Below are positions 1-64,000 of a stretch of 64,000 nucleotides of DNA, piece by piece. The position numbers were made by a program, and so were the translations under genes. Each line of letters starts with the position of its first letter. Position 1 is the first letter of the stretch. The notes under the pieces are model-generated. The model made no database searches. It had not been told where the DNA came from and was given only the letters and a program-made list of their open reading frames with translations. The stretch is from Macrostomum lignano (lineage: Eukaryota), in NCBI GenBank assembly GCA_002269645.1, contig NIVC01000832.1, positions 1 to 64,000 on the forward strand, written 5' to 3'.

Positions 1-325
1 AGTTGTCAATGAAAATATACTAAAAATTAAATCTAAAATTAAAATTAAAATTAAAATTAAAATTATAATTAAATCCAAACTTTAGGTGAAGAAACGGGGC
101 GAGGACAGTAAGGCATGGCTTCCCCCACTTTTTTAAGTGGGAAGCAGCAATGGTATCTGGCCATCCACATTTTGCACTTTTTTGGCTTATTTTTTTACTC
201 TTACTTTTGGTTTTTACTGCTTTGCACACATGCATTTGCTGCAGGGCAACAAATCAGCGCCTGCAGCGCGAAATTGTAAATAAATAAAAATAAACAAATT
301 AATAAAAACGCCGCCTTTGAAATAC

Positions 326-1080
326 GAATATCTGGAAAGCAGATTAAGCTAGACACACGATTCTTTCTGCGGGTGACACCGACTGGCACACTCTAATGAT
401 GTGTACAATCTCATATCTGAGTCTATTGATACAGCTTGGCAATTTCTGATTGATTTTCCTGGATTTCCCCATTTAAATGTATAGGAATTTTCCGGAATCT
501 CCGCCTGCGAATATCTGGAAAGCAGATTGAGCTAGACACACGATTCTTTCTGCGGGTGACACCGACTGGCACACTCTAATGATGTGTACAATCTCATATC
601 TGAGTCTATTGATACAGCTTGGCAATTTCTGATTGATTTTCCGGATTTCCCCATTTAAATGTATAGGAATTTTCCGGAATCTCCGCCTGCGAATATCTGG
701 AAAGCAGATTGAGCTAGACACACGATTCTTTCTGCGGGTGACACCGACTGGCACACTCTAATGATGTGTACAATCTCATATCTGAGTCTATTGATACAGC
801 TTGGCAATTTCTGATTGATTTTCCTGGATTTCCCCATTTAAATGTATAGGAATTTTTCGGAATCTCCGCCTGCGGATATATGGAAAGCAGATTAAGCTAG
901 ACACACGATTCTTTCTGCGGGTGACACCGACTGGCACACTCTAATGATGTGTACAATCTCATATCTGAGTCTATTGATACAGCTTGGCAATTTCTGATTG
1001 ATTTTCCTGGATTTCCCCATTTAAATGTATAGGAATTTTCCGGAATCTCCGCCTGCGAATATCTGGAAAGCAGATTAAGC
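326..1080. repeat. Tandem repeat, ~183-bp unit, ~4.1 copies
   Basis: TCTGGAAAGC recurs at 331, 514, 696, 879 (variant) and 1062 (periods 183/182/183/183); units are near-identical. Confidence 0.95.
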
Positions 1081-1205
1081 TGAGAGTGAGAGAGAACAGA
1101 GTGAGAGAGAACAGCGAGAACAGAGTGAACAGAGTGAGAGAGAACAGAGTGAGAGAGAACAGAGTGAGAGAGAACAGAGTGAGAGAGAACAGCGAGAACA
1201 GAGTG
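1081..1205. repeat. GA-rich minisatellite, ~13-bp unit (GAGAGAACAGAGT)
   Basis: Directly visible; produces the spurious RENRV ORF. Confidence 0.9.
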
Positions 1206-1316
1206 ATCGAGTTTATCGAGTCGGATTCAATTGAAAATCAATCTAGAAATGATTTCCTACACGACTGAGTTGGTTTTATGATTTCAAATGATTTCCACTC
1301 GAACTTATTAACCTTT

Positions 1317-1711
1317 TAGTCTAGTCAGATTAGTCTAGTCAGATTAGTCTAGTCCGATTAGTCTAGTCACATTAGTCTAGTCACATTAATCTAGTCAGAT
1401 TAATCTAGTCACATTAGTCTAGTCGCATTAGTCTAGTCAGATTAGTCTAGTCAGATTAGTGTAGTTACATTAGTCTAGTCAGATTAGTCTAGTCAGATTA
1501 GTCTAGTCAGATTAGTCTAGTCACATTAGTCTAGTCACATTAATCTAGTCACATTAGTCTAGTCAGATTAGTCTAGTCAGATTAGTGTAGTCACATTAGT
1601 CTAGTCAGATTAGTCTAGTCAGATTAGTCTAGTCAGATTAGTCTAGTCACATTAGTCTAGTCACATTAATCTAGTCAGATTAGTCTAGTCAGATTAGTCT
1701 AGTCACATTAG
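1317..1711. repeat. 14-bp minisatellite (ATTAGTCTAGTCA[G/C]), ~28 copies
   Basis: Directly visible tandem array. Confidence 0.95.
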
Positions 1712-2771
1712 CTTAATAGTCAGTCCCGCCAGCCGCCACTGATAGCCGTCTATGAGAGCAATCTGAAACGATGAAAACGTGGATGAGTAAAATGACTGAC
1801 TTTGAAATGTAAATGAAATCTAAACCTCAGCCCCAACTAATATTTAATATGATGCAATGTCTGTCTTATAGCTATGGCGGATGTCTAGTCAACGTGTGAC
1901 AAACTGCTGCCGTTTTCTCTTGCAAAGAGAAAGAGTCGGTCTTTACCATCAGGTCTTTAATTCCAGAAAGTCCTATACGTAAAACTATATTGCTATTGTC
2001 TTCAAGCGTAAGTGTCGAGACACACGCGATACTACTTTTCACACAGCAAAGTAGTGAAATGCGTATATTTTAAGTGTTGCCTTACTATGTCATGAAATTT
2101 TCTAATTTCAAGGTCCATCATGGATGAATTAAGAATTAGTGAAACATTAAGAATTAAATGCCTGCACAAAAATGAAAACTTAAGCACCACAGTTAGGCCC
2201 TTCTGTGCTCATAGAATGCTGCTAATTGAAACGCTTAAAATAGACCCTATTATGCGAATACAAAACTAGCGTCTTCTAGCGTCCGGTGGGCGAACTTGAG
2301 GGCGGATTGTAAGACACAAAACCTAAAGCACAAGCATTTACGAAAATATGACATGTTTACTTATTCTGTCTTCGCTCTACGAACTTAAAAACTATTTTAA
2401 AGCATCCCGGATTTTTATTCAGAAATTTTGGGGCGACTCGGGGCGGACGTCGTACGACGTCGCCCGGATATTTTTTTCCACTGGGTATGGCTAAGAAATA
2501 AGAATGCCAGATTCTTAGTCTCTTGCAGGCTTTGACTGGCTCTCTCTGTCTCGCTGCTATCATGCTATCACTATTCTATGCTATGCCATATGCCTAATGA
2601 GAAAATTCAGGAAAAAATTCGTTTTTCGGTTTCAAAAAGTTTTGTAGATGTTTAGAAACTTAACAAATATAAAAAATAATAATAACTAGTAAAACAAAAT
2701 GAAAACTGGTTGAAGTTGATATAAAAATTTTCTTTTATAACAATAAACAGTTAAAAACTTTTTTTTTGTTA

Positions 2772-2932
2772 TGGCTACCAATTACGGCAAGTCTAAAAAA
2801 ATCTCCGTAATCCGTAACCGTAACTGTAAGCTCAAAATATGTCCGTAACCGTAATCCATAATGAAAAATGGCTTCAAAAGTGTCATAGCCATAATTTGCC
2901 GTAGCCGTAGCCATAATTACGGCAGAACACTA
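2772..2932. mobile_element. Probable right end of a non-autonomous hAT-like DNA transposon
   Basis: Ends in ...GGCAGAACACTA (reverse complement TAGTGTTCTGCC, hAT-style terminus), with clustered CCGTAA/CCGTAG subterminal motifs. No partner end found. Confidence 0.35.
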
Positions 2933-4390
2933 CAATACATTTTAGCTTTGAAATTTGATTTCAATTTTGATATGGCCTATTCCAAATTGTGGCAAAAGTG
3001 CAGTTTCGTATGCAAAATTATTTTTCGTTTAAATTTGAAAGTTTAAAACCAGAAAACAATAACAACAAAAAAATTGATGTTTTAGACCATTCTAACAATT
3101 CCAGGGTCAGGATTGTGTACCACTGTATGCCGGAACGAAAATAGCTTCCGTAGCTCATGTATGCCAATGTATGCCAACAAACTTTTTATTGCATACAAAA
3201 ATATGCCAAAATAAAAATTAACTATTTTTGTATTACTTTCACTTTCTTGGAAAGGTTAAACCCAGTTTTTTAAATTTAATTGCCTTTTTTTTGTAATGGG
3301 CCGGACATTCGTTCTGATTAAAATTTAGCTACTGTAACTATGTACATGGAAACTATGCCAAATGCAAACTTAATCATTTTTGCATGCTAATTATGTAGAT
3401 TAATTGTTAGGACTCAGAACTTTTGGTCCCACCTGCTGGTCTTGGCAATCTCTATACGCCAAGCCGTATGCCAATAGGGCATGCCAGGCGCCTTTGTACG
3501 CCAAGTTGTACGCCTATGTGTAATCTAGGTCCCCCTGTATGCTGGAAAATTCCGGCGTACATGTATACCATCTGGAGTCTGGTAACGATTGTGGCAGAGT
3601 TTTTAGCTCCCTGGTTGCCAAACTTGCCAACTCGTCATTGTGTTCTAGTGGCGGATACAGAGCTTGTCACTGAGCACTGTAGTAGTGGCAAATTTAGAAA
3701 AGCATGTTTCCAAAAGCCTTATTTGCTCCAAACAGTTGGTGCCACATAAACTCCTAGATGTGGCCCTCAAAGAGGGCATTGCTTGTTCCATGCATGGCCC
3801 TGAATTTGGCCTTGCAATGTGCCCACGTTCCCTCAATTGTGTTGGTGTGGAGAGTCACATCATTTGGGTCCACGAAATAGAGTCAATGGTTCACGACACC
3901 GTGGTCTACGTGGCCACCAACTATATTTGCCACTTGGTTGTAGGCTTGCCAACCATCAGTCAAGACCCATGTGCCAGGCAGGACCACAGATACTATAAAC
4001 ACTAGATAGGCCACTCCAGCTAATTTTCACAACACGACAGTTTACTCTACTTTCTGCTTAGTAGTAGTAAAAGAATTTTAGCGTTATTAAAATTTTTTAA
4101 ATAAAAAACAATGAATGCAATGCAGCAATTGTATTGATTGTATTTGCAAAAATAAATTTATAATTATACTTTCTACAATTCAAAGCAATATTGTGAATGC
4201 TTTAGATTGCATTGAAGGCTATATTATTCCAGTCAACTATGTATAGCAAATACGAGCTATATCATATACTCCATATTCGTGTAGCAAAATAGAAAGATTT
4301 CTTATCTTAATCAGCTCATCTGTTTGTGAAACTTTCGCAGCGTGCTGTCGAAGCACTGGGTCGCCAGTTGCCTTTGTTCAGAGGCAGCAT

Positions 4391-5190
4391 TCAGCACGGC
4401 CCAACAGATGAAAAAACTGGCGAATGCGCCTCTTCAAGGTCCAGGGATGTATCCAATGGAGAGCCAATCCTCAGTGGTTTTGTAACAGGCAGCCGATAAG
4501 CTTCATAGGCAGCAGGACTTTTGTGGTGCAGCTGCAATGAGCTGCTAATGAGATGACATCCTTTGACCAGAGCACCCCTGACTGCGAGCGCCCAGTCGAC
4601 CGCTGGAAGCTGCGCTAGCCACGCCTCTACAGTCCATGGATGCACGACTGCGCTGCACTTGCCTTGACCATCGAGAGTTGCTTCTGCAGCCGCTTGATTT
4701 GCCTGTCGCTTTTGGGATCGCCACTGCAGCCGCTTGATTTGCCTGTCACTTTCGGGATCGTTGCTGCAGCCGCTTGATCGTTGCCTCTAGCGCTTGGAAC
4801 CCGCAAATCGGCTGCAGAGGTGAGAGCTTTCAGCCGCAACAGCTGTTCTTGGCGCAGAATCTGGTAGCCGAAGGTTGCTCTGCCACAGCACTGGCAGCAG
4901 GCAAGTCGCAGGCTCGGCTGCAGATAGATTGCTAATTGGCCCCAGCACTGGAGGGTACATGTCGTCTGCCTCTTCATCGTTTATCAGTCCTTTGCACAGA
5001 GGGTAGCTGGTCTTTTTGAACGAGCCGAGGCAGCAATAACAGCATCAACTCTTGGTGTGGGATTGCATCCCAGCGAAAACAGATGTCTTGCCGTGGCACT
5101 TTGTAAGGCAGCAGTAGGCCTCGTCCATAAAGTGCAAGCTGAACACACGTAGGCCCCGTGATTTAATTGTTTATAAAGGTCAATATCCAC
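4391..5190 (-). pseudogene. Degenerate ORF fragments, possibly the N-terminal part of a P-element/THAP9-like transposase
   Basis: Coiled-coil-like DRQIKRLQKQL followed by SLQLHHKSPAAYEAYRLP, resembling the 'L..SP.AY..LR..LP' segment of P-element transposases. Broken by stops and frameshifts. Confidence 0.3.
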
Positions 5191-5828
5191 GCTCCTGCAG
5201 TAGCTGCTGCCAGCGCTTCGCCAGTGTCATCTTTTGGTAATTTATGCATTCGCAACAGATTTTCCTTCTCGGATGTTAATAGCACAGAGCTCGTGCAAGT
5301 GGGAGCACAGCAGTGGTTCGAATCAAAACATTTCTACGAGTACGAGATTTGATAAAAAAGCTAGTATGCACTTGAACTTTCTTTAACTCTGACTCTTGTC
5401 CTGTTTATCTATATAAGCTTGTATTTAATGCACGATTGGCCACCCCCAAATTTTCTAACCCACAACCTCTCAACCCCCACACCTAACCCAGGCTAGCTAT
5501 GTGCAGTCCTTTATCTTCTATCCCACCACCAGTGGGTCTAAATTATCGATCCACTCACCCTGCCTTATACGAAACTGATATTAATCCTATTCCTGACTAC
5601 CCCCTTCCTCCACTTTGAAAGATGGCGGCATTGTACACTGTCTGTCGTGTCTTAATGTACACCATTACTGCACAAAACAAGTTAGTTGTTTATGGCGTTA
5701 GCAAAACGATGTCTCAAAAAACAGTCACTCGATTTGTCTAATTTAGCAAATAGTACTGTTGCTTCCTTTCATTGCTACTAAGCAGAAATTAAAATAAAAA
5801 ACTTGCCCAGAAAATTAGCCTGAGTGGC

Positions 5829-6452
5829 CTATCTAGTGTTTATAGTATCTGTGGGCAGGACAAACTGCTGGATTATAGGAAGCAGTGTCTGAGCAGACCT
5901 ATCAGGCACAACAACCATCACACACTTGAGGCTACCCCTTTCTACCATGCCAAGGACCCAATGACCCTCACGGTATGCACCCTGCTGGTATTTGCAATGA
6001 AAAAAATTGCTTTCATCGATTGCAACAGTAGTGCCAAGTCCACCAAGTTGCATCGGGTGGTCAATGAAGTACTGGCAGCAAATGTCCCTGACAAAGTTAA
6101 GCCAGTCCACAGCCATATGATCGCTAATGCGACACTCGTGCATCACGGCCATCTTGGTCTCATTCCTGGACCAGCAGTACAGCAAGGTGACAAGCTGCTG
6201 CAATGTCAGGTGACTACGCTCGAAGAAAGAGTCCTTCCTGATGCTTTGCTGACTGCGGCAAGTCTTGCAGTCCCAGGCCCAGCCATCTACGAAGCGATCA
6301 CCAGTTCGACGCTGCAGGTTCATGGGGGTCTGGGCTGGACAGGAGCATGTACGTTGGTTGCCGATAAGCCCAACCTTGGCCATCCAGCGCATTGTATCCT
6401 CCGGCGTTGCCGTGGCAGACATCAGGTCACGCGCATTTAGCTCTAGTTGCAC
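5829..6452 (-). pseudogene. Merlin (IS1595/ISXO2-like) DDE transposase, 3'-truncated
   Basis: Zn-ribbon CSC...WDCKTC..SIRKDSFFERSHL, then LGGLGTTVAIDESNF...HWVLGMVER...VPDRSAQTLLPIIQQFVLP; stops where 'GTTIISD' would follow. Confidence 0.9.
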
Positions 6453-8576
6453 TTAACACTAAGGGCTTGACCATGGAACTGCAGCCGAAAAGTGCGGATA
6501 ATGATGCACAACAGATTGATTAAACATGGGGGAGAAAGTAGCTTGTACGAAGCGCCGACAGTCGCCTCAAGCCACCAGTGACAATAGCATGCCAAATTTG
6601 GGCTTGTGCGCACAAGGCAGCACGCACGTGAGAGAGGGTTCAGCTCGGGACACGGGGTCCGCGAAACCGTCAGTCTAAAAATAGGATGACGCATGGGGAG
6701 AGGCTCGGACGCAGGAGGAACGAGAGAGCAGAAGGGGAGAGGGTCCAGAGAGCGCACAAGGGGAGGAGTGCGGCTAACTAGACTTGCGTACACTGAGCGA
6801 TTGTACGCGGCAGGCCAGGCAACAACAGTACAGGTAAGCGCCAAATTTGGCGGCTTCCACTAACTAACCCTAGGCTAGGCAAAACTTCCTAATTTCCTAT
6901 GTTGAAGATTGCGCCATATTGTGCAACTTCTGAGCGCCAAGGAAGGCTGCTTAGAGTGCATGGAGGCAGCAGAAAAATTCCTATTCCAGATACTAGCAGC
7001 GGACAGCAGTGCCTAAGATGTGACTGCGGCCCTATGCTTTCAGCAGAAGGCTGCGGCCACATCAAATGGAAAAGATCGGGTACGAGCTACACCGGGTGGT
7101 GACGAAAATAGCACCGGGTGGATCCCAGGGAAAAGCACGGAAAAACAAAACTAAGCCAGGGGGTGGGAAGGAAAGTTACATTGAGTGTCACAGATTTCCA
7201 CGCCGGGAATAACGGTTCATTGAGTCATCCAGCCGGTGGATTACGCGCAGTGGGAGGCCGTGCCCGCGCCTACCACAAAACTATTATTTAGCGTTTCGCG
7301 TAAATTTGATTTCTAAGAAAGGCTACAATATTATTCGATTATACAGCTATTACATAGAAAGAAAATTCGAGCATATTATCATATAGGTATATAATTAGCA
7401 CTAGTACAAATTATTTAGAGGATGGAAATCTGACACTAACTTTGTATAATTGCAAGTTTTTATAAAGGAGAAATAGACTTGACACTTATTTTGTTATTGT
7501 GTATGTGTAAATGTCAAATATAGCAATGCAAAAAGGTCATTTATTGTTGCAGTGCAGAAATAGGGTTGCATAATTTTGAAATTTTGGCATATATATCAGT
7601 CACGTTTATACTTTTTGGTGTATTTGGTATATACAAATTTTGCACTAAAAAACTCTGGCGTACACTGGATACATTCTTGACAGTAGTGTAGATCTGTTAA
7701 TCTTAGGGAGATAGAGATCTGTTAATCTTAGGGAGATAGATCCCATATTATAGAATTATATTAACCAAAGAACATTTTCTTTAGCTTTTGTTGTAGATAT
7801 ATATTAACAAAATAAAGCAAATAAGGTCCAGCCTAATGCACAATCAATACCTTGTTGCTTAGATTATGCATCAAACTTTTCTTGTAGGCCTAATATACTA
7901 TGATAATATTAATGACTTTTGGTTAAATTAATAGATTAATAGATTTAATAGATTAGCAGCCATTAAATTGAAAATCAATTGTAGAGACTGGACATAACAA
8001 GCTGTTAAAACCTGCGGATTTTGAACCTGGGAAACTCCAATCCCCGGAACTATTTTTGCATTTATTCTAAAATATGAAGTCATACAAAAAGACTTAATAG
8101 TTAGTATAGAAGGTGTAAACGAAACTTGATATAAATGTGTATTAAAAAGTATATTTCTAGAATAGAATAAAACAGAACAGAATAGAATCTAAGACTACAC
8201 AAATGCTTACAGCAGGACAGTATAGAATCTATCTGAATATTTTTAAGTAAGGATGTTGTTTAAGTAATATGTTGTAATATGTTTAAGTAATATGTTGCTT
8301 TCAAGCATAACAACAAAAAAGCGGTGCAGCAGTTGCTGTCTAAGACTAAGTGAAAAAATTGTACTCTTTAAGTATTCAAGAGAAACTAAGCAGAGTAAAT
8401 ATGCAGGACAATAGCTAAACCAATAAGGAACATATTTGGGGAGTGATAAAATAATATATTTTAGTATTGAAGCAGCAAATTAACAGTAGAAGTACCAAGC
8501 TTTATTCTACCAAGTTTCTTTGCAAATCAATATTCTAGTTCTAGTCCAGTCTGGAGGGAACAGTACTTGACTCTTG

Positions 8577-9272
8577 TGTCACGGTTTTGTAGTCGTTGTA
8601 GTCCCAAATTAATGGTGAAGTCAACTCTTGCGGAGTGGATTGTGTAGCGGTAGCACTTGGCGTATGATGGCAGAGGACTGCCGTAAACTGTTTATTGTCG
8701 TTTGTCAATACGATTAATGTCAATACAAGAGTTATAGCGTTCTGGGGCACTGGCGGCTGCAACAACGGGTTGATGTAATTTAAGTTATGAAGTCAAGCAG
8801 ATGATGGATGATGGTGAAACAAAGTAGCAAGTGATAAAGCTGAGTACGGTGGTGGCGGTGAGTACAAGTAGACAAGTAGTGGCGTGATTGGGCGCTAGCC
8901 GTGGCAGTACAAGGTGGAGCACGAATGCGTTAACAAGTCTGGCCCAGACAGGGTGGGGCCGTGGCGAGAGATAAGGAGAGACAAGCGAGAGGGAAAGAAG
9001 GAAAGGAAGGAAGGGGTGAAACCCCCCCCCCCAGCCCGCCGCCAGGCGGGGTTAATAAAGGAGCGCAGGGAGGTTAGCATAATAAATGCGGAGAGTTATC
9101 ATTGGCTGCGGGGGAAAAGCGAGAACTGAAATTATTAATCGCGCGAGACCCTACAGACGTACGCAAAGATTACAATGTACGCAATGATTAGCACCAATGA
9201 TTACCACCAATTGTAGTGAAATTGTAGTCCAACGGCCCTTTTGCGGGACCACCTTAAACTGACTACGTCACA
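8577..9272 (-). mobile_element. Solo LTR (696 bp) with 4-bp TSD CTTG
   Basis: Termini TGTCACGG...ACGTCACA; CTTG at 8573-8576 and 9273-9276; homologous to 44553-45358 (shared GGCACTGGCGGCTGCAACAACG and AGTCCAACGGCCCTTTTGCGGGACCAC). Confidence 0.85.
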
Positions 9273-9482
9273 CTTGCTACGTCACACAGCAAAAATAGTA
9301 CTTGAGTTCGTGTTCTGTGGTTCGTCCACTCCGGCAAAAAGTTTCAAAAAACTTAGCTAGAAAAAAAATTAAATAGGGGAACTTGGTACGTCTGCTGCTG
9401 GTAAATGTAGCTCTTAATAAAATTAATAAATAGAGAAAATTTCAGTTTAAAGATACACTCATGTCAGTGAAGTGAATATAGT

Positions 9483-9790
9483 TCAGTTGTAACAACTTTC
9501 ACAGATGTTTATTGCTGTGCCTAAGGATACACCGGATTCATTTGTTCTCACCCTGAGAGCAAGGATGAAGAGGCTAGCTGGAGTTCCAACGCGTGAGCAT
9601 GCAATATAAAGTCCGCCATGTGAGAAGCAGGGTGATTCCAAGTTGATTCCGGCTACCTTTAGCGACTGTCCTTGAACTTTGTTTATGGTCATGGCAAAGC
9701 AGACCTTCACTGGGAACTATACTCGCTTGAATTGAAAAGACAGGTCTAATGGAATAATTGGAATTCTTGGAATAAACACAAACTGCCCTT
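9483..9790 (-). pseudogene. Helitron PIF1-helicase C-terminal fragment
   Basis: GQFVFIPRIPIIP...[49 protein letters not shown] (helicase motifs V/VI). Confidence 0.9.
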
Positions 9791-10308
9791 TGCCGGATCC
9801 TGTCACAATTGTTGCCTCAAGGTGGAGTGTTCGGTGGTCGCTGACCTTGCTGCACCATGTTTTCCTTGGTGAAGTACACTCTTTGACCAGTGTTATCGGA
9901 TTCAGCGCGCAGGAATGTCATTCCCGCACTCGTTCGCGTGCCGGAATGCAACTGTCTATGGTAAAAACGCCATTGAAATCAAGTAGAAAATCAGTGCAGG
10001 AATGATGTGCGATTCTTGCACTATAAAGAAAACAGAACATTAATTATACAGTATATTTAGTTCATTTAAATTCTCATTACGCACACCTCGTATGAAAATT
10101 ATAAGGTTTCAATATTAGCAGCAATGTGCAATTCAATTAAATAGGTATATAGACTAAAGCACGAATTCACTGTGATCTAGCTAATTAACAGCTGATTAAT
10201 AGTAACTAACAAATAAGAACAGTTGTAGCTCATTTTAAGATTGTTATTCAAATACTATATAATCATACTCTTGTATTACTATACCAAACTATACTAGTCG
10301 TACATATA

Positions 10309-11875
10309 CTAGCGTACTAAAAGAAAGTATGTGAAACCACCAACGTGCAAAGCGATATTTCCTAGTAGCTTTAACTCAGTCTCAAAACAAAGTGCAATAG
10401 TCGAAATGAAACTCAACGGTGTTTGTCTCACCATTAGCAATGATCTTTCATTTTCCTCGTTAAAGCGGCCGAAAGTTAGCGTTTCGGGAGCACCATGCTT
10501 CTCAATGCGCTTCGCGTTACTAGAGGCATCAACCGGAACCGCCGGTACACCAGAGTTGGGCTTGTCCGTGTCGGTCAGCGCACGCGTGAGTTGGCAGCTC
10601 ATGCTGGCAATAGTCGCCTGCCTCTTCTTCCCACGTCAGATATAACGCTCCACAGACGTAGATACCTGGAGAGCACGCGTGTTGTTGCAGAATTGTGTAC
10701 TTATGAATCTACATTAAATAAAGTCTTTCTATATACACACGTATAAGAAATTAAAATGTACATTATATACATAAAAGTAATATTCGGCACACACCTTATG
10801 TTCAGTAACCTTTGCAATTGTCTCCATTGGAAAACCAGCTTCGTGAAGGGTTATAACAACCGTCGGCCGGACGCAGTGCGCAGTGTACATTTTGGAGAGC
10901 CGAGGATTAGCGGAGATCGTCTTTAGCATGGGGCCTAATGTGTTCACGCCAACCGGCTGTTTCGTATACCATACACCGTCAGGGCTGATGCGATTCTTTG
11001 GCCTCTGAAAAAAAATCGTGGCCGTTCCATCCTAGAGTCTCGGCGATCTTAGATTGATACAGCAGAAAGGCCTCAACTGGACAATTTGATGCCACTGGCA
11101 TTGCCACCATCATCGCTTCCTTGTTGTTGTCGCACTCCTTCATGTCTGTAGAACCTCTAACATTTTTAGATGTACCACATTGCAAACCAATGGCCACGGA
11201 GCCGTCAGCAAATGTCGTCTTGCTGAATGACTGCACAGAAATTCCACGTAGCCATTCGCGGCCCTGATTGCCAAAATAGTACAACAAATTAAAGTACACC
11301 TCTTCCTGCAGACGCAAAGGACTAGACCTGTCGAAGTAGGCAGCCAACTTGTTCATGTCGTCAGATTCGATAGCTCTATAATGCCAGATTCAACCTCCAT
11401 TTTTCAGATAGGCGTTGCACACATGCTTAATCATTAGATTAGCCGCGTGGAAAGTCGGATCAGTAATGATGTTGAGTCTACGTAACTTCATAAGGTAACG
11501 AAAGAGAGCAGCTCGAATACCAACCATCGTGTTGGGTGAATAAAAGGTGCCATCAGGTTTTCGCTGGTTTGCATAGAAGTAACGGACGTACTTAGCTATC
11601 TCCTCTGCTATAGCCTCCTTGAAGTCCAAGCATAGATGGTTATCAGTCAACCAGATAGTGAACCTCTTCATGATCGCCACTTCCTTGGAGACGCTTGACT
11701 TGGACTCATTCTCTCTCGCCATCTGCTGAGCCAGTTCCTCCAGCTTGTCGAGGTTACATAAAGCCTCTGGCTCCGTAGCCAGTAGCTTCTCCAATTGTTC
11801 GTCGGTGCCAATAACCTCCAGTGACTGTGCCAATACTTCTTCACTCTCTCGCTCGAATTTGCTTTCTGTAGACAA
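10309..11875 (-). pseudogene. Crypton-type tyrosine recombinase (DUF3504-like), spliced, degraded
   Basis: YFYANQRKPDGTFYSPNTMVGIRAALFRYL; LQEEVYFNLLYYFGNQGRE; CPVEAFLLYQSK; WYTKQPVGVNTLGPMLKTIS..YTAHCVRPT..TEHK; after a GT-AG intron (10794-10666), VSTSVERY carries the putative catalytic Tyr. Confidence 0.88.
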
Positions 11876-12089
11876 AACGGCTACAGCGTCCGTCGAAACT
11901 CCGAGGAATGCATATGTCTATGGCACAACCCTTTTGAAATCTGACGAAATAAAGCTTTCGACGATACTCGGGCTTGTGATTCTATCTTTGGTTTAAGTGT
12001 CTATGGTCTCGTATTACTGGTCTCGGTTTAATTGTCTATGGTCTCGTATTACTCGTGCTACGCGCACTCGTGCTTTTGCCATTGACGCA

Positions 12090-12391
12090 CTCTTTAGAGT
12101 GCGGAAATATACCATTCTCCAGGTGCACGCTGAGGTGCACTACGGTTGGGTAGTGTTCATGAATTGAGAAACCAAAAATTCGCCACAGCTTCATTTGAAC
12201 TGATGTACCATCCACTCTCATAGCAAGCCACCTCATCGCGCTCAGCTCCTTGCCTTTCAAGGGCAAACACTGCCTGGTCGCTGCCCTTGTTGACATACTT
12301 GCAAATGTACTTGATTGACTTGACTGAGTTGCAGTATTTAACATTGATGTGTGCGTTGAACTTTTGACAGGAGTGGGCAGTAGGGAATGAC
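12090..12391 (-). pseudogene. Helitron Rep fragment (downstream part)
   Basis: VIPYCPLLSK/FNAHINVKYCNSVKSIKYICKYVNKGSDQA...ISSNEAV/WRIFGFSIHEHYPTVVHLSVHLENG, with frameshifts. Confidence 0.9.
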
Positions 12392-13477
12392 CTACCTGTT
12401 TTCCAAATTGACCTCCGCAGTCTGTCCATTAGCATGTAGGGTTTGAGGTGGGGGTGGAGAAGAATTGACAAAGTTGAAAGTTGGCCGGTTATCGTGTAAA
12501 CCCGGTAGCGTTGCGTTCGCACGAGTAAAGTAGGAAATTTCGCGCAGGCAAATCACAACGTAATCTTCTCCTTTTACTCCGACAGCCGGGGTCCTCAAGT
12601 CCGGGGGAGGGTAGTCGTACTCGTAGCGGAGCGGTCGTGTAGCGGCGCGGTCGTTCAAAGCGATGAAAACACCGGAAATGTAGGCACCGTAATTAATGTG
12701 TCGTTTTGCTGAGCTTATTACTTCCAGTAGGGTAGAGCTGCCACCACCGTAATTTACGTATTACGGAACGGATAAGTCTCGGAGCTTTTCTTTAGCTGAG
12801 GAAACTTGGTTATTTTACGCCCCACCGGCAAAAGATTCAAGATAAGCTACGGCTTAAAGTCAACTATTAATTTATAATGAATTGTATCGATATTATTTCT
12901 TTATTTGTTGGGATTTATTGGGCAGGATGAATAGATTATTATTACTAACGAGGATGATTTTCGGCGGGCCGCGGTGCGACGATTAATTAAAATGAAATAA
13001 AACTAAGAGAGTAAGCAGAAAGGAGTACAGAATTAAACTAACGCGTCAAAAACGGAGGGAAAGTAGGTGGAGGAGGAGGAGGAGGAGGAGGAGGAGGAGG
13101 AGGAGGTTAAACCAAAAGTAAACACAAACAGACGCACATTTTATAAGTAAACGTGAGCAAAGTTTGCCGCTGGACCAGATTAAGGAAAGCATACGAAACG
13201 CGTCTGGTCCAGCGACGGCAGAGTAATGAAAATACATGCAATTAAATGTGGTACGCAAAAAGGCAAACGGAGGGATAGCAAGTTGGCACGGGGTGGAGAT
13301 TAAAATATCCCATTGCGGGATGGGGTGCGTGACAAAATTTTCGGTAACTTGGCCCTACATGGGAAAACAAAAAATACGGCTTGCACTTATCGTAAAAGGA
13401 AAAGCACCAAATTTTGAAAGTTAATAAATGTCTATTAAATTGAAGGAGTAAATAAATATTATTAAAACCAGGGGCAG

Positions 13478-13800
13478 CCACCTGCCACAGGTTATTGGAA
13501 AGGTGAAGCCACCATCCTCAGGTGAGCTTCTTCGGTACAGCGGGTATCCGGTACAGTTTGGATCTGTAATCTCAGCTCGGATAACGCTATCAATTTGATT
13601 TGGCCTAATCCAGTTCCGTAGCAAAATCAGAATATGCGCATGTGGCATACCCCATTTCTGACATTCAATTGTGTACATTTTGCATCTATAGGCCCAAAGA
13701 TAGCTCCTTTGGTAATGAATTCCATCAGTTGTTTCAATTTCAGTTGAAGAACTTGGGCCGCTAAGTCGTGTCTATCCTGACTTTGCTGTTCTGGTATGAG
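13478..13800 (-). pseudogene. Helitron Rep fragment with HUH motif
   Basis: YTIECQKWGMPHAHILILL..IRPNQIDSVIRAEITDP = degenerate 'YTIEWQKRGLPHAH' HUH motif; internal deletion before GYPLYRR. Confidence 0.88.
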
Positions 13801-14255
13801 CTCTGATCAAGGACCCCTAGAAAAAGGATGGGACACTTCATTTCTTGGAAAATTGAAAAATGCACTAGCTAGATAGGAACTTTTCACTTTTTCACTTTAA
13901 AATGGTGATAGATTTTTATTAAAAGCAGATACAAAGCTCTTCTTTTGATATAACTTTCAAAACTTACAAAACTTACAAAACTTAGCTTTGATAGATTTTA
14001 TAAAGATTTTTTCGTAAATAATTGACCTTCATATTATTTTAGTTACTAGCTAAATCATGCAGCAATTATAGTCTAAAGCTACCTAGTGACTAACTTGAAT
14101 TTTACAGATCTGTTTAATTGAATGCATCTATTTAAAAGCTATATATCATTCAAAAACTGTTTGCTATAATTATGTGCCCAAGTCACTGCTTATTCATTTT
14201 AGTTTTATACTTTTGAAGTACTTATGGTTTTCTCGGGGTGGCCTGGTAGGTCTTT

Positions 14256-14275
14256 GAATCCTACCGCTGCCACCA
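14256..14275 (-). promoter_or_regulatory. Primer-binding site complementary to the tRNA-Leu 3' end
   Basis: Minus strand reads TGGTGGCAGCGGTAGGATTC, 1 nt after an LTR end (...ACAACA). Confidence 0.8.
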
Positions 14276-14276
14276 G

Positions 14277-15043
14277 TGTTGTACCTGTGGTTGTCCTGCT
14301 GTACAGCGCAGTGACTTGGGCTCCGTCCTCTCACTCAAAAGCCTTCTTAACTTTAGTAGCGTAGGTAGTGCTGCCACCAGTTCCTTTAGGTCTCGGCCTT
14401 CGGTGAGGTGAGCTTCCCGTCGGAACGAAGTAAGGAAGTCAACGAACACAGCACGACGTGCAGGTTTGCAGTTCAACGTATAAGGCGTCTCGTCAGCAGC
14501 ACCCGCCGGGCTTGGATGGTAGAGGGAGGGCTGAGTTAGCCTCTCGTAGGCTTGGGGCGTGCTTTAGTAGGGTCTCAGTCAGATCAATAAGAACAGATTC
14601 AATAAACGCAGTCGGGCGCTCAGTTCAGACGCTACCGCACACAGGTCTTAGAACTCGGGAATCAAGAACTCCTTGACGGAAACAAGGGGAGAGGGCTCCT
14701 ATTTATAGCCGGGAAACACCCGCGCACAAGACCTCGTGACTTGTTCTAATTTTAGAACTGACGTCACTCGAGAGTCTCGGGCAGGGTACAAGCGCGCGGA
14801 AGACCTCGTGACTTGTTCTATTTTTAGAACTGACGTCACTTGAGGGTCCCCCGGCAGAGTGCACATGGCTGTGACTCAGTTGCTATTTTTAGCAACATGA
14901 GTCACTCCTCTCCTTAGAGAAGGGAGGGGTCCGAAAGCATGTGACTCACCCGGTAAACAGGGCCAACGAGTGCAGTAAACATGTTTACTGCACTTTAAGA
15001 CTCAAAGAACGCAAGAACTGTCATGTGACTTGCTCGCATGACA
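14277..15043 (-). mobile_element. Orphan 5' LTR (767 bp) of an LTR retrotransposon; internal region lost
   Basis: TGTCATG...ACAACA termini on the minus strand, adjacent PBS, TATAAATA near 14700-14707, enhancer-like repeats in the U3 part. Confidence 0.75.
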
Positions 15044-17864
15044 GAGGAAAACAGGATGGAAGCGAAACAGAGACAGCCCACAGTCGAGAGACTGAGGGCT
15101 GAGAACGGAGACGCAGCAGGGCGGAAAGGGACATGGGGGGCAACAGGCAAACGAAAGGGGGGCGGGAAGCTGACCAGCGGCAGACAGCAACCCAAAGGGA
15201 GGGTAAGGGAACGGCTGACAAGGGCGACGCCTAACCATAAACTAGCGGCTCACTACACTCTCCCCGTTCAAATAAAGAGGCGGAGTGAAGGCGGAGCGCG
15301 CCTTTATTTAAAAAGGTAAAACTGCAAAAATAGAATAAAATTTTGATTGACAAAAGATGGTAAGTTGGCATGGCGGCTGAGAAAAGGGTGGGTCAGGCCC
15401 ATAATTGAGACCCTAAACGCACTGCGGGGGCGCCTGCCCGCATGAGATCGGCGCCTAAATACCGGGGTGCTTGAACAATCGCAGAGCCCGGGGGCACAAA
15501 GGGTTACCTGAGCGGTGTTGGGACTTTAAAAGAGAAAAGGCCACGATTGGGCACAAACGCGCGGCTGGGCGAGAGCCGTAATACTGCCCCATACTGTACT
15601 AATGAAACACACTAAAATGCAGAAGGGGGGCGCCAGCCCCAAGGACGCAAGTGGCGCCTAAATACAGAGGGATGCGAGAGTTCATGCAGAGCCCTGGGGA
15701 GGAAAAGCACGGGACTGGCCGAAAGCCTCAAATGGTTAAAGTCAGAATGAGCACAAGGGACAAATGATGCTCAAGTATGCAAAAAAGGAGGAAATAAATG
15801 GCGCGGCTGCCTCCAAAAAATCTATCTCCATATTATAAATTCTGTACTTTTATTATTCCAGATCAGTTTGTGAGTTGCATTTTTTGAGTGTAGTATTCTG
15901 TGACAAAAATTATCACAGCCTCAATATTATTCCCGAAAAAAGGGTACGTGCTTCACCGAAAATTATTTTAACCTCTACATTTATTATAAAAAATTTATGC
16001 AGCCTCATCAGTCTAGCACAAAATATCAGTCTCCTAAGGAGCCTCCCAGCCTTGCAAAAAGGGTGCCAAGACAATCAACTTAGCGCCAATCCCCAAACTC
16101 AATAGGGTGCTCATCTTTCGAAAAAATTAAATTGTCAATAAAAATGCTTTCAATCGTCTCTCCAGGTTCTTATTAAAAAGCGCACGAGCCCAATTACAAG
16201 AGTAAGTACCGATGCAAACTAGAGTGCAGTGAGTACATGAGGAAATATTGGCCCGACCACAAAATAAATGTCCCTAATATTAATCTAGCTCTCCAGACAC
16301 TGGTTTCTTAAGTATGGAGTAACCTATGTAAAAGATTACGACGGCTACTATAACTTTGCAGAAATCATTAAGCAACTGTAATTTTTTCTCACATTATCTC
16401 ACTGATTAATGTCAATACAAACTCTTCACCGTTAAAATCAACACCCATCCCATTTTCAGTCTCAAACTGTAGCACAATCTCGTGAATCTCCTTATTACCC
16501 AATAAAACTCTTCACTGGATTTGGTTTCTCTACCAGCATCTGTCCTCCAGCTACAGAGTTAGAGATGTACAAAATGTAAGCTTCTCTCTTGTTGCACTTA
16601 GTTTTGTATGAGAGCTTACGTCCTTATAGGAGGTCGCCTTATGGCAGAATCTTGTAACAATCGCAATAGGACGCAATAGATCAGTTTCTAGCTTAATACC
16701 AGCAGAAGAAGAATAAGCCTCCGTGGGCTTCCCGCTTGCGTATATTTATGCGGAGCTCTACAACTTCGTCCCCTGCCGCCGATGAGGTGGGGAACCGCTT
16801 TCCTCACGACAGCGGGGTTTACACTAAACAGCGCATGCAATTAACAACACTAGACATGCCCGTAACTACGGGGGCGAGGGTTATACGGTTAGACTTAGCG
16901 GATTACTCTGGTTGCGTTAGAGCATCTGGGGGGAGTTCAGTTCACTGTCCTTCTGTGCGGGCCGGCTCACGCATCCACCCCTCGGTTGCCACGCCGGTCG
17001 GGGTTGGGCGTCGGTCCCGGGCCTGCCCGCAGCTCCTCCCCAGGTGCGGCCTCCGCGCCCGGCTCATTAAGAATTCTCCGGCCGGCCGTCACTGCTTGTC
17101 AACCGTCCAGGTCAAATTGCTGCCTCGCCTTTGATGTCTGTCTGAAATTAATGGAGCAATTTCGTGAGGAAATTGCTGTAGTTTGCCATGCGCTGCGTGT
17201 CCTATTGTAAGCTCCGCCTATTCCCATTTCTATTGTTCTAGCTTCCCCGGCTTTAGACTCCCCTCTTGTAGTCCCTAGGCCTTAGCCTGCATGCTGAATT
17301 TCTAATCCCTATATTACTTCCCCCTTTTTTGAAATCCTTGCGTAGCAGGATTACCCTCGCCTTCTCCTGGTGTGCGCTGGGACTTTCTGAAACTAAAATT
17401 ATAGGGGTTAGAAATTCGCGGCGAAATTCATCTGTGAAGATCGTATTAGAGAAGAGGAAATATTCATCAGGAGGAATAGGTTGGGTAATATCAATATTAA
17501 ATGATAGCCTGCTATGTCAGTGCTTTGCGAATCGGGCCAGAGTAAGACTTTTTTAATAGAACAGTCATAAGTAAAATCAATGTGAGGGTGCAAACGTTTT
17601 TAATAGTTAAGTTTGTTTAGTTTTGTAAATTATGTGGCACGTCTGTATGTACTTTCACCCCTCCGGCGTAGGGTCTCTGCTCTCTCACTTTATCTAACCC
17701 GCGCCCAAGCTCTGGCGGATCAATTTTTTAAGGGGGGGTATCGCCCCCCCCCCCCTAATTAGCCTTGGGGCCCCCGGGCTTTCGCTTTAAAAGGTCAGGC
17801 GGTAACCTCGGCCGCTCTTTCTTATTTCTAAATTCTTCCGAGTTCATCCCTCTCGCCATTTAAA

Positions 17865-18107
17865 ATGTCCCAACACGCCCTGCAACAACTGGCCAAGCTT
17901 CTCTCGAGCACGGATGATCGAGTAACTATTCTAGAGCGCCGCGTTTCTGAATTGTCGCAGCGTGCGGCTGAGTCTGATACCGGCTTACGGGCCTTACGCG
18001 GATGGCTCGGCGGACTCGGTGGCGGGGGCCTGCTTCTCATTCTTCTCGTGGTGCTTTTTCTAGGAATATGCTGTCGCCACCGTTATCGCCCTCTTCCTAC
18101 TGCCTAA
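17865..18107 (+). CDS. 80-aa single-pass membrane protein (coiled coil, W-x-GGGG-TM, CC, basic tail with YxxL)
   Basis: AAAATG start closed upstream by an in-frame TAA at 17829; hydrophobic run WLGGLGGGGLLLILLVVLFLGI; tail CCRHRYRPLPTA; AATAAA at 18192-18197. Confidence 0.55.
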   Translation: MSQHALQQLAKLLSSTDDRVTILERRVSELSQRAAESDTGLRALRGWLGGLGGGGLLLILLVVLFLGICCRHRYRPLPTA

Positions 18108-18548
18108 CTGTTTAACATTGACTACTATTTGAGTTTTAGCATTTCTGCTGAGTGGCCCGTGCATTTCGTGTTTTTATGGTGCAGTTGTGCAAATAAACAG
18201 AGTGATGGCATTGTGTTGTTATATTGACAGGTTACAATGGTCGGTAAAGACAAGTGTTAATCGGACTTACTTGATGTTGTATTGGCTTCCTTGTAGCTAC
18301 ACTTATTTGTTTATTGACTTGCTAATATTGTATCTGGAGGCTGAGAGAAAAATGGGAATTACTACACTGCTCACGATTGGCTCCCCAAGCCCTCAAGCCC
18401 TTCCTTGAAACAATTCGGGGCTGCTGACCGTGGGTGCCAAAAGAGGGAGCCTGCCAACGAGGGCATCCACAGAGTGGGTCGGTCTCGAACTCGATGGCCT
18501 TCCCATCCCACCGACGGTACCTCGCTGACCGGGCCCCCTTCTTTGCAT

Positions 18549-19238
18549 CTAGGGGATTGCTCCTCCCCTTCTCCCTGCCTCCATACTCCTGCCACAAGCT
18601 GCTATTAGTGCTGCCTTCAGCTGTGGCCATTGCAAAGTAGCTGGGGAGTAAGCCATCATTATTGGCTTCTTTATGTCCCCTGACCCCAGGTGGATGCCGT
18701 GGTATTGCCATATCTGTAGCAGGTACTTTACTAGGGTGGCGTGCCGCTGAAGGTGCCGACATTTCGGGCCCCAAGGGTGCGTTACCACCGACCGAATTCC
18801 GCGCGCTAGAACTGAAAAGTGGGAGCACGCGAAGGCGTCCTGGTCGGTATAGTCAATAATTATGACCGTGTTGCTTCCCAGCATCCTATAGTCTGACCCC
18901 AGCCAGCTGAGATTTCCTGGGTTCTCCAAGATTCGGCGGGAGGTCAGATGCGTTACTATTGTTGCCGTTGGGCTGGTGATATCCAACAGTTCTTGGTGGA
19001 TGCGAAACAATTGGTGTTCATCATTCCTCTGTGGTCGGCTTGAGATCACCACTTGCTTTAACAGTTCCTCGTGAAACCGGGTAACCTGTGTGTTGTCGTC
19101 CGAGTTAACATCTGCGTATTGCACTATGCGTCCCTGCTTGGGATTCCATTGTATAGTTGGCCGACGAAGTTTCCATCTTCGTCGCAGCTGGTCTAGTCTC
19201 ATATTTTCATATCCGGGCCTGCCTTCTCGGGTTCCCAT
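18549..19238 (-). CDS. Unknown 229-aa protein
   Basis: Longest ORF not explained by a repeat or known TE; globular-looking composition; minus-strand AATAAA at 18310-18315. No domain recognised. Confidence 0.45.
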   Translation of the reverse strand: MGTREGRPGYENMRLDQLRRRWKLRRPTIQWNPKQGRIVQYADVNSDDNTQVTRFHEELLKQVVISSRPQRNDEHQLFRIHQELLDITSPTATIVTHLTSRRILENPGNLSWLGSDYRMLGSNTVIIIDYTDQDAFACSHFSVLARGIRSVVTHPWGPKCRHLQRHATLVKYLLQIWQYHGIHLGSGDIKKPIMMAYSPATLQWPQLKAALIAACGRSMEAGRRGGAIP

Positions 19239-22160
19239 GTTAATGGTTGCTTGAAAAGAGGTCTTATCGTGCTTTCTAGCGCCGGTTGGGTGTCTTCACC
19301 AATATAGGAGGTTGCGCGCCTGTCGAGTTAAGCGGCTAAATATGTTTGCTTGCGCCTCCTTTTGATTTCAATTAGCCTTTCAACTTTACTGGCTTTACTG
19401 TTCAATCGAAAGTTTAGAACACAAGTTTTTGTTCGACCGATAGTTGTTAGGCCGCCAGTTGGCTCGCTCGCAAGTTGGCCAATTTCTACCTTTTCGCACT
19501 AATATTTATACAACAAAATTTGCCTCAGTCAGCGTTATTTCAAACCAATAGCAATTGTAGCAAAAGAGTTCTAGATCAACGCAATTGCAAGAAAATCTGG
19601 GAATTATTTTTTTGGTGCGAAAGTTGGATGCCTGCATGCCAGTTTCATGTGAACAGCGAAATCGGACACCGCCGTTGTGCGTCATTCGGCGGCTCCACCA
19701 GTGTTGCAGCTGTATCGATGTCGCAGATCTTGGGCGCTGATCTCAGCAGTTTTCGTGAGAACCAGACGTTCAGACGTTCTTAGTGCAAGCCAATTTCAGC
19801 CGGCTAAACTCTTCTAACTTTCACTTGTGCAAACAATTGAGCGTGGGAAGCACAATGAACTCCTGCTGAACTGGTCTTGCTGTCCTGAGCCGATCGGCTG
19901 ATTGTTGCGTACTCCTGAGATCGTTGATGCTGCTGCTGCTGATAGTGCGAGCCGAGCTACGTTGGGTGTCTTAGACAAAGGCTAGCGTCCGCAACTTTGG
20001 GGCCTACTTCATAACTTTGGTCCCCTCGCTCCAGGCTCACATTGGGTCCTCTCGTTGCCGTCCAGCCTCGCCAGGTGACTCGACCAGGTGACACGACCAG
20101 GTGACCTAGTCTATCCCCGTTACTAGACATATGAGCATTTTCTTATGACTCGACACCTCGAAGTATAGTTTAAAGTTGAACCGTGCTTAAAAATACCAGC
20201 CATGAGTATAGTAATGTTGGGGACTCCTCAAGCCGGGTCGCTACCATTCTTCAGTTCGCGCTGCTCTAAGGGGGTCAACCTTGAAGTCCGCCACCTCGGA
20301 AACGGGCATGCAGTCCTCGTGAGCTATCTTAAGTAGCTTCACTGGCATGTCTCTTGCATGCACAGATCGTGATCCGGTCTTCCTGCCGGATGCACCGCAG
20401 ATTTCCCTCACAGTCTTCTTGCTGTGGGGAGGCGACTCTTGGCCTTTCTGCCGGAACACTGCTCCGCTTTTGAGACGGATCGCCTCTCAGGGCAGGAAAA
20501 TTGATCTGCACGCCGGTCGCCGAGACAGTGACGTCGGGGCTGACTCTTCTTGTCGATCCATCTGAACGGCTGTTAAACACGCGTCAGTTAGTTCGGCGGC
20601 TGCACCGTGGAGGCAGTTGAACTGAACCACCGTTGCGACTTAATGCCGTCAAGCACGCCAACGACGCAATATGTCCTCTGGTCGCCGGATCCCGATTTGT
20701 TGATGTTGTGCTGTCCATCAACCGGCTTCTATTCAACCCTCTGTTATCCTTCGTGACAGGAACTTCGTCTAGCAGACTCACGCGGTCAGGGAACCATTGT
20801 AACAGGTAGTATTTTGTGTCCATCCTGCACCTTCTGCTCACGTCGGATAAGAAAGAATTGAACTCGAAGCACGGTATTTCTGGGCCCAGGCTGCTGCGGT
20901 CTACAGCCCAGCCGAGACAATGGCCATGCCTTAGGCCCGCAGATGCGGGCGAGAGGAAAGTGAAGCGAGCGCCTCCACTGTCTCTCCTTTTATTTAAAAC
21001 ACTGCAGAACAGGCGCGTAGGAACGTAAACTCTTAAAGGCTACACAGAACAAAATGCAAATTTCGCAGCAAGTTTTTGGTGCAGCCGTCCTTCGCAAATA
21101 TGACTGCATTTTATGCAGCTCATAACCATTGTAGACATCATCCAGAAAGTCCAATTGTTGGTCATACAAGCTGATTTTAAGATTGTGTCCGTCACTTTTT
21201 ATTTAGGAAACTGAGTAAATAGCATATCGTAATAACATGTCACAAACAGCTGGTACCACAATAGGAAAAATGTCAACGCGTTAGCCTTTTCTGGCCAATC
21301 GAAAGCAAGCTAGAGCAACCGTATACTACAAAAATACTTTACAAAAATTATTACTATACCTTATAAAACTATTTATCTCTTGTGTTCTGCAATATGAAAA
21401 AAGCCAACACGTTAACTTTTTCTGACCAATCCGAAGCAGGCTAGAGTGTATGCGCCTATTTTCAGACAAGTTTCTTCCATGACTGGTCACCTTCAAGGAT
21501 TTCAACTAACATTGAAAAAATAGCGTTCAAATCACGAAGCGGCAGGGAGACTTGCTTAAGACCAGGGTATTCACTTTCCAGCTTGAATAACTTCATATAA
21601 AGATTTGCTGTCTGTCGTATCGTCGATTGAATGGAAGAAGTCTAGCTTAATTGTGCATAGTCTAAATGCTATTGTATTTCACGATTTCAAAGCGAGAGAA
21701 AACTAACGATATCTATAGCAAACACGCTAGTGATAATATTGGGGTGGTTGGTGCATTGCGCGCACAGAAGGCATAAAATAAATAAAGTGCTTAGAGTGAA
21801 TACGTACATTTGAACATTTCGGGTGTAAGATGGTATTGGCTTATAAGTCAATAAAATGTATATATCAATCAATAATTCAAAAAAGGTCTGGCAATACGGC
21901 TTAGTGTACTTATGAAGTAGCTATGGACAGTGTTTTGCAGACTTTATTTATAGCTTTCTTTGCAACCCTAAGCCCCCACGCCACAGCCCCCCACTTGGAA
22001 GGGACGGGAGTGTACATTGTATGTACGATTTTCCTTCCTTTCCTTTCTTTCTAACCAACTTAACTCAGCCCAACGCCAAAGCCATGCAAGCATTGCCAAG
22101 CAATCGCATACAAATGCAATGCGGTATGCAGCTTAATCTGATGAATTTTGGTGCAAAAAG

Positions 22161-22244
22161 GTCGGCGGGCAAACTTCTGGCGGGCAAACATCGGCGGGCA
22201 AAGTTCCGGCGGGCAAACTTTTGGCGGGCAAACGCCGTGCTCCC
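22161..22244. mobile_element. Terminal fragment of a MULE/foldback-type element (15-bp CGGCGGGCAAAC repeats)
   Basis: Terminus (reverse complement) GGGAGCACGGCGTTTGCCCGCC resembles the GGGTGCACGACAATTGACTGCC end of the MULE at 57952; abuts and truncates the PIF1 ORF. Confidence 0.55.
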
Positions 22245-23400
22245 CTCGAATCCAACTCAAACACTCGGGCAAATCGGGTTTCTTTCCATTCGCATAGCAG
22301 TTGCCACGAACCGTTTCAACCGAGCCATTCACTTGGCCATTTTGCACAGATAGGTTCCGAGTCAACATCACGCGTGCTCCAATTGCCAGAAATAATCGCC
22401 TGGCTAGGCCTGTCTCCGATTTCTGCTTGCTACCATTAGCATGGTTGCCTTCTAGGACAAGTTGCATTGATTATCCGCGCTGAATTGTTATCATCAACAT
22501 TTTTTCGCAGCTCCTCACAGTTTGCATTAGACGCATCTTCATTTGTGGTACAATAGCGTGCATTTGCCATCAGCATCTAGCGGTAGCATGTCTGCAGCTG
22601 CTACTTGACACTTGTCCATTACAGTCTTCTAAATGGCTTCGGTTACTTTGCCTTCGCAAAGAGACACTAGAATGCTGGCAAACTCAGTGTCATTTGCTTG
22701 ACGCACCTGCTTGTTTAGATAAACAACCGTTTTGAAACTCTGATACTCTTGATAGCTTATCGGTGTCAAATTATCTTAAGCATTCTTGTTAAACACGTAC
22801 AGATGTTTGTCTTGCACGGGAGGCAGCTGAAACACATCGCCAACCAGAATGATTGACCGGCCGCCGAAATATCCTTCAAGTGTGTCTCGCTTCTCCTCAG
22901 GAAACAGTTCGCACAGACGGTTGTGCACCTTTGCCAGTGTCCTTTGGCGAACCATGCTTAACTCGACAAGATTATGTAGCGCACATTTGACCATACCGGT
23001 TGCATGTCTGACAATGCCTTGGTGCTGCCCGAAGTCGTTGAACCGTCAGCATTGGTAGTACAGGCCGTAGTCGAAAACTTTACGTTCAACTTCAACGCTG
23101 AATGCAGTGTCTCGCCACCAATGTTGAACGCAGCCACACCAGTCGGTGCCAATACTTTGCACTTGTCCTCGCCAACCAACTCTCGTAGCGCAACAATCAG
23201 AAAACTCTTGCCTGTTCCAGCGCTGCCATACAAAATTACTCGCAGTGGTGGAGGCATCTTTGCCGACTCTCCTGCATTGCTAGTAGTGTTGTCACTTTCG
23301 GCCAGCCGATCAAGCTTCAATTGATTGTCAATCATGTCGTAGAGCTTCCGCTGTCTCTCACTCAGCAGTGAAACGTCAATCGTTTGACGATTAGCGCCTG
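22245..23400 (-). pseudogene. PIF1-family helicase of a Helitron/Helentron-type element
   Basis: PLRVILYGSAGTGKSF, LAPTGVAAFNIGGETLHSAL, FGGRSIILVGDVFQLPPV, FLAIGARVMLTRNLSVQNGQVNGS; several stops and frameshifts. Confidence 0.9.
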
Positions 23401-25030
23401 CACCATCTTTGGTGGTTATTCCAGCTACGTCTAACAGGCTGTTTCAGTTCAGTCATTAAAAACTTTGCCTCTGCCAGACTCTGAAATTGCCAATCTAAAG
23501 CAGCACTCCAATCGAAATAGTTTTAAACTTTGGTGCAGTAGTTTTAAACATTTGAAGCTTCACCAGACGGAAGTTCATGAGCAGTTGTTGATTTCGAAGC
23601 CTATACAATTTTCGCACTGAAATCCATGATTGCCGCTGGCCTTTAGCGATTCTGATACTCTTGACAACAAGGGCTGCAGCACTGGATCTCACTATGCTCG
23701 CCTGATCCTGTGGAAACATGCTTCTATGCCCTCTCGAAGCATACTGGCCTTGCGGAAATAACCGATAAACTACAATAACAGTCGAAATCTTAATTTTCCA
23801 TAAAACCCACCCAACCAGCAAAAAGTCCTCTGACGAGATTGGTTCGAAAATGGCTTATCCCTTATCCCTTACTGGAACCATAACCTTTCATAATCGTTCC
23901 TCCCCAAAAAGTCTTGAACCTAGACTGCAAAAAACAACGCCAGTCAAACCAAATAAAGGACATCACAATGCTACATTGACAAAATACTAACTGACAGTTC
24001 TGGAATGTCTCTATTGACAAATCTGACATATGGCCAAACAAACACTGTCCCAGAAAGTCTTAAATAACAGTAGTATCACTTGTCGATTCTATATCAGCAT
24101 TCTTTAAATTTCAAATTTTTTATTTAAAAAACGATGCCACCCATAATAGACAGTAAACTAAGGCAGGCCTTACCGTTAGTGTGGCAAAAACCTGCTTCTC
24201 TGAGTGCAGCAGCAGCTTCGTCCAATTCAGCTTGTTGTCTTGTTAATTCATCCGTAGTAGACACGACAACAGGAATTAGGCAGTCTGAAGCACATTAGGG
24301 CGAGTATACTAAGTTATTAGCTTATAATTCAAGCATATAGATTGCAATAGCGTTCTAAACTTTATCATCAATGTTTTATGAAATCTGAATCCAACTATTT
24401 AAGTTCCGTTACAACCTAATTGTCTGTGAAAATTGGCAATGGCAAGGAGTAACACCACGAGTGTCGTTCCACAATCCACACTCCTCTAAGGCAGCAGCAG
24501 CATTGCGCAATCTTCACCAGCAGCAACAGCAGCAACTATGAAATTCTTAACTTCCGACGCAACAGTAACGACAGTGTTTGTTTCGGGCTCGGGAGCAGCA
24601 ATGGCAGGTTCGCCTGTCTTGCAATTAATAGCGGCGGCGGGCTTCTTTTTAGACTCGAATGAACGTCCAAAGGTAACGCGCTTAGCCTTCCTTCTAGGTT
24701 TTTTCGGAACCATACACCCACTCTAAAGGCTCGACTAATTGAAGAAATTGATAAAGCTTACGATGAATATAAAGCAGAAATATTAAAACACACCGATTGT
24801 AAATGCCCCCCATATTTGTATTCATTCAGAGTATATCTTGCACATGTTGATAAATGGGCATTGATTTCGAGACAGCACATAAGGAATGATGAATTTTTCG
24901 TCATGCTTAAGTTGAACATTTTCAAACTTCCCATAACCCTTGAGAAGTACATTGAAACTGATGAATTATATTGTTAAATTTATTTTAAATAAAATGGAAA
25001 AAAAATCAAAACGATTCAAGTTTCTCTCCT

Positions 25031-27060
25031 GTGATCGTACAGGATCCGCTTCAAAACCATGATGCCCCACCACCAAGATTGACAAATTTAAAACAAACAA
25101 AATCGTACGATAAACTAATTAATCGTTATGCAGAACTTAATTTTATATTCGGTAGTTGCAGTATAACTTGGAATAGTAAAACAAAGAAAAAAATACCATC
25201 AAGAATGCCAACCACAGAGGATAGAAATTCAACCCCCCCACCACTTCGACCAGAGGTAGACAACATGATTTGGATAGATACTCGAAATTCAAATATAACC
25301 GTAATCGATATTGATAATGCTGACCTATGCCCTGAGTTGAATGAACTGTGTATGACTCATTGTGATTGGATTGTTCAGACAAACAAGGGTCACCACTTTT
25401 ACTTTAACAAGGTAGATAGATTAAAAGTAACGATTCAACAAAGTGTGGGTTTTGACATTCCATCATTAGTATTTGCTCCACCAGGTTTATATTATGTCGA
25501 TGGTGAAATTAAGGAATACAAACGTATAAAGCCCGAAGGGTTAATAGACATGCCATATGTAATTCTTGATGAGATAAATAGATTAATAAAGCCACAGGAT
25601 AAAAATGAAAACCCAGAACCCGACAAACAGGCACTAAAAACCACCGTTCCACCACCCACTTGTGAAGGAGTTTCAAAGTTGGTAAATATAATACAACACA
25701 AAACCCAAGACTATGATACTTGGTACAAGGTAGCACTCATACTCCGCGACATAGACAGTGGTGATGAAATGTACAAAGTATTCACTGATTGGTCAAAAGT
25801 AAATTATGATAAGTTCGATTCCGAGTCATGTAAAAATGTGTGGAATAGCACCAGTACCAGCTCCACCGATCGAGAGGACAGACTTACTATCGGTACACTA
25901 AAGAAATGGGCAAGTGAAGAAAACTATAACAAATATAAGGAATGGAAAAGCAAATATGATTACTATGGTAGGATTGAGTATCCTGATGATAATTTCACTG
26001 ACGTTAACATAACCAACTTTGTTTATGAATATAAGAAAAAATAATATAATTTACAATAGCGATGGTATTTACTATTTTGATGTTGATAAGTGGAGTGAAC
26101 TAAGTAGTATGAATGACATATTTCTTAAAATATCAAATCTTGTTAGCAGTGAGGTAAACCACCGAAAGACTAGAGTCGAAATTGCAATTAAGAAGGCGGC
26201 TGATAATAAAGAGAAGTTAAAAGTTACTTGAAAAGAAACTACAGAGTACAATCAAGAATATAAATTTAATACAAGGAGCCACCAAACTTAAGCAGGTAAC
26301 TACTTTGTTCAAAGAGAGGTTTACTAACAATGAAATTAAATTCGACATGAAATGGAATTTGCTAGGGTTTAACGATGGAGTATACGACCTCATTACAGGT
26401 GAGTTTCGCGAGTATAGATATGACGATTACGTTACTAAATCGGTGGGATATAATTACTCGGATGTACTTAGAGTGAGTGATGACGACTATGAATTCATTG
26501 TTAATCTGCATAACCAAATTTATCCCGATCCAGAAAACAAAAAGAGTTGGGAATCCGTTATAGCCACAGCTCTAATGGGTAAGAATGTTGAAAACTTTAT
26601 GTTTGATGGCGCCGGTGGAAATGGCAAGGGGGTTGAGGACAACCTACTTCTTAGAACTCTAGGATCTGATTATGCAGCACCACTGAGTTCTGATGTTTTG
26701 TATTCACCAATAAAAATAGACAGGCCACAACCAGCCCGAGCACAAATTAATAAAAAGAGATTAGTGATCAGTCAAGAAGTAAGTGGTGTCTTGAACAATA
26801 CATCAATAAAATTACTAACTGGTGGAGGAGTTATTCAAGCTAGAACTTTATATTCAGGCCAGTGTAATGTTGTTTTACACGCAACCCTAATAGTCGAATG
26901 CAACAACTAGCCCGACTATAGACAAAATATTTGAGATGCAGAAAAAAGACGAATTATAAATATTAGTTACCCATGCAAATATACAACAGATACCGACATC
27001 ATTGATCATGAGAAACACATTTATAAAGCGGATTCATATCTCAAAACTGGCTATATCTCA
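25031..27060 (+). pseudogene. D5-type primase-helicase (Prim-Pol + PriCT-2 + D5_N + SF3 helicase), virus-like
   Basis: SNITVIDID...TNKGHHFYF (Prim-Pol); YDTWYKVALIL..FTDWSK..YDKF..LTIGTLKKWA (PriCT-2); LLGFNDGVYDL (D5_N); FDGAGGNGKG (Walker A); KRLVISQE; TLIVECNN. Frameshifts and stops near 26040, 26230 and 26910. Confidence 0.88.
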
Positions 27061-27404
27061 TATCTCAGATGATTTATAACAATCTGTCTCAACTGGCTTC
27101 CCTAATTTAAATTTTTTGAATAATTGTTTGAGTGAGAAAATTTAACATAATATTAACATAATATTAGAAGTAGAATATGGGCAAGAGAACATGTTAGGAA
27201 TAAATACGGTGAACAATACAGACATTAAGTGCACGCTAAGTATTTAATGTACATGAGCATGTGGATAAATAGGTAATGAACAGGGGAGCAAAATTATAAA
27301 TAGTGATTATGAACCGGTAAGTAAAAATACATATTAGCATAAGCAATAGAGCAACATACATATGAGCAATGGATATTTAGCGTGAGAAAATGAGTAAATG
27401 TACA

Positions 27405-28727
27405 TATTAATATGATTTAGCATGAGCGAATGAGTAAATGTACATGATTTGGCATGATTAAGCACGAGCGACTGAATAAATGTACATATTAATATAATTT
27501 AGCATGAGCGAATGAGTAAATGTACATGGTTTGGCATGATTAAGCACGAGCGACTGAATAAATGTACATAGTTATATGATTTAGCATGAGCGAATGAGTA
27601 AATGTACGTATTAATATGATTAAGCATGAGCGAATGAATAAATGTACATGGTTTGGCATGATTAAGCACGAGTGAATGAATAAATGTACATATTAATATG
27701 ATTTAGCATGAGCGAATGAGTAAATGTACATGATTTGGCATGATTAAGCACGAGCGACTGAATAAATGTACATAATTATATGATTTAGCATGAGCGAATG
27801 AGTAAATGTACATGGTTTGGCATGATTAAACACGAGCGACTGAATAAATGTACATAGTTATATGATTTAGCATGAGCGAATGAGTAAATGTACGTATTAA
27901 TATGATTAAGCATGAGCGAATGAATAAATGTACATGGTTTGGCATGATTAAGCACGAGTGAATGAATAAATGTACATATTAATATGATTTAGCATGAGCG
28001 AATGAGTAAATGTACATGATTTGGCATGATTAAGCACGAGCGACTGAATAAATGTACATAATTATATGATTTAGCATGAGCGAATGAGTAAATGTACATG
28101 GTTTGGCATGATTAAACACGAGCGACTGAATAAATGTACATAATTATATGATATAGCATGAGCGAATGAGTAAATGTACGTATTAATATGATTAAGCATG
28201 AGCGAATGAATAAATGTACATGGTTTGGCATGATTAAGCACGAGTGAATGAATAAATGTACATATTAATATGATTTAGCATGAGCGAATGAGTAAATGTA
28301 CATGGTTTGGCATGATTAAGCACGAGCGACTGAATAAATGTACATAATTATATGATTTAGCATGAGCGAATGAGTAAATGTACATGGTTTGGCATGATTA
28401 AACACGAGCGACTGAATAAATGTACATAATTATATGATTTAGCATGAGCGAATGAGTAAATGTACGTATTAATATGATTAAGCATGAGCGAATGAATAAA
28501 TGTACATGGTTTGGCATGATTAAGCACGAGTGAATGAATAAATGTACATATTAATATGATTTAGCATGAGCGAATGAGTAAATGTACATGGTTTGGCATG
28601 ATTAAGCACGAGCAACTGAATAAATGTACATATTAATATGATTAAGCATGAGTGAATGAGTAAATGTACATGGTTTGGCATGATTAAGCACGAGCGACTG
28701 AATAAATGTACATATTAATATGATTAA
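27405..28727. repeat. Higher-order satellite: 40/42-bp monomers in a 7-monomer, 286-bp unit
   Basis: Diagnostic TACGTA variant at 27605, 27891, 28177 and 28463 (exact 286-bp spacing = 3x42 + 4x40). Confidence 0.92.
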
Positions 28728-28772
28728 ATGTTACTAGGACTTAGCCAGAAAGCAAAATTATGTCTTACTTAA

Positions 28773-29861
28773 TCAATTCATATTAAAATCTAGCGGAAGG
28801 CTGTCCTCAACTGGCCAACCGAGATCGGCGGCCATCCAACACACCTCGAACCTGAGTTGCAGCTGCTGGTAGGCCCAGCCTGCCTGATGGATGGTCTGCA
28901 GCGCATACCAAACTGCTCGGCGCCAAGCGGCAATGCTTTCTTCATAGCTAAATTCTCGGCGTAGAGCTTTGATCGTCTCCTTTGGTTCGCCGGCCTGTGG
29001 CATAAACCCTCGCCCATCCAGGCGGAGCAGGGCTACGCGGCACAAATAATTCTTCAGTTGGCCGATCAGGTACTTGTAATAGTCATGGCGCTGCCTTGGA
29101 ATGGATGACAGTACTGCCGAAAAATTGGCGCCCAATTGCATTTGAGATTGTTGACGGGCTGGTTGCGCCCTACGCCGATATTCCGGCGTGGCGGGCAGTC
29201 CCTGCTGAAGGCTCTCAGTAGATACTTCCGTCTGCTGCCGCGGCATTCCCGCGGCTGTCGACATAGCTGTCTGTGGCATGGAAAGCCTGGTTGCCGTAGA
29301 AATTTGCTGCTGCTGTCGCGGCTCCTGTCTGGGGAGGATTGTTCGCTGTCGTTTGGCGATGATGTGCTGGGTAGCTGTAGCGCCTTCAGGCTGCCGTTTG
29401 ATGAGGGCCTGGCTGACCTCTACAGGCTTTTCTGCCTGCCTTTTGAGTAGAGCGGCCCGAGCCCCTGGCTCATGCGGCACAAGCTGTTTAGCCGGTCTGA
29501 TGACAATTTACTTCAATCTCTGAGTGGGTCTCGATGGCGAGGCCGTTACTTCACTTGCCGCTTCCTGTTTGCTGTCTATATGCTGGGCGTATACCGCCTC
29601 CTGCTGGCTGTTGTGGGCGTACACCGCCTCTGATTTGCTGCTGCTGACTTGGTGGGCGTATACCGCCTCACTCTGACCACTGTTGTGCGCTCCTTGACTA
29701 TCGCTGGCGTATACCGCCTTCTGCTGGTTGCCTAGCTGGCCATTTTCCGCCTTTTTCGGCCTGTCTATATCCTGGGCATCTACTGCCTCCTCTTCCTGAC
29801 ACAAATCTACTGTAAAACTGGCTAATAGCTGATCGAATGCCTCAGCATCAAAGTCTTCCAT
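28773..29861 (-). pseudogene. Gypsy accessory ORF3 (copy 1), ~362 aa, one internal nonsense codon
   Basis: ORFs 29508-29861 and 28773-29480 are in the same frame; TAA in RLK*IVIRP matches Ser in copy 2 (RLKSVVIRP). Confidence 0.8.
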
Positions 29862-29944
29862 TGTAATGCTTTGGTTTTTAAGCTTTGGCTAACTCTGGAT
29901 TCTAGTTCTGGTTTTTATCCTAGTCTCTCTCCTGGCTCTGTGTG

Positions 29945-30082
29945 CCCTTTTATAATTTTTGACTTCCCCCCTGCTGAGTTAATTCAAACAAACTAACTTG
30001 TTTTAATCTGTACAAATTATCTTATTGGCCGTTGCGCAATAAAACACTTGATTTAAACCGCAACTGAATTCCTATTGGCTGA
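29945..30082 (-). promoter_or_regulatory. Internal promoter of ORF3 (TATA, two CCAAT boxes, TTGCGCAA)
   Basis: TATAAAA at 29954-29948, two ATTGG, TTGCGCAA at 30032-30039; the whole non-coding block is conserved at ~58590-58727. Confidence 0.65.
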
Positions 30083-31717
30083 CTAAAAGTTCAGTTTCTC
30101 TAGCAACCTCCAAACAGTAGTAAGCTTTTTTAGATAACACTGGCATCTGACGGGCGGCCTAGTGCGGCTGCGTGTGTTATATGGTTTAGTTTTATTACCC
30201 TCTTTGTCTGGCGTACCCCCATTCTCAGGGTGGCCCGCATGCGCGCCTTCTCCTTCCCCTTGTTCTGTTTCGCGTCTGTTATCGATCGTTACTTCTCCTC
30301 CCTCTCGCTCTGACCTCTCCTTTTCCTCTTCCACTAGGCTCTCATGTTGCATATTATTTTCTATCTCAGCTTCTGACTCCGCTTCCAACTCTGATTCATT
30401 CTCATGTACCGATTGTTCATTTTCACGAATCTTGCAAAACCACTTCGGCTGTTCCTCATCAGAGCTTTCCTCTTCTAATTCGATAACTGGTTCCTCTAGT
30501 TTATTCTTTCTGACGTGGCTTCCCTTGCTTGATTGTCCTACCTCCTGCTGATTTCTTTTATTTAAATGCTTAGTTATCGTCTGGCTTTCCTTATTAGTAA
30601 TTTCTACTGTCTCAGCGCTCTCCTGGCTTCCCTTATCTATTGGCTCTTTCACAGAGTTTGGCACTGGGGCCATGTTATCCCTATGCACTAATAACTTGTT
30701 GCCTACTAACTCGCCTTCTTCTTCCTTCTGAATCTTAAAAACTACTTCTGAGATTTGCTTAAGCACTCGAAAGGCGGCTCGCTTTTTCCTATGAAACTTA
30801 TTAGACTCGTCAATGTTAAGTTGTGGATTATTAATTAGCACTAAGCTTCCTACTTCGATAACCTTTGGCTTTTTCTGATTCTCGGCGTCTGTCTGTCTCT
30901 TATCGTGAACTTTCGCAAACTTTTCTTTAACTATTTTTCTAGCGCTTTCTAATCTTTCGGCATCTTTCGGCATAGCGTATTGATTTGGCTCTCTAAGTTC
31001 GCTGTCTATGGGCAAAACTGCCTCTCTGCCAAACAATAAAAAATGCGGCGAATAGCCTGTAGTTTGATTAACGCTAGTTCTCACTGCAACTAAGGCTGCT
31101 GGAATTAATAAATCCCAATTGCTATGATCTTTCTCAATCAGGCATGTGACTATTGACTTGACCTGCTTGTTAAATCTCTCAACTAAACCATTGCTCTGTG
31201 CGTGATATGGAGTTGTGAAAGTGTGCTTCACATTGTACAGCTCACAGAATGCACTAAATTGTTTGCTAGTGAATGCCTTGCCATTATCTGTGTGGATCCA
31301 TTGGCATTGGCTATATTCACTAAATACTCTTTCTTGCAATAGCTTAAATATTTTGATACACGCTTTTTGATTGCGCATTGGAAATGCAAATGGATAGCGA
31401 GTATTGCTGTCTACTATTGTCAACACATATTGATGGCCTCTTTTGCTAATCTTTGAAATTGGCCCTATCACATCTATGTGTAATCGGTGAAATGGCTCAC
31501 TAATTGGAAATGACTGAATCGGAGCTTGCACTTTATGGCCTCTTTTGCTCTCTAAGCATGGGATGCACTCTGCCAAATGCTTTTCTACTGCGGCTACTAA
31601 GCCTGGTCTACAGAATCTCTCTTTAACTCGCTGAACTGTTTTGTCTCTACCTAAATGTCCTGCTAGCGGGCTATCATGCAGATCGCTAAACACTAGCTTA
31701 TCTAAAGACTTAGGCAA
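30083..31717 (-). pseudogene. pol: Gypsy integrase (HHCC, DDE) with long acidic C-terminal extension
   Basis: LHDSPLAGHLG..CIPC; RLHIDVIGP; IHTDNGKAF; NGLVERFN. Separated from RT-RH by a GGA>TGA stop relative to copy 2. Confidence 0.95.
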
Positions 31718-31732
31718 AACTATTTTCCAGAT

Positions 31733-33553
31733 TCATTCTTCTTCTATAGTCAACAGATTCCTTTCTAGCTTCATTTTCTCATATTTTCGTCTCAACTGCT
31801 TCAGTTCGACTGACTCATTTTTCTGAATTGGCGGGACTGACAGATTTTCTTGCTTCCACTCTATTAGTGTGCAGATTGCTGTGTCTTCCCTCTGAGCTTT
31901 AACAATTTGCTCCTTCTTCAATGGTACTTGCAAGTAGTCGGTTAGTAATTTTGTAACTTTAGGTATCTCACTCTCTCTGTGATCAGGTTCAGTGTCTCTG
32001 TTCTGTTGCGTTAAGCTTGAACTCAGTGCTGACACATCTTTTACCTTCGCACCTTCTACTCCTGAAATGACTAATGGCTTGATCCTAGACTCTGAGTCCT
32101 CGGGATGCGAAGTCTGCATCTCTCTTTCTCCTTCTTCTACTGTCTCGCCTACCGCAGCATTCACGCTGTCTCTCGGATTCACGCCTTTTTCACTTTCATA
32201 GGCTTTCACGCCTTGCTTAATCTCACTTTCATAGGCTTTCACGCCTTGCTTAATCTCACTTTCATAGGCTTTCACGCCTTGCTTAATCTCACTTTCATAG
32301 GCTTTCACGCCTTGCTTAATTTCGGTTGCTTCAGCTACTTCTGCCGGTCTTCTGGACAAACTGTCCACGTTGGAATGTTTGGCACCGCTTCTATGCTCAA
32401 TATCGAATTGAAATTCATTTAAGCGTTCCACCCAACGTCCTAGAATCCCTTGGGCCTCTGTTTGCCTTAACAACCATAAAATCGCCTTATGATCTGTGCG
32501 TGCTAGAAATCGCTTTCCTATTAGATAAAATCTAAAATGCTTCATTGCGTCTACTAGCGCTAATAGTTCTTTCCTAGTTATTGGATATCGCTTTTCTGTC
32601 TCTTTCAAAGCACGACTGAAATATGCTATAGGTCTCTCGATGCCATCTGACTGGATTTGGCCTAGGCAGGCCCCTATGCGTCCATCACTAGCATCAGTAT
32701 CTAAGACCATTCTAACATTCTCATCGTCTACAAACTCTGGATAGGCTAGCACTTCTGTTGACATCATTCTTTTCTTAAGCTCTTCAAATGCTTCATCATA
32801 AGCTCTAGTCCACTTTGCCTGAAAGTTCTGCACTCCTTTCCTAGTTAGTTGAAATAACGGATGTGCAGCCTCAGCATAATTCTTAACAAAGCGACTATAA
32901 TAATTGCATAATCCTAAGAAACTTCTTAGCTCTTTTACATCTTTTGGCTTTGGCCAGCTCCTAATGGCTTCTATCTTAGCTTCATCAGTCCTAATTCCTT
33001 CTCTTCCAATTACATGGCCTAAATATTTTAACTCTCTATGAAATAGGTTGCACTTTTTAGCTCTTAGTTTCAGTCGTGCACTAATTAGTCTTTTAAATAC
33101 CTCTCTAAGGTGTTCTAAATGATCTTCAAACTGCTTAGAATAGGTCACTATATCATCTATGTATGACATGGCATATTTATGCTGAATGCCTGCTAACACT
33201 AGATTCATAAGCCTTTGAAAAGTACCTGGGGCATTAGATAAGCCCTGAGCCATAACTTGATACTCAAACTGACCTCTTGTTAATGTTGAAAATGCAGTCA
33301 TAAACTTGTGTTCCTCTTTTATCGGAACTTGCCAATAACCAGAATTCAGGTCAAGGCTACTAAAATACTGACTGCCTGTTAAGTTTGAAAATGTCTCCTG
33401 AATATTTTGCAGCGGATACGGAAAGTAGTTCACTCGTGAATTCAGCACTCTAAAATCACTGACTATTCGAATAGTACCATCTTTCTTCGGTACAATCACT
33501 AAAGGTTTTGAATAAGTCGAATAGCATGGCCTAATTAAGTTCTTAGCTAACAC
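31733..33553 (-). pseudogene. pol: Gypsy reverse transcriptase + RNase H
   Basis: FSSLDLNSGYWQVP, QGLSNAPGTFQRLM, SYIDDIV, LDTDASD, YPITRKELLAL, RTDHKA. Confidence 0.97.
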
Positions 33554-33562
33554 GTCATCTAG

Positions 33563-34987
33563 CTAAGCATCTACCTGTTTCTGCAGATGAGGGGGAATCC
33601 TTCTAGTCGGAATCCTAACAGGTGTCTCATCCCTTAGTGAGATTTCATGCGTGACTAATAATGTTAAGCCCATATCTAGATAATGTTGAGAAAAGGCCTC
33701 TCTATGCTCTTTTACGAGCTGAATCACCCTATCTCTCTGTTCTGCTGTCAAATCTTCACTAATATCTATTTCGCTAATCCAAGTTTCACTTGTAGATTGC
33801 GTTTGATTGACACGTCCGGTGATTGGCTGATCTGGCGGCACGGTTTGATCTACTTCATTATTCATATAAGTGAGCTCTCTAGCCCTGATTGGCTTAGCTA
33901 AACCTACTAAGGTTGATTTCGGCAATTTCACTTCTACCGTGCTTTGATTCACTACTTCTACTATGGCTACGCCATCGCGCATAGTAACTAAGGTCGGATT
34001 CATTTCTAGTGTCTCTGTCTTAGTCCTAATACTACTTCCAATGGTCTCAATAGTCATTGGCGTGACATAATTGGCTTCTGAATTTTTGGCTAATCTAACT
34101 GGGACTCGCAGTGCGCTATTAGGCGGAACTACTGCTCTCTCCTGAGTGTATACCCGGCAAACTTTTACTGGTAAATGAGTATACTGCATGGGAATACAAG
34201 TCCCCTCTTTTAAAATTAACATGCGTTTTGCTAATTGAATGCTTTCACAGCGATTTTTAAATAATTCCATGCCTAGTATGTTGTCACAATCGTGGCTGCA
34301 AAGTAGGAATTCTATTTCTAATTCTAAATCTCCGAACTGCACTAAAGTACTTGCTTCTGCTTCTAATTTCACTGTAGTTCCATCAAATGTGGAAACTCTC
34401 CTACTTGTTTCTGTAATCTGACTCGGCTCGAATACTTTTGACCAAACTGATCTACTTAGAAAATTATTTTGAGCGCCTGTGTCTATTAGAAAGTCTACTT
34501 CTTGATTATCGATATTGCCTACTACTATTGCTTCATAGCCTGTCTGATTTACTAATTCAACTTTCGGTTTCGGAAAAATCTTTTGCTTAACTTTTTTCTT
34601 AGACTTTGGCTGGCGAAAATCGGGTTCGGACTCTTCTTCTACTACTGGTGCTAAGTTTCCAGTAGCATAAGCAGGATTGACACATGGTGATGCGGCTGGT
34701 GCATACGCATGAGGTGCTGACGCAGAACAAGTGGAAATTGGTGCTGGTGCAAACGCATTATTTACATGCACACCACCTATGTGTCCTTTTCGCATTGGGA
34801 CAGTTCGCCAACCTTCACTATCTACACTATATTTACAATTAGAGGCCTTCATTTTGTACTCATTTCTCCTAGAGGGTCGTGGCCTCTCATGCCACCCTCT
34901 GTACTCTAGTTTCCCTGTTTGCGATTCACGCGGCACTGGTGACCTATACCAGGCCTTATTGAACCGGGTTGCTGGCAAATTGCACAC
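33563..34987 (-). pseudogene. pol: Gypsy aspartic protease region
   Basis: VDFLIDTGAQNNFLS, ILGMELF; followed in frame, across one TAG, by RT. Confidence 0.92.
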
Positions 34988-35844
34988 CTTCCTGGCTGCG
35001 GCGAATAAGAGCGAATCGGAAACTCTCTCCTAGGTCTAGGCTGATAATATGCCGGAACTCTCGGCTGAAATGCCGGTTGCTGCTGATAATTCTGTCGCGG
35101 CATCTGAGCTGGGCATGGCTGCGGTCTGCGGCATGGCTTGTGCGCCATCAGCTCCTGAATCAGCTTTTTCTGTTGCTCTAACTCATTCTTCTGCTGCTGA
35201 ACTAAGTCTTGGAGCTTCTTCTCTTGCTCTCCTTCTCCTTCTTTCATCATCCTAACACCTCCTTTGTGCGATAGTTGCCATGCGGCCTCAATTCGCCTTA
35301 GCATTCGCCTAGCTTCTTGCAGATTCGCAGGTTGGGCGAAGATTAACTTCTGCCTAGTGTCTGGCGGAATCCTAACTCCTTTGATAAACTGCTCAACTAT
35401 CTCCTCCTCTCGCTGTTCTGCATTCATGTTTGGGAAGGCCCTATCTGATAGCTCAATCAGCGCATCAGCATAAGCGTCCTTTGACTCATTCCTTCCTTGC
35501 ATTCTGCCTCTAAACTCTTCCCTAAATTCTGACGCATTTCCTATTCTACCAAATCTCTCGATCAAGTGCTCCTTGAATTCTTCATATCCTAGATCTTCTG
35601 GCAGATTAAGTCGCTGTACAGCGGCGAACGCTGTTGCTAAGTCTAGATTAGCTAATAGCTCAGTTTTCCTATGATTCTCCTCGATTCCTTCTGATTCACA
35701 CCTCTGATCAAAAGCTGTCAACCAGATCCTAATGTCTTGGCTTGGCGTGTACTTTTGAATTCTCACATGCCTCGCTGGTCCTATTTCTAAACGATTCCTA
35801 AGCTCTTCAGCTAGTAGCGCTAATGCGTCATTAATTCCTGCCAT
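34906..35844 (-). CDS. gag: Gypsy Gag (capsid-like, degenerate zinc knuckle)
   Basis: First ORF after the PBS; FRGRMQGRNES..YADAL..L...AF; EQFIKGV; CAICQQPG remnant. Confidence 0.85.
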   Translation of the reverse strand: MAGINDALALLAEELRNRLEIGPARHVRIQKYTPSQDIRIWLTAFDQRCESEGIEENHRKTELLANLDLATAFAAVQRLNLPEDLGYEEFKEHLIERFGRIGNASEFREEFRGRMQGRNESKDAYADALIELSDRAFPNMNAEQREEEIVEQFIKGVRIPPDTRQKLIFAQPANLQEARRMLRRIEAAWQLSHKGGVRMMKEGEGEQEKKLQDLVQQQKNELEQQKKLIQELMAHKPCRRPQPCPAQMPRQNYQQQPAFQPRVPAYYQPRPRREFPIRSYSPQPGRCAICQQPGSIRPGIGHQCRVNRKQGN

Positions 35845-35890
35845 TTTTCACTTATCTAGTTAGCTTTCCGCTGGTTTCTTGATCCCTTAA

Positions 35891-35901
35891 CGCTGCCACC
35901 A
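35891..35901 (-). promoter_or_regulatory. PBS (tRNA-Leu type) of Gypsy copy 1
   Basis: TGGTGGCAGCG, 3 nt from the LTR end ...TGTGACA. Confidence 0.8.
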
Positions 35902-37002
35902 AGTTGTCACAGACGTGTTTCCTCCTTCTTCTAGATCCCACTAGATGTCACCAAGTTGTCGCAGACGTACTCGTTTCTAACTGCAATTTCACCTTAAAGC
36001 CACTGAGCCTTTTACAGACTTTCTGGTTCTTATCACTAAGCTGTCTATTTCTAGTAGTATTGGCTGCCCTAAACTATGACCTTTCTCTAATTTCACACGA
36101 TTTCTTGGAAACCTTGTGATAGCGTGTAGTCCCCGCGCGCAGTGGCGTACTCAGGATTTAGTTTTGGGGGGGGGGCCGCAATCCTTAGGGGCGCCAATGT
36201 TGGGTGTCTTGTGGGGGCGCCATTTGCCAATGTTGCGTGCTTAAAATTTAAATCATGAATATTGAACAATTTGAGCACTTTTGTATTTCGACTTGTACTT
36301 ATTTATTAGAAAATAACTATTATGCTTAATTTGTTTATTGGACTTTATGTATGATCACGTAGGAACAACCGCGAAATTGGCATTCAAGGCATCAATCAGA
36401 ATCGATTCAAATGCGCGCAAAAGTTAAGTACAATAACTAAACTCACATGCAAATATAGACAATATTTTGTACTGACAGATTAAAAAAACTCATAGCATGG
36501 GAAAGTCGTTTTACGATGTGAGAAATTTTCATTAAATTTGAGCATGAAAAGTTTCAGAGTAATGAGAAAGGTATGAAACATTCGTCGAATTTTGCACAGA
36601 CACTTCTATAGAAACTTTTCAAAGAAACATAAATAAATGTCCAAATATAATAGGCAACTCCTGAAAACACTGCACATATACTTTTATCGTCCATGCTTGC
36701 AGATTTTTTAAAGCAGTTTTCATTGAATAGAATGATCTAGAAGCCTCGCAAAATGACAAAGAACTTGTTTTACTACACCCAGTCACCCATTATTTCTTGG
36801 AAATCAACTAAGTATATAACAAGTATCTGTGAAAGTAATAAATAAGCCTATTTGAACAGCTTGCTAAAATGTCAATACACAGAATACGCAAAGCAGGAAA
36901 ATGTCAATACATAAGATCCGGTAAATGGCACCTACTACAATAGTATATGACGGCTCGTACTCGTACGAGCTAGGATCGCAAATTAAAACAATAGCTAACA
37001 CT

Positions 37003-40000
37003 TCAAAGTAAAAGTTCTATCCGTCTGGGCTGCGACGCGAACCTTTGAAGAACTTCTTCAGGAGTTGGGCAAGCGCTACGGTGGCATTGGAGCAGCAGAA
37101 TCGATTGCAGGCGATCCTCTCCCATTGTGCTGCGCTCAACAGTTAAAGTCCTTTTTAGCTTGGAAAAAACTCTCTCTGGCTCACACGTTGAGACTGGAAG
37201 AGTAGCCAGGATCATGAGTAGTCGCTGAATGTTTGGAAATTTATGCACGCTACAAGTCTTTAATGCTTCAAGTGCTGACCCAGGACGGTCTCGCGTCGAC
37301 ACTGCTGCCCACTGTCGACGCCATAGCAGGTACTCTTGCTTCACCACTGAAGGTGGGTCTGTAAGTTGGCAGTTGTACTTCAGCACAGCTTCCTGCACTT
37401 TACTCCATTGCTCCTCCATGTCAACAAGCTTTTCGTGAAAAAACTTTGGTATCAGAAGCGTCAAGTTGAAGGCACGCTTTTGTGGAGCATCAAATCGCAG
37501 TTTGATATCTGATATGATTGCTGCTACTGCCGGATAGAAAACCGTTTCTCTGTAACGCTGCTCAGCTGTTACCGACACCGGTTGCCGGGATCTTGTAGTT
37601 GCAAATGCAAAATGTTCTCGTGCAGAGCGAATTCTTGGCGGCCTTACTTCGATATCAAATTCTGCAGCGAGCTGTTCAACTTTAGAGAATACTTCTCTAA
37701 ATCGCACCTCACTTTGAAGCTCTTCCAGTTCAGCCAGGACATGATGAACATCTGCTAAAGCTTCTACCAGTTCGCTGCTAGATGATTGCAGTCTTCGGGA
37801 AACAGGCAGCAGAAGACTGGCCAAGGTTTCAAGGACAATCATCCCAACAATAAAGTCCAAATTCAAAATAGCTGAATGGTGGCAAGCTGCAGAGCGAGCA
37901 GCATCGGTTCCTGGCCAGGAGCTGATTTCTTCTAAGGCTTGTTCAATGAAAGGAAATAGCAATCGAAAGGTGACGACAGCGGTGTGGCGCTCCAAAAATC
38001 GAGTTTCACACAAACTAATGAGATGCCGCTTTGCCGTTTCAACTTCGTGATCATTTGATTGTATTAGACGTTTGAGCAAAGTAGTCCTTTTGCTGCTTGA
38101 CTTGAAGCCTGCTACAACCTCTTGAATGACTCCCATGGAATTTCTGATGATCTGGACCTTAATGGCATTTGCTGCGCTTAAATTCAATCAGTGAGCCATA
38201 CAATGAAAGTAGTCCGCTTGAGGGGCCTCTTTGCGGATAAAAGCAGCAACTCCAATTCTCTCACTCGCCATGGCAGCGGCACCATCGTAGCATTGTGCTA
38301 CGCACTGATTCAAATCAAGTCCAAGAGTGCGTAGGCGCCTGACAATTGCGGATGAAATATTCGCACCACTGAGTCGCAAATTCTCCCATCCATCACAATT
38401 TTCAGCTATATCAGCAACAACATCTAGCATTGCAACTGGCTCTTCGAATTGCTGAAAAGCACCATCTTCAGTTTGTTCTACAAATCGAACAACGATGACC
38501 AGCTGCTCCCTCTTCTGTACATCCATCGTTTCATCGACAATCAGTGCCAGAACATAGCATTCCTAACTCGAGCGACAATTCTTTCTTGAATAAGTTGCAA
38601 CGCGACATCCAAAGTTTCATTCTGAATTCGAGGAGAAAAATATGTCGCGTTTAACGATGCTTGTCTAGCATGTGCTCCCAAGACACTGTCCCCAGCTCGA
38701 ATACGAAATCGTAAAAGCGCTCGGAAATTTCCATCATTGACTTTTGGCTCTTCTGCCTCACTGTCTGATTGTCTGATTCTGGGAATAAAGGCTGATTTTC
38801 TCCGCGGTGCCCACGCAAACTGAGATTTTGTCTTGCGCATGTCAGCACTGTGTCAATCACTGATATAAGAATTTCCCTGTTTTTACTGATTTGCTGTTGA
38901 CGCGTCTTCTCAATTTGGGAGCGAATGTCGTTGGTTTCTTCTCCAAATAATGTGCGCTTCTCAAACTCCTTCATTTTTTCTACATTTGCTAGATGAAAAG
39001 CGGTCTTCTCGTGACAACTAAGGTGTCCACTCTTGCCAGTGAGTTCGTCAAAACGCTGTAGTGGCTTCATAACTAATACGCCAGGCATTTGTCCACCCCC
39101 ATGAGAGCGCCCTCCAACTCCAGCTGCTGATGAAAATAATACACATGGGGTGCAAAATACGCCTTCAAGTCCAAAGACTCGGCTCACAGACAGCCAGGGA
39201 AACTCTTCAAGATGACTGGGCATAATTTTTCGTTTTCTCTGACGTCCTTGACATCGATGCATTGAAAATGGAAAATGCTCTTGCTTTTTCGGCACCCACG
39301 GTTTAAAAAACTTTCGTCGAATTTCGATATTAATTGAACTTAGTTTAACAGCAAGACCGATGTCATTTTCAGCGACAAAGTGCTGTGACTGAATTCTGTC
39401 TTCAATGATAAGAGCTGAGCCACAAAGTGAAGCTGTTCTTACATTAGAGAAGAGAGCGCTTGGAGCTGAAGCGGCTGGATTGTCTGGGGCGCCGCCGACG
39501 TCAAGGGCGGCAGCTGAAGCGGCTGGATTGTCTGGGGCGCCGCCGACGTCAAGGGCGGCAGCTGAAGCGGCTGGATTGTCTGGGGCGCCGCCGACGTCAG
39601 GGGCGGCAGCTGAAGCGGCTGGATTGTCTGGGGCGCCGCCGACGTCAAGGGCAGCAGCTGAAGCGGCTGGATTGTCTGGGGCGCCGCCGACGTCAAGGGC
39701 GGCAGCTGAAGCGGTTGGATTGTCTGGGGCGTTGCCGACGTCAAGGGCGGCAGCTGAAGCGGCTGGATTGTCTGGGGCGCCGCCGATGTCAAAGGCGGCA
39801 GCTGAAGCGGTTGGATTGTCTGGGGCGCCGCCGATGTCAAGGGCGGCAGCTGAAGCGGTTGGATTGTCTTGCTCGCAGAGGGCGGTGCTTGAAGCAGCTG
39901 TGATGGCTTGTGTAGCCTTGTCGCCTTTATCATCTGAACGACTTGAAAAATACTGTCGGATCTGGGCGCTCTCCTTTGCGCTGTCTTTGAGCAATCGAGC

Positions 40001-40102
40001 ACGTTTATTTCTTCTACCTTCAGCTCCAGATAATTTTCTTTTTGTCGACATGAATCCGTCCAGAGTTTTTTTAAAGCTTATTTGCTTGGTTTTGCTTTGC
40101 AT
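37003..40102 (-). pseudogene. hAT transposase (ZMYM1-like: TTF Zn finger, DUF4371, dimerisation domain), frameshifted
   Basis: FPWLSVS..GVFCTPCVLF; LSLRGHR; GNFRALLRFR; QCYDGAAAMAS; LCETRFLERH; LATLPVSTCEPERVFSKLKR. Split across four ORFs. Confidence 0.93.
39465..39870. repeat. 48-bp in-frame coding VNTR (~8.5 copies, DNPAASAAALDVGGAP)
   Basis: GCTGAAGCGG recurs every 48 bp within the hAT transposase N-terminus. Confidence 0.92.
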
Positions 40103-42149
40103 AAGGAATATTCCGTGAATGAGTCAAACACAGACGCTTTTATTTACAAGTAAGCGTACGTTCATCATAGTACTTTCTTTCTACGTACTTTCAAGCGTAG
40201 CTCTTAGGGCTTAGGGCGTTGGGGGGGGGCAGGCAGTCCTTGTTTTGCCTCCTCTCTCTCAACTCAACCCCGCGCGATCGATAATGGACGGGAGACGGTT
40301 TGCTTCATGTGGTGAGGGTATGCACACGATTTTAATGTACAGCGGAGAGCTTTTTAGCTAACATGTTTATCAGTAGAGAATGGGTTGATTAAAGTCAGTG
40401 GAGAGTTGTCTATTTGCCAAACTTATTCAATTGATGTTAGAAAAATGTGTACATTCTGACTGACGCCAAGTACAAGCATGCATATAGAAAGCGAGAATTG
40501 AACAGCTAGTTATTTGCGAAGTTCTTAAAAATTGAGTTATTTCTGCTTAATGGAATGAAGAATTTTCAGTAAATGATTAGAATCTACATTTAGTATAGTT
40601 AGCTTTTCAAACTGATTAGTCATACCTTCATGATATTTGTTTCATTTATACGCACTTATTACAAAAACAAAATTAACTATCTGTTGGTGGGGCGTGGGCG
40701 CCTGTCGTTTGGTGGGTGGGCACCCTGTATCTTACAGTGCGCCCTTGTCTCTTAAATGGGCGTCCGTGTCCCTTAGGTGGGCGCCCCTATCATTCATCGA
40801 GCTTATACCCCATCGTTTCGTTGTTGGAGGGGCGCAATTTTTGTGGGGGCGCAATTTTTGTGTGGCCGCAATTTTTGTGCGGGGATCGATGGGCGGCGGG
40901 AGCTTACGGCACCGGGGGCACGTTTACCGCACGGGCGGTAATTTTTAGTGCCTTTTCTGATATTTTAGGCCCTAATTATTTGCAGCTTATATAAAGGTAC
41001 CTGTGCTGTGCCCCCTTGCCCTGTGCCCAGTGCCCCCCTAAAATATTAGGCTCTGCCACTCCCTGGGGAGGGGGCAATTTTAGTGGAACTGTGGGGGCGC
41101 AATTTTTGTCAGGGGGGGCAATTTTTGTGAGGGCGCAATTTTAGTGGGGAGGGGGGCAATTTTTGTGGGGGGGCATTTTTGTGGGATGCGCAATTTTTGT
41201 GGGGGGCGTAATTTTTTTGGCGGGCGATTGGGGGGGGGGGGGCGGCCCCCCCGGCCCCCCCCCTGCGTACGCCACTGCCCGAGCGGTAAGACACTGTCTA
41301 ATTTCCGAATTTTAGTCCGAAAGTCTAGCGTTTTCCGAGGATCAAGGGTGTCCAGCAGTAGCTAATCTATTCCTAATGGCTAATCCTTAATGTCTATTAT
41401 TAGCCCGCACGGCTTTCTTAGGATCTATACGATCTCGACCTCCCTACTCAGGTTTCTATTCTTGGTCTCCACGACCTCAAGTTTCCCTATTCAGATCCCT
41501 AATTCTTGGTCTCCACGACCTCAAGTTTCCCTATTCAGATCCCTAATTCTTGGTCTCCACGACCTCAAGTTTCCCTATTCAATAAATAAAATAGCGAAAA
41601 CAAGTCTTAGCGGAAGTTTAAGGTTGAACACTCCAATTACTAAGAGTTATTGAGTTTTTAGTTGAGAAACGAGGGTGAGCGCGAGTTGTATATTTGGCGG
41701 TCCAAGCTGTCTCTTTATATAATCGTTGACAAAGGAGGGGGGGGTGAACATAAGGCATTTAAACAAAAATAAAAAGGAATTTTTAACAAAGTATCGTTTT
41801 AACAAACCTGTAATTTAAACAAAAAGGGGAAGAAATTTGCTGATTGGCCAGGATAAAAAGTCGCGATTAGCTACTGTTATAAGTAATATAGATGATTTAT
41901 AACAATCTGTCTCATTAGAGAAATTTACACTGCCGCAACAGAGAGTGAGTACTATAGGACTCTAGCCAAACGCGAGAAACGTGAGTTCCAACAACAATAC
42001 ATAACAGATCTCTTCAAGAATCACAATGACTATTGTAAGTATTAAAAGGATATATATAGGCGTAGAATAGATGGTAAACAGCAAGAAACTAGAAATGTTC
42101 TGTTTTACTGTGTGAAAAAATAAACGAAGATGTTATCAATGCGATTGAA

Positions 42150-44440
42150 TTGGCTTATGAGGGATGGATCTTATAGGATCCAAATAATATCTTTTATCAT
42201 CTAAAGGACTCATTGTTTGTTTCATTATATCACGAATGTATATTTTATTTTTTTAAGCTACAGTCATGCTTACTCTACCTCTTTGAATCTCTTTGTAATC
42301 TGTCAATAGTATGTGTTTGAATGTTTCAAATTTTATGTTACAACTACCTTTATCAACTCCCTTAATCTTAACACACTCCCCTGAAACTGTAGTGAAAGCA
42401 TACTCCTTTGACCGCAGGAATACAGCTTCGGAAATTATTGAGCCATTTATTTCATCTGAGCCATTCATTTCAGCTACAAGATGAAAGTTCGACCTATTCT
42501 TTACATTTTCGATTGTTTTACCGTAGAATGAGTTGTTCAGTAGTTTCCACATGTCTTTCTCAAATTTAGTTTTTGCTTCCATTCTCTGCCTGGTATCAAG
42601 TTCGATGTATTTACTCAACCAGTTTGACTCGTTGAATGAAAGAATTCTATAAACTCTCGTAACTCGCATGCCCATCTTCTCATAAAACTCAAGTAGTCTG
42701 TGATGTAAAACATATTTCTCCTTGTTGTAAAATGTCAACATCAACTTTGACTGGACAAACTTTTTCTTTTCGACTTCGAGGTATTCCTTCTGTATGTCAG
42801 ATAAATCCTCAAATCTAGTTGTTCGTTTCTCAGGAGCCAGTGAATATTTACTTGTAGCTTTTTTACACTCATCTGTATATTCAAGGTCAACTTCAAGAAA
42901 ACAACCCCTGCCATTAGGAATATTCTTGTGATACTCTAGATCATTCTCAAATTTGAAATCTCTCACAGGAAGATTTTTCATCATTGCTTTACCATATAAG
43001 TTATTTTTGTCTAGGTATAACATGTATGACGATTCATAATTGCTGTCATAATTTTCTAAATACTTATTGTTCATTTTTTTATATCGATCTCCAAGAACTC
43101 CCGAGAAACCGCCACGAATGCCACTTTCTATCATAGATATCATTTCTTAACTCCAAGTAATTCCAATTCCACATTAGTATATATCAACCCACATGCCCAC
43201 GATAATCCAGAAAAGGAAAAGCAATACGCAGGATCTATCTTGAAATATTTCAAAAATGTTGATCGAAACTTCTCAAAAGCGTTGACAAATGAGTAAATCT
43301 TTCTAATTGCTCCTGTTGTATCACTGGGGGGGCAAATATCTTATTTTTTCTTCAGAGAGTAAATGGTGGTTCCAAAAACCTAGATCCATCTAAAAACACA
43401 ACGCCGCTGGTATAATTCCCCCACTTAATTGCAACATGGTCTTCCGATGTTTTAGAAATGAAATTCAATTTATACGCTGTATTCTTTATTCGTGTTAATG
43501 GAACTATCAAATAGTTTAGATCTTTTCCAGATTCATTCAAGAGAAACAATGGCACTGTTTTATTCGCCTTGCCCTCTTTGGCATTACATGATTGACATGC
43601 TGCGCCGCGATATTTACCATCGTAGTGATTATGCTCTCGAATTTTTTTACCATCTACAAATGGGCTTGATCAGAGAAAACATTGTTCTGCCGCTTTGTAA
43701 TCAGTCTCTTCGACATCACTTAAACTTGGATGTTTATATCTATCCATTTCATTTTTATATGCTCAAACTTTTGATTACGGTTTCAACGAATGATTCCACT
43801 GTAGCATTTGAAATAATATCTGATTTTATAATATTTTCATAATCGGAACTAATAAAAAGTGTCCATTGTGATATTTCTAGCGATTTATTATCTATCGTTA
43901 CATAATCCAATATAGCATAAAACACAAATGGCTTTCTTACACTCATGTGGTAGTTCTTAAACTTCAACATCCTCTTATCAATCTTTGGAACTTCAATTGA
44001 CACCTTGAAGTCAGTGCAGATTGCTTTATGATTATTCAGTGCAGTCTGTGAGGATTTAACTTGAAGGCATTTTCTACAAAGAAAAGCCCTGGTATTGGAC
44101 GTCAGAATAAGTTCAGGTCTGTTATTAAACAATAATGATTTTTGACAAGTAGTAAATCAATAACATCGGGGTTGACATAATCTTCAGTAAAGCGAATTGA
44201 ATATATGGACTCTTTAGTTTTAATGTCTCTCAATCCAAACACATTTATATGAAGGCTGTTCAACTTTTCAATCTTAGAGATATCTGGAATGTTCACTGGA
44301 CACGCAACATATCCAAAATTTATTTCCGTCTTATATTGAGTATACTTCCCAACTCTACATCTATGTTCCTTCACAGGATGAAGCTTTGCTAAAATAGACC
44401 AGAGAAAGCACCTATTGTCTTTAGCACCTATTCTTAACAT
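42150..44440 (-). pseudogene. Protein-primed DNA polymerase B (Maverick type)
   Basis: CFLWSILAKLHP; REHNHYDGKYRGAACQSCN; GIRGG; YLDKNNLYGKAM; KLLNNSFYGKT; FLRSKEY; SPLDDKRY. The YxDTDS region is deleted. Confidence 0.93.
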
Positions 44441-44552
44441 TTACTAATGCCTTTGATTCAATAGGGATGTTAATATAAGTTCTTGGTTTTCCCTTTCGAA
44501 CATATCGATTGAGTCTGGCTTCAGTGTTTTTCTCGCTCATTTTTAAGGTCAG

Positions 44553-45358
44553 TGTCACGTTAATGGCGTAGTGGCTATGGCCCTCAAGAGGGCCGTTTTA
44601 ACGAGAGTTGTCGTTGTAGTCCAAAAGGAAGGTTAATTGAACAATGGCGGTGTAGCGGTTTCGTGTAGCGGTAGCAATTATTAATAGAGAATAGAAATTC
44701 ATTGTAGTCTGGCTCTTATATTTTCTCAAATTAATAATACAGTTACAGAGGCGATAACAGTATGGGCACTGGCGGCTGCAACAACGAGTTAATGATCAGA
44801 TGAGTAGACGATGGAGGATGGCAATGAGTCAATGGCAGCGAGTAGCGGTCGTGAGTAGGCAGAACGGTAGTGAGCTGGCGTTAGCCGTAGTAGAAGTACA
44901 AGTGGAACGCAGTGTGTAACAGGCTGGCCCAGACAGAGGAGCCGTGGCGAGAGATAAGGAGGCCCGAGGAGAGGAGGCAGACAGAAGGCAGAAGGCAGAA
45001 GGAGGTGAACGGACGACGGGACGAGAGGAAGGAAGAAAGAAAAAAAGAAAGTGAAAAACCCAGCCCGCCGCCAGACGGGGGGGGGGTTAATAAAGAGCGC
45101 AAAAGGGGGTAGCATAAACACGGAGAGCCTTTATTGGCTGGCGAGAGAATTTGAAATTATCGATCGTGCTAAAATTTACAGACGAACGCAAGGCCTACTA
45201 CCAAATACACAGTGAATTAGCAATTGATACAGATTATTAGCACGCTACTACAAGTAAACGTTAGAATAAACTATTGGAAGAATTAAAATGAAAAAATTGC
45301 AAGGGAAACTATAGTCCAACGGCCCTTTTGCGGGACCACTTATACTAGCAACGTCACA
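44553..45358 (-). mobile_element. Solo LTR (806 bp) with 5-bp TSD GTCAG, inserted in the Maverick
   Basis: TGTCACGT...ACGTCACA; GTCAG at 44548-44552 and 45359-45363; same family as 8577-9272. Confidence 0.88.
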
Positions 45359-45429
45359 GTCAGAATTTCTTCAAACCATTGCCTTGTCTCAAAGACACTT
45401 GAGGCTGTTCTGTTGTTCCTAGAGCCTTT

Positions 45430-45790
45430 TTAACAATATCTTGATTGGCCTTTGTTTGATTGTGAAGCTATCTGTTGCTCTTCCATTCTTTTCTCTACGC
45501 TTCTTTTTAATATATTCAAGTTCCTCACCTGCTTTAGACATGTCACTGTATGATTTCTTCGCATCGAATATGTTCTTCGCTGTGGTAGCTGTTTACCTAT
45601 TGCATCAGCTCCACTCACAATTTTACTTCCATGATTTGATAAAAAGTTTGTGACACCACTGATAATATCACCAATTCCTTCACCCTCTTTATCAGCTAGT
45701 AGTTGTGAATCAGACGTTTTAATCTGACCCTTTGCTCGTTTGCAGTTTGTTCGATAGGCGCTCATTTTTAGTTAAAAAATTTGCTGGTAG
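45430..45790 (-). pseudogene. Small Maverick ORF with amphipathic-helix-like segment (GEGIGDIISGVTNFLSNHG)
   Basis: Lies directly downstream of the integrase; G-x-G-I motif typical of Maverick core/membrane-active proteins; frameshifted. Confidence 0.45.
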
Positions 45791-45820
45791 AAGCTGGGAT
45801 TTGTAAAATGATCCAATAAT

Positions 45821-46726
45821 TTATTCTCCATTCTCATCCTCAATAATGTATGTTATGGGATTTGAATAAACTATTTTCTTTATCCTAAACACTTCTGAAA
45901 TTTTCCAATAACCTCTTCGATCAAATTCAAACCAGAGTTTATTTGTGAGAGTACGATTGAACCTCTTAATCATTGCATTCTTGGACTCGCCATAAATTGA
46001 AAACATCTTGTTAATATATTCACCCCTTTCATCCTTCTTTCTAATGTATTTTGAAAACGAATATGGCTTGTACATATGCTGATTATATAACTCCTTGCCT
46101 TCATCTACACAAAGTCTCTCTGATCGTCTTCCTGATTCCTTAAATACTTTTTGGAAAGCTTCTGCAACTTCCGCTCCCGTCTTTGTTTTTAAAGGAACTG
46201 CCCAGGCGTAACGTGTAAAACCATCTATGATAGTGAGAGCATATTTGTAACCTCTTTCAGGTGGTAGGATAATGATATCTGCATTCCAAATTGTGTCTTT
46301 TGCATAGTGAATCATTTTTCTAAACAGTCTTGGTTTTCTATATTCCCTATGCAATTTTACTGCATCTTCATAGCTAAGACCCTTTCCGTATATAGTTAGA
46401 CAGTCTATACAATTGTTGGGGTTGTATGTATGAATTCCTAATCCAAACCGAACTTTAGTATTGATAATGCGCTTTACTAGATTTCTAATGAGTCTCTCCT
46501 TTACTGACAAGTCACTAGTTGGAATAGCATCTAAATCAGCTATCATTTTTTCATCAGCAATATGCTTCTTTGCTAAAGCTTCCTCTGGAGTTGAAGACGT
46601 CTTTTGAGCATCTCTATAGTTTTTGTCATGATAATAAGCAGTCGAATCGATTGGGTTGATTGGTAGACTGTCATACCGAGGTCAGTCTGTAATTGGATTG
46701 AGTCTTTGGTCTAAATTTGTACCGGG
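45821..46726 (-). pseudogene. PLA2 C-terminal half in frame with a Maverick rve integrase (inactive)
   Basis: PGTNL..PINPIDSTAYYHDKNY..HIADEKM..KVRFGLG then WNADI..LTIIDGFTRYAWAVPLKTK..LCVDEGKE..IKRFNRTL; catalytic E appears as K; internal deletion. Confidence 0.88.
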
Positions 46727-46973
46727 CAGTTGATCCTCAATCTTTCGAAAGAGGCTGGACTTTATCTTAAGGCATCATCAGGATTGACCAGATCCTTCAG
46801 CCCCACCCCCATAAAGTCTCTGAATCTTCTCCCATATCCTTGTCAACTAAATGGACGTACCATAGGTACTCGATCAAAGATCAGACTTAGGAGCTTGGCT
46901 GCGGATTTCCACCATGTCCTCAAGCTTGTTACCGTTGGGAACAGGAATTACCTGTGTTCCTTCAGAAGATTTC

Positions 46974-47487
46974 TCAGCTGAAGTGGTACTTGAGGCTTTT
47001 GAAGGTTCGCCATTCACTAAGCACTTGTTTAACCTTGGTTATAATGTTTGTGTATTGATCCCCATAAAGAAATTTCAATGCAAATTCGCCTGTTACAAGG
47101 GTGATTCCATTGTCTAGTAAAATATTCTTAGGTTCGTTTTCAGTTTTATTGATGCATACATAAAACAACTGGTAGGTGGGATAAGACTTTTTATAGTCTA
47201 ATAGTTTCCTTTAGTTACTTTCACGACTTAAGGAATTGTCTGTGTTATCAGAAGATTTAAGCTCTAATGCAATCTTTAGCTCAACGTGAACCAGGTCAAT
47301 CTTTTTACCTTTTTGAATCCAAAATATTTTTCTGCTAAAAATTCATATAGTCTACCTAGTCTCATTTGAATAACTTTAATCTTGTGTGAAATTATTAGCT
47401 TTTCTTGAAATAAATCGCAAAGAATTGGGTTATACCCCACCTTGTCGTCAATTTTTTCAAGAGAATTTCTCTAATTTTTTGCTCCAT
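46974..47487 (-). pseudogene. PD-(D/E)XK restriction-endonuclease-like gene (about three frameshifts)
   Basis: Reconstructed: MEQKIREILLK/KIDDKVGYNPILCDLFQEKLIISHKIKVIQMRLGRLYEFLAEKYFGFKKV/KIDLVHVELKIALELKSSDNTDNSLSRE/KLLDYKKSYPTYQLFYVCIN...; ID-x10-ELK pattern. Confidence 0.55.
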
Positions 47488-47595
47488 TTTTACTTTACAA
47501 AATTTAACAAGTGCTTATCGATCGCCCTGAAGGGACGCGAGCTCTGCTCGATGACTAGCAAGGACATTGACTTTCCTCACTCAGGCCACAAGGTA

Positions 47596-47730
47596 ACCTG
47601 CAAAAGAATACCCTGGAATATGAAATTCTCCAGGATATTTTCCAGTAGAGAAGATGGGTTGCAGTTTTGTCATAGCTGACTGAATGTCTAATGCAGAACC
47701 AAGAAATAGTGGTTTATTGAAGGCCATTTT
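47596..47730 (-). pseudogene. N-terminal half of the Maverick PLA2 gene
   Basis: MAFNKPLF...GEFHIPGYSFAG joins PGTNL at 46726 to give the YxGPG calcium loop. Confidence 0.8.
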
Positions 47731-47980
47731 ATAGAGATTTTTTATTTCTTTATTTTTACTTGTAAAGTGTTTGTATACATTCCATTGAATACTTAATAGA
47801 CTGAATTTTAAGACAAGTCGAGACAATAATCCAAAGCGACATGTTACACAAAACAGATCGCTGATAAAAGATTTTGGTATATTTTAAAAGAAACTTATAA
47901 GACGATGCATAACAATCCTTAGTCACAGTCCTTACAGTCCTCCTTAGTCGCAGTCACAGTGATAGTCCTTAGTCACTCAT

Positions 47981-48152
47981 GTTGAGCAGCTTGGTGTTGA
48001 GCAGCTTGGTGTTGAGCAGCTTGGTATTGAGCAGCTTGGTGTTGAGCAGCTTGGTCTTGAGCAGCTTGGTGCTGAGCATCTTGGTGTTGAGCAGCTTGGT
48101 ATTGAGCAGCTTGGTCTTGAGCAGCTTGGTCTTGAGCAGCTTGGTGTTAAGC
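47981..48152. repeat. 15-bp minisatellite (GAGCAGCTTGGTGTT), ~11 copies
   Basis: Directly visible; reads QHQAA repeats on the minus strand after PPTYEDA*. Confidence 0.92.
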
Positions 48153-48632
48153 ATCCTCGTATGTCGGAGGTGCCTCTGGAACGTCTACATCTAGCGAGCG
48201 CTCGATTTCTAGTTGGCGTTGATTTTCAAAGATAGAACGCTCCTTCGCAATGGTTTTTTAATTAGCCTAAGCATCGCTATGTCGTTCTCAATTTTGTCGA
48301 AGTTCACGCGATAATGCTCAAGGAATTGATTCTCATTTGTAGACGTGACGAAGCTAGTATTGGGGTATTTTGTGTAAATCAAACCTCTCAAATTGTTTCT
48401 CTCTTGTGTGCTCACAAGTATTTTAGCATGCCTAGTTGGATTTCCGGGCATTCTGTTCGTTTGGAATGAAAGCTGATAATAAGCAGAGGACAATTGTTGT
48501 GGATAATTTGTTTTGGGTATACCCTTAAATTCTGTCTAAAATGTCTTATGCCAGCCGCTAATTGGTTGCCACTGCCCTGCCATTGCCTTGCCACTGCCCT
48601 GTGGCAGTGACAGATTTTTTCTCTCTAGAGTG

Positions 48633-48718
48633 AGTAGTAGTGTGTTATACGGGGCTGAGTCATCCAGCGAGCTGGCGCGCAATGCGCCCGAGCAATAAGT
48701 GTGGCATAGCCCCGTATA
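48633..48718. other. Partial copy of the AGTAGT hairpin cassette
   Basis: AGTAGTAGTGTGTTATACGGGGCTG...TAGCCCCGTATA; ~85% similar to 49704-49802; right arm truncated. Confidence 0.85.
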
Positions 48719-49703
48719 TTTCTTTATCAGCCATTTCAAGCAATGTGAAAAAATAATTTGTTAAGGAACGTGGAAACTAGAAAAAATGAAAAGCCAGATT
48801 CTCAGGGCAGCAAAGATTTAAATAAATATACTCCAGAATCTTCTTGAAGTGGGTTGCAAATGCATGCTGTAGCAGCTTGGAGGGGAGTTGATGAATGGCT
48901 GTTCGCAGCTAATCTAAACCTTTAATTCTTTGCATGATGCTGGAGGCTTTTTGAGTGAGTCAGAGAGAATAGAAGACAGAGGTGATGGAGATATGTAAAG
49001 TAAAGCGATATGAAAGAAGCCATGATTCTTAGTCATCGTGATAACAATGCTGTCTACAATTCGAATACATTTCGTCCCACAGGGTGAAGGAGAATTTTTT
49101 GGAATTCAGAAGTAATTATATTGTGCAAAATCTGAATCAGAATTTATTCATGTTTCAGCAAGCCAATAGAAATGTTAAGTGCTGCTTTTAATTGTTGCAG
49201 AGTTGACAAGTGGCAGTTTTGTTATAGCTGACTAAATATCTAAAGCATTTCCTAGAAATAATGGTTTACTGAAGGCCATTTTATATATATAAAATTTACT
49301 ATCGTTAAATTTGATGACACTTTCATATTGTATATACCTGAAATTGCATTAAATTGACCCGTGAATCCAACTTTTCTCATGGTTTTAGAGCTGGAATCGT
49401 GGAAATTGCACTTTTTAAAATTTTTGAAAATTACAAAAAATCGCTGTTTTCAGACCATTTTCACCAGTTTTTAGTAACTTTTCACCTGTTTTTAGTGATT
49501 TTCAAAATGAGTGAGGGCATGAGGGCGAGGGCACCCTCCTTTTAAAAAGTATAAAAATTCCGGAAAATCTGTGTTCTGTGAAATATACCACAGGCCAATG
49601 CCCCCCACATGCCCTCACCCTCAACACCCTCACTCACAGATATATGTATATTTATATTTTTATATCTATCACACACACACCCTTGAAACTCTGACCTCCT
49701 GGT

Positions 49704-49802
49704 AGTAGTAGTATGTTATAAGGGGCTGAGTCATCCAGCGAGCTGGCGTGTAATGCGCCTGAGCAATAGGTGTGGCGCAGCCCCTTATAACATACTACTA
49801 CT
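49704..49802. other. 99-bp fold-back with Maverick-type AGTAGT...ACTACT ends
   Basis: Perfect 25-bp inverted repeat (49704-49728 / 49778-49802) around a 49-nt loop containing small internal stems. Confidence 0.92.
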
Positions 49803-51679
49803 CAGCCAAACTCTAATAAAGACCAGTAAATAATTTCAACAATTGTACTTTTTAGAGTAAAGCCTAGTAGCATTCAAAATAGTAAAAAACAAAGAGCATT
49901 AAAAAATATATTTTAACCCTAAGTTTAACAGAAAGTTCAAACAATTGTCTTAAAATGTGTAAAATAGATTCTGTCACAAAATGGGATCAAAAACTTTTTC
50001 TAGGCATTTTAAGTCACTAAGTTGTGATACTAAGCTTACATCTAAGGAATTCCCAGAATCTCAAGAAAATATTCAGTCCAAAGATATAAAAAACACTGTA
50101 GACAATAAAGCATTTTCAGTATCATAGATGGTGTTTTAAAAAATTAATAGCATAAGAGAAATTGATAGTTATTACCAAATACCTAATTAACCCTTAAGGG
50201 TAACAATTAACAAAACTTAAGGGTACAAATTGTCTCTTTATCTAGGCACTAGACATTTTGCAACAAAAATATTTAATTCTCACACATTAATATAATTTAT
50301 ATATTGACAATAGCTTTACAAAAACAGCTACTTACACATTCGTAGTGCATATACTCAGAAACGAAAAATTTAATAGTTTGTCTATTTAGAAAATATAAAA
50401 TTTAAAAAATACAAATATTTTTTAAATATTTAAACTTCAAATAGGTTGACATTTCCTATCAATTCTAATTTAAAGCAAAGCATACTATTTGATATTTTTG
50501 ACAATAATCAATTATCAAGTGGCAATAGCCTACAGCAGAAAATTCATGATGCATAATAATGGTATTGTCACAGACGTGTTTCCTCCTTCTATATCCCACT
50601 AGATGTCACCAAGTTGTCGCAGACGTAATCGTTCCTAACTGCGATTTCACCGTAAAGCCACCGAGTCTTTACAGACTTTCTGGCTCTTATCACTAAGCTG
50701 CCTATTTCTAGTAGTATTGGCTGCCCTAAACTATGACCTTTCTCTAATTTCACACGATTTCTCGGAAACCTTGTGATAGCGTGTAGTGCCCGAGCGGTTA
50801 GACATTGTCTAATTTCCTAATTTAGTCCGAAAGTCTAGCGTTTTCCGAGGATCAAGGGTGTCCAGCAGTAGCTACAGCTCTAATGCCTAATCTCCTAGCG
50901 CCTAATACCTATTATTAGCCAGTACGGCTTTCTTAGAGTCTGTACGACCTTAAATTTCTCCTTATTTTTAGACCTCTATCTTGGATCTCCACGACCTCTA
51001 ATTTCTCCCTATTCAGATCCCTAGTTCTGGGTCTCCACGACCTCTGGTTTCTCCCTATTCTGATCCCTAGTTCTGGGTCTCCACGACCTCTGGTTTCTCC
51101 CTATTCTGATCCCTAGTTCTGGGTCTCCACGACCTCTGGTTTCTCCCTATTTAGATCCCTAGTCCTGTATTCGTTCAAAGAACTAAGACTCGCAGGTTTC
51201 AACTTACGTTTTGGTTTGAATGTCAAACGCTGCTTCTCCGATTGAGAGCGAGCTCGCGAAGATTCGCGGAAGAGCAGTTACTTTTATTTTTGGTAAATTG
51301 TTTCGTTTATATAGTGGATAAAACTCAATTTGATTGGTTGAAATTAATTATAACAAAAATAGTTTACGAAATTTTAACAAAGTATTAAACTCCATTGGCT
51401 AAGATTATTTAAAACAAAGCAATTTAGGGATTTGAACAAGGAAATTCACTGATTGGCTGAGTAAAAATAGCTCATTGAACCCGCTTAAAACTACTATTAG
51501 TAAGAATAAAAGATCGACCCTATTACAGCTGGCTTCCCTTAATTGGATTTTTGAATTAATTATATGTGAAAAAATACAAATTACATGAATAATACTATAA
51601 GTAGCATACGAGAACAATACAGATACTCAGCACCATAACGCAAATGAATAGCATGAGTGAGCTAAATATTAAAGGAAAA

Positions 51680-51945
51680 TAGCATCATAGCACAGATTAA
51701 GCAATATGAATAAGTACAGATTAAGCAAATGAATAAGTACGGATTAAGCAAATGAGTAAAGTACAGATTAAGCAATTGAATAAGCAAAATAGCACAGATT
51801 AAGCAATATGAATAAGTACAGATTAAACAAATGAATAAGTACGGATTAAGCAAATGAATAAGTACAGATTAAGCAATTGAATAAGCAAAATAGCATCATG
51901 ACACAGATTAAGCAATACAGATTAAGCAATACAGATTAAGCAGAT
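51680..51945. repeat. Short-unit (~20-22 bp) tandem array in the 3' UTR of Gypsy copy 2
   Basis: CAGATTAAGCAA(T)ATGAATAAGTA units at the same position as the 40/42-bp satellite in copy 1. Confidence 0.85.
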
Positions 51946-54208
51946 TCATGAGTGTCAGCAAAAAATGTTAATTACGCCTATTACCTATATTCATACCGAA
52001 TTCTGTTGGCCAGCTGTTCTTGACTTGCCATCCCAACTTGTCGGCCATCCAGCAGACCTCGAACCGCAGCTGTGCCTGCTGGTAAAACCAAGCCGACTGG
52101 GTGAGATCGTGCAGAGCATACGTAACAGCCCTTCGCCAGGCCGCTATACACTGCTCATGCGTACAGTTGGCCTGGAGATCCTCGATTGCCGTTTCTGGCT
52201 CTTTGGTTTGGGGCAAGAAGCCTCTCCCATCTATTCTAAGCAAAGCCACGCTGAGCAGGTAAGACTTGATCTTCATGATGGCCTGCTTGTATGGTTCTTG
52301 AAGATGAGTCGGGACTTCCTGCAGCACAGCCGTGAAATTAGCCCTTAAGGCCATTGGGTTCTGCGACCGGTGGCTTCTTGGTGTCACTGCCGAGGCTGCC
52401 TGCATTCCAACGGCCGGAGCCTGAGGCTGCGCCGATGACGTACTTTGCGATGACATGACTGTTGGCTGCGGCCGTGACTGCTGTCGCGGCAGAATGGATC
52501 TAGGCTGTTTGATGGGGTCTACGACAATTGACTGCCACAATTTGACTGCCACAATTTGACTGCGGTCAATTTGACTGCGGACAATTTGACTGCCGAGCAA
52601 TTTGACTGCCGACAAAATGACTGCGGACAAATGACTGCCAACAATTTGACTGCCGACAATTTGACTGCCAACAAAATGACTGCCGACAAAATGACTGCCA
52701 ACAACTTGACTGTCGACAATATGACTGCGGCAATTTGACTGCCGACAATATGACTGCGGCAATTTGACTGCCAGCAAAAAGACTGCGGCAATTTGACTGC
52801 CAAGCAATTTGACTGCCGATAAAATGACTGCGGCAATTTGACTGCGGACAAAATGACTGCCGACAAAATGACTGCCAACAATTTGACTGCCGACAAAATG
52901 ACTGCCGAGCAATTTGACTGCCTCAAATACTACACGTACATCCTCTTATAAATGTATTGATCATATTTATGCAGGACTAAAAATTCGTTCTTTACGAGTA
53001 ACGATGCAAGCTACATTTGCCTTTCAGCATTAAATGCATGTGTTATGACGAATGTTTAAACGGATCATCTATACATAGCTGTGGTTAGTTGAGCGGAGTG
53101 CTCTTTATAGAGCTAGCTTACCATTAACTTTAGCTTTTGACTGATTAATCCAAATATACTAAATATTAGTCTATTAGGCTATTAATAGTTTTATAGTACG
53201 AGTCTATGGTATTGCTTTTAAATCTGGAAGATTCCATCCAATATATGAGATTAATATGACATAGGAGAAAGAAAGAACCTTTAAATGTGGAAACCTTGTG
53301 CATGTCGATTTAAAAAGTCAGCAAACAATTTTTTTATAGCAGAGTAACAAAACATGCTAAAATAACAGAAATAAGCGTTTATTATTAAGAATACATAACT
53401 ATAGGAAGATACATGGATGTTATATAGAACTTTAAAACTGCCTCAGGAAAAATACACCACCGAATTGGCAGGTTAGAAGTCTATAAAAACGCCATGTCTA
53501 TAAAAAATTAATGTCTAACAAAAGATTCATTAGTTGCCACAGCGTTTATTATTAAGAATACATAACTTTGAGAAGATACATGGATGCTATATAGAACTTT
53601 AAAAATGCATCAGGAAAAATACACCACCGAATTGGCAGGTTAGATGTCTATAAAAACGCCATGTCTATAAAAATTCATGTCTATAAGATTCATTAGCGAA
53701 GTGCTGAGATGTTAAGGCTTGTGGGGGGATTGTAGAGATGCGAAGGCTGAGAGGTCAGAAGCTAAATGTAGTGGTTTATTCAAGTTTTTATTATTTTTGT
53801 TGGCTCCACAATGGGGAGACGCTGACTGCCAGTTATTAATTTAATCGTAATAGTTATTTGAATTCAACCCAAACTGTGAAGCTAAGTGGAGGTCTAGAGT
53901 CTGGACTTAAAAGCGGTGAGGCAAAGAATTGAATGTGACGTAACGTAACAACTTTAATTAGGGGTAATAAGAAATATGACTATAGAGGATCCGTAATAAT
54001 AATTTGATCTTTTACAGGGCTACCGGCTAAGGCTGTGCGACGAATGTCGTTTTTAGCTCGTAGGTAGGGTGGTAAGGGCAAAGGGCTTGATAAAAATGAC
54101 GAATAGAAAACTGTTGCTGCCAGAAATTCTACAGCGACGATTGTCAAACGAGTTGAATATAAAACATTGTAGCATAGCTTAGGTCAATAAAAAACTAAAT
54201 TATTACGA

Positions 54209-55750
54209 TCATACTTTCAGATTGTGGGCGATGCCTCGCAGGAAGTCGCAGGTTGGGTAATCTGCTGTTTCATAGCTCTCAGTGACCGCCTTAATTCGGG
54301 CATCAGTCTCTTTGTAGCGACGCTTCCGATCAGGCCGCGCACCCGCGATAGCTTGCTCGATCTTCACTGCCTGAGCTTCTTGCTCAGCTTTCAGCTGATT
54401 GAGCAATTTGAAGAAATTTGGGCTATGACACTCAAGAAGAGCCGAAAAACGACGGTGCCATGCTTCAGCGCTGTTATTGGAACGCATTTGACCTTCAAAT
54501 GTCCGCCGACGTACATTCCATGTTTCGATTGGAAATCTTGGCTGCTTTCGCTGGCCACCAGCACGTGGGCGACCGATCCAAGTGTCCTCGAAATAGTCGG
54601 AAATCGGCAATGCATCCTCCGGGAAAGCTGCAGCGGTAGTTAGCTGAACGAAACAGTCTGGGACGTCCGTTGGAGGTACAAATGCCAAGGCTGGCAGACA
54701 ACGGACCCATAAGGCAAATCCACCATCCACTTCATCATACCTTCTCTTCAATCCAGAACTAATGACTCTTTTGTACACACACTGGCAGAGATGAAAGAGG
54801 CAACCGGTTGACACTACACCAAAAACGCTGCTAATAGCATTTTGCGCTGCCTTCTCAAAATCTTTCATCCATTCCTGTGGACTCAGGCGTGGACACAGGC
54901 GGCGGATCTCCTGAAACAGACAGATATACGATGCTTCCATCTTGTTCGAAAGCAATGCATACACAAGCGGGCGAACATGGCCATGCACAAGCGCGTGCAC
55001 TGTATACAGCTGCTGAAAAAGCGCAGGAGCCGCGTCAAACGTGCCATCACTGAAAAAGCTTGTTGCAACATTCATTAGCTCAAGAGAGCGGTCGGTTGCA
55101 AAAATTAAAATTCGATGCTGGCCTGGACCACTGTCAAATTGAAGAAATTTCTCTCCATTGATGGAAGAAAATGCTGGTGGGATAACTAGTGCTTCGAGGC
55201 TTGCAGGCTGAACTGGAAATCCCTGTTCAGTGTTTCTAACTAGTTGCACCATTCGCTTCAGATTTTTCTCTGGCCCAAGGCCTACAGCGATCGATGCAGA
55301 AGCACCTTGCGTGCAGTAGTTCAAGATAGTAGCAGTTGAATTGGCTGTTGATGCTGATAAACTGCGAACTTCATGCCTAATGTGCCGCACTACTCCTTCG
55401 GTGCCATCAGAGCCATGATTATGGCTATGGATAAGTCGTACCAAATTAGTGCCTTCATCATGAGCACGACAAGGACAGCCATATATCCTTTTCTTAGTGC
55501 AGCTATAAAATGCAATATTACCAGTAGCACTCATTTTCTCAAAATGGTAACAGTAGCCATCATGAGAGATAGCAGTCTTTCTTTTCTGAGTGGGCACTTC
55601 AGTTACATGAGCAAATTCATCATCTTCTTCCTCATGTTGATTACCTTGCTGTTGATTGTTTCTATTATTTTCATTCATATTAAATTCATTTGAACTAGGT
55701 AGTTTAACTGCAATGGCAAATAATGGAGAGTAAAAGTTGTTTAAAAGCAT
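54209..55750 (-). CDS. MULE transposase with FLYWCH-like domain, apparently intact (~490-510 aa)
   Basis: HDGYCY..FYSC..GCPCRAH..HSHNH; FFSDGTFDAAP..QLYTVH; DFEKAAQNA; GCLFHLCQ; YFEDTWIG; RSNNSAEAWHRRF; no stops. Confidence 0.95.
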   Translation of the reverse strand: MLLNNFYSPLFAIAVKLPSSNEFNMNENNRNNQQQGNQHEEEDDEFAHVTEVPTQKRKTAISHDGYCYHFEKMSATGNIAFYSCTKKRIYGCPCRAHDEGTNLVRLIHSHNHGSDGTEGVVRHIRHEVRSLSASTANSTATILNYCTQGASASIAVGLGPEKNLKRMVQLVRNTEQGFPVQPASLEALVIPPAFSSINGEKFLQFDSGPGQHRILIFATDRSLELMNVATSFFSDGTFDAAPALFQQLYTVHALVHGHVRPLVYALLSNKMEASYICLFQEIRRLCPRLSPQEWMKDFEKAAQNAISSVFGVVSTGCLFHLCQCVYKRVISSGLKRRYDEVDGGFALWVRCLPALAFVPPTDVPDCFVQLTTAAAFPEDALPISDYFEDTWIGRPRAGGQRKQPRFPIETWNVRRRTFEGQMRSNNSAEAWHRRFSALLECHSPNFFKLLNQLKAEQEAQAVKIEQAIAGARPDRKRRYKETDARIKAVTESYETADYPTCDFLRGIAHNLKV

Positions 55751-56829
55751 TATGTTATAAAATATATGAATAGAAAAAGTATTTATATATAATTAATACA
55801 CTGCATTAAGAGCAACATATTTTTTAGGTTAGACCTACTTCTAGCTTTTTATGACTTAATGCAATCATATAAAGTATGTTTAAATAAAATATGGAATTTA
55901 AATAGGCCTAAGACTTAAACAATCCATGATAATAATTTATGTAGTTTTCGAGTTTTTTAACATTGTATAAACTATTGATGCCTGTAATTTTAGCATAAAT
56001 ATTAAGCATCAAAATAATTGGTACAATAAATTTAAATGGTAGATATACATTAAGACTATAGACAATTACAAAAAAGGACGATCAATGCAGGATCAATTTT
56101 TTATAAAATAACTACTATATACAATGTTGTCCTATTTTAGGCAATAAAGCAAGCTTGGCAAAAAGTAAATAAATAAAAGAAAATAATCAATCTAAACTAT
56201 ATTAGGTTTTCTATATCAACAAATTTTGTCAGGGCTCAGTAAATATGTTAAATGAAGCAAGAAATTGTTCTTAACTTCTTATAGCCATAAGGCCTATATT
56301 GTTTGATAAATTATAACATTTGAAAGGAGTAAAAATACAAAACTAGGTATTTAAAAGCTTAAATATGTAGAAAAGTATGAAAAACAAATGATGGAAAGGC
56401 ATGGTAAAATATTAAGTTAGTAAGTTAGCAGAATGTTTGCTAAAATTCAGACAGAAGATAGAATATTTTCCTAAAATGTGGGAATGGATATGGATATTAA
56501 TTTAAATTCTGGACATAACTGTCAGAGAAGCTTATAAGCAATGATTTATGACTGCAAAAAATAGCATAAACCATATATGCCTACAGCCTATGTTATAATT
56601 ACAAATATAGCAAAATTATATATAGCTATGAAAATCCTACTAGTATGAATTCTAGGAAAATTGCATAAAATAGAGAAAAATGCAGTTCAGAATCAATATT
56701 AGAGATGGACGGAAATTTCGGGCATTTTCATTGCAAATTTTCGGGTAGCTACAGTTTCGATTTCGGGTATTACAATTTCGGGTACATTGATACCCGAAAT
56801 TTCAAGCTCATTGTCTTCTTAAATCTAAA

Positions 56830-57180
56830 GCTGAGTGGATCGATCGAGAGTAGAAATGAGAGAGAGAGATGAAAGGAGAGATGAGAGATGAGAGATGAGA
56901 GAAGACAAGAGAGGGAGAGAGTATAGAAGAGAAGAAAAGAAAAGGGAAGAAAGGAGAAAGGAAAGAAAGGAGAAAGGAAAGAGAGGAGTCAAAAGAGGGG
57001 AAGAGAAGAGTACAGAGGAGAGAGGTGAGAGAACATACGAGTATAAGAGTAAGATGAGTCGATGACAGATAAGAGAGGGGAGATGAGAGAGCAGAGACGA
57101 GAGAGAAGTGAGAAAACAGAAGAGAAGATAGAAGGTTCAAAGGATGCAAGGGACATAGGGATCGAGAGGCAGAGGTAGAG
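56830..57180. repeat. GA-rich low-complexity tract inside the MULE
   Basis: Purine-only runs (GAGAGAT, AGAAAGG). Confidence 0.85.
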
Positions 57181-58714
57181 GCCAGAGTTTTTCTGACATT
57201 CTGCGCCGCACCCCAGCCAACAATATCAATAGTTTGGCTCCAATCCTAATTTTCCACGAATGTAATCTACGTTATGTTTAACTCTATCCTAATTCCTAAC
57301 TAATAATAAAAGTTTTTGCTTGAGTTTAAACTCAGATTTTAGAATATATGCAAAATAGTTCCTAAGATTAGAATTCCCATTTCCCACGGTTCAAAATCCG
57401 AGGGTTTCAACAGCCGTTACAGCTTGTATAAAGGTTATGTGTCCTGTTCTGCATCATTCTAGCTCGTAAATACAATATTTCACTACATGCATAGACTTAA
57501 AAGGGTTGACAGAGTGCTAAACTTTAGGAGCATCATTTTTCCGGCAGTCATTTCGCTGGCAGTCAAACTCCTCGGCAGTCATTTTGTCCGCAGTCATTTT
57601 GTCGGCAGTCAAATTGTTGGCAGTCAAATTGTCCGCAGTCAAATTGCCGCAGTCATTTTATCGGCAGTCAAATTGCTCGGCAGTCAAATTGCCGCAGTCT
57701 TTTTGCTGGCAGTCAAATTGCCGCAGTCATATTGTCGGCAGTCAAATTGCCGCAGTCATATTGTCGGCAGTCAAATTGTTGGCAGTCATTTTGTCGGCAG
57801 TCATTTTGTTGGCAGTCAAATTGTCGGCAGTCAAATTGTTGGCAGTCATTTTGTCCGCAGTCATTTTGTCGGCAGTCATATTGCTCGGCAGTCAAATTGT
57901 CCGCAGTCAAATTGACCGCAGTCAAATTGTGGCAGTCAATTGTCGTGCACCCTTTGATGGTAATACCCTGAGTCGCGTTCGCTCCTGGCGGCTGTCGCTT
58001 GCGAATGCTGTTGCTTATTTCGACTGGTCTGTTGGCTTGATCACGTAGCAATGACGCTCGAGCCTGCGGATTATGCGGTACAGGCACCTTCTGTGCTGCC
58101 GGCCGTATTACCACAGACTTTAGTCGGGTGCTTCTTCCTTGGCCGATGGCTGCCTCTGCTTCTTGATTTTCAATAACTATCGTTTCTGACGCTTCCTGTT
58201 TGTTCTTAGCTATTGTTTCTGACTGGTGGGCGACTACTGCCTGCTGCTGCTGCTGGGCGACTACCGCCTCTTGCTGCTGCTGCTGGGCGACTACCGCCTC
58301 TTGCTGCTGCTGCTGAGCGACTACCGCCTCTTGCTGCTGCTGGTGGGCGACTACCGCCTCTTGCTGCTGCTGGTGGGCGACTACCGCCTCTTGCTGCTGC
58401 TGGTGGGCGACTACCGCCTCTTGCTGCTGCTGGGCGAATACCGCCTCTTGTCCACCTACTAGGATAGTAAAATCTCCTAATAAATCTTCAAAGTCTGCGA
58501 AAAGATCTATTTCATCCATAGTTAACTAGTTTAATTTTTTTTGACTGTTAGATTTAAATTCTATCCTGACTCCTTCCTGACTAAATGTCCCCTTTTATAT
58601 AAATTGACTTCCCCCCGCTGATTTAATTTAAACAAACTAACTTGTTTTAATCTTTGTAAATTATCTTATTGGCTCTTGCGCAAAAAACACTTGATTTAAA
58701 CCCCAGCTGAGTTC

Positions 58715-61700
58715 TTATTGGCTGACTAAAAGTCTAGTTTTTCTAACAACCTCCATAACGGTAGCCAGCTTTTTTAGATAACACTGGCATCTGACGGGCG
58801 GCCTAGTGCGGCTGCGTGTGTTATATGGTTTAGTTTTATTACCCTCTTTGTCTGGCGTACCCCCATTCTCAGGGTGGCCCGCATGCGCGCCTTCTCCTTC
58901 CCCTTGTTCTGTTTCGCGTCTGTTATCGATCGTTACTTCTCCTCCCTCTCGCTCTGACCTCTCCGTTTCCTCTTCCACTAGGCTCTCATGTTGCATATTA
59001 TTTTCTATCTCAGCTTCTGACTCTGATTCATTCTTATGTACCAATTGTTCATTTTCACGAATCTTGCAAAACCATTTCGGCTGTTCCTCATCAGAGCTTT
59101 CTTCTCCTAATTCGATAGCTGATTCTTCTAGTTTATTCTTTCTGACGTGGCTTCCCTTGCTTGATTGTCCTAACTCCTGCTGATTTCTTCCATTTAAATG
59201 CTTAGTTTTCGTCTGGCTTTTCTTATTAATAATTTCTACTGTCTCAGCGCTCTCCTGGCTTCCCTTATCTATTGGCTCTCTCACAGAATTTGGCACTGGG
59301 GCCATGTTATCCCTATGTACTAATAACTTGTTGCCTACTAACTTGCCTTCTTGTTCTTTCTGAATCTTAAAAACTACTTCTGAGATTTGCTTAAGCACTC
59401 TAAAAGCGGCCCTTCTTTTCCTATGAAACTTATTAGACTCGTCAATGTTAAGTTGTGGATTATTAATTAACACTAAGCTTCCTACTTCAATAACCTTTGG
59501 CTTTCTCTGATTTTTGGCGTCTGTCTGCCTTTTGTCATGCACTTTCGCAAACTTTTCCTTAACTATTTTTCTGGCACTCTCTAATCTTTCGGCATGCTCA
59601 GCTACATAGGTCGGATAACTAGCATATTGGTTTGGCTCTCTAAGTTCGCTGTCTATGGGCAAAACTGCCTCCCTGCCAAACAATAAGAAATGCGGCGAAT
59701 AGCCTGTAGTCTGATTAACGCTAGTTCGAACTGCAACTAAGGCGGCTGGAATTAATAAATCCCAATTGCTATGATCTTTCTCAATCAGGCATGTGACTAT
59801 TGATTTGACCTGCTTGTTAAATCTCTCAACTAAACCATTGCTTTGTGCGTGATATGGAGTTGTGAAAGTATGCTTCACACTGTACAACTCACAGAATGCA
59901 CTAAATTGTTTGCTAGTGAATGCCTTGCCATTATCTGTGTGAATCCATTGACATTGGCCATATTCACTAAATACTCTTTCTTGCAACAGCTTAATAATTG
60001 TATCAGCTTTTTGATTGCGCATTGGAAATGCAAATGGATAGCGAGTATTGCTGTCTACTATTGTCAACACATATTGATGGCCTCTTTTGCTAATCTTTGA
60101 AATTGGCCCTATCACATCTATGTGTAATCGGTGAAATGGCTCACTAATTGGAAATGACTGAATCGGAGCTTGTACTTTATGGCCTCTTTTGCTTTCTAAG
60201 CATGGGATGCACTCTGCCACATGCTTTTCTACTGCGGCTACTAAGCCTGGTCTACAGAATCTCTCTCTAACTCGCTGAACTGTTTTGTCTCTACCTAAAT
60301 GTCCTGCTAGCGGGCTATCATGCAGATCGCTAAACACTAGCTTATCTAAAGACTTAGGCAAAACTATTTTCCAGATTCCTTCTTCTTCTATAGTCAACAG
60401 ATTCCTCTCTAACTTCATTTTCTCATATTTTCGTCTCAACTGCTTCAGTTCGACTGACTCATTTTTCTGAATTGGCGGGACTGACAGGTTTTCTTGCTTC
60501 CACTCTATTAGTGTGCAGATTGCTGTGTCTTCCCTCTGAGCTTTAACAATTTGCTCCTTCTTCAATGGTACTTGCAAGTAGTCAGTTAGTAATTTTGTAA
60601 CTTTAGGTATCTCACTCTCTCTGTGATCAGGTTCAGTGTCTCTGTTCTGTTGCGTTAAGCTTGAACTCAGTGCTGACACATCTTTTACCTTCGCACCTTC
60701 TACTCCTGAAATGACTAATGGCTTGATCCTAGACTCTGAGTCCTCGGGATGCGAAGTCTGCATCTCTCTTTCTCCTTCTTCTACTGTCTCGCCTACCGCA
60801 GCATTCACGCTGTCTCTCGGATTCACGCCTTTTTCACTTTCATAGGCTTTCACGCCTTGCTTAATCTCACTTTCATAGGCTTTCACGCCTTGCTTAATCT
60901 CACTTTCATAGGCTTTCACGCCTTGCTCAATTTCGGTTGCCTCAGCTACTTCTGCCGGTCTTCTGGACAAACTGTCCGCGTTGGAATGTTTGGCACCGCT
61001 TCTATGCTCAATATCGAATTGAAATTCATTTAAGCGTTCCACCCAACGTCCTAGAATCCCTTGGGCCTCTGTTTGCCTCAACAACCATAAAATCGCCTTA
61101 TGATCTGTTCGCGCTAAAAATCGCTTTCCTATCAGATAAAATCTAAAATGCTTCATTGCATCTACTAACGCTAATAATTCTTTCCTAGTTATTGGATATC
61201 GCTTTTCTGTCTCTTTCATAGCACGACTGAAATATGCTATAGGTCTCTCGATGCCATCTAACTGGATTTGGCCTAGGCAGGCCCCTATGCGTCCATCACT
61301 AGCATCAGTATCTAAGACCATTCTAACATTCTCATCGTCTACAAACTCTGGATAAGCTAATACTTCTGTTGACATCATTCTTCTCTTAAGCTCCTCAAAT
61401 GCTTCATCATGAGCCCTAGTCCACTTTGCCTGAAAGTTCTGCACTCCTTTCCTAGTTAATTGAAATAACGGATGTGCAGCCTCAGCATAGTTCCTAACAA
61501 AGCGACTATAATAATTGCATAATCCTAGGAAACTTCTTAGCTCTTTTACATCTTTTGGCTTTGGCCAGCTCCTAATGGCTTCTATCTTAGCTTCATCAGT
61601 TCTAATTGCTTCTCTTCCAATTACATGGCCTAAATATTTTAACTCGCTATGGAATAGATTGCACTTCTTAGCTCTTAGCTTCAGTCCTGCACTAATTGAG

Positions 61701-62174
61701 CTTCAGTCCTGCACTAATTAATCTTTTAAATACTTCTCTGAGGTGTTCTAAATGATCTTCAAACTGCTTAGAATAGGTCACTATATCATCTATGTATGAC
61801 ATGGCATATTTATGCTGAATGCCTGCTAATACTAGATTCATAAGCCTCTGAAAAGTACCTGGGGCATTAGATAAGCCCTGAGCCATAACTTAGTGCTCAA
61901 ACTGACCTCTTGTTAATGTTGAAAATGCAGTCATAAACTTGTGTTCCTCTTTTATCGGAACTTGCCAATAACCAGAATTTAGGTCAAGGCTGCTAAAGTA
62001 TTGACTGCCTGTTAAGTTTGAAAATGTCTCTTGAATATTTTGCAGCGGATACGGAAAATAATTCACTCGTGAGTTCAGCACTCTAAAGTCACTAACTATT
62101 CGAATAGTACCATCTTTCTTAGGTGTTGAATAAGTCGAATAGCATGGCCTAATTAGGTTCTTAGCTAACATGTC
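58715..62174 (-). pseudogene. pol: Gypsy copy 2 pol: open 909-aa RH-IN frame plus damaged RT fragments
   Basis: 58715-61444 is open (RH + IN); RT pieces 61445-62174 are disrupted by a short duplication near 61679-61714 and other indels. Confidence 0.95.
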
Positions 62175-62462
62175 AGTAGTATATAAAAAGTACGCTTCTA
62201 GACCCAGAGGCACCTATCAAACAGGTGATTTGAGGGGGTAGAGGGGGGGCACGAGGGGGAAACCAAAAAACACATTTCAACACTAAACAGCACAATTAAA
62301 CACAATTAAACACCCCCAACACCCCCAACACAACCAACACTCTCTAATACTACTAACACTTCCAACACTTCCAATAATTTTCCTCGTGTCGCCCCTTTTA
62401 TTACCCCCTCAAATCATCTGTTTGATAGGTACCGGATCTATAAGCGTACTTTATATACTACT
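62175..62462. other. 288-bp fold-back with AGTAGT...ACTACT ends (probable terminus of a Maverick-like element)
   Basis: Arms ~62175-62240 and 62402-62462 are inverted copies (~85%); CA-rich loop; starts exactly where Gypsy-2 RT stops. Confidence 0.85.
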
Positions 62463-62518
62463 ACACTGTAACCCCAGGCCGCGCTGCAGGCGCGAAGGGT
62501 CTTTTTCTGTTACTAAAA

Positions 62519-62818
62519 ATGAACCGAGTTTACACCTTTTCTGTTAGTAATACTTTTGAGACTGTTGCTAAAAATTCAGAGATAATAAAACAGCATATTT
62601 TGAATGGAATAATTGATGAAGTTTATTTAAAAGATAACGATGGAACTGACCTAAAACTTTATCCCCTAGAGTTGGATGGTTTGTATGATTTAGAACAAGA
62701 GGGTGAGTTAATATTTCGACTTGGAGATTATTTAAATTCAGACGATTGGGAAGTTCGTTCAACGGATTCCGAATCAACAAATAGTTCTTATGAAACTAGT
62801 GATTCAGATAATCTGTGA
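62519..62818 (+). CDS. Unknown acidic 99-aa protein, virus-like
   Basis: AAAAATG start, AT-rich codons, first ORF after the terminal hairpin. Confidence 0.6.
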   Translation: MNRVYTFSVSNTFETVAKNSEIIKQHILNGIIDEVYLKDNDGTDLKLYPLELDGLYDLEQEGELIFRLGDYLNSDDWEVRSTDSESTNSSYETSDSDNL

Positions 62819-63032
62819 AAAATATAACTAAAAAATGAACATAAATCGTATCAATGATACGCATGCTTTGCATGATTATTCCTACATTGGCAATTAATCA
62901 TGAAAATTTAAGTCTTGTTACAGTTGAACAATTGTCAATAATGATATTAGTAACTATAATGGTAATAATATTGGTTTTGTTAGTTATAAAAAATCGCCCC
63001 GAAGGGTCGCGGACTTCGTCCGATTTATTACC

Positions 63033-63657
63033 ATGCTGCCTAAATTATTCGGTTATATAAATTTTATTCGAAAAAATAGATCAAGAAATTGAAAAAAGTC
63101 TAAAAGATCTAAAACAGAAGATAATCGATGGTTTAATAAAAAAAGTAATATATAAAGGAATAAAAATATATCCATTAATACCATCTGAAATTGAAGTATT
63201 AGACATTGAAAGAATAAAAAAGAGAGATTCAATCAAGCATATGAGATATTATTTTTCCAACCAAGAAGAATCTGATATAGTTAAATTGAGTATATATTTG
63301 AATAGTTATGGAGTTTTTGCACATTCCTCACCAAAGGGTTTTATAAGTAATCGCGATATTATATATAAAGAATATTCTACACCAATAAAAAATATCATCA
63401 CATATAATTTACCACAACACGATCAAAAAGAACTTAGCAATTATATTTTTGATAAGGTTGTAGAAATCAAAAAGATGATAATAAAGAGCTTAATAAAACA
63501 TGTAGAAATTCGAGGAGTAAAAATATATCCAATAACCCCAATTGAAATTAAAGGGCTTGTAAGTGAATTCCAAAAAACGGAATATAGAGAAGCCATAGAA
63601 GATTATATTACCAAATATTTGAATAATAATGAGTTAATGAATAACAGACTTTTATAG
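63033..63657 (+). pseudogene. Unknown ~208-aa protein with an internally duplicated motif; one frameshift
   Basis: The reading frame is open from 63061 to 63657; deleting one T in the run near 63062 links it to the ATG at 63033. Confidence 0.55.
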
Positions 63658-64000
63658 ATTTTTTAAATCCACAACACATTATCAGTATCATTATGAATTT
63701 CAACAAATAATTGAAACTTTTAAATATTCAGATTCTACACTATTAAAAAATATTTTAACAGACAAAGAATTAAAACATGAACTTGAAAAAAATGACATTG
63801 ATATGTTAAAAAAATAGCTAGCCTTAAGTAACTGTTCGAACTTAGTTCGCAGATATTATCTGATTCTCATAAAACGATCCCAATATTTCTTCACCATCTT
63901 TATCAGCAATGATATAGGTTGTAGGATTTGTATTTAAACTTTTACTGATCGTAAATTTCTCACTTATTTTCCAATATCCTTTTCTTCCTTTTTCAAACTT

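Follow-up and report, generated by a model that had tools for sequence, protein, structure and literature searches.

ORF3, a conserved non-env accessory gene of a Gypsy clade in Macrostomum lignano, and its possible role as a family-specific LTR activator

Results

Two Gypsy copies carry a third gene behind pol

The window was the whole stretch of DNA analysed, 64,000 nucleotides of the Macrostomum lignano contig NIVC01000832.1 (positions 1 to 64,000; assembly GCA_002269645.1). Two Gypsy copies were found in it, both on the minus strand (Table 1). Their Pfam domains followed gag in the order PR, RT, RH and IN, and the TG...CA LTRs, primer-binding site (PBS) and polypurine tract of Ty3/Gypsy elements were present. 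As an earlier note on this DNA had described, each copy carried a sense open reading frame, ORF3, between pol and the 3' LTR. It comprised 362 codons in copy 1 and, by arithmetic on the coordinates of its two pieces, 368 codons in copy 2. The C-terminal 118 amino acids of the two copies aligned without gaps and shared 65 of 118 identities, as had been reported. ORF3 lay outside the LTR, with the AT-rich repeat region and then the polypurine tract and the TG start beyond it. The basic KRQ..KRQR segment that had been described for both copies was found in copy 1, which has KRQR, but copy 2 reads KQPR.

A single knock-out event per copy had been proposed. The TAA in copy 1 and the MULE in copy 2 were both found, but the damage to copy 1 went further, because its pol was spread over three frames and its LTRs were broken. 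Only ~20 nt of its 3' LTR were left, and its 5' LTR was interrupted. The MULE gave Pfam matches to MULE and FLYWCH, its long inverted ends consisted of 15-bp repeats, and its direct repeat was located at 52508 and 57953.

Several further features were observed in the window. After the usual RxR tail, pol continued in the window (30083-30150) and in relatives into an extension, CxCxLxxLxxxxxLLxxLxF, that was conserved in three sub-lineages. The window gag had a variant zinc knuckle (34906-35000); the gags of the L040, L042, L043 and L046 families ended without a knuckle. The insertion that interrupts the 5' LTR of copy 1 (36140-41275) contained a 48-bp repeat, and its frames at 37003-38187 and 38651-40123 are, from their motifs, presumably hAT-like. 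On the same basis, we take the frames at 24989-26910, 42253-43146 and 45821-46681 to be Polinton primase-helicase, polymerase and integrase pieces, and those at 5829-6452, 11390-11917 and 22958-23443 to be pieces like an IS1595/Merlin transposase, a Crypton-like recombinase and a PIF1 helicase.

Table 1. Features of the two Gypsy copies in the window, and sets of relatives mentioned in the text
Feature	Position or loci	Strand	Remarks
ORF3, copy 1	28773..29861	-	ATG 29861, stop 28773-28775, 362 codons, TAA at codon 118 (29508-29510)
Conserved 118-aa C-terminal domain, copy 1	28776..29129	-	predicted five-helix bundle, pLDDT 86.5, without known match
Conserved middle motif KSVVIRP..RAxLL..QA..PV..RQP, copy 1	29382..29519	-	modelled as two short helices in L035, an intact relative
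Acidic hydrophobic N-terminal helix, copy 1	29808..29861	-	activation-domain-like; export-signal spacing fits too
Non-coding block, copy 1; likely internal promoter and 5' UTR	29862..30082	-	no upstream ATG
Promoter-block motifs, copy 1	TATAAAA 29948-29954; CCAAT 30024-30028, 30074-30078; TTGCGCAA 30032-30039	-	
pol (PR-RT-RH-IN), copy 1	30083..35029	-	stops split it into three frames
gag, copy 1	34906..35844	-	C-terminal C-x2-C-x11-H-x-C knuckle variant
Primer-binding site, copy 1	35891..35901	-	TGGTGGCAGCG
5' LTR of copy 1, 3' end	35905..36139	-	more LTR-like sequence at ~41276-41918, past an insertion
82-bp tandem array, AT-rich, 3' UTR of copy 1	27389..28727	-	repeat units differ in other families
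Polypurine tract (27092-27104) and 3' LTR stub, copy 1	27073..27104	-	
ORF3, copy 2, N-terminal piece	57961..58519	-	ATG 58519
MULE insertion in ORF3, copy 2	52516..57952	-	inverted ends (~400 bp) consisting of 15-bp repeats; flanked by an 8-bp direct repeat
ORF3, copy 2, C-terminal piece with conserved domain	51968..52515	-	
Promoter block, copy 2	58520..58740	-	TATAAAA 58593-58599; CCAAT 58668, 58717; TTGCGCAA 58676
pol, copy 2	58715..62175	-	DNA identity to copy 1 92.9% over 58559 to 62175
3' LTR, copy 2	50566..51527	-	TG...CA, 962 bp; polypurine tract 51528-51539
Pol-less loci	L048, L049, L051, L052, L054-L057, L059, L061, L062, L084, L088		intact ORF3
Loci with GATGCGGTCCAGTTTTTC-like motif	L048, L050, L052-L055, L057, L058, L060-L065		

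ORF3 is conserved in its Gypsy clade

The 118-aa domain gave at least 150 matches in genome G000, where 150 of the 261 candidates had been scored; other seeds reached further families. Among 100 related integrases with at least 67% identity, 92 had an ORF3 domain downstream, 87 of them at 1.5-4 kb and 5 at 5.5-10.5 kb. For the remaining 8, no downstream domain was among the matches listed. The set of relatives consisted of 60 loci of 10 kb, which were picked for long frames and diversity; in this set, so chosen, 39 loci had a full-length ORF3 (279-535 aa). ORF3 was in sense orientation in every locus with gag or pol and lay directly 3' of pol, and env was absent. Where both LTRs of an element were covered, they were in most cases 98-100% identical, and many intact copies were at 99-100%. 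In one place (L031 and L032, G000:C1098), a tandem array of the copy-1 family had three LTRs and open gag and pol, and its ORF3 was cut inside the domain by a stop different from that of copy 1. Another ORF3 copy (L109, 5700-6700 in element orientation) is interrupted by what we take, from its motifs, to be a mariner-like transposase.

Close domain pairs gave dN/dS of 0.18 (14 pairs) and 0.21 (10 pairs), the pairs not being independent, and RT gave 0.08-0.09. The window copies differed from each other with dN 0.38 and near-saturated dS. The N-terminal and middle parts of ORF3 were constrained as well (pN/pS 0.22-0.54 in 9 of 9 pairs). No positive selection on ORF3 was seen, the close pairs being purifying. 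The earlier note had named a dN/dS of ~1 across copies as evidence against a functional gene, and the value found was ~0.2. ORF3 is under purifying selection. This selection and the matches in the genome indicated that ORF3 is more than a chance frame, and the observation of a conserved, non-env accessory gene was confirmed. A non-functional repeat by-product or a decayed env might have been expected from the broken state of both window copies and from the low complexity of the middle part. However, this reading was largely refuted by dN/dS, and the full-length frames in the 39 loci, the confident fold and the lack of a hydrophobic segment also opposed it, leaving it extremely improbable.

To look beyond this genome, a profile was compared with 1.84 billion representatives. 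Of the 7 matches, five were Macrostomum lignano proteins with names and one was a Logan protein; the last, a weak match to a repeat, was not counted. The gene ids of the named homologues were not found in the main texts searched or in the supplements of PMC12801592. A term search of the accessible main text of that paper, which deals with M. lignano LTR elements, did not find 'ORF', and its supplements were searched too. No mention of the protein family was found in the open literature, with subscription papers and Repbase outside reach. Within a single Gypsy clade, ORF3 is conserved as an accessory gene, and its product represents a protein family undescribed in the sources searched.

The ORF3 protein has an acidic N-terminus and a basic helical domain

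The protein was analysed using 27 non-redundant relatives. The first 35 residues had a net charge of -6 to -12 in all 27, and the middle was basic and of low complexity. The domain had a pI of at least 8.6 in 26 of the 27, the exception being L035 with a pI of 6.3, which was not basic. A membrane segment was found in none of these intact proteins (maximum 19-residue hydropathy at most 1.11). Together with the acidic N-terminus, this upheld the claim that ORF3 is not env.

The 118-aa domain was modelled with AlphaFold as a five-helix bundle (Table 1). The model of a full-length intact relative had three ordered parts, namely a helix at the N-terminus, a pair of confident helices in the middle and the bundle, and the rest of the chain was disordered. 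Word-indexed protein searches with ORF3 gave no matches, and Pfam gave no match at its cut-off. PDB sequence searches gave best E values of 0.28 and 0.021, and Foldseek gave 0.89 (PDB), 1.0 (viral) and 0.77 (full-length model). The best Z scores of VIA-align, 8.1 and 7.7, fell on unrelated helical bundles, which is the background for such folds. No match of the predicted bundle to a DNA-binding domain was found in the fold searches. A protein atlas gave bacterial clusters at 0.90-0.92, with low recognition, and no usable match for the sister domain. The fold comparisons, made on predicted models, do not establish the fold as either new or different. The profile and structure search that had been proposed as a check on the domain matched no known env or catalogued protein in Pfam, PDB or fold comparisons.

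We take the N-terminal helix to resemble an acidic activation motif. In the first 35 residues, the spacing of an export signal was present in 16 of the 27 proteins compared to 2.5 in shuffles (maximum 8), and in the middle it was found in 0 of 128 windows. By analogy with CERV of Cer1, ORF3 could be a Rev-like shuttling factor that binds the genomic RNA of its own family, for example at U-rich repeats of the 3' UTR, and is exported through CRM1 with the N-terminal helix as the signal. Besides the spacing, the Arg/Ser/Pro-rich middles of one sub-lineage would agree with such a factor, and CERV provides a precedent in the available part of its description (PMC10309623). However, 11 of the 27 proteins had the acidic helix without the export pattern, and amphipathic activation helices show the same spacing. 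We consider a Rev-like role fairly unlikely.

An internal promoter probably precedes ORF3

The TATAAAA, the two CCAAT boxes and TTGCGCAA that had been reported upstream of both ORFs were recovered, with the first T of TATA 93 and 80 nt before the ATG. A set of 18 non-redundant upstream regions was analysed with shuffled and antisense controls. Sense TATA was present in 12 of 18 regions (shuffles 3.0, maximum 9; antisense 6), and in 9 of 18 it was located at -72 to -106. Full CCAAT of the NF-Y type was counted 12 times against 1.6 in shuffles, and pairs of CCAAT and TATA 6 times against 0.7. TTGCGCA was found upstream of ORF3 in 10 of 27. Of 27 families, 14 had a conserved non-coding motif like GATGCGGTCCAGTTTTTC. 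It lay immediately upstream of the TATA position, ~110-125 nt from the ORF3 ATG, and persisted where TATA has decayed. A coding reading of this motif was dropped, most changes, as read by eye, being non-synonymous.

Upstream ATGs were counted in 30 elements. They were common from the pol stop to about -90, with 86 between -300 and -110, and the last 60 nt contained 1 compared to ~27 expected (~18 without in-frame ones). In the promoter, identity-breakpoint and upstream-ATG analyses, the ATG of copy 2 was entered as 58521 (really 58519), and its offsets are therefore 2 nt short. The depletion in the last 60 nt suggested that an RNA end lies close to the ORF3 ATG, and argued against re-initiation or splicing from the pol end. 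The many ATGs between the pol stop and the promoter in the window clade, which make such splicing unlikely, also weighed against the Rev-like factor. A trans-splice site within the last 60 nt may be an alternative source of the RNA end; trans-splicing is common in M. lignano according to the accessible part of PMC5730564.

In L048, L057 and L062-L064 the TATA was degenerate, and the L044-L087 group had none. P0001, a gene model derived from RNA, started at an in-frame Met ~165 nt further upstream, which meant that this transcript begins before the proposed start. An RNA start was not seen, the short contigs from 4 RNA runs on L035 containing neither a start nor an informative joint. The sequence features suggested that ORF3 is likely read from its own internal promoter behind pol. 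The proposal of an internal promoter was supported indirectly, by the enrichment of TATA and CCAAT, by the loss of upstream ATGs and by the drop in identity between relatives within or just behind the block, but about half of the non-redundant relatives lacked a TATA or had a degenerate one. A motif shared by the internal promoter and U3 was tried as a candidate and rejected. Its self score of 21.2 exceeded the cross score of 19.4 (permutation p 0.0005), yet the reverse-strand self score was also 21.2. Shuffled U3 gave similar scores, indicating a composition effect.

Sister lineages carry an ORF in the same slot

Twenty further loci were taken as a sister set, 19 of them with an integrase at 54-61% identity. 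In group B, the domain of the ORF in the ORF3 slot aligned with the window-clade domain over 89 columns in a profile comparison (E 4e-4, probability 35%), and judged from this alignment it is likely a distant homologue. The group B ATG was located 2-4 nt after the pol stop, TATA was absent, and a pyrimidine tract and CAG, similar to a splice acceptor, stood in front, with TTTAAC...pyrimidines...CAG inside the last pol codons. This tract would imply spliced and unspliced RNAs, as expected for a Rev-like factor. The group B ORF3 (L094-L101, L106, L108 and L110; ~4700-5700 in element orientation) had a basic GKRRR-type segment first and the acidic helix in mid position.

In several copies of group C (L093, L102, L104, L105 and L171), the slot ORF was fused in frame to pol/integrase. 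A splice-acceptor-like site preceded an internal Met, and the ORF began with a similar EQQLSLS motif. The group C domain was unsupported as a homologue, with a profile probability of 0.3%. Since group B has an ORF of its own in the slot without TATA and group C has a fusion, the promoter block looks like a derived way to express an older gene.

ORF3, possibly together with U3, is exchanged between elements

Pairs with RT dS of 0.02-0.06 had domain pS of 0.62-0.78. This meant that recombination was needed, not faster protein change. The RT and domain trees largely agreed on the major sub-lineages, which indicated that ORF3 was ancestral to the clade. Within sub-lineages, RT was nearly uniform, and domain branches were 0.2-0.7. 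Tree tests were performed on groups that were named after the pairwise data had been seen. On the RT tree, L043+L085 was not rejected (p 0.116), L046+L086 was already grouped, and L046+L086+L047+L087 was rejected (p 0.0135). The domain tree rejected L067+L085 and L047+L087+L068+L069 (p < 0.001).

The identity breakpoints were located within or just after the promoter block, mostly at -110 to -45 from the ATG in lineages with TATA. In two groups identity dropped 26 nt after TATA, and in several pairs of the TATA-less group at about -250. Among the pairs listed, domain identities of at least 0.79 went with U3 identities of at least 0.68, and domain identities of at most 0.6 with U3 identities of at most 0.60. 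In these U3/domain and breakpoint values, the L032 domain was replaced by the domain of window copy 1. By these identities, U3 seems loosely to track ORF3 rather than RT. ORF3 and U3 adjoin, so linkage alone could give their co-segregation. U3 also drifted under a nearly identical ORF3, as in L048/L049 (domain 0.97, U3 0.70).

ORF3 was also retained without pol. Pol-less elements were found at 13 of the 60 loci (Table 1). They were ~5 kb in size and consisted of LTR, a mini-gag of 150-205 aa, a pol tail, the promoter block and ORF3, and their LTRs were 98.6-100% identical in 12 of 13. The mini-gag was 34-49% like the full gag but shorter, with a C-x2-C-x11-H-x-C knuckle, and its pN/pS was 0.14-0.29 in 6 pairs. 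The domains of L058 and L084 were identical, indicating that pol-less elements can gain a fresh ORF3 by recombination. These elements resemble plant TR-GAG elements as far as the latter are described in the sources consulted.

These exchanges bear on three other readings. A replication cofactor split off from pol, acting in integrase tethering, nuclear import or particle assembly, would be consistent with the group C fusion and its EQQLSLS start. However, the group C domain lacked profile similarity, and ORF3 alleles only 42-58% identical were found on RT of 94-99% DNA identity. ORF3 was also combined with the diverged mini-gag, so it did not appear to co-evolve with gag or pol, and a cofactor seems quite unlikely. 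A host-directed effector, acting on the cell cycle or on stem-cell or germline state without element specificity, would fit the short conserved motifs in the disordered ORF3 chain. Short motifs within disordered chains are typical of host-binding viral proteins. However, such an effector would leave the stable coexistence of deep alleles and their pairing with U3 unexplained, and we regard it as very unlikely.

The third reading is a sequence-specific anti-silencer that would bind family-specific tandem repeats and remove or block host silencing, by analogy with VANC of VANDAL transposons. Family-specific tandem arrays were present in the 3' UTR and LTR (82-bp in copy 1; 23-bp and 46-bp in L035), and ORF3 was deeply diversified on a constant gag-pol. 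The targets of VANC are likewise tandem repeats that vary between related elements, according to the part of PMC5735166 consulted. However, no sequence link to VANC was found by Pfam, the inspected portion of the L063 3' UTR had no obvious array, and positive selection was not seen, the close pairs being under purifying selection. An anti-silencer seems unlikely.

Discussion

We tentatively favour the reading that the ORF3 product is a nuclear, family-specific activator of the LTR of its own element, probably expressed from its own promoter behind pol. This is quite possible, judged from sequence and predicted structure. It was favoured because of the acidic helix, the basic segments and domain, the co-inheritance with U3 and the retention in pol-less elements. 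In such a mechanism, a short RNA would start ~45-110 nt before the ORF3 ATG and end in the 3' LTR. The basic five-helix domain would recognise U3 or repeat DNA of its own family, or a factor bound there, and the acidic N-terminal helix would recruit co-activators. Since the ORF3 RNA would be independent of the LTR, it could set a positive loop in motion, comparable to that of Tas in foamy viruses. Family specificity would account for the coexistence of many deep ORF3-U3 cassettes on exchangeable gag-pol, and for the retention of ORF3 in pol-less elements. Several results weigh against this reading: the patchy TATA, the upstream start of P0001, the fold searches without a match to a DNA-binding domain, the non-basic domain of L035, the rejected promoter/U3 motif, the linkage and drift of U3, the supply of ORF3 to pol-less elements by recombination, and the export-signal spacing in 16 of 27 N-terminal helices.

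The known systems were compared as they are described in the accessible parts of the cited papers. The earlier note had likened ORF3 to a foamy-virus module. In foamy viruses, the regulatory gene Tas/Bet lies before the 3' LTR and has an internal promoter, and Tas activates the LTR and the internal promoter (PMC8003144). ORF3 likewise lies before the 3' LTR, and its internal promoter is predicted from sequence. However, Tas follows env, whereas the ORF3 element is env-less. The earlier reading was supported in part, for a conserved non-env accessory gene. A sequence or fold link to Tas was not given by the Pfam, PDB and viral fold searches, and a promoter/LTR element in common was not found. 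Tas is an analogy and not a case of membership.

In Tor3b and Tor4b of Oikopleura, env is under an internal promoter whose start was mapped by 5' RACE (PMC4402516). Like the ORF3 elements, they are Gypsy-type elements of animals, and their third gene is transcribed from within pol or from the gap behind it, as is predicted for ORF3. In contrast to the Tor gene, which encodes a membrane glycoprotein, ORF3 has no membrane segment, and its start was placed from sequence. The gene23 of maize Grande, an accessory gene between pol and the 3' LTR like ORF3, has its own promoter and a nuclear product proposed as a regulator (review PMC7264820); for ORF3, the promoter and the nuclear role are predicted. 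Unlike ORF3, which is sense, animal and exchanged as a cassette, gene23 is a plant gene in antisense, and no sequence link was seen.

CERV of C. elegans Cer1 is a nuclear accessory protein with H, M and G domains, made from a spliced RNA that shares gag exons (PMC10309623). ORF3 likewise encodes a novel accessory protein in an LTR element of an invertebrate; it has candidate signals for import and export, and its nuclear role is predicted. It differs in being a gene of its own behind pol and in its small predicted helical bundle. VANC belongs to a plant DNA transposon and has proven demethylation activity (PMC5735166). Like VANC, ORF3 diversifies by family, with family-specific tandem repeats nearby in copy 1 and L035, and no homology was seen. 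The non-env ORF3s of bdelloid LTR elements are a GDSL esterase and a DEDDy exonuclease (PMC5408684). They are likewise non-env cargo in the env slot; in contrast, the ORF3 domain matched no recognisable enzyme. Internal promoters of third genes, nuclear accessory genes with their own promoter, non-env ORF3s and an export factor are thus already known, and the new part, compared with the sources searched, is this protein family.

A wider view is rather doubtful at present. In this view the env-less elements would be complex ones, every family producing, from an internal promoter, an activator specific to its LTR and equipped with a novel helical domain for nucleic-acid binding. The activator and U3 would form a lock-and-key cassette. 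Two chassis, a shared gag-pol and an old, parasitic mini-gag, would exchange this cassette, in part through template switching where the short RNA has its 5' end.

Complex retroviruses are characterised by regulatory accessory genes, and hardly any such genes are known from env-less animal retrotransposons, CERV being one case. More than 25 diverged ORF3 alleles, each with its own LTR, make family-specific self-activation directly testable, and LTR reporters already work in M. lignano according to the accessible part of PMC12801592. If this reading is true, ORF3 would represent a new small domain in a gene that moves between splice-driven, fused and own-promoter expression. It would also make orthogonal activator/promoter pairs possible for flatworm transgenesis.

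Follow-up and report, generated by a model that had tools for sequence, protein, structure and literature searches.

A putative Maverick/Polinton-type element end with a terminal fold-back inside a Gypsy pol gene of Macrostomum lignano

The stretch of Macrostomum lignano DNA analysed here, which we call the window, comprises the first 64,000 nucleotides of contig NIVC01000832.1 (assembly GCA_002269645.1). Its last 1826 bp adjoin the interrupted pol gene of a Gypsy element, Gypsy-2; the features of the locus are collected in Table 1. Comparing Gypsy-2 with the other copy in the window, Gypsy-1 (29913-33556), we observed 92.9% identity up to CATGTC, where the match breaks off and AGTAGT follows from 62175. 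The alignment thus bears out the initial annotation, which had the Gypsy-2 reverse transcriptase end directly before AGTAGT, and fixes the break between 62174 and 62175 with an ambiguity of at most one letter. We mapped contigs from four of 16 runs (X1, X3, X4 and X6, from three studies) on positions 61700-64000. At the loose ends found at 62175, Gypsy contigs of runs X1 and X3 carry on with the sequence of Gypsy-1, so that the interrupted locus is a normal Gypsy pol. Among the rows listed (32 of 1242 pieces and 24 of 200 loose ends), no contig bridges the Gypsy/AGTAGT junction. Alternatively, Gypsy pol may have been joined to a Maverick end at a deletion or recombination breakpoint, with no Gypsy sequence resuming downstream; this would agree with the crowding of decayed nested elements in this region, with the almost complete loss of one LTR from Gypsy-1 and with the lack of a far-end junction among the contig rows listed. 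However, so precise a break at a canonical end motif would be rare for a random deletion, and we consider this explanation improbable.

Table 1. Features at and around the putative element end (positions within the window)
Feature	Position	Strand	Evidence
Gypsy-2 pol (RT, RNase H, integrase), split in the RT region by the element	58559-62174	-	Match to Gypsy-1; Pfam RVT_1, RT_RNaseH, rve
CATGTC, candidate 6-bp target site; second copy predicted beyond 64000	62169-62174	+	Sequence; 6-bp target duplication of Mavericks (passages of PMC8097293)
Terminus of the element, with the AGTAGT motif and the outer arm	62175-62256	+	blastn, arm alignment; contigs
C/A-rich loop, unpaired, with short tandem units of 9-10 bp	62257-62379	+	Folding, repeat analysis; exact contigs
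Return arm: the terminus in inverted copy, 81% alike; ends in ACTACT	62380-62462	+	blastn, arm alignment
High-depth family block, with GC-rich motif (62480-62500) and ORF A	62470-62812	+	Contig depth, loose ends
ORF A, 99 aa, start in TAAAAATG context	62519-62818	+	No homologue, no fold match
GC-rich short motif, also at 47523 in the neighbouring Maverick; dispersed in many contexts	62993-63024	.	Repeat comparison
ORF B, 198 aa between stops, 138 aa when counted from the first ATG; repeats itself internally (two-fold)	63061-63657	+	ORF list
ORF C, 58 aa	63641-63817	+	Matchless in searches
C-terminal 52 aa of PLA2-rve integrase, pointing towards the element end	63842-64000	-	Homology; alignment A1
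99-bp terminal palindrome with perfect 25-bp stem, ends the neighbouring Maverick	49704-49802	.	Comparison feature

Both Gypsy copies carry an extra ORF with glutamine/alanine-rich repeats downstream of pol (28773-29861 and 51968-58525), and long tandem arrays (27293-28800 and 51640-51960) lie between this ORF and the LTR. The third ORF of Gypsy-2 is interrupted by a FLYWCH-MULE transposon (52537-57939, ORF 54209-55750), whose terminal inverted repeats of about 400 bp are made of 15-bp tandem units. The Gypsy-1 LTR that corresponds to 50566-51526 is split by an insertion (36140-41275) with a hAT dimerisation domain (37003-38187).

The terminus at 62175, the one end within view, begins with AGTAGT. 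According to passages of PMC8097293, the terminal motif of Mavericks is 5'-(AGT)2 or (AG)3, of which (AGT)2 is the commonest and goes with 6-bp target duplications. On the minus strand, the final 159 bases of the window code for the C-terminal part of a Maverick-type integrase, 1.67 kb inside the element end. This tail matches P0001, P0002 and P0004 at 77%, 73% and 72%, respectively, and is 61% identical over 36 residues to the rve integrase at 45824-46681, which belongs to a decayed Maverick; searched on its own, the 52-residue piece matched none of the Pfam families. Its relatives fuse an N-terminal PLA2-like domain to the rve domain, and the element accordingly appears to encode a Polinton-type rve integrase, a class assignment made from these 52 residues against PLA2+rve proteins, with the catalytic core expected outside the window. 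Given that an integrase C-terminus lies behind AGTAGT, the locus reads as a Maverick/Polinton end and not as a stand-alone MITE. Within the visible 1826 bp, we found no protein-primed family B polymerase and no capsid, packaging ATPase or protease gene.

The AT-rich plus-strand ORFs that had been noted behind the fold-back are present, at three positions. ORF A has no counterpart in Pfam, PHROG or the atlas; its structure model (pLDDT 62) found no fold match, the best scores being E 0.09 in the PDB (a PB1 domain), E 0.075 in BFVD and Z 4.6. For ORF B, whose model reached a pLDDT of 39, none of 203 candidates was a credible homologue, and the atlas gave unnamed clusters alone, with low recognition. 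A HMMER match of ORF B to a protein of eight repeats, which we take to be a cystatin repeat, was discarded as summed noise at 23% identity. Rfam searches of 47000-64000 gave no matches.

The first 288 bp (62175-62462) had been described as folding back on themselves. Their arms do so strongly: over 82 and 83 bp they share 70 identities, with 7 mismatches, 9 internal gap letters and a longest exact run of 15 (blastn E 7e-16), and their score of 103 compares with a maximum of 37 among 2527 other 288-bp windows. Folding of the DNA gave z = -12.1, and none of 100 shuffles was equally stable. It is, however, the arms alone that pair; the 123 nt between them (A56 C42 T21 G4) remain essentially open, and the arm alignment has gaps 10-12 letters from the element end. 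Local inverted repeats of at least 25 bp within 600 bp occur three times in the window, the fold-back included; the third is a perfect 26-bp palindrome at 14969-14994. Contigs identical to loop and return arm were recovered in X1 (62290-62459) and X3 (62290-62495), that is, in runs of two studies, one of which may be the source of the window; hence the fold-back is no assembly artefact.

Read on its own, the 288-bp unit has the correct inverted ends (AGTAGT...ACTACT) and no coding content, and could be a stand-alone MITE-like derivative lying beside a Maverick fragment or inserted at its end. A preprint (bioRxiv 10.64898/2026.10.13.758929) describes elements of this sort inserted in tandem or within one another, and the end of the neighbouring Maverick is doubled. 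Yet the flanks of the unit, CATGTC and ACACTG, show no duplication, its low depth is untypical of a MITE, and the exact X3 contig extends 33 letters beyond the return arm into the family block. Sibling joints, moreover, connect the C/A-rich tract directly with that block. We therefore regard a MITE as very improbable. Taken together, the end motif, the integrase homology, the unduplicated flanks and the bridging X3 contig point to a Maverick/Polinton-type end, and the sequence supports the initial reading of 62175 as the left end of such a DNA element, apparently inserted within Gypsy pol.

The depth of the mapped contigs, taken relative to the exact contigs of the unique cassette, places the element within its family; being summed contig depths, the following ratios are no copy numbers, and the mapping is blind to termini less than 88% alike. 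Depth was 227-631 times that of the cassette in the bin 62470-62546, 162-262 times in the integrase bin, about 50-115 times at 62191, where most contigs have a one-letter gap, and 1.9-4.8 times in the return-arm bin. From bin 62393-62469 to bin 62470-62546 it rises 80-132-fold. In this genome, the element is one member of a high-copy family. Among the loose ends listed, those behind 62812 recur in at least three of the four runs and those on both sides of the GC-rich motif at 62993-63024 in all four; where the present copy has its low-depth cassette (62812-63826, about 1 kb, including ORF B), the loose ends show that other copies carry different sequence instead. Two further joints among the loose ends listed bypass the return arm, one linking 62374 with 62480 in at least three runs and the other 62283 with 62479 in at least two, each with a short side of 20-24 letters, and tie the C/A-rich tract straight to the family block.

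The loop itself is about twice as deep as the cassette, at 2.2 times in X3, 1.7 times in X1 and 2.1 times in X4, the X4 figure resting on a subtraction at 62341 (35) where a subtraction at 62345 gives 81; X6 is uninformative because of a hole in the loop. Given that the loop region has 45% GC and the cassette 25%, composition could bias this ratio. X1 lacks variant alleles at 63554-63580, so that those variants do not explain its doubled loop depth. The ratio is a hint of a repeat present at both element ends. From the low return-arm depth, the fold-back seems limited to few copies of a large family, and is doubtful as a family-wide trait; the family at large can probably do without it. We stress that most family termini are evidently less than 88% alike to the one at 62175, and could form hairpins too, which the mapping would miss.

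We propose that the element's retroviral-like integrase would have inserted it into a Gypsy copy, within the RT region, with a presumed 6-bp duplication of the target. The return arm would be a second, inverted copy of the terminal ~83 bp, lying ~200 bp inside the end. Template switching and end-into-end insertion are both able to make an inverted copy of a terminus, and one of the two would most likely have done so while the end of the linear element was being copied. The inverted copy would then have diverged, a passive passenger in the terminal repeat that a small subfamily carries. The arms differ by 19% and the loop and arm contigs of two studies are nevertheless identical; the divergence of the arms thus predates those copies, which is what suggests passive carriage in a small subfamily. 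Tentatively, we expect that the fold-back probably stands at both ends of subfamily elements. This reading as a whole, a Maverick end whose fold-back is a passively carried inverted copy of its terminus, is the one we favour, with moderate confidence.

The window contains a second Maverick, which ends in the 99-bp palindrome at 49704. A degenerate integrase start at 49279 is 523 bp away from the palindrome, which is therefore the right end of this neighbouring element, with the integrase pointing inward, and agrees with the earlier view that it, too, is a Maverick end. Near 47727, the main integrase start shows 86% identity to P0005. Inward of the integrase follow a small ORF resembling the post-integrase ORF of locus L001 (E 1e-5) and pieces of a protein-primed polymerase, 41.6% to the long ORF of locus L049. 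Within 47596-49802 the right end is doubled, the integrase starts at ~47727 and 49279 each being followed by a copy of the palindrome, intact at 49704 and, as a decayed direct copy of that end, at 48633-48718. The integrase is cut between its first 44 residues and the remainder by ~870 bp (46710-47580) of short orphan ORFs and the GC-rich motif shared with 62995. Host-like repeated sequence separates the polymerase pieces from the small ORF behind the integrase; it occurs at 44764-45358 and 8745-9272 (several pieces, 70-93% alike).

The ends at 62175 and 49704 share matches of 10-14 letters at most, as expected from the earlier statement that their sequences are unrelated. They had further been said to follow the same design in two independent families, and neither point survives. 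At 49704 stands a 99-bp palindrome with a perfect stem, whereas the 288 bp at 62175 fold back through imperfect arms around a long open loop. The two integrases, besides their 61% identity over 36 residues, share a motif in their tails that occurs in only four of 118 fetched proteins; the elements are therefore sister subfamilies rather than independent families. The perfect 25-bp stem of the sister at 49704 argues for recurring terminal palindromes in the clade.

As an alternative reading, the fold-back would serve as a replication origin, the terminal hairpin priming DNA synthesis after excision, with palindromic ends conserved in the integrase clade and tied to a D5-like primase-helicase. 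Both Maverick ends in the window (the decayed 48633 copy left out) open with a palindrome that directly adjoins the end motif, the two being unrelated in sequence, and the loop depth fits two copies per element. Passages of a preprint (bioRxiv 10.64898/2026.07.28.741278) link palindromes to replicases other than the protein-primed family B polymerase, and propose hairpin priming for the palindromes of Halocafeteria virophages and PLVs, with accidental origin as the stated alternative. A Prim-Pol/PriCT-2/D5-like primase-helicase gene, in pieces, lies at 24989-27060 (also 41915-42120) next to a 25-bp remnant of the Gypsy-1 LTR; this 25-bp LTR end occurs on both sides (41890-41914 is identical to 27067-27091), and Maverick polymerase pieces start beyond the LTR end at 41914. 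Since Gypsy-1 stands between the D5 gene and the Maverick remnants with matching LTR ends, it may have split one Maverick that carried both the primase-helicase and the protein-primed polymerase. Searches gave no link of the D5 gene to the neighbouring Maverick or to either end, however, and that element carries protein-primed polymerase pieces as well. For the fold-back at 62175, the imperfect arms, the gaps near the end, the 123-nt open loop, the low return-arm depth and the siblings that appear to lack the return arm all speak against priming, which we consider unlikely. A still bolder scenario, in which a probably animal Maverick clade with PLA2-fused integrase switched from protein-primed to hairpin-primed replication, its palindromes turning over between subfamilies, its D5-like primase-helicase copying the DNA, and hundreds of ~3.5 kb integrase-carrying fold-back satellites spreading with its help, seems to us decidedly unlikely.

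The reading of 41917-42120 as the C-terminus of the D5 protein was dropped, as no match in the searches supported it. Minus-strand fragments at 22958-23400 resemble, by eye, the P-loop region of a PIF1-type helicase and are possibly a Helitron remnant.

Outside the window, the A4 search returned 51 related loci, one viral, 47 metagenomic and three from genomes; scans of viral contigs with P0003, A2, A3 and the D5 piece yielded no confirmed relative. In none of the 51 loci could an element end bearing a terminal fold-back be verified, and as most are shorter than 4 kb, these missing ends are no test. In locus L015, AGTAGT precedes the integrase ORF by about 440 bp as a putative end, without a terminal hairpin. 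A single 22-letter terminus pattern, the common variant as read and not the exact window sequence, had no match in metagenome contigs. Near-complete Maverick-like gene sets (capsid, ATPase, protease, PLA2-integrase and Endo-VII polymerase) span 1900-14950 of L049 and 800-14650 of L050; in L050 we identified a double-jelly-roll capsid, an A32 ATPase, a weak match to an adenoviral-type protease and a long ORF bearing Endo-VII (polymerase). Both contigs are filed under bacterial genome bins, have eukaryote-like repeats at their flanks and are probably mis-binned eukaryotic DNA. An inverted repeat around L050 was rejected as its terminal repeat, since it looks like a host repeat occurring in several places.

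These loci bear on the size of the element. Published descriptions give Mavericks/Polintons lengths of 13-25 kb and target duplications of 6 bp (5-8 bp). Of the 51 loci, 10 have a capsid gene on the upstream side of the integrase, a position that in the 62175 element would fall beyond the window, and five have it downstream (L003, L004, L011, L023 and L029); in the 62175 element no capsid gene follows the integrase, so that both a long and a short form are compatible with what is seen. If the integrase starts ~520 bp from the far end, as it does next door, the element would measure 3.4-3.6 kb and end near 65,540-65,780. In our judgement, full length comes close to an even chance; a short integrase-carrying derivative of 3.4-3.6 kb is only slightly less probable, and loss of the far end is rather unlikely.

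How Mavericks and Polintons copy their ends is so far a matter of inference, not of observation. Sister elements with two unrelated palindromes, siblings apparently lacking hairpins and hundreds of family fragments together offer a natural setting in which to test whether hairpins at element ends act as primers or are accidental, which the 2026 preprint leaves undecided for protist relatives. Should the fold-back be an accident of one subfamily, the locus is an ordinary nested insertion; at present it seems a curious variant and no proven new way of copying DNA.

Parvoviruses and poxviruses have hairpin ends, and the terminus at 62175 resembles theirs in being an imperfect terminal fold-back that could prime synthesis. 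Unlike them, it shows no Rep/HUH nuclease or resolvase, and the element would integrate by means of its rve integrase. With animal Mavericks/Polintons, as described in passages of PMC8097293, PMC10748475 and, for adintoviruses, PMC8502044, it shares 5'-(AGT)2, a retroviral-like integrase, accessory ORFs near the end, many decayed copies and integrase relatives beside capsid, ATPase, protease and polymerase genes. It differs from them in a terminus that folds back on itself, and its integrase clade in the N-terminal PLA2-like domain, the closest members having no chromodomain. In the main texts of PMC8097293, PMC10748475 and PMC11131425, neither 'hairpin' nor 'palindrome' is used, and 'hairpin' is likewise absent from that of PMC8502044. 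Across the titles, abstract openings and text passages covered, we found no description of terminal fold-backs in animal Mavericks, and the end reported here may be new to the literature in that respect. If the element is short, it would be an integrase unit without a morphogenesis module, like the transpoviron-like stand-alone modules of Polisuviricotina described in passages of bioRxiv 10.64898/2026.10.13.758929; those modules, however, pair a DDE integrase with pPolB, whereas the visible part of the 62175 element has no replicase. The idea of hairpin ends is itself already in print for protist relatives: in bioRxiv 10.64898/2026.07.28.741278, virophages of Halocafeteria seosinensis and PLV subtype 4 have palindromic TIR ends next to their target duplications, the example being a compact 52-nt palindrome in all complete copies of its subtype, from a screen that allowed at most 4 mismatches and a 10-letter gap. 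As in those virophages and PLVs, the palindrome at 62175 lies at the very end of an rve-integrase element, flush with its terminus and beside the target site. It is nonetheless no compact near-perfect palindrome, given its 7 mismatches, 9 gap letters and long loop, and in place of a protist host and a 52-nt palindrome we see arms of 82/83 bp at 81%, a 123-nt loop, apparently few copies and, probably, an animal.
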